A DNA stretch of 34,076 nucleotides, the filler included, from an uncultured virus (IMG/VR IMGVR_UViG_2049941000_000254) (lineage: Duplodnaviria > Heunggongvirae > Uroviricota > Caudoviricetes). It is 4 parts of one record of this genome, joined end to end, with 100 filler letters (N's around TTAATTAATTAA, not from the genome) between each part and the next. Parts side by side here need not be neighbours in the genome. Positions count along the whole stretch, not along the records: positions 21,453 to 30,750 come from IMGVR_UViG_2049941000_000254; 3 more parts are not named here. One strand, 5' to 3'. The notes under the pieces are model-generated. The model was not told where the DNA came from. It searched no databases and saw nothing but the letters and a program-made list of their open reading frames with translations. Of this stretch, positions 1-34,076 are shown one piece after another. How positions within the stretch are numbered: the first letter of the stretch is position 1; each line of letters opens with the position of its first letter. The position numbers were made by a program, and so were the translations under genes.

Positions 1-379
1 TCGTGCCGTCCGGCGTGAGCACGGTCATTCCGAAGGTGACGGGGGACTCGGTGATCACGTGGATGTCTCCGACATATAGGCACAGCCGGTTCACGGCCTG
101 GTTTGCCGCCAGGCGGTCCTTCAGGTCCCTGATTTCGGCCCTGTGCCTGTCCTGCAGCTTTTGGTACCTGGCGTGCTGTCCGCGGCAGTATTCGATGATC
201 TTGTCGATTCCGTCGGTCCCCAGGCGGTTCTTGAGCGATCGGACCCGGTTCTCAATCTGTTCGCCGAAGCATGTGCCGATATGCTCGATTGTCTCCATAT
301 ATTCCGGATTGAACAGGATGTCAGCGCTGTCGATGGCGGCACGGATTGAATCTATGAGTTCCTGCTTGGTTTTAGCCAT
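1..379 (-). CDS. hypothetical protein, runs off window edge (MAKTKQELIDSIRAAID...)
   Basis: ATG at 379 preceded by GAGG SD and promoter 403-431; frame open to window start. Confidence 0.7.
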   Translation of the reverse strand, partial: MAKTKQELIDSIRAAIDSADILFNPEYMETIEHIGTCFGEQIENRVRSLKNRLGTDGIDKIIEYCRGQHARYQKLQDRHRAEIRDLKDRLAANQAVNRLCLYVGDIHVITESPVTFGMTVLTPDGT

Positions 380-402
380 AATTTTGTCCTCTTTTTAGGG
401 AA

Positions 403-431
403 AATGTAGCAAATGGCTGTCCAGGTGGCAA
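403..431 (-). promoter_or_regulatory. sigma70-like promoter, extended -10 (leadered class)
   Basis: TTGCCA-N17-TACATT with TTTGC before the -10; same motif recurs 7 more times. Confidence 0.75.
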
Positions 432-447
432 CCGTTTGGAATTCCGG

Positions 448-708
448 CTATGTTGCCGGGCCGCGGGCGGTTCGGTGGCATTGTGGTGATAGGCCCCATG
501 CGGCGAGTTCTACCATGCGGGCCTTGTCGGCGATTTCGGGGTAACGTTTCCTGAGGGCCTCGCGGGCGAGGTTGAGGAGTGTATGGGCCCGGTCGAACTG
601 GAAGAACACGGTACGCTGCATGTTGTCCTCCGCGTACTGCTTTCCGCGGGGGTCGACGAACACGGCGTACCAGATGTTCGGGTTATTCGATGTCGAAGAG
701 TTGCTCAT
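448..708 (-). CDS. hypothetical protein
   Basis: GAGG-cct-ATG start (MSNSSTSNNPNIWYAVF...). Confidence 0.55.
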   Translation of the reverse strand: MSNSSTSNNPNIWYAVFVDPRGKQYAEDNMQRTVFFQFDRAHTLLNLAREALRKRYPEIADKARMVELAAWGLSPQCHRTARGPAT

Positions 709-1096
709 AGGCCTCGTCCAGTGAGATTCCGAGCTGGTCGGGTTCGGGCAAGTCCATTTCGTAGAAGGACTTGGTGTTTGCATCGTAGCCCCAGATGGAA
801 ATGTCCTCGATCTTGAACCGGTTGCATGGGTCATAGAAGCTGCCGTCGAGGTAGAACTCCAAGGCGTCGCTAATCTTGCCCACNNNNNNNNNNNNNNNNN
901 NNNNNNNNNNNNNNNNNNNNNNNNNNNNNNNNNNNNNNNNNNGGTCGCGGTAGTTGGCCATGACGCACAGCCTTGCGAGTTCGGTCTTGGTGGGGAAGCC
1001 CGTTATCGGCGAAGTGGATACCGTGATGTAGTCCGCGTCCCTCTGGTCGATCTCGAACTTGATGACGTAGAAGGACTTGTCCTTGCGCCGGTTCAT
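683..1096 (-). CDS. hypothetical protein (contains N gap)
   Basis: ORF track; protein-like composition on both sides of the gap. Confidence 0.55.
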   Translation of the reverse strand: MNRRKDKSFYVIKFEIDQRDADYITVSTSPITGFPTKTELARLCVMANYRDXXXXXXXXXXXXXXXXXXXXVGKISDALEFYLDGSFYDPCNRFKIEDISIWGYDANTKSFYEMDLPEPDQLGISLDEAYEQLFDIE

Positions 1097-1804
1097 NNNN
1101 NNNNNNNNNNNNNNNNNNNNNNNNNNNNNNNNNNNNNNNNNNNNNNNNNNNNNNNNNNNNNNNNNNNNNNNNNNNNNNNNNNNNNNNNNNNNNNNNNNNN
1201 NNNNNNNNNNNNNNNNNNNNNNNNNNNNNNNNNNNNNNNNNNNNNNNNNNNNNNNNNNNNNNNNNNNNNNNNNNNNNNNNNNNNNNNNNNNNNNNNNNNN
1301 NNNNNNNNNNNNNNNNNNNNNNNNNNNNNNNNNNNNNNNNNNNNNNNNNNNNNNNNNNNNNNNNNNNNNNNNNNNNNNNNNNNNNNNNNNNNNNNNNNNN
1401 NNNNNNNNNNNNNNNNNNNNNNNNNNNNNNNNNNNNNNNNNNNNNNNNNNNNNNNNNNNNNNNNNNNNNNNNNNNNNNNNNNNNNNNNNNCGCAGAGAAT
1501 CAATGCCTCCTCCACGGTTTGAGCGGTGACTATGTTCAGTTTGAACTCATCTCCAACGGAATATTGAATGACGTACCTTCTCATTTTGTCTCCTATGCAT
1601 GCTGGATCGGTTCCTGCCAATGGTAGGCCTCGGTGCTCATCTGGACAGTATCTACGACAAGTAGATCCAGATTAGAGAACCTGAAACCCTTGGAATTTAT
1701 GACCTCATAGGCCGAAATTCCGGGTTTTTTATTTATGTAGTGATAGAGGTAGCGGATGACCATGCCGTGCGACATGACCCGAAACCGGCGGAAGNNNNNN
1801 NNNN

Positions 1805-2997
1805 TTGAATTTGACTAATGCATGGGTCTTCTCCTCCAGCTTGAAGAAACCATCCACGGTAGCCTCGGCCACTCGCACCTTCCCGGAACTGGTACCGAGG
1901 TGTCTCGGGGTTCCTGCAGGTACACGGAGCCTGGCGATGACCGGGATGCGCCGTGAAGTGCCCAGAGCAAGCAGTTTACTGCAGAATGGCAGTTTCACGC
2001 TAATTCCCGGTATATACCATACTTTCTTATAGAGCGTGAGTTTGTCCTGGCTCTCCTCCCACTTGCCTTCGCACTCTGTCGGGAACATATGCACCGGGAA
2101 TACGGAACCGGAGAAATCGGGTACGGTCGTAAGGGTGGTCTGGTATGCCTTGATGGCGCCGACATGGCCGTTCGGGGCACATCCCTGGACCGTCAGGGTG
2201 TCTATCGTGGAATTGGAAATCTCGATGAACCCGAAAGCGGTATCGTTCAGCTTCATTGCCGGGATGGACGATGTGCTCACGTCCATTGCACAGATTTTGC
2301 ATTTGTTCAATTCTACGTTTCCATTATGGTCGAGAATGAAGATACCTATGTTGGAACACCCGAACATATACTCGCTACACCACTCATCATGTTCCCGTTC
2401 GTAGCCCGTGTGGCATACATTCTCCATGTAAATCATGTTACCGTGGCGGAAGAACAATGTGTCGTCGAACGACGAGTCCACTATGCGAATGTCGGAATGT
2501 CCGCCAATGCCGTGGTAATTGCCATAAAAGCGCAATGCGTGACAGGCATGCGACCGGACAATTTCGCATGTATGGCCTACATGCAGGACGGCATCGGCAT
2601 GAAATGTGCAACCATCAAAGACGATATCGCGAGGAAGGTACATATGCATGCCCGCGCAACCGTAAAAGTGGCAATTTTCATAAACAATTCTGCACTTCGG
2701 GGGAGAGCACCGTGCTGAAACGGTATCGAGCCAGTTTACTATGTTGAAATTCACCCCGGTAACTCGTAACCCGTTTTCATCCTCGATCCCATGCTTCATT
2801 GCATATTTTTCGAGTGGATTTGGTTCGGTGTACGAATATGGATATGCTCCAATCACGACTTCATTGGCAACAAATTCAAACGGCTTACCGCGCATTTGGC
2901 TATCTGCGGGCATCGTGGATTTTGAACCGGACCGGTGTTTGGGGTGCACAGTTTTCTTCACAGTCTTTGCGTAAGTCTTCTTTTTGTATTGTTTCAT
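1805..2997 (-). CDS. beta-helix-like repeat protein with DUF5758-like C-terminal segment (3' end lost in gap)
   Basis: GGAGG SD before MKQYKKK; repeated 'ENCHF/DGCTF/DSSF' strands; 'LYKKV...VIARLRVPAGTPR...GKVRVAEATV' resembles the DUF5758 segment of 33569-34076. Confidence 0.55.
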
Positions 2998-3070
2998 ATA
3001 TTTAACCCTCCACACTCATTTAGTTCCGTAATTTGTTGAACCGATCTTCCACCGGGAGTACAGCTTGTTT

Positions 3071-3559
3071 TCAGTCATCCGTGGCATTGCGTCTTTCCTT
3101 TTTGAGCCATGTACATTCATCGAGCCACCCATGTGCCCATGCATAGCGGCACTCGTTGGGGTACTGTTCACGGAAGTCCTTCATGGTCTTGAACTTGCGT
3201 GCGACCTTGACGATATCGTCCTTGGTGCGGTAGTGCTTGACGCCGACTTCCCTTTCGAGCCAGGTGAACGACTGGAGCCATCCGTTCCTTACCGAAGTGA
3301 CGTAGGCCGAGACATCCTTGGTACGGAAGTCTCGCAGCGTATTGTACTTCTTTGCGATGTCCCGGCATTCCGCTTCAGTGAGGGAATTCCGCTTCACTCT
3401 TTCCCTAGTAAGCCAAGTATACGAATCAATCCACCCTTCCCGTTGTGCCTTCGTGGCGGCACTGCGACAAGTGGACCAGAATTCCTTCATAGTCTTGCAT
3501 GACCGGGCAACATTTTCACAGTGTTCCTTGGTGCGTTTTGTCATAACTCGAGGTACCAT
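3071..3559 (-). CDS. three-repeat protein resembling the helical repeat modules of phage homing-endonuclease-like proteins; no nuclease domain
   Basis: three ~45-aa repeats T..(C/I)..(V/I)A.K..T..(D/E)F......Y..A...GW(L/I)....WL. Confidence 0.6.
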   Translation of the reverse strand: MVPRVMTKRTKEHCENVARSCKTMKEFWSTCRSAATKAQREGWIDSYTWLTRERVKRNSLTEAECRDIAKKYNTLRDFRTKDVSAYVTSVRNGWLQSFTWLEREVGVKHYRTKDDIVKVARKFKTMKDFREQYPNECRYAWAHGWLDECTWLKKERRNATDD

Positions 3560-3721
3560 GATTTGAAATGCCGTTTACTGGTCCTTCTTGGGCTTCCTGC
3601 CCCTGTTGGACTTCTCGGCGATTACGACCGTGGGCTGGAAATTGTCGATGTCGTCCCATTTTTCGCGGTTGTCGAGGCACCACTGCACCATATCTCGGCA
3701 TTCGTCGCCGTNNNNNNNNNN

Positions 3722-4545
3722 TCGGTTTCCGTCCAAAGTTTAAGGAACGCTCCGACTGTTTTACATCTCGGGTCGCTGGTAAAATCGTCGGGAACCTTTC
3801 CCATGTAGAAGAAATCCCTGCGGTCCGCCGGACCGTTCCCTATCTTGGTCGTAAGGTAATACCCGCAGTAATACCGGTCGTTTATGCCAAACTCCGGTTC
3901 GAGCCAGGTCCGGCCATCCAGAATGATCCTTTCGTTGCGTACCCAGTCGATAGTACGCCCCCACGTATTTCCCTGGCTTTCGCCTTTGTAATGCGGGAGC
4001 CCGTTTTTCCTGAATTCGCTAATCGTGTCGAACCCGTCCGGGCGAGGGAACATGTCCTTGTGCATGATGTATTCCGTCGGCTTCTCCGGCAGCAGCATTG
4101 CGAACGTGTTCGCGTTTTTCACGTAGACGCCAAATTCCGGGTAGAAATCGTCATACCGGTGCCCGTCCCAGATACTGAACAGGCCCACGTTGTCGAACCA
4201 CCGGTCTTCCCACACCTTGCCGTCCTTGATTATGCCGTAGGCGCCGGCATCGTTGATGACGAGGTCGAGATACAGGTTGCGCTGATGGTAAAAACTCACA
4301 CTCATCGTGTGGGTGTGGTCATCGGTGAACCGTTCCCGGATTGTCCGGCTGCGTGTCCACAGACGCCGGACCTTGACCACGCCAGGTAGCGCCTTGTACT
4401 TCGTGAACAGTTCAAAATCCTTACGGAGTTCCTTGTGGACAAAATCCAAGAATGACTTGGGGTTATTTCCGTCGGCAAGGAACATGGTCATTTCGGTACG
4501 CAGGTCCGGCCGGAAACTTTCGATGAATTCTTCGTATTTGCTCAT
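3722..4545 (-). CDS. hypothetical protein (3' end in gap)
   Basis: long ORF with GAGGA SD. Confidence 0.7.
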
Positions 4546-4784
4546 TCGGTTTAAGTCCTCTGTTTAAACCACAGATTCCAAAGCAGATGGAATGTTAATC
4601 ATCAGTTCTTACATGTTTTCTATCATTATGCTTCATGATATAATCATAATCAACACAGTCTTCAAGTTTTTCTTCGACAATTTCATAACCATCATCGATA
4701 CACTCATCAGGGTTAACCATTTTTAATTTATATTTTTCAATAATTGAATTAATAAGCTGTTTATCGGTAGACTTNNNNNNNNNN

Positions 4785-5267
4785 GCCCATGAGGTCGATG
4801 CAGAGCCATGCGCTGTCCTTCCAGAGGTCATCGCCCTTGTCGAGGAGTTCCTTGAACTGGGGAATCATCATGCGGCCCATGGGACTCCCGGTCATGTGGC
4901 GGCTTGCGAGTGCAAGGTATGGTGCTTCGGGATTATAGAGTTCCTTGAAGTTACACTGGGAGAGGATGTAGGTGAGGACGCCGGCATTGCCGTACGGGTA
5001 CTTGGTGAGGCTCGTGGGCATGATGGCCTCCATGGACTCGATGACCTTCTGTTTCTTGAGTACCGCTGTGTTTGCACGGTCGATGGTCGTGTTGGCGAGT
5101 TCGGTGATTGTCTTCATGAGGAACTTCACGTTCTCGTCGGAACGGGAGGCGAAGGATCGCATCATGAGGAACAGGATCTTGGGAGCATTTCCGGAACGGA
5201 GGAGTTCCGCCATCATGCCCACTTCTTCCTGCGTAAGCTGTAAGTCCAATACTTGATTTAGTTCCAT
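4785..5267 (-). CDS. hypothetical protein, probable leaderless start (3' end in gap)
   Basis: ATG 6 nt downstream of TATATT, no SD; MELNQVLDLQL... Confidence 0.65.
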
Positions 5268-5273
5268 GTTCAA

Positions 5274-5302
5274 AATATAGCAAAGCCCCGTCGCGTTGGC
5301 AA
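5274..5302 (-). promoter_or_regulatory. promoter (leaderless class) overlapping a hairpin
   Basis: TTGCCA-N17-TATATT-N6-ATG; CCCTGTTGC-caac-GCGACGGGG hairpin spans the -35. Confidence 0.7.
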
Positions 5303-5333
5303 CAGGGATGCGAAATAATTAAAATGGACTATG

Positions 5334-5972
5334 TCAATCCAGAGTATTTTCCGTACTTCCACCGAGCACGGTGCACATCGTCTGCATTAGGCCTTCCAGG
5401 TCCTTGTATGCCTTGTTAATGTAAGTGGCAGCCTTGTCGCAGTCCAGGAACTCGACGATTTCATCAAAATGGATCGTGGTGGAGGTGTTGATACACGCCC
5501 TGGAACCCGTACCTTTCGGATCATACACGAACATGTCCACCCTGCACATTGCACTGATGCTGGTTGCGTTCTCGACTTCGTTGACGATGGCAACCATGAA
5601 ACGCTCGCCGGAACGCGCCCTATCCATGTCGCTAAGACAAAATCCGGTGAACATGTCATGGGGGACGAGAAGCAACTTCTTCCCTTCCATAAACTGCTTG
5701 GCATATTCCATGTACTGCGCATTGAAAATGTCACTGCCGACATTTTCGTACTGCTTAATCTTGGACTTGAGATTGGACACCTTGCGTTCGGCAGCCCCGA
5801 GCTCCTTTTCCAGGGCTTCCTTCTGTGCACAGGCCTTTTCATATTCTTCATGGTGCTTCTCGATTACGGGAAGCGAAAAGGCCATGCGTTTATCTTTGTC
5901 GGCCGCATGATAATATCTGCGTTCGAATTCTTTGTATAGTCTGGTATCTGTAATATCCATATAGTCCTCCAC
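5334..5972 (-). CDS. hypothetical coiled-coil protein (5' end at gap)
   Basis: ORF track. Confidence 0.65.
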   Translation of the reverse strand: MEDYMDITDTRLYKEFERRYYHAADKDKRMAFSLPVIEKHHEEYEKACAQKEALEKELGAAERKVSNLKSKIKQYENVGSDIFNAQYMEYAKQFMEGKKLLLVPHDMFTGFCLSDMDRARSGERFMVAIVNEVENATSISAMCRVDMFVYDPKGTGSRACINTSTTIHFDEIVEFLDCDKAATYINKAYKDLEGLMQTMCTVLGGSTENTLD

Positions 5973-6253
5973 NNNNNNNNNNACTTCTTTATAGTAATAA
6001 TGGTCAGGATCTCCCTTACCCACAAACTGCATTTCTCTGTATCTTAGAACATAAAAATAATTAACCATAAATTTCCTCATTGTTTTAAGTTATCTTTTTG
6101 GGAGTACCACTAAACCTAATGATGTATATGCAATGCACGACGGCGTTCCTCGTCCTCGGTACGTTGCCGTTCAATGCAGTTTTCTCGAAGTTTTTCAAGC
6201 GATTTCTGGAAGTCAATGCCATTATCCAGGTTTTTGAGTACCCNNNNNNNNNN

Positions 6254-6599
6254 CACCTGCAATGAATAAGGGATATGCATCGACAAGGTTCAGCGAATCC
6301 GTGTGGTAAGTGAGCTTCTCGTGCGTATAGTCGTCTTCTCTTTCGCTGTACACCCGAGAAGTTTGAAGTGTATCATTTTCGGTGCCATTAAGCAGGAGAG
6401 TGGCATAGGCAGTGACCGCGTCTTTACCCGTACACCAGTCCAATGGGGATACCGAATAGAAATAACTTTTGAAATCGAATAGGTGGCCCTCGGGCTCAAC
6501 CTGTTTGCCGACGGCTTCGAATGTCTTCCTCATATATACAGGCTTTCCCTCGGAATATGCTTTCAGTATGGCCAACTGTTCTTCAATGCTCATGGGCAT
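6254..6599 (-). CDS. hypothetical phage protein (3' end in gap)
   Basis: GGAGG SD; 'EEQLAILKAYSEGKPV...FDFKSYFY' resembles a common small phage family. Confidence 0.6.
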
Positions 6600-6608
6600 T
6601 TCAGCCTC

Positions 6609-7463
6609 CTATCCCTTGAAGCCGGGAAGAACATCGAACAGTTCGTCTGATTCCGGCGCGGCATCGCACAATTCTTCCGTCATGGAATCGACGGCTTCAT
6701 CGATTTCCTCGTCGGCAGGAATCACCTTGTCACAGCAATCATCCGGCTCAGCGATGAGTTTCTTCACTTCCTTGCGGAACGCGGCCTTGTCCTCGTCGGA
6801 ACCGAACCACTTGACAAGGTCGCTCATGCGGAAGCCGGTTTCGTCATAGAGTTCATCCTCCTCGTGGCGAAATTTGAGGAGCTTTTCCTGGAGTTTTTCC
6901 TCAGGATTTTTCTTCTCGTATTTCTCGGGGTCGAGACCGCAGGTCTTGATCTGCTTTATGATGTTAGCGTACTTGGACTTGACCTCGTCGCGGTACTTGG
7001 CAATCTTCGCGTCACGAGCAGATTCGAGTTTTTCCACTATCTGGTTGATGGTCGCCTCGGTAACGAGTGTTATCGGCTCCGGCTTCATGCGCTTGTCGTT
7101 CTCACCCGGGAATTCCTCGTATTTGAGGTCGAAACCACAGGAATCCCAGGTATGACCATCACCAAACAGCTTGATGCCGTCACCATGGAACCTGATGTCC
7201 CACTTCATGAACTTGATGTAATCGACCATGAGAATTTCAACAGAATCACCATGGTCGCGCATGATGCGCTGTCCGACGTAGCTCTCGATCTTCTTCACCA
7301 CGTCCTCTCCGTGTGTGAGGCACATGATGTCCCGTTTGAGATTGTGGATGTGGGCCTCGCGGCCTTTCCAGTATTTGTCGTAGTCAGCCTTGGCAGCATG
7401 GTAGTTGTTTAGCTCGGCCTTGATACCTTTGAGCAGTTCGGTTTTTCTTTCCTGTGATAGCAT
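6609..7463 (-). CDS. hypothetical protein
   Basis: 284-aa ORF, AAGGAG SD, strong codon bias. Confidence 0.75.
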   Translation of the reverse strand: MLSQERKTELLKGIKAELNNYHAAKADYDKYWKGREAHIHNLKRDIMCLTHGEDVVKKIESYVGQRIMRDHGDSVEILMVDYIKFMKWDIRFHGDGIKLFGDGHTWDSCGFDLKYEEFPGENDKRMKPEPITLVTEATINQIVEKLESARDAKIAKYRDEVKSKYANIIKQIKTCGLDPEKYEKKNPEEKLQEKLLKFRHEEDELYDETGFRMSDLVKWFGSDEDKAAFRKEVKKLIAEPDDCCDKVIPADEEIDEAVDSMTEELCDAAPESDELFDVLPGFKG

Positions 7464-7474
7464 GTTGTATCTCC

Positions 7475-7687
7475 TTAGATTTCAGTGTCCAGCCATTCGC
7501 CGAAACGGCGGGCCAATTTGGCAACAACAATCACCGCAGTCAGGATGAATACGAATACCAGTTCGCCACCGAGCAGAAGTGTGTCGGCATGCTCGATTCC
7601 GAGGGCCTCCCCGCCAACGATTATGACGAAGATGAAGACCACCCAGACGGCGAGCGTGCTGAAGAATATAACGTCCTTGTGTTTCAT
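7475..7687 (-). CDS. small two-TM membrane protein whose ATG is the ATGAA motif abutting IscB element copy 1
   Basis: MKHKDVIFFSTLAVWVVFIFVIIVGG...; two hydrophobic stretches. Confidence 0.65.
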   Translation of the reverse strand: MKHKDVIFFSTLAVWVVFIFVIIVGGEALGIEHADTLLLGGELVFVFILTAVIVVAKLARRFGEWLDTEI

Positions 7688-8022
7688 AGAAATGTATGCA
7701 GTGCGGGAACTCACCCATCTTTAGTGGGTGAGGGAAGCACTGCTTCCTCCATTATGTTAGAGTTGTTGTGGTTGATTAAAATTAGATGTTTGTAGCTGAC
7801 TGAACCGGCAAGGAGATGCCCGTAAATATCCGAGAGCGAGAAGTAACCCGACTGTCTACGTGCCTTCACGAAGCAAGGTCGTCCGGCATAAGCCACGGAA
7901 TCCATCAGTCTATATCCATGTACCTCCCGAGGTGCCTGATTGTTCTTCCGGATGCCACCATTGAGTATGGATGCCTTGTGAATCTGCCTGTTGTTGACAC
8001 GCAGCTTTCTGATAATCCAGTA
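7688..8022 (-). mobile_element. iscB: IscB element copy 1: 3' end of iscB plus terminal hairpin; remainder in N gap
   Basis: YWIIRKLRVNNRQIHKASIL...EEAVLPSPTKDG* nearly identical to C-terminus of 10526-11839; CTCACCCACTAAAGATGGGTGAG hairpin. Confidence 0.9.
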
Positions 8023-8368
8023 NNNNNNNNNNNNNNNNNNNNNNNNNNNNNNNNNNNNNNNNNNNNNNNNNNNNNNNNNNNNNNNNNNNNNNNNNNNNNN
8101 NNNNNNNNNNNNNNNNNNNNNNNNNNNNNNNNNNNNNNNNNNNNNNNNNNNNNNNNNNNNNNNNNNNNNNNNNNNNNNNNNNNNNNNNNNNNNNNNNNNN
8201 NNNNNNNNNNNNNNNNNNNNNNNNNNNNNNNNNNNNNNNNNNNNNNNNNNNNNNNNNNNNNNNNNNNNNNNNNNNNNNNNNNNNNNNNNNNNNNNNNNNN
8301 NNNNNNNNNNNNNNNNNNNNNNNNNNNNNATTTCCACCAAAGAATAAACTTCTTTCAGGAGGTTCCAG

Positions 8369-8929
8369 ATGGACGATACAGAACAGCTAGAAGTCGAAGT
8401 CGAAGTCGATACCGAAGAACGAATCATCAGGCTGACCGGGGAAATTACGGAGGAGTCAGCCGACAAGTGCATCAGGTCCCTCCACGAACTGTGTAATGAG
8501 CCCGGAGAGATAACGATGGTTATTTGCAGTGACGGTGGCTCCCCTGCCGAGGGATTCCGCATCATCGATGCAATGGCAATAGCTCGTACAAAGGAATGCC
8601 CGGTGAACACTGTAGTATCCGGCAAGGCAAGTTCAATGGGTGCCATAATTTTCTGCGCCGGAGTTCATCGGACGATCTACAGGCATGCCAGGATAATGAT
8701 CCACCCCGCCTACTTCACCGACGACAGCGGTGGCATCACTAGCCGCAACGGCGCGATGAACATGGTGCTTGAAATGGATTACTTCAACTCTCTTTTCATA
8801 AAACTGCTATCGAACATGTCCATCCCGCCCGATTTGCTTGACAGGATGATGCACGAGGATGTCTATATAGTCGCGGACGATGCCATAAAGTACGGCATTG
8901 CCCATGAGTTCGAAACCGAGATAATCTAG
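8369..8929 (+). CDS. clpP: ClpP-like serine protease
   Basis: ICSDGGS (cf. INSPGGS), GKASSMGA (catalytic Ser), RIMIHP (His), EDVY (Asp), DAIKYGIA. Confidence 0.85.
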   Translation: MDDTEQLEVEVEVDTEERIIRLTGEITEESADKCIRSLHELCNEPGEITMVICSDGGSPAEGFRIIDAMAIARTKECPVNTVVSGKASSMGAIIFCAGVHRTIYRHARIMIHPAYFTDDSGGITSRNGAMNMVLEMDYFNSLFIKLLSNMSIPPDLLDRMMHEDVYIVADDAIKYGIAHEFETEII

Positions 8930-8942
8930 GTGGCTATCACCG

Positions 8943-9203
8943 TTAAATCTTATGGGTATATAGCTTCCTTTGTTCATCTAGTAATTTAATTTCGTTCTGT
9001 ACTTCTCGTTTTTTGCCAACCATATAGGCAGCAACAATATAGTTGTGCAAATCACAGACCTTGGCATTGTCGCCGAGTTCTTTTAACTTCGTGAAAGCTT
9101 CTTGAGCAATAACTACCAATGATTTGTGGAACCCGCCATCAAAATCGTTCTTATTCTGTTCGAATAATTCTTCTAGTCTTTCTTGTTCTTCCAAATTAAC
9201 CAT
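8943..9203 (-). CDS. hypothetical protein
   Basis: GGAG SD, ORF track. Confidence 0.6.
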   Translation of the reverse strand: MVNLEEQERLEELFEQNKNDFDGGFHKSLVVIAQEAFTKLKELGDNAKVCDLHNYIVAAYMVGKKREVQNEIKLLDEQRKLYTHKI

Positions 9204-9284
9204 GATTATTCTCCAATCACATATGACATGCGATCATGCATTTTACCTAGTCTCGTTGAAAGCACCTTTAAACCGTCGTTCCTG

Positions 9285-9590
9285 TTAAATCATGCTGCGC
9301 ATCTTGCTCATCGATTCCGCGGCTGCTTCCGGGGAAGTATTGTCGATGTGTCCACGCTCGATAAGGTTCTTGCACGCGACCTTTATTGTGTAATCGACTT
9401 CCGAAGGGAGTACCTTACCCTGGATGCACCCGCTATTGGCAATCACGAGGGCGACCGCGAGCTTGCTTGCATCGTCAACAAATTCCGGATCCAACCCGAG
9501 ATTACGGTAGACACTTTCAACATCAACTCCTTCCGCGGCATGTTCAATAACTTTTGAGTATGCTTCTTCAAATGGTAAAACGAATGGCAT
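9285..9590 (-). CDS. hypothetical protein
   Basis: GAGGTG SD before ATG (MPFVLPFEEAY...). Confidence 0.6.
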   Translation of the reverse strand: MPFVLPFEEAYSKVIEHAAEGVDVESVYRNLGLDPEFVDDASKLAVALVIANSGCIQGKVLPSEVDYTIKVACKNLIERGHIDNTSPEAAAESMSKMRSMI

Positions 9591-9592
9591 AA

Positions 9593-9898
9593 TCACCTCA
9601 CTTCAAATGGTTCTGGGCGTAAAGGCTTTATCCACTTGCATGCAACCACCTTGTTCGGTTCAGACATGCCCGGGTACTTTTCCTTCCAGTCAAATGTAAC
9701 TTTATATTGCAATCTTGTCTCGTGACTTCCGTTGGTAATCAGAACTGTGGAAGTGCCTGCCTTACGATTGTTGACGATCTTTCCGCTATGGTAACCCTTG
9801 GCTTCCAGTTCTTTCAGCAGGACATCGAAATCCTTGCCTACCATATTTGCTGCCGCTAGTTCGCAACTCATGTCGATTGCTTCTTCCGTTTCGCTCAT
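9593..9898 (-). CDS. hypothetical protein
   Basis: ATGA overlap with upstream gene, GGAGG SD. Confidence 0.65.
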   Translation of the reverse strand: MSETEEAIDMSCELAAANMVGKDFDVLLKELEAKGYHSGKIVNNRKAGTSTVLITNGSHETRLQYKVTFDWKEKYPGMSEPNKVVACKWIKPLRPEPFEVR

Positions 9899-10128
9899 TT
9901 TTGATCCTCCATCAAACGCTTAAAGAGTTCAAGGTTCTTGATGCTTTCCCTGTAATTCGCATTCAGCAAAGCGGTCGCATCCATTTCCGCCTGCGTAACA
10001 TAATCTGGATAACCGTCATTTGATTTCATACGCTTGTCGCGTAGGCGCAATGGTACCGAGTTGTCTCTCAGTCGCTTGCGGAACTCCTCGATTGCGTTAT
10101 CTATGTCTTCTATATCCTTCTTCGCCAT
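9895..10128 (-). CDS. hypothetical protein
   Basis: TAATG stop/start overlap; MAKKDIEDIDNAIEEF... Confidence 0.6.
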   Translation of the reverse strand: MAKKDIEDIDNAIEEFRKRLRDNSVPLRLRDKRMKSNDGYPDYVTQAEMDATALLNANYRESIKNLELFKRLMEDQK

Positions 10129-10529
10129 TATTTCATCCCGCACATTCTGTCGATAACATCACGCCTCATGCCGTACTTTTGTGCAATGTCGTACCAGCGG
10201 CCACGGGTGGTACTGCATAGCCGATAAGGACCTATACGTTCTTCCGAATAAACAAACTTGAACATGTTGTTTCCAATCGGCTTCACTATGGCCATCTGTC
10301 CATCGGGTGCAACTTCGAAACCGTGGTCAATCATGTCGAGCTTCAGTTGGTGTAATGTTTTCGGGTTGTCGGCATATCCGAACAGCAGGGCAATCCGGAC
10401 GCTAGGCATACACCCTATGAGCAAGCATTTCGTAGGAACGACATGAACCTTGGTCATCAGGCGTTCACGGATACCCATGAGGAACTTGCACACGATTACG
10501 GTGTAAATAATTTTGGAAATAATCTTCAT
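10128..10529 (-). CDS. hypothetical protein; distal part of the gene interrupted by IscB copy 2 (first 5 codons at 12123-12137)
   Basis: starts at the ATGAA abutting the element; joins in frame to MSDVI on the other flank. Confidence 0.7.
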   Translation of the reverse strand: MKIISKIIYTVIVCKFLMGIRERLMTKVHVVPTKCLLIGCMPSVRIALLFGYADNPKTLHQLKLDMIDHGFEVAPDGQMAIVKPIGNNMFKFVYSEERIGPYRLCSTTRGRWYDIAQKYGMRRDVIDRMCGMK

Positions 10530-11839
10530 ATAAATGTATGCAGTGCGGAAACTAACCCATCTTTAGTGGGTGAGAGGAGCACTGCTTCCTCCATTATGTT
10601 GGAGTTGTTATGGCTAATTAAGTTAAGATGCTTATAGTTCACCGAACCAGCAAGGACATGCCCGGAAATATCCGATAGCGAGAAGTATCCCGACTGTCTT
10701 CGGCCATTCACGAAGCAAGGTCTTTCGGCATAAACCACGGAATCCATTAGTCTATATCCATGTACCTCTCGAGGTGCCTGGTTGTTCTTCCGGATTCCAC
10801 CCTTGATGATAGATGCCTTGTGGAGCTGCCTGTTGTTGGAACGAAGCTTGCGGATAATCCAGTAATGCCAGTTGGACTCGGCACCCGGATTACCACTGAT
10901 GCAGCGGGCATCAATCGCATGTTCCTTCGGAAGGCCTGCCTTGATGCGGGTATGCTTAGTGAGGTAGCCGTACGTCTTGTGGCAAGCGATGATATCACCG
11001 AACAGTTCTTTAAGTCGAACGAATACCGACTTCCGCATGATGCCCATCACTGCCGCATCCCTAAAGGAAGTCCCGCGCCTGGGATTCGTGGGGAGTTCGA
11101 TTTCGCCACGGTGATACTTCGCATGACATTCCGAGCACAGGGTGATGAAGTTGTTAGGTGCATCTCCGCCTGTCTTCCTGCTCTCGATGTGGTGGACATG
11201 CAGCTTATTGTCCTTGGACTTGCCCTTGCAGCACTGGCATTTATGTCCATCCCGGAACAACACGTATTCCCTTACGTTAGAAAATCCGAGTTGTTCTCCC
11301 TTCTGGTAGTCGGTCCCCTGAGGCAATGGAAGCCCCTGTTCCTGGGCCTTTAGTAGCTGGGTATCGAACTGTGCAGTCTCGACCGTTATCTTCTTGATAG
11401 GCAAGAACTTGCATATCTTCCGAATCCAGTAGATATGGCAATCCACCTTCTGCCGTATAGAAGGTGCAATCCACCCCGGCTTCTTGGAGCGGGTCCTGTT
11501 CAGGAACCTTGGCTTGCGGTAGCGGGTTTTCCTGTTCCTTCTGGTCCGACGGAACTCCCTTCGCGTGGAGAGCTTCTCCACGATATCCGACCTTAAAAGC
11601 AGTTCTGCCTCGAAAAGTACCTTTTTCTTTGTAGTCGCGGAGAAGCCTACATGCTTCGTCCCCGCGTCTACGCCTAGACTGACCTCCTGCACGCCGTTCG
11701 GCGTGTCGTAAGCAAGCTGGATTGTGAATGGACGGTAATCGACAACGACTGCATGACCTTTCCCGAGCAGACGGCGGACCCTGCCGTACCTGGTGGTAGG
11801 CATCAGAGGCTTGCCGTATTTGTTCAGTATATAGACCAT
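10526..11839 (-). CDS. iscB: IscB RNA-guided endonuclease (PLMP, RuvC, bridge helix, HNH)
   Basis: KPLMPT; RuvC-I LGVDAG; RREFRRTRRNRKTRYRKPRF; RuvC-II TVETA; HNH CQCC...HVHH...N..TLC..CH; RuvC-III HAIDA; catalytic residues look intact. Confidence 0.97.
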   Translation of the reverse strand: MVYILNKYGKPLMPTTRYGRVRRLLGKGHAVVVDYRPFTIQLAYDTPNGVQEVSLGVDAGTKHVGFSATTKKKVLFEAELLLRSDIVEKLSTRREFRRTRRNRKTRYRKPRFLNRTRSKKPGWIAPSIRQKVDCHIYWIRKICKFLPIKKITVETAQFDTQLLKAQEQGLPLPQGTDYQKGEQLGFSNVREYVLFRDGHKCQCCKGKSKDNKLHVHHIESRKTGGDAPNNFITLCSECHAKYHRGEIELPTNPRRGTSFRDAAVMGIMRKSVFVRLKELFGDIIACHKTYGYLTKHTRIKAGLPKEHAIDARCISGNPGAESNWHYWIIRKLRSNNRQLHKASIIKGGIRKNNQAPREVHGYRLMDSVVYAERPCFVNGRRQSGYFSLSDISGHVLAGSVNYKHLNLISHNNSNIMEEAVLLSPTKDGLVSALHTFI

Positions 11840-12122
11840 CTAGTCATCATCCTTTTATTTTAACCTAACTTAATAGGTAATGCAGAGCTTTCGCTCTGTG
11901 GGTGGTCATCGACAATGTTAGGAAGGCTTGTCGTGCCCGCAGCACTGTCCCTACCCATCAGGACTGTTTAACCACAAGCGGCAGGGCGGGGGACTTGACC
12001 GTACATCCCAGGGTGTCGTGACCTTCCTAACGTAGTTCAGGGATTACTCCCTTCACTGAGTCTAATCAACTATGAGCCTGAGTTACCTCAAACTCACGGG
12101 TTTTAGCCCGTGGGTAGTTGAT
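10530..12122 (-). mobile_element. complete IscB/omegaRNA IS200/IS605-superfamily element (copy 2), no TnpA, no target duplication
   Basis: ends defined by comparing copies: starts ATCAACTACCCACGGGCTAAA, ends hairpin...ATTTAT then ATGAA. Confidence 0.9.
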
Positions 12123-12140
12123 GATTACGTCTGACATTGT
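11855..12140 (-). ncRNA. omegaRNA (HEARO-like) of copy 2, 5' guide from flank ~12123-12140
   Basis: TCAACTACCCACGGGCTAAAACCCGTG hairpin, GTTGATTAGACTCAG, CTACGTTA, CATTGTCGATG motifs directly upstream of iscB; exact ends inferred. Confidence 0.9.
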
Positions 12141-12160
12141 GTTTCCTCGTTTATACTGCA

Positions 12161-12189
12161 AATGTAGCAAATAAAAGTATGCCCGGCAA
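12161..12189 (-). promoter_or_regulatory. promoter (leadered class) now reading into the omegaRNA guide
   Basis: TTGCCG-N17-TACATT, then GAGGA SD and ATG at 12137. Confidence 0.7.
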
Positions 12190-12480
12190 CTACATCGGTT
12201 TCAGTACAATCTGCGCGGTCGCTTCCATCACGACGAACTTTACCTCGTTACCATATTGCTGTATCATGGGTACCTTTCCCCAGCACCTGAAATATGTGTG
12301 TTCGGTATTCAGTTCGCGCCGTGCGACATGTGGCGCACTGTAATGCTTTGCCAACGAGATGTCATCGACCCATTGATGGATCGTCGGCGTGCATTTCCAG
12401 TATTTTATGAATCCACCGTCACCTGGCTTGTATGCGGCAATGACATAGAATGTGGTCGGGGCAATCTTGATTTCTTCCAT
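12190..12480 (-). CDS. hypothetical protein
   Basis: ORF track, AGGTGAG SD-like. Confidence 0.6.
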   Translation of the reverse strand: MEEIKIAPTTFYVIAAYKPGDGGFIKYWKCTPTIHQWVDDISLAKHYSAPHVARRELNTEHTYFRCWGKVPMIQQYGNEVKFVVMEATAQIVLKPM

Positions 12481-12590
12481 CTTCTCACCTAGACGATATA
12501 GTCGGTTACTGCGGTTTCAGTGACGGTCCCCTTGCGCCTATAGGCGAAGTGGGCCTGCCACTGATGCAACGGGCAGATCGNNNNNNNNNN

Positions 12591-13079
12591 CGTGCCGTAA
12601 GTAAGCTGGATTGTGAATGGACGGTAATCGACAACTACCGCACAACCTTTCCTGAGCAGACGGCGGACCCTGCCGTACCGTGTGGTAGGCATCAGAGGTT
12701 CGCCGTATTTGTTCAGTACATAGACCATCTAGTCGTTATCCTTTGTTTTTTGAACCTAACTTAATAGGTAATGCAGAGCTTTCGCTCTGTNNNNNNNNNN
12801 NNNNNNNNNNNNNNNNNNNNNNNNNNNNNNNNNNNNNNNNNNNNNNNNNNNNNNNNNNNNNNNNNNNNNNNNNNNNNNNNNNNNNNNNNNNNNNNNNNNN
12901 NNNNNNNNNNNNNNNNNNNNNNNNNNNNNNNNNNNNNNNNNNNNNNNNNNNNNNNNNNNNNNNNNNNNNNNNNNNNNNNNNNNNNNNNNNNNNNNNNNNN
13001 NNNNNNNNNNNNNNGTTCTCAGCAATTTGTTGTTCTCCTTGTTTCAAACTCACGGGTATTTAGCCCGTGGGTAGTTGAT
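12591..13079 (-). mobile_element. iscB: IscB element copy 3: 5' end, omegaRNA (mostly N) and iscB N-terminus (ATG 12728); rest lost at 10-N gap
   Basis: [25 protein letters not shown]...; ATCAACTACCCACGGGCTAAATACCCGTGAG end. Confidence 0.9.
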
Positions 13080-13591
13080 CGTTTAATCATGCTCCCAAGG
13101 TCCTTGATAAGTTCCATGTCATCGAATATATCCACGTCATGCCGTCTGTCCCTGAACCACTTGCTGTAATTTATAAGCCGTTCCGGATCGTCGGAGGTCT
13201 TCCACCCGTCTCCGGTGTGCGCCTCGAAGGAAACCGAACCGTTGGTAAACAGTATTCGGCCATAGAGCTGACCGCCATGGAAAAAATCGACTTCAAGGTC
13301 GCTTGTCTTGACTTCTTCCCATAACTGGCAGATATATTCCATCGTTTCGACATTTTTCAGCAGGGCGTTGAATTCCTTCTCCGCGGCAGGGAACGCCTGT
13401 ATCTTGGTAAGTTCCGGATCACCCTTGAAACGGTAGAGCTTGGTGAACACCACGCCGGCGGGGCCGCAGAACAGTTCACCTAGCGGCACATCCTTCCACC
13501 GAAGTTCCACGCAGGAACTGTCGCTGTCATCGACGGTGTTGCTGGTGTACGCAGCCTTCCACTTGTCACAATATATCTTCTTGTAATTCAT
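13019..13591 (-). CDS. hypothetical protein; last ~19 codons derive from IscB copy 3 end
   Basis: ...GSMIKR|STTHGLNTREF reads into the element. Confidence 0.7.
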   Translation of the reverse strand: MNYKKIYCDKWKAAYTSNTVDDSDSSCVELRWKDVPLGELFCGPAGVVFTKLYRFKGDPELTKIQAFPAAEKEFNALLKNVETMEYICQLWEEVKTSDLEVDFFHGGQLYGRILFTNGSVSFEAHTGDGWKTSDDPERLINYSKWFRDRRHDVDIFDDMELIKDLGSMIKRSTTHGLNTREFETRRTTNC

Positions 13592-13847
13592 TGGATGACG
13601 ATTCCACTATTTTTTGTATGTTCGGGTGGGAAGCAAGTGACAGCAGTTGCCCACCAAGGTCTTGCAGTACATGTCTGGCTTCACGGGCGAAATATTTTTC
13701 AATCGGATCTTCACAGTTGTCTTGAACCATTTCACATCGTGCCAGTGATGATATTACCTCCTCGACGACAAGCGGGCATTTCGTCTGCATCGCTTCCTTC
13801 GCTTTAATAAGTTGCTGGGAGGGTTTCATTGGCATTTCTTTGTTCAT
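13566..13847 (-). CDS. hypothetical protein
   Basis: ORF track, tight packing. Confidence 0.55.
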   Translation of the reverse strand: MNKEMPMKPSQQLIKAKEAMQTKCPLVVEEVISSLARCEMVQDNCEDPIEKYFAREARHVLQDLGGQLLSLASHPNIQKIVESSSNELQEDIL

Positions 13848-13854
13848 ATACTAC

Positions 13855-14139
13855 CTATCTATCGTTGTCGTACCATGCGTAATACCGGTTCGTACCGGGT
13901 TCCATTGCAAATGAGTTATACTTACCGTATAAAGATTCCATCAAGTCCCAGTCATCACCGGCTATCAGATCTATTGCGTCGATGAAGCTGTTGCGTGGAA
14001 TTGGTAGAAGCTGTTTCATCATGTCCAGCTTCTTGTCCGTTGGGGAAATGTAATGTACGGATTCATCCACCATGAGGAAATCATGTGCCTTATGGATGCC
14101 GTCGTTCATCTGATATACAATGTTGGATAATGTAAGCAT
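13855..14139 (-). CDS. hypothetical protein
   Basis: ORF track, tight packing. Confidence 0.6.
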   Translation of the reverse strand: MLTLSNIVYQMNDGIHKAHDFLMVDESVHYISPTDKKLDMMKQLLPIPRNSFIDAIDLIAGDDWDLMESLYGKYNSFAMEPGTNRYYAWYDNDR

Positions 14140-14141
14140 AG

Positions 14142-14510
14142 TTAGATTGGGTTGATCTTTTCAACACGACAGTTGAACATGATGTTTTCCCCTGTGCACG
14201 TGACGGATGATGTTGATGTCCAGTTTATCTTTAGTCCGGTGTCGGCAGGCAACTCGTCTATTGTCGATTTCATGAATAACAGGGCATCCTTCTTTCGGCA
14301 ATAAAATTGCTGCCCGTGCATTGTCCGATATACCCCTTCTTTGATGAAGGTAGTGTCACTGGTTACCATGAAGAAGCACTTGCCGTGCTTTACTTCCAGT
14401 AGTGCCCTGGATAGCTTTTCAACCTCGTTTTGCAACCGTGTATTATCGGCAACGAGGCTCTTGTTTGGTTTTTCTCGTGTCATGTAGTGAATATAGTAAA
14501 AAGACCCCAT
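14142..14510 (-). CDS. hypothetical protein
   Basis: ORF track. Confidence 0.55.
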   Translation of the reverse strand: MGSFYYIHYMTREKPNKSLVADNTRLQNEVEKLSRALLEVKHGKCFFMVTSDTTFIKEGVYRTMHGQQFYCRKKDALLFMKSTIDELPADTGLKINWTSTSSVTCTGENIMFNCRVEKINPI

Positions 14511-14576
14511 TGTGGCAATATCGAAAAGTTATAAGCTATAGGTATTCGCGAATAAACAATAACTATGGAGAACTCC

Positions 14577-15408
14577 ATGAACACANNNNNNNNNNGCCAA
14601 GCTGGAAAGCATGACCACCACCGAGAAGGAAAAGGAATTCATCAATTCCGCCCGCGGAATGTTTGCCAAGTGTATCCAGCTTGAAGCAGGTGGTACCGCT
14701 GCCACCGGCGATGTCCAGATTTCCAACGGTACTTCCCCGGCATTCACCAGCGGTTCAATGCCACATAATGGCCCGAAGCGCAGACCGATGACGCCGGAAC
14801 AGAAGGATGCTTTCAATGCCGACGTGGATGCACGCAACCGGCAGTGGAAGAAGCAGCTTGGTAGCATGAAGCGCCGTGTCAAGACTGCCGAAAACACTCT
14901 TGAACAATATGCCGAAATTGCTCCGGGTGAACTGGATGCCTGGGTGGAGAACACTCTCCGTCCGACCATCGAAGAATACCTCGACAGCGAAGAAGGCGGT
15001 CTCGTCTGGGCCGACGAAAACAAGAAGACCGTCAAGAGGGAACGCGGTGCCGGTGGTTTCGTTACTCCGGCCATGAAGCGTGCCAAGTACGAAGATGACA
15101 AGAAGGCCTACGTCGAACAGCTCAAGGCCAAGAAGGCCAAGGAAGAGGAATCCAAGAAGGCCAAGGATGCCGAAGTAGCCAAGGCCCAGGAAGCCGAAGC
15201 CAAGGAAGCCCCGAAGGACGAACATAAGGGTGAACCAGAAAAGAAAAAAGGCTTCTTCAGCCGCATGAAGGCCAAGCTGTTCGGTGAATCCATCGATGCG
15301 TCCGAACTCCGTTCCTGCTTCGAAAGCGTGTTCGGCAACTCCGAACATCTCCCTGATGAAGCCATCCGCGCCATCTGCTACAACGCAGTTGAACGTAAGT
15401 TCCGCTAA
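14577..15408 (+). CDS. charged hypothetical protein with strong codon bias; true start probably ATG 14577, before the gap
   Basis: GGAG SD at 14568; continuous ORF after gap; followed by terminator. Confidence 0.7.
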
Positions 15409-15426
15409 TCTGGAAAGCAATTAACC

Positions 15427-15458
15427 AGAAAGCACCGGCAGACACCGGTGCTTTTCTT
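15427..15458 (+). terminator. bidirectional intrinsic terminator
   Basis: AGAAAGCACCGG-cagaca-CCGGTGCTTTTCT between convergent genes. Confidence 0.8.
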
Positions 15459-15852
15459 ATTAGTTAGTTTCTATCTTATTAGTCATCCTTTTCCGGTTTC
15501 TTCATTCCTTCGATATTCTTGTAGGCGTACATGCAGACATNNNNNNNNNNNNGCTCCTTTGTAATCCGTTCAACGATAAAATCGACATGCGAGCGAGCAT
15601 GATGGAACGAATCAACACAGTGACGATAGTTATTCTCACATAATCTTTCATAGGCGCACATTACTTCCTTCACGCTAAACATCTGTGGATTGAGCGCAAT
15701 GAGGTTGCTTGCCCAGTCAGCATCGGTCACCGTGATGTCGATTTTTTCTTCCTTCTTGATCCAGGCCACCTCAGCCGAGAACGGCGAATCGTCCCTTCTG
15801 AACAATTCAGTACCAATCTTGACCAAGTCATACTTGTCGTATGAAGTATCGC

Positions 15853-16563
15853 CTAAGAAGTCAAATGGGGATTTTTACCATCATTATCATCCGGGGCTTC
15901 ACCAATTACGATATCTGGCGCAAGCGGCACAGCTAGACACTTGCTTTCCCAGAACTCATGGTAATGCCCCATTGGCGTGCCGGTATAATGGGCGTCCGTC
16001 ATGACGAATCTCAGGTGATGCCGATATTTGTATTCACGACATACGCTCATCAAGAAACGGTCATTAGTATCAAGCCGTTCAACAGTATAGAAGATTGTAC
16101 GGTCACCAAACTTAATCTTCTTCCCATCCCCGCTCAACTTGATGAACTTACTCCCAGTCCACTCATGGATGATATTGTACACTCGGGTAGCAATGGGGAA
16201 AGCAGTGAGGATCAGCTGCAATTCGCGAATTGCTGCCAAGATTTCAATTCGCTTGGCATAGGATGCGCTGCTCTTGAAACTTGCCAGTATGCTGCGCAGT
16301 TTTTTAACACGGTCCGGGTCATAGGTCGCCGGGGCCTTCATTTTCAACAGCACATCGTCGATGTACTTCTGCACGACCGCCTTTCGCGCATTGTACTGGG
16401 CCATTTTGGCCTTATGCAATGCCTCCTCGGTCTGGTCGCATTCCTTCTCTGGACCATAGCAAGAGTTTTCTTCTTGCACTTCAGGTTGATCTCGGCACAG
16501 TCGATATCACCCTGAAACTTAGCAGCGGCCTTCTCAATGTCCGTGGTAATACTCATTTTCATT
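15853..16563 (-). CDS. hypothetical coding region (15853-16479 frame plus upstream MKMSITTDIEK frame; possible frameshift or overlap)
   Basis: ORF track; GAGGA SD before ATG 16563 in a different frame from the long ORF. Confidence 0.5.
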
Positions 16564-16566
16564 TCC

Positions 16567-17055
16567 TCACCAGTCAGAAACCATTCCTTGGCAGACATAC
16601 TCGGTGTTCTGGGTAATCCTCATCGCCCTCACATAGTCGCGCCGAACCCTTTTGAGCTTTCGTTCCAAGGTGGCCATCTCTTCCTTGTAGAAACGTTCGG
16701 CAAAGCTGATTTCCTTCTCGGGGAGCTCATCATACACGGTGACTTCGTAATTGCCGGGCCAGTCGATGACATAATGCTTCCACTCATTTATGCCAGGCCA
16801 TGTACCAGGGCCGATAATGGACAGCATTCCCCTGGACTTGATTTTCATGGAGGCACGATGGGTGCATGCATCATGGTCGATTATACACTTGCCGGGACGG
16901 ATGTAGAACACATTGTCACCGTGTGAATACCCGAGTTCCACGATTTTGATGATGCAGCCCTTGTTTTCCGAAATTACCTTGGAAAGCGATCTCAACTTAT
17001 CGACACGCTCGGTCGAGTCGTAGGCTAAAGTCATTTTTGCAAGCAGTTTTGCCAT
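16567..17055 (-). CDS. hypothetical protein
   Basis: AGGAG SD, ORF track. Confidence 0.65.
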   Translation of the reverse strand: MAKLLAKMTLAYDSTERVDKLRSLSKVISENKGCIIKIVELGYSHGDNVFYIRPGKCIIDHDACTHRASMKIKSRGMLSIIGPGTWPGINEWKHYVIDWPGNYEVTVYDELPEKEISFAERFYKEEMATLERKLKRVRRDYVRAMRITQNTEYVCQGMVSDW

Positions 17056-17063
17056 TCTTACTC

Positions 17064-18005
17064 CTACAATTTGATGTCCGGCTGCCAGGTGAAGATTTCA
17101 TCGCCGGGCTTCACGAAACGAGTGTCCTGGCATGCCACGAGACTTCCCTCGCACGGGGCCTTGAACACGGCATCGTCCGGGTTGTCGCTGTCCGTGACCA
17201 TGGTGGCGAACACCTCGCCTTCCTTCATCTTGACGGTGTGGGCGAACTTCACCTCGTCGATAAGGCCATACGCACGGGCATAGATGGGCATTGCAAGCAG
17301 GTGTGGAGGGAGCACGGGGCCCTTTTCAAACTTGGGCATGAGAAAATCGACCATATGCACCAAGGTCTTGAGGAACGCCGTCTGGTCAATCATGACCGAG
17401 GCATCATTCCGGCTGACCGTCATCCCGCCAAGTTCAACCGTGAAACCGGTCTTGCCGTGGTCGATGGCGTACTTCTTGATGGTACTGGTCTGGGATTCCC
17501 ATACCATGTAGTTAGGCATGTGTATTTCGTTCAGGAACTTGACCGTGGATGCGGTGTACTCGTCGTTGTTGAGGAGCACGATGTTGTCGCATGCCGGGGA
17601 GTTGTGAACGTCAATCACCACATCGGCATTGGTGATGGCATTCTCGATAAGAAGTTTAATGTCGGTCGCTTCTTCCTTCTCCACGCCAGAAACATGGTTC
17701 ATAGTGAATACACGGTTGAAGTCCACCGGCTTGTCCTTCGGAATAGGATCCGGATGCACATCGGTACGGCTTGCCCATTCGCGCTTGTTCTTCAACAGGC
17801 CCCACTTGTTCACGCCGAGAATGAATCGTATGTCGTGCTTGTTGCGGCACTTGGGATCACGTTCCTGCTTTAACTCCTGATAAACACGGTACGCGGCAAG
17901 AACGGCATTATGCTCATTGCCGTGCACGCCGGCAACGATGAGAATCTTGCGCGGATCACCGTCCGTTTCATAGGGCGCATCGGCGGTTATATGCGAGGTC
18001 AATGT
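17064..18005 (-). CDS. succinylglutamate desuccinylase/aspartoacylase (M14) family Zn hydrolase with C-terminal barrel-sandwich domain; 5' end in gap
   Basis: AGVHGNE, DFNRVF, VIDVHN, FTVELGG motifs; 'FKAPCEG...FVKPGD' C-terminus. Confidence 0.85.
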   Translation of the reverse strand, partial: TLTSHITADAPYETDGDPRKILIVAGVHGNEHNAVLAAYRVYQELKQERDPKCRNKHDIRFILGVNKWGLLKNKREWASRTDVHPDPIPKDKPVDFNRVFTMNHVSGVEKEEATDIKLLIENAITNADVVIDVHNSPACDNIVLLNNDEYTASTVKFLNEIHMPNYMVWESQTSTIKKYAIDHGKTGFTVELGGMTVSRNDASVMIDQTAFLKTLVHMVDFLMPKFEKGPVLPPHLLAMPIYARAYGLIDEVKFAHTVKMKEGEVFATMVTDSDNPDDAVFKAPCEGSLVACQDTRFVKPGDEIFTWQPDIKL

Positions 18006-18335
18006 NNNNNNNNNNNNNNNNNNNNNNNNNNNNNNNNNNNNNNNNNNNNNNNNNNNNNNNNNNNNNNNNNNNNNNNNNNNNNNNNNNNNNNNNNNNNNNN
18101 NNNNNNNNNNNNNNNNNNNNNNNNNNNNNNNNNNNNNNNNNNNNNNNNNNNNNNNNNNNNNNNNNNNNNNNNNNNNNNNNNNNNNNNNNNNNNNNNNNNN
18201 NNNNNNNNNNNNNNNNNNNNNNNNNNNNNNNNNNNNNNNNNNNNNNNNNNNNNNNNNNNNNNNNNNNNNNNNNNNNNNNNNNNNNNNNNNNNNNNNNNNN
18301 NNNNNNNNNGAACGGTCACATCCTTGAAAAACGGA

Positions 18336-18806
18336 TTACTTTTCGACATTATCTTCTTCCAATTCGGGGTCATAGGTGTTCTCGACCATCATGGCAAGGT
18401 CCAGCTCCTCGTTGAACTGTTCAAGCTGACTCATTGAAGCATGCTTCAGGTCGAAACTGATAAAAACGGGGATGCTGTCCTCGCTCAGGTTGGCGAGAAG
18501 GTTCAGCAGTCGCTTACGGCGCCAACGGGGAATATCCGTGATGGGATATTCCTTTGTACGGTCCAGAAAGGACCCTGGACAATAGTCGATTGCCTTGGAA
18601 ATCTTCTCACCCAAGGCCTTGCGGAACTGGTTAACCTTGTCCTGGGTGCCAACAAGAGGTACCTTGCGGATAGTAGGTTCCACACCTTCAAGGGCGAATT
18701 CGGCAACGGCATGGTCAACACTGCTGAAATTGATCTCATCATGGAGCAGGAACAGCCATTCCGTCACCGTATTGCCTTCGGCATCGGTGTAGACGACGGT
18801 GCCACG
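18336..18806 (-). CDS. hypothetical protein (5' end at gap)
   Basis: frame open from gap: RGTVVYTDAEGNTVTEWLF... Confidence 0.55.
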   Translation of the reverse strand, partial: RGTVVYTDAEGNTVTEWLFLLHDEINFSSVDHAVAEFALEGVEPTIRKVPLVGTQDKVNQFRKALGEKISKAIDYCPGSFLDRTKEYPITDIPRWRRKRLLNLLANLSEDSIPVFISFDLKHASMSQLEQFNEELDLAMMVENTYDPELEEDNVEK

Positions 18807-18816
18807 NNNNNNNNNN

Positions 18817-18944
18817 CTGAACCTATATACACCAAGTTTATAACAATATACAAAATTTTATACCGGTTTGCAACATAAAATTACAATATTTTCATGTGGA
18901 TTTTGATAGAAGTGAGTAAGTTTGGGTAGATTTTAGGTTAGCTG
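18817..18944 (+). mobile_element. AT-rich mini-element sharing the terminus of the TnpB element (putative non-autonomous IS607-like MITE)
   Basis: GTGAGTAAGTTTGGGTAGATTTTAG (18912-18936, +) vs GTGAGTAAGTTTGAGTAGATTTCAG at the tnpB 3' end (-): 23/25 identical. Confidence 0.6.
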
Positions 18945-19092
18945 TTGGCAACCCGTATCCACCGGTACAGTTGATTGTCCGGCAGAATTCGTACAGTTTC
19001 TGACTATGCTCGCGGGTCTTCAATTCCGGCCCGAGGACGGCCGACTTGGCATCGCACCGAATGCGCCCATCGCTCGTTTTCCNNNNNNNNNN

Positions 19093-19459
19093 TGATGGAA
19101 AGGGGCCACGATGGGTTCATGGTATGCGCCCTCCGGCGTTTATCTATTCCACATAGGTAGAAACCGTTAAACGGTTCAATGTTACGCCAGCACCAGTGCA
19201 TGAAATTCTGGTCAGCAGCGTCACCCAGACTTGGCCCAAGTACCCAATCGATACTAGTGGGACTGCTGCCGTTACTTATCTGGAGTACCAGTTCCATTTC
19301 CCGGCATACCTTTGCCTGGGACATGGCGTGGTCCCATTCCTCGGGCGTAAGGCCATTGGGCGCCAGGCCCGGACGCTTCTTGCCACTGACAAGTCGAACA
19401 ACCTTCATGATGAATGCAGTGATTATCATGGTAAAGATGGACATATTGAAGTATTTCAT
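19093..19459 (-). CDS. hypothetical protein with N-terminal hydrophobic segment (3' end in gap)
   Basis: AGGAGG SD, ATGA overlap. Confidence 0.6.
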
Positions 19460-19602
19460 TTATCCTCCTGGCCAAGCAGTTCATAGTAGCGACCGACAAT
19501 ATGCAGGATATCTGTGCGTGTCATAATATCTTCCAACTTGGAAACATCCCCGACTTTTATACCATCTGGAAGATCCCATGAAATTGTTGAAGTATGGCTG
19601 AA
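19456..19602 (-). pseudogene. 3' remnant of host gene interrupted by the TnpB element
   Basis: open frame FSHTSTISWDLPDGIKVGDVSKLEDIMTRTDILHIVGRYYELLGQEDK*, no own start, TGA overlaps next ATG. Confidence 0.55.
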
Positions 19603-19634
19603 CCGTTGACTGAAATCTACTCAAACTTACTCAC
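19603..19634 (-). mobile_element. probable right end of the TnpB element, IS607-like
   Basis: short direct repeats GTAAGTTTG/GTAGATTTC then ...TCAACGG ending in GG; shared with 18912-18936. Confidence 0.55.
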
Positions 19635-21224
19635 GGTAAGCCTTTCGTGATTTCCTATGGTCCGTTTGAACAGGCCATCGCAACGGCATTTTTCTAGGCA
19701 CTTCCTTACTTGCCACCTGAACAAGCTCTTTGGCTGGAAGCACCTATATCCGCTATCCCCTGCTATTTCTAGCAGGTACCCTCTTAACACGGTCGAGGTA
19801 AGGCGGAACTTGATGTTAATTGCACTGTTGTGGTCTGCGTTATCTGTATGCAAGCAGTCCACACACTTAAATTCTTCCTGTGTCTGACGGTTGCGGTCAT
19901 CTATACCGCCGCATTCCGGACACATCTTCGAGGTATATTCTGGCTGGATGAGCGAGAAGCCCAGCCCATAATGTTCCGATATATGTTCTACATCGTCTTT
20001 TAACGATGACAGTCCAATTCGTAGATGCAGCCGTCCTAGGTTAAATCCTTTCTTGTCATCGGCATTTAGTTTGCTTCCCTGGAATCCGGTAAGGTTCTCC
20101 ATCACGATGTGCTTGAACCCACGTTCGGCAAGGTCCTTGCACATTGCAGCTATTCTACGCTTGTTGGATTCGTTCAGCTTCAATGTGATGGATTCTATCC
20201 GCTTCCTGTCCTTACGGGAAATCTTGAAGGCGTCATGTTCCTCGCCTTCCTTGAACCGGGCATCGTAGTTCTTCTGCTTACGGTCGATCTTTAGCAGTTC
20301 ATCTTCAAATTCGGCAATCAGCTCATCATCATGGGGAATGAACTCACCGGTGCTCAACGCGAACATGTTGTGCTTGGAATTGACATCTATCCCGACCGTA
20401 TTCTCATCGGTTATTTCCTCATCGCTCTTGTAACGGTAGCCGTCCCTTGCTAGTACTACATGGATGTTCTTTCCTCGGATCACGATTGTATAGGACGTAT
20501 CCGTCCCGTTGCAGTATCTTTGCAATGACTTGTGGTATGCCTTGTTGTACTTGAACGGCATACATAGTGTGTTCTTGCTGTCGCCACGGTAACCTTGGCT
20601 GAACCAGTCCCAGGAAATTTCGATAAAGTACTCGAACTTTCCAGTCTCATTCCTTCTGGCATCTACGATAGGACGCGTGATTCGACTGCGACCACTGAAT
20701 GTAAGCGATTCAAAGGTAATCTTTCCGCGCTTCTCGTATTCAGAAAATACAGCAGTCCTCCTTGATAGAGCCAACCGTATAAGGCGGTCAAATCCAAACT
20801 TTCTAATCTTTTCCAAGATGGTGCGGTAGAACTTCTGCTTTGTTGCATCAACTGTAGGAATAGTAGATTCAAGCCAATAGACGGATTCTTCCTTACCGTA
20901 TCGCGCAAGCCAAGTCAGCACCTTGGTAAGTTCTGTCTTCTTTGGATGAACTTCGATGGATTTCAGCTCGCCTTTCTTGTGCCCCTTGGCATTTATCTTG
21001 TAGAATGAAGGGACAAGTTCATCGACCAGTTCGAACTCAATCTTCTTGCGGATTGCATCGAACCGGAGCCGATAGGCTCTCCACACATCCTCGATCGCCT
21101 TCTTCAAGTAATGACTTGATAACCGAGTATTGAATGTAGGGTTGAAGAACTTGAACGTTTCGAACTTGCTCATATCCTGGAAGCCGAGCATATCCGAGAA
21201 GAACACTTCGGATATATCGTTACG
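19617..21224 (-). CDS. tnpB: long TnpB-family RNA-guided nuclease (>=535 aa; N-terminus lost in 10-N gap)
   Basis: RuvC-I VGIDVN, RuvC-II IVMENL, YTSKMCPECG...FKCVDC zinc finger, RuvC-III NADHNSAINI. Confidence 0.9.
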   Translation of the reverse strand, partial: RNDISEVFFSDMLGFQDMSKFETFKFFNPTFNTRLSSHYLKKAIEDVWRAYRLRFDAIRKKIEFELVDELVPSFYKINAKGHKKGELKSIEVHPKKTELTKVLTWLARYGKEESVYWLESTIPTVDATKQKFYRTILEKIRKFGFDRLIRLALSRRTAVFSEYEKRGKITFESLTFSGRSRITRPIVDARRNETGKFEYFIEISWDWFSQGYRGDSKNTLCMPFKYNKAYHKSLQRYCNGTDTSYTIVIRGKNIHVVLARDGYRYKSDEEITDENTVGIDVNSKHNMFALSTGEFIPHDDELIAEFEDELLKIDRKQKNYDARFKEGEEHDAFKISRKDRKRIESITLKLNESNKRRIAAMCKDLAERGFKHIVMENLTGFQGSKLNADDKKGFNLGRLHLRIGLSSLKDDVEHISEHYGLGFSLIQPEYTSKMCPECGGIDDRNRQTQEEFKCVDCLHTDNADHNSAINIKFRLTSTVLRGYLLEIAGDSGYRCFQPKSLFRWQVRKCLEKCRCDGLFKRTIGNHERLTVSKFE

Positions 21225-21352
21225 NNNNNNNNNNGGATGCTGCATTTCGCAGGTATCCGGATCAAACGCCATATCCTTGTCATACGGGTCGCGCCAGGTG
21301 ATTGCCATCAGGTCGGCATCGAACTTGATGTCCCTTATAGTCTTCGGGGCAC

Positions 21353-21452
21353 NNNNNNNNNNNNNNNNNNNNNNNNNNNNNNNNNNNNNNNNNNNNTTAA
21401 TTAATTAANNNNNNNNNNNNNNNNNNNNNNNNNNNNNNNNNNNNNNNNNNNN
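21353..21452. other. artificial contig linker
   Basis: N-run + TTAATTAATTAA (stops in all six frames) + N-run. Confidence 0.97.
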
Positions 21453-21597
21453 TGCGCTCGTTGCCGACCACCTGGTCCATCGGAACGTCGACTCCGGCGA
21501 TTTCGAAGGTCACCTTGAAGAACTTCGCGGGGAGCTTCTTGTTGATGTATTCCCGGATGTAGTCCGGAAGCCATTGTTTCTTGAAAAGGTTAAGCAT
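21453..21597 (-). CDS. hypothetical protein, truncated by contig end
   Basis: AAGGAGG SD, promoter 21625-21653. Confidence 0.65.
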
Positions 21598-21624
21598 ACT
21601 GTGTCCTCCTTTGCTTGTATTACA

Positions 21625-21653
21625 AATGTAGCAAATGGTGGAACAGGTGGCAA
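21625..21653 (-). promoter_or_regulatory. promoter (leadered class)
   Basis: TTGCCA-N17-TACATT. Confidence 0.75.
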
Positions 21654-21660
21654 CTAAACG

Positions 21661-21690
21661 CAAAAAGGACCCATTTCTGGGTCCTTTTTG
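21661..21690. terminator. bidirectional intrinsic terminator
   Basis: CAAAAAGGACCCA-tttc-TGGGTCCTTTTTG perfect 13-bp stem, GAAA loop on minus strand. Confidence 0.85.
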
Positions 21691-21766
21691 AAAAGTGTCC
21701 GAATTAACGAGTCGGACTCCCGGACCGCGTAGTTCTGGTGAACTACGGCCACCATCCACGATTTAT

Positions 21767-22107
21767 ATAAATCCTTTGTCGAGGCGGAAACTCACCCATG
21801 TTTAGTGGGCGAGAGGATCCCCGACATTGGCCCTTTTGGGGAACCCGAACTTAATCGGGTAATGCAGGGGTTGCCCCCTGTGGGTGGTCATCGACAATGT
21901 TAGGGAGGCTTGTCATGAACGCCACACTGTCCCTACCCATCAGGACTGTTTAATGACGCTCGGCAGGGCGGGGGACTTGACCGTACATCCCGAGGTGCCG
22001 TGACCTTCCTAACGTAGTTCAAGGGATTACTCCCTTTCACTGAGTCTAATCAACTATGAGTCTGAGTTACCTCAAACTCACGGGTTTTTAGCCCGTGGGT
22101 AGTTGAT
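21767..22107 (-). mobile_element. non-autonomous omegaRNA-only mini-element (copy 4): both ends plus full scaffold, no iscB
   Basis: 21845-22107 aligns to 11862-12122; terminal hairpin CTCGCCCACTAAACATGGGTGAG follows directly; flanked by ATAAA. Confidence 0.9.
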
Positions 22108-22173
22108 GCTGGACAGCGCGTGAGCTTATGATTCATGCATGCGCCCAACGCTGCTTAGGGCAGCGACTCCTAA

Positions 22174-22476
22174 TTAGTTGGCTGGTTCGCAGGATGCGTC
22201 ATCACCACAATCGGTGCCTTTTCCAGTACAGTCAGTAGTTTCGAGGCGACGGGCCCAGGCACCGCTTGCAAGGCCATTCCGGTTTTCATTCAGGTTCAGG
22301 CACTTGGAGCCACGACCGGCATTTTCGGCAGAGCCAAAGATGGCCTTCATTTTGGGATTGTCGCCTAGCTTCTTGCGAATTACGCTGATTCCCTTGGAAA
22401 TGGCGATGAATGCGGCTGCAGAACCGATGACGATAGCTGCAGATTTTACGGTTTCGTTAGAGAACGGATTTTTCAT
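22174..22476 (-). CDS. hypothetical protein with N-terminal membrane anchor
   Basis: AAGGA SD, promoter 22517-22545. Confidence 0.6.
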   Translation of the reverse strand: MKNPFSNETVKSAAIVIGSAAAFIAISKGISVIRKKLGDNPKMKAIFGSAENAGRGSKCLNLNENRNGLASGAWARRLETTDCTGKGTDCGDDASCEPAN

Positions 22477-22516
22477 TTCAAATTCCTTGGTTAATTGTTG
22501 AGTTGTTCGTATCCCT

Positions 22517-22545
22517 AATGTAGCAAATCACTTGCTAGTTGGCAA
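22517..22545 (-). promoter_or_regulatory. promoter (leadered class)
   Basis: TTGCCA-N17-TACATT. Confidence 0.75.
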
Positions 22546-23750
22546 CATGTTTGCCGGAATTTCTACGATTTTCCTGCAGGAGCGTAATAGTGTCCTGGCA
22601 ACCGGCGCACATGATGTCGGGCCACGTGGCCACATCTTCACCGGCCTTCAACTTTGCCGGCTTGATGTGGTTGAAGTACATCTGGGACACGAGTTCCGGG
22701 GTGCACGATTTGAGGAACTTGTAGAAGTTCACGGAATAAATCAGGCCCTTTGTTGTAACCTTCTGAGTTGTCTCGTTGTAGAGTAGTCCAACATTCTTGG
22801 CGACATACTTGGCAACCGCGCTCACCAGGCGTGCGGACTCTATCGTGTTCTCATGGCACAGTCGAGCAATCTTCTCGGGAAGTTCAGTCCTCCATCTTTC
22901 CGTACTGCCTTCCATGATGTCGGAGGCAGTTATCGTGTCATCAAGCATCTTGGCATCGGCCTTGTACATCATGCTGTAATAGGTCTCGCAGAAGCTCTGG
23001 GAATATACCGGGCCCACATATCCGTTGACCAGAAGTTCCAGGAGAACCTTTCCGTCCTTGCGCTTGAACGGGTCGAACTTGTTCATCGTCTCGCCGTTGT
23101 AAAGGGCCTCGGACAGGGTGGACCAGCCACTGCGGGTAGCATCCATGTTGGTATAGTACCTTCTCTCCCTGCGGACAGCCGGATCCTCGTCCGGGTCCAG
23201 GGCCTCCCTGTGGTCATTGATGTATTTGAGGATAGCCGGATGGCAGTTCTCCTCCTTGGCGAACAGAAGCCACTCATCGACGGTAGGGGCAAGCTCGATA
23301 ACGCAGAACCTTCTCATGTGGGAAAGTTCCAGTTCCTTCACCATGTACTGGTTGGCCGAGGAGGGGTTCATGGCAGCGAACACGCGGGAACCCGGTGCAA
23401 GCTGGGCGCTACCGATATGCTGGTCCACGGCCAGTTCCATGAGGGCGTTGATGATGTACTCGTTGCGGTTAATTTCATCGAGCAACANNNNNNNNNNCCA
23501 CACCGGGCTTGAACCATTCCATCGGCTTATATACGGTATGGTCGCCAGAAACGTCCGGAATACCAGTAAGATTAACCGTTTCAGCAGTGGACATACAGGG
23601 ACAATAGGCAAAGTACCTACCCTTCTGTTCCGACTGCTTCTTGACAATGGTTGTCTTGCCAATACCGGTGTCACCAATAAGCAATATCGGCTTCCATGTC
23701 GGAATGATGTCAATCAGCTCATAAAATTGTGCAACGGTACAGCGACGCAT
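22535..23750 (-). CDS. MoxR/dynein-related AAA+ ATPase (split into two ORF-track frames by a 10-N gap)
   Basis: Walker A GDTGIGKT, Walker B LLDEINR, AAMNP sensor, RRF arginine finger. Confidence 0.88.
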
Positions 23751-24041
23751 TATTTGTCAATCCTTTCTTTCAAATCATCGCAGAATTTCAACATGGGGAC
23801 CTTACGTCCATCTAGGTGGTACTGTTCGCCTGTCTTCGGGTTGCGTACCGGGCGTCCCTTGCGCGATTTCACAGAAAACCTCCCAAAACCGCGAATTTCG
23901 ATGGTGTTTCCCTTTTCCAGGTGATGGGCAATGAAGTCGAGGAAGCATTCCACGACCTTCTTNNNNNNNNNNATCTTTTTGCGTAATGCCCGTCGTCATC
24001 GATACATCGGTGACCAGGCTATGTTTCGTAACATTGGACAT
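23750..24041 (-). CDS. HU/IHF-family DNA-binding protein (10-N gap inside)
   Basis: MSNVTKHSLV...TGITQKD..KKVVECFLDFI...IEIRGFGRFSVKSRKGRPVRNPKTGE. Confidence 0.92.
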
Positions 24042-24368
24042 GTCATAAATATAGCAAATATTTTGCAACTTTGGGTTATTTTTCCGATATTTACGAAATA
24101 AAAACATCATGTAGCAGCAGCACAGGAAGGCAAATCCGTAGTTTGCATACAAAGGATACTGCCATACGCCGGTAGTCAGGTTGTTATCGAGCACAAACGA
24201 GCCACAGAATATGTTTGCGAAAAAAGACATCAAGACGAAAAGAAACGATGTGCCTTCTGTGGACTTGTCCATGTGGATCTTTATGATTACCGGAATGTTG
24301 ACTATTGCGAATAGAAAAGAGCCGATTATGCCTAAGTAAGGTGCAAGAAAATGCAGTATATCTTTCAT
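24042..24368 (-). CDS. PQ-loop/SemiSWEET-like 3-TM membrane protein; no stop before HU
   Basis: LGIIGSFLFAIVNIPVIIKIHMDKSTEGTS matches the PQ-loop pattern (PV instead of PQ); PLYANY in TM3. Confidence 0.75.
24048..24068 (-). promoter_or_regulatory. extended -10 promoter for leaderless HU; -35 mis-spaced
   Basis: TTTGC-TATATT-N6-ATG; TTGCAA only 9 nt upstream of the -10. Confidence 0.55.
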
Positions 24369-24716
24369 TTGTCGCCGAATTTCTTCTTCATGTGTTCGGA
24401 AATGAAGTCCAGCTCGTAATCGGCTGCGACCACCCTGCCATCTTTCATCGCAAAGACCAGCGTCCCTGTCCTGCTCCTGTACACCTCGCATGTCCTNNNN
24501 NNNNNNGTACACCTCGCATGTCCTGCGGTCCTGTGAACACTTGACCGTCATAACAAAGTCGGAGTACATGTTCCCGGGACCCGGCTTCAACATCATGCCG
24601 GTTTCCTGGACATGCTTGCATGCCGTCTTCATCATTTTTAGTAGCGTACCCATGAATTCAGCCTGGGTAGGGGTCAATATCAGCGACCCGCGTATGTCTT
24701 TAGCTTGTGATGCCAT
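24365..24716 (-). CDS. hypothetical protein
   Basis: merging the duplicated 18 nt around the 24497 gap gives one ORF ...TCEVYRSRTGTLVF...KFGDK* ending in an ATGA overlap. Confidence 0.65.
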
Positions 24717-24728
24717 GGTAGTTACAGT

Positions 24729-25211
24729 TTATAATGCATTTTTCTTGTACTTGCTTGGATGTCCCGGCTTGACATTCGGGATGCCGAGCCGGTGCGCCTT
24801 TTGGGACACTGCCGAGACACTGATGCCGAACAGTTTTCCGATTTCGGTGTAGGTCAGACCGTCAGCAATGTACTTCAGAAACCGTTTTTCCTTTATGATA
24901 GTCCAGGTATCTTGCCTGGATGTATCAAATCCCGCCTTGTGCAAGGCCCGCTGGAAGGTCTTCGGGGCAACGTGGTACTCGCCGGCTAGACCGCGCAAGG
25001 TGCCCTCCCCATTACGGTACCTGTCCACCATTTCCGCAAGGACTTCGGGTGTCCCGTTGGTCTTGGTTGCTTCGCCAGTATATCCCAATATCTTGCGGAT
25101 TACACCGATGTCGATGCGATGGATTTCCGGGTATGGCGCCAGCGCAGCCTTTACCTGCTTGGGCGTCCCACGGAACAGGGGAATAATGGAAATGAACTGT
25201 TCTTCCGTCAT
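24729..25211 (-). CDS. helix-turn-helix DNA-binding protein
   Basis: TLRGLAGEYHVAPKTFQRAL and GLTYTEIGKLFGISVSAVSQKAHRLG HTH patterns. Confidence 0.7.
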   Translation of the reverse strand: MTEEQFISIIPLFRGTPKQVKAALAPYPEIHRIDIGVIRKILGYTGEATKTNGTPEVLAEMVDRYRNGEGTLRGLAGEYHVAPKTFQRALHKAGFDTSRQDTWTIIKEKRFLKYIADGLTYTEIGKLFGISVSAVSQKAHRLGIPNVKPGHPSKYKKNAL

Positions 25212-25228
25212 CGTTTAACCCGCGGGAA

Positions 25229-25717
25229 TCACTTGGCTATGCTTTTTCCCTTGCTGATATGTGCGCAATAGAAATAGATACATCGGGCGAGTGATTCGGC
25301 ACGCTGCTGATGGTCGTTTAAGATATGGTTGACTAAATATACATATGCTTGCATAAAGCAACTTAACGGATTCTCAAAATATGTCGGGAATTTTCCCTCA
25401 TTAAATGCTTCGCTATCTTCCTTGGATGGGCCAAGTTCCGAGAGGAACGGATATTCAAGCGCGATGTTTTTAGCATTCATCCGAAAAACTACGTGTGGAA
25501 CGCCGTTCGTGTCTTTATACGAATACTCAAACACATCGTCGGTTTGCTTTTCATCGCATCCTATTTTTTGAAGCACATCGAGGATGGGCTTAACGCTTTC
25601 ATCGAATGCCTCGCCGTATCGGTCATTCCAGGCATCGAACCAGCCCTTATGTTCAGATTTCCGTTTATCTTTAACGGTTTTCACGGTGTCATAGATCTTG
25701 TATGGTTTGGTTGTCAT
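25229..25717 (-). CDS. hypothetical protein (MTTKPYKIYDTVK...)
   Basis: GAGGA SD before ATG 25717. Confidence 0.65.
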   Translation of the reverse strand: MTTKPYKIYDTVKTVKDKRKSEHKGWFDAWNDRYGEAFDESVKPILDVLQKIGCDEKQTDDVFEYSYKDTNGVPHVVFRMNAKNIALEYPFLSELGPSKEDSEAFNEGKFPTYFENPLSCFMQAYVYLVNHILNDHQQRAESLARCIYFYCAHISKGKSIAK

Positions 25718-25737
25718 GTTAGGTTCCTCTTTAAAAG

Positions 25738-26028
25738 TTAAGCTGCATTTTTCAGCAGGTCGTCGATTTCCATTGTCCACCGGCACCAGGCAGGCACAAT
25801 TCCGGCACCGGTTCCAGCCTTCACCACGCAGATACGGTTGACCTCGCGTGGGCGTGCCCAGTCAAACTCGCAGTCGGTAAGGAACACTATGCCATCATAA
25901 GTCTTGTGTTCCAGTTCAAGCCGATTAAGCACACACTGCGGATTTGTCATGCCACCCCCGAACACGTCCGTATTGAATACGTCCTTCGGGTCATGCAGGA
26001 TTTCGGAGCATACGTCATCCCAATAGCA
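25738..26028 (-). CDS. second, diverged copy of the VWA protein C-terminus (rest in gap)
   Basis: DVFGGGMTNPQCVL...YDGIVFLTDCEFDW matches 26102-26390. Confidence 0.8.
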   Translation of the reverse strand, partial: CYWDDVCSEILHDPKDVFNTDVFGGGMTNPQCVLNRLELEHKTYDGIVFLTDCEFDWARPREVNRICVVKAGTGAGIVPAWCRWTMEIDDLLKNAA

Positions 26029-26101
26029 NNNNNNNNNNACTTTTCACAGTGTCATAGATCTTGTATTTCTTAGTTTCCATGTTGGGTTCCTCTTCTAACA
26101 G

Positions 26102-27595
26102 TTAAACCACGTTCAGCAGCAGGTCGTCCATTCCCATGTGCCACAGGCACCACGCCGGTATCTCTCCGTTTCTGTTTCCCATCTTCACTATACAGATTTT
26201 CCCTATATCGCGGGGACGGGTCCAGTCGAACTCGCAGTCCGTCAGGTACACGATGCCGTCATAAACCAAGTGTTCCTTTTCTAGGCGGTCAAGCACGCAC
26301 TGCGGGTTTGTCATGCCCCCGCCGAACACGTCCGTCTCGAACGCGGTCTTGGGGTCATGTATGATTTCGGAGCAGATGCCGTCCCAGTAACACAGGTCGA
26401 GCGCGGCATCGCCGATGAAGTTGTTCACCGTCTCGAAGCACTTGTTCACCAGATTCATGCTGAGCATTGAACCTGAAACGTCCACCGCGAACAGTATCTT
26501 CGGCTTGTCCTTCTTGCGCACATGGCCTGGCGCGATTGTGCCGTACCGGCGCAACACCAGGTTCGGCATGGACCAGGTCTGGCGCGTCGATGCGCCGAAG
26601 TTACTCGTCATGAACATCCTGAACACGCTTGCCGCGTTCACATGGACACGGTTGGCCTCCTGTATTGCAAGGGGAACCTTCCCAGACATACCACCTTGAC
26701 CACTAGCGAACTGGGCCGAGGCCACATCGCGGATGTTGTCGGAAGCGTCCGAGTCGTTACCCCAGTCCTTTATGTCGGCAGGGGCGCTGTTCGGGTCGAA
26801 CATCTGCTGGATGGCCTGGTAGGCTTCACTCTTCTCGCCATCTCCTTCGCCGGAACTGTCGGCCTGTCCTTCACCGGAACCTTCCCCTTCGCTTTCTTCG
26901 CCGTCGGAGTCATCTGATTCCCCGTTGCTGCCACCGCCGCTCTGGTTCTCTCCGTCTTCCTCGTCTTCGTCATCGCCACCGGATTCTCCCTCGTGGTTCG
27001 GACTGCCACCTTCTTCATCGCCTTCATCGCTCTCGTCGCTGTCCCCCTGGCCACCGTTGTCCTGGCCGCCGTCCGGGTTCTCCTCCTCAGTCTCGTTCTT
27101 GGATTCCTCCTGGGCCTGCATGAGCAGGTCGAACACCTTTTCAAGTGTGAGGTCCTTGACCGGATCAAAGCCAGCAGCGCCGAACTTGTCGGCATATGCC
27201 CAGATGCTAGGGAACAACTGGCCCACGATTGCGGAGTTGTCCCCCGCAGTCGTATTGACCACGTTTCGGGCATATTCGTAGACCACCAGGTCACTTGCGA
27301 GCCTGAACATGGCCTCCGGCATCTTTACACGGGTATCGCAATGGTGCAGGGCTATTCTGAGACAGTTGGCGTACACGACGGCACCTAGCAGGGACGGTTC
27401 CATCGCGTTGACGAACCAGTCACTGTATTCGAGATACGGTTGTCCATCGGTGCAACCGACTCTCATCGTCACCGACTTGTCGCTCGTCATGCGCTTTTCG
27501 AGCATGATGTAGAACCCGAGCAGGATAGGCGCCCGGTTGGACATCAGTGTCGCGGCATGGGACAGCTTGTCCTGTATTTCCGTCTCGTCCAGCAT
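26102..27595 (-). CDS. DUF2201-like protein: metallopeptidase-like N-domain, acidic linker, VWA domain
   Basis: MIDAS DVSGS, GGGMT, YLTD; D/E/G/S-rich linker; near a MoxR ATPase. Confidence 0.85.
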   Translation of the reverse strand: MLDETEIQDKLSHAATLMSNRAPILLGFYIMLEKRMTSDKSVTMRVGCTDGQPYLEYSDWFVNAMEPSLLGAVVYANCLRIALHHCDTRVKMPEAMFRLASDLVVYEYARNVVNTTAGDNSAIVGQLFPSIWAYADKFGAAGFDPVKDLTLEKVFDLLMQAQEESKNETEEENPDGGQDNGGQGDSDESDEGDEEGGSPNHEGESGGDDEDEEDGENQSGGGSNGESDDSDGEESEGEGSGEGQADSSGEGDGEKSEAYQAIQQMFDPNSAPADIKDWGNDSDASDNIRDVASAQFASGQGGMSGKVPLAIQEANRVHVNAASVFRMFMTSNFGASTRQTWSMPNLVLRRYGTIAPGHVRKKDKPKILFAVDVSGSMLSMNLVNKCFETVNNFIGDAALDLCYWDGICSEIIHDPKTAFETDVFGGGMTNPQCVLDRLEKEHLVYDGIVYLTDCEFDWTRPRDIGKICIVKMGNRNGEIPAWCLWHMGMDDLLLNVV

Positions 27596-27801
27596 TAGTC
27601 ATTCTTGAACACGATTCTAATCGGGTTGAAGCACCCGAACACCTCGCCGAACTCTTCCTTAGCGATCTCCATGAACGACTCGTCTCCCTTGCCATACTTG
27701 ACGAGGGTGCTACCGATCGCAAGAAGCAGTAAAATCGGGAGGACGGACAGGAAAAATACCCCCAGAATTATGAACATGATGATTTTGATAATAAGTTTCA
27801 T
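27595..27801 (-). CDS. small membrane protein
   Basis: GGAGG SD, long hydrophobic N-terminus. Confidence 0.6.
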   Translation of the reverse strand: MKLIIKIIMFIILGVFFLSVLPILLLLAIGSTLVKYGKGDESFMEIAKEEFGEVFGCFNPIRIVFKND

Positions 27802-27815
27802 TTTTTCCTCCGAGC

Positions 27816-28073
27816 CTAGTATTTCCAGGCATCTTTCATTTTGCCCGCAAAGAATTCATATGGCTTGCGGATTACCCCTAGCTTTTCCTTCTCGGTCTTG
27901 GAGATACGACGGGACGGGTCCTCCTCCAACTGGGATGACACGTATTCCACCTCGTAGTTCATGCAGACCTGTTTGGTGAAGTATTCGTTGTAATCGTCAC
28001 CGGGCATCTGGCAGAAGGTGATGTATTTCTGCGGGTCTCCCGGCTTACGGTAGATCACTGATATTGTGTGCAT
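27816..28073 (-). CDS. hypothetical protein
   Basis: GAGGAGG SD. Confidence 0.65.
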   Translation of the reverse strand: MHTISVIYRKPGDPQKYITFCQMPGDDYNEYFTKQVCMNYEVEYVSSQLEEDPSRRISKTEKEKLGVIRKPYEFFAGKMKDAWKY

Positions 28074-28214
28074 GGTGCCTCCTCATCTGCCTCATACATC
28101 CAGCAGACAGACTTCGGGTTGTCTATTTCGCTGTCGGTTGGATTATTGAAGTGACTGCCAAAGGAACATTCGTTGTAGAATGCATTGGCACAGTCGCCAC
28201 GGTGCTTGCAGAGC

Positions 28215-28503
28215 TTATACTGTCTGTACATCATTGGCCTCCACTTCCATCGCAGTCTTCATCGCCTCTTTGGCGACTTCAAGGCTGCATTGCGGATCGA
28301 GGTTCATGGGGCCGAAGAGGGTCACGAGGCCCATCACCATCCCGAAGTGCTTCTGCCCGGCAATACGGTAGTCACCGAAATGGTTATCGTACTTGTTCAA
28401 GGCATCTTCGCGGTCCTTGGCATGTACGATGAGGAAAGGTTCCCCGAATGTCGTGTTGTCCGGGTGCCTGGGGTCATAGCACCCTACAAGATATTTTAAC
28501 ATG
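28215..28503 (-). CDS. hypothetical protein
   Basis: GAGGT SD, MLKYLVGCYDP... Confidence 0.55.
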
Positions 28504-29206
28504 CCGATACCTCGATTGCATTGGTACATTTTTTCATAGCTTCATCAGAATCCTTTGCCATGACTGTAATGATTTCCTTGGTGAGATACCTGCCTACCTT
28601 GATAAGGTTCTTCCTTTCACTGCGCTTTCTGGACTTCAGTTCATCGGCATCAAGGTAACGGGTGACCTTGTATTCACGCTCATCACGATCATCCTGGAAC
28701 AGTCTAGTCATCTTGTTAAACTCTTCCTCGGTAATTTCTTTGAACTGCATATTTGCCAGCATATGCAGGTCGAGCCTGTAGTTAACCTTGTCGCCAAACA
28801 GGTCATAACAAGACATTTCAATATATCCGGAACCGGAACTAGTATTGACAGCACTGATATAAGATACGCACAGGAACTTCTTGACTGTTCGGGTAATCTG
28901 CTTGCCCCTATAATGGTAGAAATGCTCATTATACTCGCGTGAATAGATGGATACCGGGTCAACACTGATGAAAAACCCAGTATCATTGTATTCATCGTGA
29001 TATCCAATGACTTCCTTGTCAATCAGGATAAAAAACTTGCCCCGATACTTTTTGAAGAATCGGCCAACAAAGCGTTCGCGGTCGGATGACCAGTAGTTAT
29101 CCTTGGATTTAAACGTCTCGTACTTTTTGTTGATGAACAAGCTATGTGCTTCAAACTTATCAAGCACTCTCTTTACAGATTCTCTGTCAAACATATCATA
29201 TTTCAT
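28496..29206 (-). CDS. hypothetical protein, probable leaderless start
   Basis: TATATT-N6-ATG; 236 aa. Confidence 0.75.
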   Translation of the reverse strand: MKYDMFDRESVKRVLDKFEAHSLFINKKYETFKSKDNYWSSDRERFVGRFFKKYRGKFFILIDKEVIGYHDEYNDTGFFISVDPVSIYSREYNEHFYHYRGKQITRTVKKFLCVSYISAVNTSSGSGYIEMSCYDLFGDKVNYRLDLHMLANMQFKEITEEEFNKMTRLFQDDRDEREYKVTRYLDADELKSRKRSERKNLIKVGRYLTKEIITVMAKDSDEAMKKCTNAIEVSAC

Positions 29207-29212
29207 ACTGGG

Positions 29213-29253
29213 AATATAGCAAAAAAAGCCCCCCGTGGCAACGGGGAGCCTTC
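29213..29253 (-). promoter_or_regulatory. overlapping terminator and promoter
   Basis: GGCTCCCCG-TTGCCA-CGGGGGGC-T7-GC-TATATT: -35 is the hairpin loop, spacer 17. Confidence 0.75.
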
Positions 29254-29278
29254 ATGNNNNNNNNNNGACGCGCCAAAC

Positions 29279-29455
29279 TCAGTCGTACCAGTAGTCCGGC
29301 TTCTTCGAGATGCCGGCAAACCGGTCAAAATCGGATGACAAGAAGTTATCCTTCTTCTTAATCTGTTCGTATTTCTCGTTTCTAGCGTCATCGTGGTTAT
29401 CGAAAGTATCGATTACCCGCTTTACGATTTCTTTGTTAAACATGTCATATTTCAT
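29279..29455 (-). CDS. short chimeric ORF (paralog of the 28496-29206 N-terminus + SKKPDYWYD tail)
   Basis: MKYDMFNKEIVKRVIDTF...DFDRFAGI-SKKPDYWYD*. Confidence 0.6.
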   Translation of the reverse strand: MKYDMFNKEIVKRVIDTFDNHDDARNEKYEQIKKKDNFLSSDFDRFAGISKKPDYWYD

Positions 29456-29461
29456 ATTCTG

Positions 29462-29501
29462 AATATAGCAAAAAAGCGCCCCGTGGCAACGGGACGCCTT
29501 C
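29462..29501 (-). promoter_or_regulatory. overlapping terminator and promoter (second copy)
   Basis: GGCGTCCCG-TTGCCA-CGGGGCGC-T6-GC-TATATT-N6-ATG, spacer 16. Confidence 0.7.
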
Positions 29502-29546
29502 CTGAACAACGAAGTATCTACCTGTGTCGGAAGTGTTTTAAAAGTT

Positions 29547-29805
29547 GGCAGCGCTTTTCCACTACTCAGTCACCACGCAAGGTCTCGTTATGCGATTGGA
29601 CGCCGGCTTTGACGGGCTGGTTACCGTCACGAAGTCCGGCGGGCTCCCTTTCATCCACCTACCCGTTATCCCGGCACGTCGGGGTGTTCCTATTGCTAGG
29701 CGGTTTCTACTCGCTGCTGCTCTCTGACGTTGTTAGTGCCGGTGGAACCATAGCGTCCCGGTCCTTCAATGCGCCGTAGGGACCGGATTGGGCGAGTACG
29801 CTGCC
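29547..29805 (-). ncRNA. candidate unclassified structured RNA (~260 nt); strand tentative
   Basis: closing helices GGCAGCG/CGCTGCC and TACTC/GAGTA plus several internal helices; no credible ORF; followed by terminator. Confidence 0.55.
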
Positions 29806-29821
29806 GAGAAACCTCTCAGGC

Positions 29822-30001
29822 TCAATCATCATACCAGTAGTCAGGCTTCTTCGAGAGCTCGGTCATGCGGCGCTCTCGGGCGACCTTCTTGAGGTCGATG
29901 CCGGCGCACCTGGCGAAACTTTTTGCCGCCTTTGCCTGTTTGTTCCAGCGGGCATTCTTTTGCTCCTGGGTTTCCTCGATATGCTCTTTCTTCTCTTTCA
30001 T
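29822..30001 (-). CDS. small basic hypothetical protein ending SKKPDYWYDD
   Basis: GGAG SD before MKEKKEH... Confidence 0.6.
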   Translation of the reverse strand: MKEKKEHIEETQEQKNARWNKQAKAAKSFARCAGIDLKKVARERRMTELSKKPDYWYDD

Positions 30002-30033
30002 GCTTTCTCCATTCACTGTTAGTNNNNNNNNNN

Positions 30034-30750
30034 ATATTCGTCTGGAGTGCCGTTGTAATATAGCCTTTCCTTGCATGTCTTTCTTGTGGCGCCTACTGAC
30101 ACTGACATGAGCTGCATTTTCTTGAATTCGGCAACGCAAGTAAACGGGGCATCGTATTCGCTTAAAAATGCGTTGATTTTTAAGTCTTTTTTAAGCGACT
30201 TGAAAAGGTCGTAAAATCTATCGTAATCGAACTCGAAATCATACTTGTTCGTTCCCTTGTACGGAATGTCAAAATAGACAACATCAAATTCCTTATAGTC
30301 AATATCGAAAATATCCAACCGTTCCAACCGTTCCAACCGTTCCAACCGTTCCAACCGTTCCAACCGTTCCAGCCGATACAGGCGTNNNNNNNNNNAGCGT
30401 TGCATGGATTCGAGCTTTTGCAGGCGTTCTTTATCCTCGCTATCGTCGGTATTTATCAGCGCGTGGAATTTCCGGTAAAACTTTCGCCGTTGATCGAGCG
30501 TGTCGGCGGTAAGCATCTGCTCCGCAGCGAGCTTATATTCCTCTATCTGTTTTCCGTACATGTACGTCTTGCCATCGTTGCCGAACGAGGTACAATATTT
30601 GTTCACGCAGTCCTGAATGGTGAAGTCCCCGTTTTCAATACGTTGTAGGCTATTTGCGAAATCGTCGCTGGTGCAGACGGGCGGGTGTTCGTATTCAATC
30701 TGCCCCTTGTGAATCAGTACAGCGTCAAGCAGGGCGATCGTGGCGGGGTT
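30034..30750 (-). CDS. D12-class-like adenine DNA methyltransferase fragment with LER repeat insert
   Basis: VVYFDIPYKGT (DPPY-like motif IV), FDYDRFYD, FLSEY, ERLY; both ends in gaps. Confidence 0.7.
30314..30385. repeat. 9-bp tandem repeat (TCCAACCGT x6 perfect + 2 degenerate) encoding (LER)n
   Basis: direct reading. Confidence 0.95.
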
Positions 30751-30850
30751 NNNNNNNNNNNNNNNNNNNNNNNNNNNNNNNNNNNNNNNNNNNNTTAATT
30801 AATTAANNNNNNNNNNNNNNNNNNNNNNNNNNNNNNNNNNNNNNNNNNNN
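30751..30850. other. artificial contig linker
   Basis: N-run + TTAATTAATTAA + N-run. Confidence 0.97.
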
Positions 30851-30968
30851 CTTTTAGTTCTTCGTTTTCGCGCTTGAGGCTCTCGTACTCCTCAAGCGGT
30901 ATTTCGCACGTCATGATTGGCGGGTGTTCAGCGCCGGGGTGAGTCGGGTAGTGTTTTGTGTTGCTCAT
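30851..30968 (-). CDS. hypothetical protein N-terminus (MSNTKHYPTHPGAEHPPIMTCEIPLEEYESLKREN), truncated
   Basis: ATGA overlap, AAGGAG SD. Confidence 0.55.
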
Positions 30969-31276
30969 GCTGCTTGCTTCTCCTTTTTGCGTTGTCTGTA
31001 GTCCCTGTTCCACTTGGCTTTCCTCACCTTGTAGATGGGGTCGTCCTTGTGTCGTTGGCGATAATCTCTGTTGTGCTTCTTTACGGATTCGGGATGCTCC
31101 TTTTTCCATGCACGGGAAAGGGCTATGAAGTGCTGCGGGTCTTCGTCATAGTGCGCCTTGAAGATGCGCTTCTGTGCTGCCTTTTTGTTTCGGACACGGG
31201 CGTCAGCGATAAGGCACGTTACGACCGTGCCGTGCATGGCGTTTCGCTCCGCTATCATTGATTCCCAATCTTGCAT
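30965..31276 (-). CDS. basic hypothetical protein
   Basis: TAATG overlap start MQDWESMIAER... Confidence 0.55.
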   Translation of the reverse strand: MQDWESMIAERNAMHGTVVTCLIADARVRNKKAAQKRIFKAHYDEDPQHFIALSRAWKKEHPESVKKHNRDYRQRHKDDPIYKVRKAKWNRDYRQRKKEKQAA

Positions 31277-31404
31277 TACTTGCTCTCCGTTATCTTGTCC
31301 TTGAATCCGTTTGCGCAATTATCGCACAGGGGAACGAAGCCTCGTGCGTACTTGAGCCGGTATTCACTGCACTTGCGTTCGCGTCTGCACCACCAGCACT
31401 TCAT
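31276..31404 (-). CDS. 42-aa Cys-rich (CxxC...CxxC) protein, not in ORF track
   Basis: MKCWWCRRERKCSEYRLKYARGFVPLCDNCANGFKDKITESK*, AAGGAG SD, overlaps both neighbours. Confidence 0.55.
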   Translation of the reverse strand: MKCWWCRRERKCSEYRLKYARGFVPLCDNCANGFKDKITESK

Positions 31405-31732
31405 CACTTTATCTCCTTTTTAAAAACCACTACCATTGAAGGGAACGGTGCCGAGTTTTCTTGATTTCCGAATTTTAGGCGACCACGCACAAATCGGATT
31501 TCCGCTTTCCCATAGATGTATTCGTGAAACCATTTCGTGTCCGTCCTTGCGGGAAGTAGCATCACGNNNNNNNNNNGTCCTGTTCCTTTGTGAAGAAACG
31601 GGCGCATTTATGGTTGTTTTCGTCAGCGCACACGTCAAGCTGAAATTTGAATTCATTGTTCAACTTGTCAAAAAAATCTTGAGGCGTTGCCCATTTATCC
31701 GTTTTTGACGAGAACATCAAATCGTTATTCAT
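31404..31732 (-). CDS. dam: phage DNA N6-adenine methyltransferase (Dam family); central part in gap
   Basis: MFSSKTDKWATPQDFFDKLNNEFKFQLDVCA...VMLLPARTDTKWFHEYI...EIRFVRGRLKFG...APFPS. Confidence 0.9.
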
Positions 31733-32145
31733 GCTATCTCCTTGATAGATTTTTCCATTTTGTCAAGCGCATCTGTAATCAGCTTATCAGTTACCTTGTA
31801 TCCCCTGCATACGTCACGCACGAAGTGTTCCACCCTCAGCATGACGTTCGTAGCGCATTCGTGTACATCGAAGTTCGTGCTGTACTTCTGCATTACTGGG
31901 CTTCCCCTTCCGGCGGTCACGTCCTGTACATCGCATTCGTAATAGACTTTAGGATAGACAAGGGCGCACTTGATTCTCACGCACGGATAAATCTTTTTGC
32001 CCGTTCTCGCCTCAAATTCCATCATGTTTTCGGTAAGTACATCGCAGTCGTTTGCTCGTGCGTTTTTCCATGACGTGCAAAGATTCGGGCGATTTGTGTC
32101 GCTGGCTCTGTCAAGGTCTGGCAAAAGTGAGAGTTGGTCGGTCAT
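31729..32145 (-). CDS. hypothetical protein
   Basis: GGGAG SD, MTDQLSLL...; ATGA overlaps. Confidence 0.6.
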   Translation of the reverse strand: MTDQLSLLPDLDRASDTNRPNLCTSWKNARANDCDVLTENMMEFEARTGKKIYPCVRIKCALVYPKVYYECDVQDVTAGRGSPVMQKYSTNFDVHECATNVMLRVEHFVRDVCRGYKVTDKLITDALDKMEKSIKEIA

Positions 32146-32276
32146 ATAACATCTCCCTTCAATTTTTGGCGACGTTTGAACGGGATTTCCTTCGATAGCT
32201 CCTGAATGGCGTGCCACGGGTTTATCCAACGGTTCACCATAAGGATGAGCTGAATTTTCTTAGGGCNNNNNNNNNN

Positions 32277-32552
32277 GGCTCCGCATTGCGCGAACTCATG
32301 CAACGCTTGCGCCTTGTCGCCTTTCTGGTAGGCGTTGAAAGCCTCGGCTACTTCTTCCATAAGGACGTTGTCGGCGTACTCCTTCGCCATTGCATTACGT
32401 GCCTTGATTCGGCTCTCGGACTCTGCCCAGCTCACGTGGGAATCCGGGTCCAAGACGGCGTCGCAGAACTTGGGGTGCTTGCGACACGCGGCCTTGTGTT
32501 CGTCGATAATTCTGAACAAAAAGCCTTTCAGCTTTTCTGCATCTTCGCTCAT
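32277..32552 (-). CDS. MazG-like (all-alpha NTP pyrophosphatase) protein; 3' end in gap
   Basis: VLMEEVAEA......ALHEFAQCGA pattern. Confidence 0.55.
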
Positions 32553-32802
32553 TTTTCCTCCTTCGGAGCCGACGGAAGCGGCATCCAGTGCGTGACTGGA
32601 ATTTGAAATTCTTTAAGTATTGGCGAGTAATAGCAGCATTGAAGCATTCCTTTTTCGTTAATTACAAGGAACTTTATATCTTCGGTCGGCTTCTCGTCTG
32701 GGAACTTTCGCCATCGTTGCGCTTCTTTCAGTCCCGCAATCTCCGCATCTTTCGCCGCAATCACCTTGTCGGCTTCGGACTTGAGGTAGACTTGGGCTTC
32801 TT
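32549..32802 (-). CDS. DUF551-like phage protein (5' end at gap)
   Basis: RWRKFPDEKP...VTHWMPLPSAP. Confidence 0.75.
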
Positions 32803-32812
32803 NNNNNNNNNN

Positions 32813-33117
32813 ATTGGGTTATTCGGTGTAAACATTTTTCGGTTCCTAACGTAATTCGGATTGAAACCAGCGAGAAGCTCTGCAATGTACCGATAAGCCT
32901 TTGCTCGTGAGAACCACAACACATGTTTTGTGGCGCGGAGCTGTTGGGCACCGTTGAATTTAATTCGTTCGTCGATACGTTGCCTACTGTCGTATTCCTT
33001 GCAGCACTTTACCAAACGTTCGTTTTCGGCCTTGAGTTCCGCGTTCTCGCGCTTTAGGCTCTCGTACTCCTCAAGCGGTATCTCGCACGTCATTATCGGC
33101 GGGTGCGACTGGTTAGG
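32813..33117 (-). CDS. coiled-coil hypothetical protein fragment
   Basis: HPPIMTCEIPLEEYESLKRENAELKAENERL... Confidence 0.55.
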
Positions 33118-33217
33118 NNNNNNNNNNNNNNNNNNNNNNNNNNNNNNNNNNNNNNNNNNNNTTAATTAATTAANNNNNNNNNNNNNNNNNNNNNNNNNNN
33201 NNNNNNNNNNNNNNNNN
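33118..33217. other. artificial contig linker
   Basis: N-run + TTAATTAATTAA + N-run. Confidence 0.97.
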
Positions 33218-33568
33218 CTTATCTCGATGGTTTCTTGGTCGTAAAAAGGTTGCCGTCTTCGGGGCCGTATGACGGCGGTACGTTACCAGTATTATAGCCC
33301 CTTGGGTTGCTCGTCCTTATCGGTTCAGGCTGTCGAGAGCAAACTTTGTCCGTCTTTATCGCTGGAACGGACAAACCAGTTTTGCACGGAACTGTGTGTA
33401 ATACCCTTTTCGATTCGTCCGGCGCGGGATATTTGTTCGCCGTTGAACCTTGGTTGCCGTGCAAATTTTACCCTCCGGCGGCGGTACGGTATGTTTACGG
33501 TTGACCGATGAACAAGTTTGTGTGATTAGTGTTGTGTTCATGTGTCATGCCGCCATCGGGATAATCTC

Positions 33569-34076
33569 TTATGCGTTGTACTTTTCCGCTTCCTCTTTTG
33601 TGCGGAAGAAGTGGAACCCGCTCGTACATTCAATGTTGTACATGAGGTTGAAGTCCTCGATTTCGATGTCCTGCATGATCCGGTACTCAAAGTTATTGTC
33701 GTATGAGCTGTGCAATACTTCGTTCTGTCCGCCCATGTCGATGATGCGCGCCTTGTTCGTCCTGCACTTGCTTCCGTTGATGCAGAACACGATGGCACCC
33801 GCAGGAATCGTGGCGGTTATCACTACGCCCTCTTTCGTTTTCTTGTAGCCGGTCATCGGCTCTTTGAGAATTTGCCCGAGACGGATCTTTTCTTTTTCTT
33901 CGAGATTTGCGCGTTCGAGATTTGCGCCGTAGAGATTTGCGCCGTAGAGAATTGCGCCGTCGAGATTTGCGCCGTAGAGATTTGCGCCGTCGAGATTTGC
34001 GCCGTAGAGAATTGCGCCGTAGAGAATTGCGCCGTAGAGATTTGCGCGTTCGAGATTTGCGCCGTAGAGATTTGCG
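33569..34076 (-). CDS. pentapeptide-repeat protein with DUF5758 C-terminal domain; starts beyond window
   Basis: A(N/I)L(YG/DG/ER) repeats then GYKK...IPAGA...KCRTNKA...SSYD..F.Y...ECTSGFHFF. Confidence 0.88.
33901..34076. repeat. 15-bp tandem repeat encoding pentapeptides
   Basis: GAGATTTGCGCCGTA-type units. Confidence 0.95.

Follow-up and report, generated by a model that had tools for sequence, protein, structure and literature searches.

The window, by which we mean the whole 34,076-nt stretch of DNA that was analysed, is a scaffold with 31 N runs, and its source is a cattle-gut (rumen) phage. We found that positions 10530-12122 (minus strand) form a 1,593-nt non-autonomous IscB/omegaRNA (HEARO) element of the ISC type in the IS200/IS605 superfamily. 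This insertion, hereafter copy 2, and its surroundings comprise the following features, in 5' to 3' order of their starts:

12159..12170, minus strand: promoter-like motif TTGCTACATTTG, 37 nt upstream of the 5' end of the element (motif count)
12123..12142, minus strand: 5' flank, putative supplier of the omegaRNA guide (about 16-20 nt, length assumed; from the sequence, with the geometry given in the consulted part of Meers 2023)
11840..12122, minus strand: omegaRNA scaffold (HEARO; RF02033 match and fold z -3.3)
10526..11839, minus strand: iscB ORF, 437 aa (RRXRR, HNH and solved IscB structures)
10530..10585, minus strand: nested hairpin at the 3' terminus plus a 20-nt linker (LE in the transposase's sense; fold z -4.7, conserved in 103 matches)
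10553..10555, minus strand: TTA codon replacing the iscB stop TGA of relatives (12 TGA versus 1 TTA), in the 3' arm of the inner terminal hairpin
10525..10529, minus strand: target or transposon-adjacent motif ATGAA, its ATG being the native start of the host gene
10128..10529, minus strand: host gene of copy 2, 133 aa, of no known family (homologue alignment)

The Rfam HEARO model RF02033 matched over its full length (model 1-211) at 11898-12122 with 124 bits (gathering score 83), and the scaffold lies directly upstream of iscB and reaches the element boundary. The 5' end of copy 2 (RE in the transposase's sense) is 12122 and carries the hairpin CACGGG-CTAAAA-CCCGTG, while the other end, 10530, lies directly 5' of the motif, so that copy 2 is inserted as N|ATGAA. 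Both ends have subterminal hairpins with loops that share CTAAA (z -3.3 to -6.8, the same 3' terminal hairpin giving -6.8 in copy 1), without terminal inverted repeats, and no target duplication was seen in the flanks of 40 sites. Where the 5' end could be located, the other window copies and 40 related insertions start [A/G/T]T[C/G]AAC...CCCA..., about two thirds of them with exactly ATCAAC, and they end in a conserved tail that is followed immediately by ATG[A/G] or ATAA. Profile matches revealed an RRXRR/RuvC domain with an inserted HNH (RRXRR PF14239, 3e-59; HNH PF01844, 3e-8), and catalytic-looking residues were recognized by eye in the IscB alignment: D (GVDAG), E (VETAQ), HNH (HVHH...N...H) and H..D (HAIDARC). 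Copy 2 is thus predicted to encode an intact IscB RNA-guided nuclease. No Y1 (TnpA) transposase was found among the 102 ORFs of 85 aa or more in the window, and Rfam at gathering thresholds gave only two HEARO matches in the window and no group I intron.

Upstream of the element, the 5' flank at 12123..12142 contains an SD-like GAGGAA and an upstream in-frame ATG at 12137. The promoter-like motif has six matches, all on the minus strand, versus 0.27 expected, and the one at 12159-12170 is presumably a Bacteroidota-type -7 box. The order of 5' flank and then ATGAA would fit a guide and a motif for RNA-guided cleavage of the empty site.

Comparison with known systems placed copy 2 among published IscB elements; what follows on these systems refers to the consulted parts of the cited papers. 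The N|ATGA target of ISC elements has already been published (Kapitonov, Makarova and Koonin 2016, PMC4810608), and like ISC1-1_MA, ISC2-1_HM and ISC2-1_MS from that report, copy 2 belongs with non-autonomous elements of about 1.3-1.7 kb that have IscB as sole protein, subterminal hairpins, no target duplication and insertion directly upstream of ATGA. ATAA and ATCA were also recorded there for the partner IS605B element. Unlike published ISC elements, ours form a rumen-phage lineage with several subfamilies sharing one 3' hairpin, omegaRNA-only mini-elements and one copy with its stop moved into the target. As in the Geobacillus stearothermophilus IscB elements and the survey of Meers 2023 (bioRxiv 10.1101/2023.03.14.532601), the omegaRNA scaffold is at the RE and the guide outside the boundary; further likenesses to the surveyed elements are a motif common to transposase and nuclease, a co-oriented upstream gene and the lack of tnpA in most copies. 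Meers 2023 does not, however, place insertions on start codons in its consulted part. The protein is homologous to OgeuIscB (PDB 7utn, 7xht) and other solved IscBs over RuvC, bridge and HNH (E 2e-39 to 7e-38), but has 437 aa versus about 495 and a motif ATGA(A) versus NWRRNA for OgeuIscB.

The sequence-only reading had stated that excising 10530-12122 joins GAGGAAacacaATG TCA GAC GTA ATC to ATG AAG ATT in frame, and we confirmed this in the sequence. MSDVI- as a native N-terminus was not supported, as it occurs in no homologue. Among the host-protein matches, 51 of 67 are exactly 133 aa long and none exceeds 138 aa, and the homologues start at the Met of the motif in 16/16 inspected and 21/21 aligned cases. 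These homologues identify the ATG of ATGAA as the native start codon of the host gene (133 aa). RNA folds masking this start were of low confidence (ensemble frequency 0.06-0.10). The empty site of copy 2 was not recovered by host-protein scans of viral contigs or by tblastn and megablast against a phage collection; a genome-contig search returned one 23-residue partial match of no use, and contigs mapped to the window contained no joint from 10529 to 12123. One contig (X7) agrees with the host gene as far as position 10529 exactly and departs from the window sequence beyond it. Contigs from two studies span the junction 10529/10530 itself, as does JGI contig L032; X2 record 1 showed 0 differences but is probably from the source sample, and X5 record 8 showed 13.

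We then examined how iscB ends. In copy 2 the ORF (11839..10526, minus strand) closes with ...TTT ATA TGA, and the TGA at 10528-10526 overlaps the host ATG at 10529-10527 as ATGA, the geometry of coupled gene pairs. Among 13 intact relatives, 12 terminate iscB at a TGA that lies within the terminal hairpin and precedes the ATG by 23 nt, and one has TTA. Copy 2 lost the normal stop by a single point mutation, TGA>TTA, and terminates now at the in-frame TGA of the motif; its last 9 codons are read-on past the lost stop. The TGA of the motif is in frame at 12/12 ATG-type sites among those 13, the thirteenth being an ATAAA site, and the mutation weakens the terminal hairpin (-10.5 versus -14.7 kcal/mol). 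The claim that iscB lacks a stop of its own therefore holds for copy 2 but as a one-off, and stop-borrowing as a strategy fails on the 12/13 intact relatives that use their own TGA. The tempting reading of an element designed to borrow its stop codon is thereby corrected.

Contig L032 and the window copy both carry TTA. Between them, iscB has a pN/pS of 0.17 (pS 0.25), and the host gene has a pS of 0.17 and an overall pN/pS of 0.68, indicating that constraint is weak outside the invariant residues. Changes in the host gene fell on 0/36 family-invariant residues versus 33/97 variable ones (p 7e-6). As estimated from these substitutions, the comparison showed that the mutant insertion is old, being present in two lineages about 0.2 pS apart, and that iscB and the host gene have both been under purifying selection since insertion; the selection argument would fail if both lineages had gained diverged elements separately at the same site.

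Three more copies lie in the window, two of them next to recognizable host genes:

7688..8022, minus strand: copy 1, an IscB element of which 335 nt remain at the 3' side (85% amino-acid identity with copy 2; sequence)
7475..7687, minus strand: copy 1 host gene for a hydrophobic 70-aa protein, whose start is the ATG of the motif at 7683-7687 (ATGAA)
12591..13079, minus strand: copy 3, broken by N runs, 3' end unassembled (sequence)
13079..13591, minus strand: 171-aa host gene on the upstream side of copy 3, with the junction falling inside its final codon CGA
21767..22107, minus strand: copy 4, a 341-nt mini-element with full omegaRNA and 3' end and no iscB (HEARO 127.6 bits)

Copy 1 is without its 5' two thirds, the remainder being lost in the N run 8023-8329. 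Its iscB stops at its own TGA (7711-7713), followed by 23 nt and then ATGAA (7687-7683). That it adjoins a host ATG at 7687 with its own stop 23 nt earlier had been noted before and was confirmed; 55/68 matches of the host protein are 70 aa long, and copy 1 thus adjoins the native start of the 70-aa gene. Its pN/pS against L094 is 0.21. By eye, the host protein reads as having two transmembrane segments. Copy 3 survives as its 5' end (13044-13079) and a piece with the omegaRNA 3' end and the first 46 iscB codons (12591-12790). The upstream host ORF reads ...AAA CG|A at 13081-13079, and 12/12 full-length homologues aligned end at that residue; the suggested landing on a stop codon was borne out for copy 3 only. 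The tail of copy 4 carries AAAGGA, and its motif ATAAA (21762-21766) is in a non-coding spacer.

We next considered the family as a whole, a set of 66 independent insertions sharing the 3' hairpin, 42 with ATG[A/G] and 24 with ATAA directly after the conserved tail. Although the motif finder admitted only ATG[A/G] or ATAA, the motif is real because it stands at a fixed distance from the conserved tail. Insertion is next to a fixed 4-5-nt target of the N|ATGA class, and the bases after ATGA vary between sites. The single 'ATRAA' motif proposed earlier did not survive: subfamilies A-C use ATGA(A) and subfamily D uses ATAAA. An ORF of at least 50 codons was opened by 36/42 ATG-type motifs versus 1603/4156 (39%) background ATGR sites (p 4.9e-10), a heuristic, ORF-based call of starts; the sites depart from the background distribution, and landing on start codons, as first proposed, is upheld. 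L042 (a 22-nt deletion removing the host start) and L086 (tail, then AAGGAAAG...ATG) were left out of the site counts, the ratio becoming 36/44 when they are counted as non-starts, and L015, L026, L091, L106 and L076 were left out for unrelated tails. In the in-silico empty site, the motif supplied the first ATG with an ORF at 18/32 sites versus 493/4083 background sites (p 3.3e-9), and the 5' flank carried an SD-like motif 5-17 nt ahead of the junction at 15/32 sites versus 760/4310 (p 1.4e-4). A crude gene model scored 27 sites as 13 starts, 14 'genic' and 0 intergenic non-starts (background 146, 2702 and 409), and of the 14 'genic' ones, 9 are apparently starts that the model got wrong. At ATGA stop/start overlaps the insertions showed no excess (4/31 versus 240/2145, 11%), contrary to what had also been proposed at the outset. 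The pair L044/L059 was excluded from the pooled pN/pS because it was out of register (37% identity). The start-codon excess may arise at insertion or through retention.

The omegaRNA-only form recurs in the family. Copy 4 and 16 related sites are elements of 284-360 nt that keep both ends and encode no protein. An SD-like motif was found in 15/17 mini-element tails versus 0/13 full-length tails; in B-type tails it is AAAGGA, 5-6 nt before the host ATG, and several mini-elements have displaced the native SD. These elements resemble the protein-less PATE and REP-like derivatives of IS200/IS605 elements (PMC4810608, consulted part) in keeping their ends, but differ from them in keeping a complete omegaRNA and, in the B type, the AAAGGA tail. 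The 17 mini-elements are one lineage, as are the 12 in-frame tails, so each counts as one evolutionary observation only.

Taken as a whole, these data are probably best explained by an ISC element lodged between the ribosome-binding region and the ATG of a host gene that is re-initiated. The elements insert immediately 5' of ATGA(A), with the ATG here and at most family sites being the start of a co-oriented gene; because insertion is directly 5' of the start ATG, the ORF is left whole. The whole unit would be transcribed from the upstream host promoter-like motif, and the transcript would also supply the guide. Ribosomes finishing iscB would restart at the ATG, translationally coupling the host gene to iscB, as we infer from the arrangement of the genes, whereas mini-elements reduced to the omegaRNA would rely for the restart on the AAAGGA that they themselves carry, 5-6 nt from the ATG. 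Against this explanation, normal copies leave 23 nt between the iscB stop and the ATG, a long distance for termination-reinitiation, and their tails lack an SD-like motif. As with IStrons (Tourasse 2014, PMC4227781, consulted part), an IS200/IS605-type element would be inserted without harm to the host gene, but IStrons, in which a group I intron is fused to IS200/IS605, splice from the mRNA, whereas here position and re-initiation would keep the harm small. A bolder version, which we put forward only tentatively, is that in this ATGA-targeting IscB lineage the 3' end would be a translation hand-over module giving polarity-neutral insertion without splicing: full-length elements would have the hairpin stop and an in-frame back-up TGA overlapping the host ATG, omegaRNA-only derivatives would replace the displaced host SD with an outward AAAGGA, and the motif ATGA would itself be adapted to placing elements on the start codons of transcribed genes.

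Motif choice and survivorship might suffice without any device for downstream translation: elements would hit any ATGA, ORF-sparing insertions would persist in gene-dense phages, mostly at starts, and the host gene would be initiated independently on the AU-rich 3' linker or be dispensable. We regard this as possible but doubtful. The target is just 4-5 nt (PMC4810608, consulted part), full-length tails lack an SD-like motif, the stop overlap is a one-off mutation, about 5/27 sites are not starts and the host-gene pN/pS is 0.68; yet among non-genic ATGR sites, starts make up 146/555 (26%) of the background and 13/13 of the insertions (p 3e-8), the invariant host residues are all kept, and an ideally spaced AAAGGA is present in mini-elements where they displaced native SDs.

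Retention at start sites could also serve the element itself: the omegaRNA needs read-through transcription because its guide is outside the element, and an expressed gene in the same orientation would provide this through its 5' UTR. This reading, compatible with the re-initiation explanation and not exclusive of it, seems unlikely to account for the pattern. The co-orientation bias with the upstream gene in Meers 2023 (consulted part), where the same argument is made, the promoter-like motif upstream of copy 2, and the spacer positions of copy 4 and of the ATAAA subfamily (1/12 inside an ORF versus 139/278 background) speak for it, but base-exact placement at the ATG, as opposed to anywhere in the UTR, would be explained only by the motif, and TAnnTTTG occurs within 80 nt at just 4/44 sites, on which count the promoter motif was rejected as a general site feature. 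An ATG borne by the element, or a junction that is an assembly chimera of a repeat-rich scaffold, was rejected as highly improbable: the N runs and collapsed repeats in the window and the inter-copy similarity that extends through ATGAA would allow it, but homologues of two host genes start at that Met, post-ATGA bases differ between sites, and the bridging contigs contradict it.

Cas9 descends from IscB/omegaRNA elements, whose natural history has so far been described only sparsely. If these elements usually reside immediately before a start codon, annotators could predict their ends from true gene starts and vice versa, dense phage genomes would pay far less for them than for ordinary insertion sequences, and they would offer a simple model for a tolerated 1.6-kb insertion between a ribosome-binding site and its ATG, through re-initiation after iscB or an element-borne SD in mini-elements. 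HEARO was reportedly described by Weinberg in 2009 as integrating at 'ATGA or GTGA'; a literature search for HEARO with GTGA returned nothing relevant. A location of IscB elements on start codons, or their translational coupling, was not found stated in the consulted parts of Meers 2023, PMC9755519, PMC13565253 and PMC4810608, and 'start codon' and 'initiation codon' have 0 occurrences in PMC4810608.

The exceptional sites were of several kinds. Landing of ATAAA on stop codons was rejected, the TAA of subfamily D closing an upstream ORF at only 1/12 sites. L042 and L086 are also not clean start-codon sites. Of the well-flanked sites that are not starts, L084 coincides with an upstream stop, L071 precedes a stop by 9 codons, L043 and L058 lie within the 5' parts of genes, and L088 is ambiguous.

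Copy 2, the main subject among the IscB/omegaRNA (HEARO) element copies of the window, encodes a 437-aa IscB at 10526-11839 (minus strand; Pfam RRXRR 3e-59, HNH 3e-8). The protein is homologous to solved IscB structures (E 2e-39 to 7e-38), and catalytic-looking residues were found by eye in an alignment to solved IscBs. A full HEARO/omegaRNA (11898-12122, 124 bits) lies directly 5' of iscB, and RNA folding revealed hairpins with CTAAA loops at both ends of the element. The window has 102 ORFs of 85 aa or longer, and none of them encodes a Y1 transposase. Copy 2 belongs to the non-autonomous ISC elements of the IS200/IS605 superfamily and is an ordinary ISC-class member with an N|ATGA target. 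Using self-comparison of the window and reading of the sequence, we delimited four copies:

10530-12122, minus strand: copy 2, complete, 1,593 nt
7688-8022, minus strand: copy 1, final 335 nt kept, remainder in an N run
13044-13079 (first 36 nt) and 12591-12790 (omegaRNA 3' end and iscB start), minus strand: copy 3, 3' end not assembled
21767-22107, minus strand: copy 4, a 341-nt mini-element with full omegaRNA (127.6 bits) and 3' end, no iscB

Every 5' end among the copies starts with ATCAAC, and their 3' ends have in common the hairpin CACCCA-CTAAAGA-TGGGTG, followed by a linker. This geometry agrees with the IscB elements described by Meers et al. 2023 (bioRxiv 10.1101/2023.03.14.532601), in which the scaffold lies at the transposon right end (here the 5', omegaRNA side), the guide outside and the target motif on the far side. 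It also agrees with the N|ATGA target class, in print for ISC elements since 2016 (Kapitonov et al. 2016, PMC4810608). In the partial texts covered by our literature search, there was no statement that the ATG of N|ATGA is usually a start codon, and no discussion of downstream-gene translation.

We found that the motif directly after the 3' end of copy 2, ATGAA (10529-10525), opens a 133-aa ORF. Of 67 database matches to this host protein (the product of the phage gene adjoining the junction), 51 are exactly 133 aa and the longest are at most 138 aa, and the motif Met is the N-terminus in 16 of 16 inspected and 21 of 21 aligned sequences. These lengths and N-termini indicate that the motif ATG is the native start of the host gene, as the sequence-only reading of this DNA had proposed. 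That reading also predicted an in-frame fusion, MSDVI-MKII, after removal of the element. The upstream GAGGAA-ATG at 12137, 15 nt upstream of the element, is real and in frame, but 'MSDVI' occurs in no relative's protein. A 6.9-kb sequencing-run contig from another study (X7; window 9600-10529) matches the host gene at ~98% until exactly 10529 and then diverges; this may be a copy 2 allele that is empty or holds another occupant.

The placement of copy 1 against a host ATG (7687) was borne out as well, since its motif ATGAA (7687-7683) is the start of a hydrophobic ORF of 70 aa, the length shared by 55 of 68 matches. In three homologous 79-aa gene calls (P0108, P0111 and P0116) the first residues are encoded by diverged copies of the element linker, which indicates that this site is also occupied in diverged relatives. 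The short extension of the 72-73-aa calls (MKTM..., MNM...) is not linker-encoded, so these may come from unoccupied alleles. In L042, a metagenome locus from a relative with the copy 1 site, the linker is fused to the interior of the 70-aa gene; a deletion at a short TTAT/ATAT microhomology has removed the gene's first 22 nt, ATG included. The N run swallowing copy 1 is directly followed by an opposite-strand ORF for a ClpP-family protease (8369-8926, plus strand; Pfam 7e-22). Part of the scaffold may be inverted there, or the change in gene order may be real. Copy 3 does sit on the stop codon of an upstream gene, as had been suspected: the 171-aa host ORF crosses the junction as ...AAA CG|A, and 12 of 12 aligned full-length homologues terminate at the junction residue (three shorter fragments among the 15 matches were left out).

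Searching with the 3' hairpin pattern yielded 103 matches, of which 3 are in the window, 12 in viral contigs and 88 in metagenome contigs. L042, L086 and five rows whose tails are unrelated were excluded, and merging of downstream flanks at least 70% alike reduced the remaining 96 rows to 66 sites. Their linkers separate four subfamilies:

Subfamily A: full length, ~1.6 kb; ...CATACATTTCT|ATGR; 19 sites
Subfamily B: mini-elements, 340-360 nt; ...GGCAAAGGATTTAT|ATGA; 16 sites, one being ATAAA
Subfamily C: full length; ...GCTAGTTTTT|ATGA; 7 sites
Subfamily D: ...CGCTACATT|ATAAA; 23 sites; 5' end ATGAAC, not ATCAAC

The single 'ATRAA' target proposed before therefore resolves into two specificities. 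With their ATGAAC start, subfamily D 5' ends (for example L009, L016 and L019) carry ATGAA, the target motif of A-C. In locus L086 the place of the ATG after an A-type linker is taken by AAGGAAAGAACAAATG, which is SD-like and has the ATG 13 nt further on; either the target is atypical or the junction is rearranged. By eye, copy 4 (motif ATAAA) sits in a spacer with a stop codon on one side and terminator-like hairpins on the other.

Enrichment was tested on in-silico empty sites against the other ATGR/ATAA sites of the same loci on both strands. The motif ATG opened an ORF of at least 50 codons (or one open to the contig end) at 36 of 42 sites versus 1603 of 4156 background ATGR sites (p 4.9e-10), supporting the earlier proposal that insertions concentrate at starts. 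When the ATG also had to be the first after an in-frame stop, the counts were 18/32 versus 493/4083 (p 3.3e-9). Furthermore, the 5' flank had an SD-like motif ending up 5-17 nt from the junction at 15/32 sites versus 760/4310 in the background (p 1.4e-4), which indicates that many elements lie between a native ribosome-binding site and its ATG. The companion proposal, enrichment at ATGA stop/start overlaps, was not upheld: the motif TGA closed an upstream ORF of at least 50 codons at 4/31 sites versus 240/2145, no excess. Neither was there an excess of ATAAA sites whose TAA closes an upstream ORF (1/12 versus 142/1180), and 1/12 lay inside an ORF open for at least 40 codons on both sides, versus 139/278.

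A crude greedy gene model, whose calls are heuristic, assigned the 27 ATG-type sites with good flanks to 13 starts, 14 'genic' and 0 intergenic non-start positions, compared with 146, 2702 and 409 in the background. Nine of the 14 'genic' sites are probably true starts: either a short upstream ATG lies in frame, like the one in the window, or the site is covered only by an ORF on the opposite strand. L084 is on the stop codon of an upstream gene, L071 precedes a stop by 9 codons, L043 and L058 fall within 5' parts of genes, and L088, also 'genic', is ambiguous. The start-codon excess may arise at insertion or through retention. None of the scored insertions falls on an intergenic ATGR that is not a start, a hint of something beyond plain ORF avoidance. 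A need for read-through transcription, described by Meers et al. 2023, could account for part of this.

The iscB of copy 2 ends ...TTT ATA TGA, with the TGA inside the motif. The claim that iscB takes its stop from the target therefore stands for copy 2 and fails for the family: in 13 independent sites whose iscB ORF spans at least 300 codons and reaches the usual stop position, that codon is TGA in 12 and TTA in copy 2 only. In copy 1 and in the related loci L001 and L003 this TGA is part of the inner hairpin's 3' arm, with 23 nt between it and the motif. The TGA>TTA change loses one hairpin base pair (-10.5 kcal/mol in copy 2 versus -14.7 in copy 1). Because the linker is 20 nt, the motif TGA is in frame with iscB in all 12 ATG-type sites and stop loss adds only 9 residues. 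By this comparison, the borrowed stop results from a point mutation with a mild effect and is not how the family is built. A JGI contig, L032, has the identical insertion and the identical TTA. It differs from the window by ~10% in both iscB (pS 0.25, pN/pS 0.17) and the host gene (pS 0.17), identity being confined to ~120 nt of element end and ~45 nt of gene start. Since both share TTA despite this divergence, the mutation is not recent. In the viral locus L002, a near-duplicate of about the first 17 nt of the host gene truncates iscB at ...NIMETREL*; the iscB TAA shares bases with the host ATG (TAATG), another route to touching stop and start codons.

Between the window and L032, both occupied, 0 of 36 invariant host-gene residues (defined on 20 other homologues) were changed, versus 33 of 97 variable positions (p 7e-6), with an overall pN/pS of 0.68. 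The pN/pS was 0.21 for the copy 1 host gene (window versus L094) and 0.18 for the mini-element pair L077/L085. Because element and gene have diverged to similar degrees, we read the insertions as older than the lineage splits and the genes as still functional, a reading that is void if elements were acquired independently at the same site.

Mini-elements lack an ORF that could be coupled to the host gene. In 15/17 of them AAAGGA precedes the host ATG by 5-6 nt, versus 0/13 full-length tails; being one lineage, the mini-elements provide one evolutionary observation. Several displaced a good native SD. In IS608 the corresponding linker is not known to require any particular sequence. In predicted end folds of copies 1 and 2 the start region pairs with an upstream AUGGAGG at an ensemble frequency of 0.06-0.10, to which we give little weight. 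AUGGAGG is conserved in the 3' coding part of iscB (10540-10595 and 7698-7753, minus strand), just 5' of the nested terminal hairpin, and hairpin formation could put it within ~12 nt of the host AUG as a split ribosome-binding site.

A promoter-like motif, TTGCTACATTTG, occurs six times in the window, all on the minus strand, versus 0.27 expected, with one copy 37 nt upstream of the 5' end of copy 2. The occurrences of motif TTGCTAYATTTG (6 versus 0.27 expected) are:

401-412, minus strand
5272-5283, minus strand
12159-12170, minus strand
21623-21634, minus strand
22515-22526, minus strand
24046-24057, minus strand

They are always on the gene strand, upstream of ORF starts. TTGCTAYATTTG resembles a -7 promoter box of the Bacteroidota type (TAnnTTTG), and this would be a hint of the phage's host. 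We infer that a host-promoter transcript would join guide, scaffold, iscB and host gene in one RNA. IscB would be translated from its own start, and ribosomes stopping at the hairpin TGA, or at ATGA in copy 2, would re-initiate at the host ATG.

New here are a rumen-phage lineage with four linked subfamilies, the identification of the borrowed stop as a TGA>TTA mutant, omegaRNA-only mini-elements bearing an SD, and selection evidence from an occupied allele pair. The window stretch is present in sequencing runs labelled bovine gut metagenome. The scaffold is full of gaps (31 N runs in the window), the minus strand carries most long ORFs, and most ORFs have no family. Contigs with homologues of two local genes reach 399-474 kb, so the phage is likely very large.

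A 563-aa ORF (19617-21308, minus strand, crossing a 10-N gap) has a Cas12f1-like TNB domain (Pfam 1e-13) and PHROG 'transposase' matches. It is a TnpB-type nuclease, so the window holds an OMEGA element of a second kind, immediately downstream of mini-element copy 4. Repeat family D1 (1073-2200; '140 copies of 103 nt', 8-nt spacing) is most likely an N artefact and coincides with the N run 1097-1490. A 15-nt tandem repeat (33870-34076, at least 9 units, 90-100% alike) runs off the window end; it adjoins an ORF with a DUF5758 match and would encode a five-residue repeat. Three direct-repeat pairs (25678-26392, 29151-29482 and 30853-33105; 54-185 nt, 76-89% alike) span gene starts and upstream regions, and suggest small paralogous gene families in the phage.

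Follow-up and report, generated by a model that had tools for sequence, protein, structure and literature searches.

A candidate non-coding RNA at the tRNA-island end of a phage lineage from ruminant and pig guts

ROOL and GOLLD, large ornate RNAs carried by phages and prophages, are about 580 nt and more than 800 nt long, respectively. Theta ribozymes are only some tens of nucleotides long, and HDV-like ribozymes of this kind have a nested double-pseudoknot fold and cleave themselves. As described in 10.1101/2024.12.08.627333, ROOL and GOLLD are phage RNAs of unknown function that often lie beside tRNA islands and can be very abundant; ROOL was first seen in cow rumen and GOLLD in other metagenomes, and one example of ROOL measures 659 nt. 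Theta ribozymes are characterised in PMC10879173 as minimal HDV-like ribozymes found beside phage tRNAs in gut phages.

The locus considered here comes from an uncultured virus (IMG/VR IMGVR_UViG_2049941000_000254) and was analysed within a window of 34,076 nt, filler included, comprising four joined parts of one record of that genome. An initial annotation had proposed that a region between a stop codon and a terminator encodes a new large phage non-coding RNA or ribozyme. The non-coding character of the region and its lack of an Rfam match were upheld, the region was present in RNA libraries, and there was no evidence for a ribozyme. The element is probably a new phage non-coding RNA, for which both structure and function are candidates only.

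Gene order around the element and its homologues

Positions are given in window coordinates throughout, and RNA numbering begins with 1 at window position 29805 on the minus strand. The genes around the element were all on the minus strand, and the locus was composed as follows.

30034-30384, minus strand: methyltransferase-like ORF (phrog_56)
30024-30033: N gap between the methyltransferase-like ORF and geneA
29822-30001, minus strand: geneA, encoding a 59-aa basic protein, directly upstream of the element
29547-29805, minus strand: the element (candidate non-coding RNA), spanning 259 nt between and including the outermost bases of its closing helix, P1
29498-29546, minus strand: variable spacer of 49 nt from the element to the terminator, homologous to the spacer in L001
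29476-29497, minus strand: terminator hairpin, with a U run at 29470-29475 (whole feature 29462-29497)
29279-29455, minus strand: geneB, a chimeric 58-aa ORF
29257-29266: N gap downstream of geneB
29213-29253, minus strand: second terminator/promoter cassette, the same as that at 29462-29497
28496-29206, minus strand: geneC, 236 aa

The space between the geneA stop and the geneB ATG, put at about 320 nt in the initial annotation, was 366 nt long (29456-29821). GeneA matched no Pfam or PHROGs family, and its differences from the homologue in L001 were distributed 10/8/25 by codon position, which shows that geneA is coding. A promoter scan identified a promoter-like TTGCCA-16-TATATT, for the next gene, that overlapped the terminator at 29462-29497. 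The loop of the terminator hairpin in this cassette carries the -35-like TTGCCA, which is followed by TGnTATATT and, a few bases on, by an ATG; such an arrangement would yield near-leaderless messages. The loop motif occurred exactly twice in the window, and the cassette was also present in L001 (3190-3236), L038 and L039.

L001, a contig of 203 kb, was the only relative identified in IMG/VR when geneA, geneC and a 497-aa neighbour were used as queries; L038, L039 and L040 are loci from JGI metagenomes. In both L038 and L001 a tRNA-Arg(CCT) gene was situated directly upstream of geneA. In L038 this tRNA occupied 1495-1572 and the element approximately 1020-1278, with geneA in between, while L001 had four tRNAs upstream of the locus; in related contigs the locus comes after a tRNA island. 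No tRNA was identified in the window by ARAGORN, and an N gap was present at the corresponding site upstream of geneA. GeneB proved to consist of the N-terminus of a 229-aa gene, which is whole in L038, and the C-terminal tail of geneA. The junction between them (29310/29311) was seen in the window only; both L038 and a contig from a sheep metatranscriptome (X15) run on as the full gene. The window contained 32 runs of N, several of which were patterned 44N-12nt-44N. Given the chimeric geneB, the N gap in place of tRNA-Arg(CCT) and the 32 N runs, the window resembles a scaffold of mixed strains. Within the methyltransferase-like ORF, at approximately 30315-30372, there were about six tandem copies of a 9-nt unit, CCAACCGTT, which read in-frame as ERLERL...; this tract could vary in length.

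The gene order in L001 was geneA, a spacer of 50 nt, the same terminator and geneC, with neither the element nor geneB. The element therefore represents an insert of about 280 nt between the geneA stop and the terminator, relative to L001, rather than the product of spacer drift. A spacer motif common to the window and L001 (CTTCCGACA) sets the 3' border of the insert at approximately 29537-29540. It had been suggested that a second copy of the element begins after geneB and disappears into the gap at 29257. However, the 12 nt after the geneB stop (GTTTGGCGCGTC) aligned at 9 of 12 positions with the element-less spacer of L001 (GCTTGACGCTTC), and a second copy within the gap is unlikely, given that the terminator follows directly after the gap, the stated length of which may not be its true one.

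Homologues of the element were few. There was none in INPHARED when searched by blastn in a distant mode, and none in IMG/VR, either with exact seeds of 26, 19 and 19 nt or when the stop-free plus-strand frame was used as a degenerate query of six seeds; an alignment query based on geneA also returned nothing. An 18-mer search of the GTDB species genomes produced 35 stretches, none beyond 25 nt, and these were chance matches only. Five of the 18-mer matches concerned Bacteroidaceae or Bacteroidales, where the matching stretch was conserved among the MAGs and coding-like, and was unrelated to the element. The degenerate plus-frame query did identify at least three loci in JGI metagenomes (L038, L039 and L040), all of which had the order geneA, element, terminator; the terminator was followed by geneC in L039 and by the 229-aa gene in L038 and L040. 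Among the matches listed, the element was at least 97% identical in the three loci. Part of the stretch was contained in 20 of 21 listed sequencing runs, which belong to 10 gut studies covering cattle, sheep and pigs. All homologues among the matches listed, together with the contigs of four runs, shared one gene context and an identity of at least 97%. The likely carrier is a single lineage of giant phages from the guts of ruminants and pigs.

Fold stability and natural variation

All of the complementary pairs named in the initial annotation were found at their places, and several of the helices overlap, as it had noted. In RNA numbering, the pairs are 1-7/253-259, 8-12/239-243, 13-15/232-234, 20-26/42-48, 48-53/203-208, 60-65/147-152, 64-70/129-135, 76-80/126-130, 106-109/114-117, 165-170/200-205, 177-182/191-196 and 212-215/227-230. 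The element region has a G-C content of 0.60, placing it among the top 1.6% of 259-nt windows, and the RNA strand is composed of A 25%, U 14%, G 31% and C 29%. Perfect stems of at least 6 bp numbered 10, compared with 5.8 +/- 2.4 in dinucleotide shuffles (29 of 500 shuffles reached 10), and those of at least 7 bp numbered four, compared with 1.4 +/- 1.2 (26 of 500 reached four); this is a marginal excess over chance for a sequence with 60% G-C.

The minimum free energy (MFE) of a 296-nt stretch was no better than that of shuffled sequences on either strand (z = +0.31 for the minus strand and +0.14 for the plus strand). Just three features were well determined in the Boltzmann ensemble, namely P1 (0.99) and the two hairpins at 20-48 (0.84) and 165-205 (0.89-0.98), and the long-range helices 48-53/203-208, 60-65/147-152, 64-70/129-135 and 76-80/126-130 had mean pair probabilities of 0.09 or less. 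When pieces of the element were folded alone, a domain of 55 nt at 29596-29650 was the sole part clearly more stable than chance, and four other pieces had chance-level stability. The principal structural features are the following.

29799-29805, minus strand: P1 5' strand, GGCAGCG, pairing with 29547-29553 (probability 0.99) and invariant in all contigs
29547-29553, minus strand: P1 3' strand, CGCUGCC, at the common 3' boundary of the RNA contigs
29758-29786, minus strand: hairpin CCGGUCC / 15-nt loop / GGACCGG (RNA 20-48), probability 0.84, local z only -0.84, invariant in all sequences
29689-29700, minus strand: small hairpin CCUA-GCAA-UAGG with a GNRA tetraloop, local z -1.98, 14 of 200 shuffles as stable
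29596-29650, minus strand: predicted three-tier hairpin domain of 55 nt (RNA 156-210), z -3.25, 1 of 200 shuffles as stable, probabilities 0.89-0.98

Natural variation was assessed among eight sequences, i.e., the window, the three metagenomic loci and four run contigs, which revealed 13 variable sites in the element. These were unevenly distributed: the 5' 120 nt (29686-29805) was nearly invariant, with only two of the 13 sites, and the 3' 139 nt contained the other 11 (binomial P = 0.02). The contigs of the four runs, from cattle, sheep and pigs, had no variants in this 5' part. The helices named in the initial annotation, which had been predicted without sight of the variable sites, cover 124 of 259 nt and contained two of the 13 sites (P = 0.017), or two of 11 when only the 3' part was considered (P = 0.047). 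For the centroid fold there was no such avoidance, five of the 13 sites being paired. The two variants that did strike predicted helices (29600 and 29679) both break their predicted pair. Four variants affected the domain at 29596-29650; two of these (29644 and 29616) lie in loops, that at 29608 changes A-U to G-U, and that at 29600 can keep pairing through a register shift of one base. In the small hairpin, the loop GCAA was replaced in L039 by GUAA, which is still a GNRA loop. A contig from a cattle DNA run (X10) at 29615-29839 carried the element, with six differences in 225 nt, joined to a geneA tail whose DNA had diverged too far to align at 80% likeness; a loose end of 29 nt, translated by hand in the geneA frame, resembled ...ELSRTPDYWYDD followed by a stop.

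The comparison of homologues had been proposed as a check for covariation, and none was found: there was no compensatory base change among the eight sequences, because the homologues among the matches listed are all at least 97% identical. With whole-element thermodynamics at chance and no covariation among these homologues, the large multi-helix fold that was initially proposed is a candidate only.

These observations bear on the main alternative explanation, namely that the element is an incidental remnant, a fragment of decayed or foreign DNA that came to rest between geneA and the terminator and is transcribed merely as part of the unit; its GC-rich hairpins would leave a long-lived, functionless degradation product. 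An MFE z-score near zero and a lack of covariation are what such a remnant might display, as are the absence of the element from a relative as close as L001 and its narrow distribution, with nothing in INPHARED, nothing in IMG/VR for three exact and six degenerate seeds, and chance matches only in GTDB species genomes. Comparison with geneA leads the same way, since the element was no more conserved than that gene (8 of 259 sites variable, against 8 of 180; p = 0.31). However, the element was more conserved than the adjacent spacer, which had five variable sites at 29506-29546 (8 of 259 against 5 of 41; p = 0.02), and conservation fell sharply exactly at the end of P1, where none of 37 sites varied within 29547-29583 compared with 5 of 24 within 29523-29546 (Fisher p = 0.007). 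A remnant also sits uneasily with variable sites that avoid the predicted helices, with a 5' 120 nt nearly invariant across samples from three hosts, and with the preservation of the element at 97% identity or more beside the highly diverged geneA tail in run X10. An origin as an incidental remnant is considered rather unlikely.

Evidence from RNA libraries and coding potential

Contigs were examined from four of the 21 listed runs, i.e., three metatranscriptomes (X16, X15 and X18) and the DNA run X10. In the bovine metatranscriptome X16, a contig of 245 nt corresponded exactly to 29549-29793 and thus contained the element alone; its mean word depth was 51, compared with 3.6 for the geneA contig of the same run, although such depth, a single value for each contig, reflects expression poorly. 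The contigs from the sheep metatranscriptome X15 (29550-30011) and the pig metatranscriptome X18 (29556-29920) both joined geneA to the element. Hence, the RNA contigs of three studies began at 29549, 29550 and 29556, those from sheep and pig without a loose end, and their common 3' boundary lay at the base of P1, before the canonical terminator is reached. A contig from the cattle DNA run X10 (29345-29616) crosses the boundary at 29549. That the RNA contigs share a stop where the DNA continues hints weakly at a genuine 3' end. The stretch 29397-29548, which includes the terminator and the start of geneB, was not covered by any contig of the three RNA runs, but a hole between contigs proves nothing. 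The bovine contig ends at 29793, 12 nt inside the P1 5' strand, so that the abundant species may lack a complete P1. The contigs of the four runs had no joints and so gave no sign of a circular RNA. Neither the strand of an RNA nor its true ends or level can be read from contigs, and DNA can be present in RNA libraries; transcription of the element from the minus strand is inferred from the orientation of the genes and terminator, the link to geneA and a composition like that of structured RNAs (A 25%, U 14%).

The joining of element and geneA in X15 and X18 would also be expected if the element acted in cis within the 3' untranslated part of the tRNA-geneA transcript, either as a processing or stabilising structure or as an additional stop formed by P1 and UUUU, with no role in trans. 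The position of the element between a stop codon and a terminator accords with this, as does the sequence CGCUGCC-AAC-UUUU, in which a U run lies just 3' of P1. Yet the bovine RNA contig consists of the element alone, apart from the geneA contig; geneA in L001 uses the same terminator without the element; and 259 nt with an invariant 5' half far exceeds the need of such a role. A purely cis-acting function is improbable.

The initial claim that the region is non-coding was supported by several observations. All three minus-strand frames of the element carry stops, and because these are of all three kinds, no single recoding would open the frames. The open frames available were an ORF of 41 aa on the minus strand (29707-29832), which overlaps the geneA stop (ATGATGATTGA), and two on the plus strand, of 60 aa (29545-29727) and 128 aa (29393-29779). 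None of them matched a Pfam or PHROGs family at E up to 1, and the plus-frame translation had no relative and no shared words in the protein collection searched. The 13 variable sites displayed no codon periodicity (7/4/2, p = 0.23). Any of these ORFs might nonetheless encode a small protein: they are open in both the window and L038, the overlap with the geneA stop resembles that of translationally coupled genes, and the invariant part of the element roughly coincides with the 41-aa ORF. Besides the lack of families and of codon phase, such a protein is made very improbable by the RNA contigs, since the 41-aa ORF is without its start in the bovine one and the 60-aa ORF is without its first bases in all three, and by the fact that chance alone should produce long open frames at 60% G-C.

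It is just as improbable that the element is a small non-autonomous mobile element or a site acting as DNA, such as a recombination site or an origin, instead of an RNA gene: the indel relative to L001, the 7-bp terminal inverted repeats that P1 would represent, the six occurrences of CCGG (2.1 expected) and the IscB and TnpB-like genes in the same window are set against the absence of any other copy from the window or, by BLAST, from the entire 203-kb record of L001, a depth in the DNA run of 3.3-5.6 that is similar to the flanks and shows that the element is not multicopy DNA, the lack of a visible target duplication at its borders and the lack of likeness to the two HEARO copies in the window.

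Proposed role and comparison with known RNA families

The explanation preferred here, to which roughly an even chance is given, is that the element encodes a stable non-coding RNA, about 245-260 nt in length, that is specific to this lineage and acts in trans. The element would be transcribed from the minus strand at the end of a unit comprising the tRNA island, geneA and the element itself; their co-transcription is suggested by gene order, the orientation of the terminator and the RNA contigs that join geneA to the element. The transcript would then be cut or trimmed to leave a 3' end at the foot of the 7-bp P1, as is weakly hinted by three RNA studies whose contigs end there, short of the canonical terminator. 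Protection of its termini and interior against exonucleases would come from P1 and the very stable hairpin domain at 29596-29650, and the RNA would thereby outlast the neighbouring message. The nearly invariant 5' 120 nt may form the functional surface that contacts a partner in trans, whether a host or phage protein or another RNA, and the RNA may serve as a scaffold or decoy during infection, by analogy with what is suspected for other phage RNAs of tRNA islands; both the partner and the effect are pure inference. Were the element a stable remnant after all, it would counsel caution, in that multi-helix drawings from a single GC-rich sequence, and even presence in RNA libraries, are insufficient to define a functional RNA.

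The element was compared with the models of Rfam 15, a check that had been recommended at the outset, and matched no known family, either at gathering scores across the whole window or at E values up to 10 on stretches of 901 nt and 291 nt. The sole low-scoring rows were ctRNA_p42d and ncS54, which fell on terminators, and c4-a1b1 on the plus strand, all of them far below the cut-offs. With respect to tRNA and tmRNA, ARAGORN identified neither in the window, and no T-arm was apparent by eye beside the 7-bp end helix.

Like RNase P RNA of class A (RF00010), the element has a closing helix formed from its two ends, and a site beside tRNA genes would fit; it also contains short runs (GAAGGACCGGG; CAGAGAGCA...AAACCGCC; GAUGAAAGGG) that seemed at first to resemble conserved regions of RNase P. 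The likeness failed on testing and the RNase P reading was rejected: a profile of 27 class A RNAs (of 32 fetched, the other five being omitted as slices without the GAGGAAAGTCC motif) gave no hit in the element with nhmmer --max at E up to 100, and cmscan returned nothing; the profile had two matches at E of about 8 elsewhere in the window. The candidates for P4, CR-I and CR-V, compared with the consensus by eye only, match poorly, and their strands form the local hairpin 20-26/42-48. The P4-like pairing in the element would be a local hairpin, unlike the long-range helix of RNase P.

HEARO, or the omega-RNA of IscB (RF02033), is of similar size (approximately 210-260 nt) and is likewise multi-helix. 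Two true HEARO copies were present in the window (11898-12122 and 21880-22107; 124-128 bits). The element, in contrast, did not match the model, had no sequence likeness to these copies and was not followed downstream by an IscB ORF (RRXRR + HNH), the terminator being succeeded by geneB and geneC without such domains. The first HEARO copy, on the minus strand, accompanies an IscB gene (RRXRR + HNH) at 10526-11839 on the same strand, and a second ORF resembling the N-terminus of IscB (12489-12728, minus strand) enters an N gap, an arrangement suggestive of IscB elements that are tandem or nested in the phage. The second copy, also on the minus strand, is upstream of N-masked DNA and of a 563-aa TnpB-like ORF (19617-21308) with a Cas12f1-like TNB domain that belongs to phrog_506 (transposase). 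HEARO beside a TnpB-type gene is an odd pairing, and the N runs may hide an IscB gene.

With theta ribozymes, as outlined in the description cited above, the element shares its nature as an RNA element of gut phages tied to tRNA genes. It differs from them in its length of 259 nt and in its position, since it is separated from the tRNA by geneA and is not directly adjacent to it, and no HDV-like Rfam family matched the element.

In its context the element is akin to ROOL (RF03087) and GOLLD (RF01998). At 259 nt the element is much shorter than either, ROOL being approximately 580-660 nt and GOLLD more than 800 nt; it matched neither model at permissive thresholds (E up to 10 for ROOL) and, unlike both, has no fold supported by covariation. 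Conversely, it resembles both in being phage-encoded, in having tRNA-Arg(CCT) one small gene upstream in L038 and L001, and in its element-only RNA contig of high depth, high abundance having been reported for ROOL and GOLLD. Tentatively, and with less confidence than attaches to a stable trans-acting RNA as such, the element could found a new family of structured phage RNAs at the end of the tRNA island, less than half the size of ROOL or GOLLD and unrelated to them in sequence, that occurs as a discrete, abundant species in the guts of cattle, sheep and pigs and acts either alone, through catalysis or by assembling from RNA only, or by decoying a host factor. Abundant RNAs without a known role keep appearing beside the tRNA genes of giant gut phages. 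If the proposal is true, a member of about 250 nt would lend itself to probing, mutation and structure determination far more readily than ROOL or GOLLD and, given its small size, invariant 5' half and stable hairpin domain, and the existence of related phages with and without it, the role of such RNAs could become more testable.
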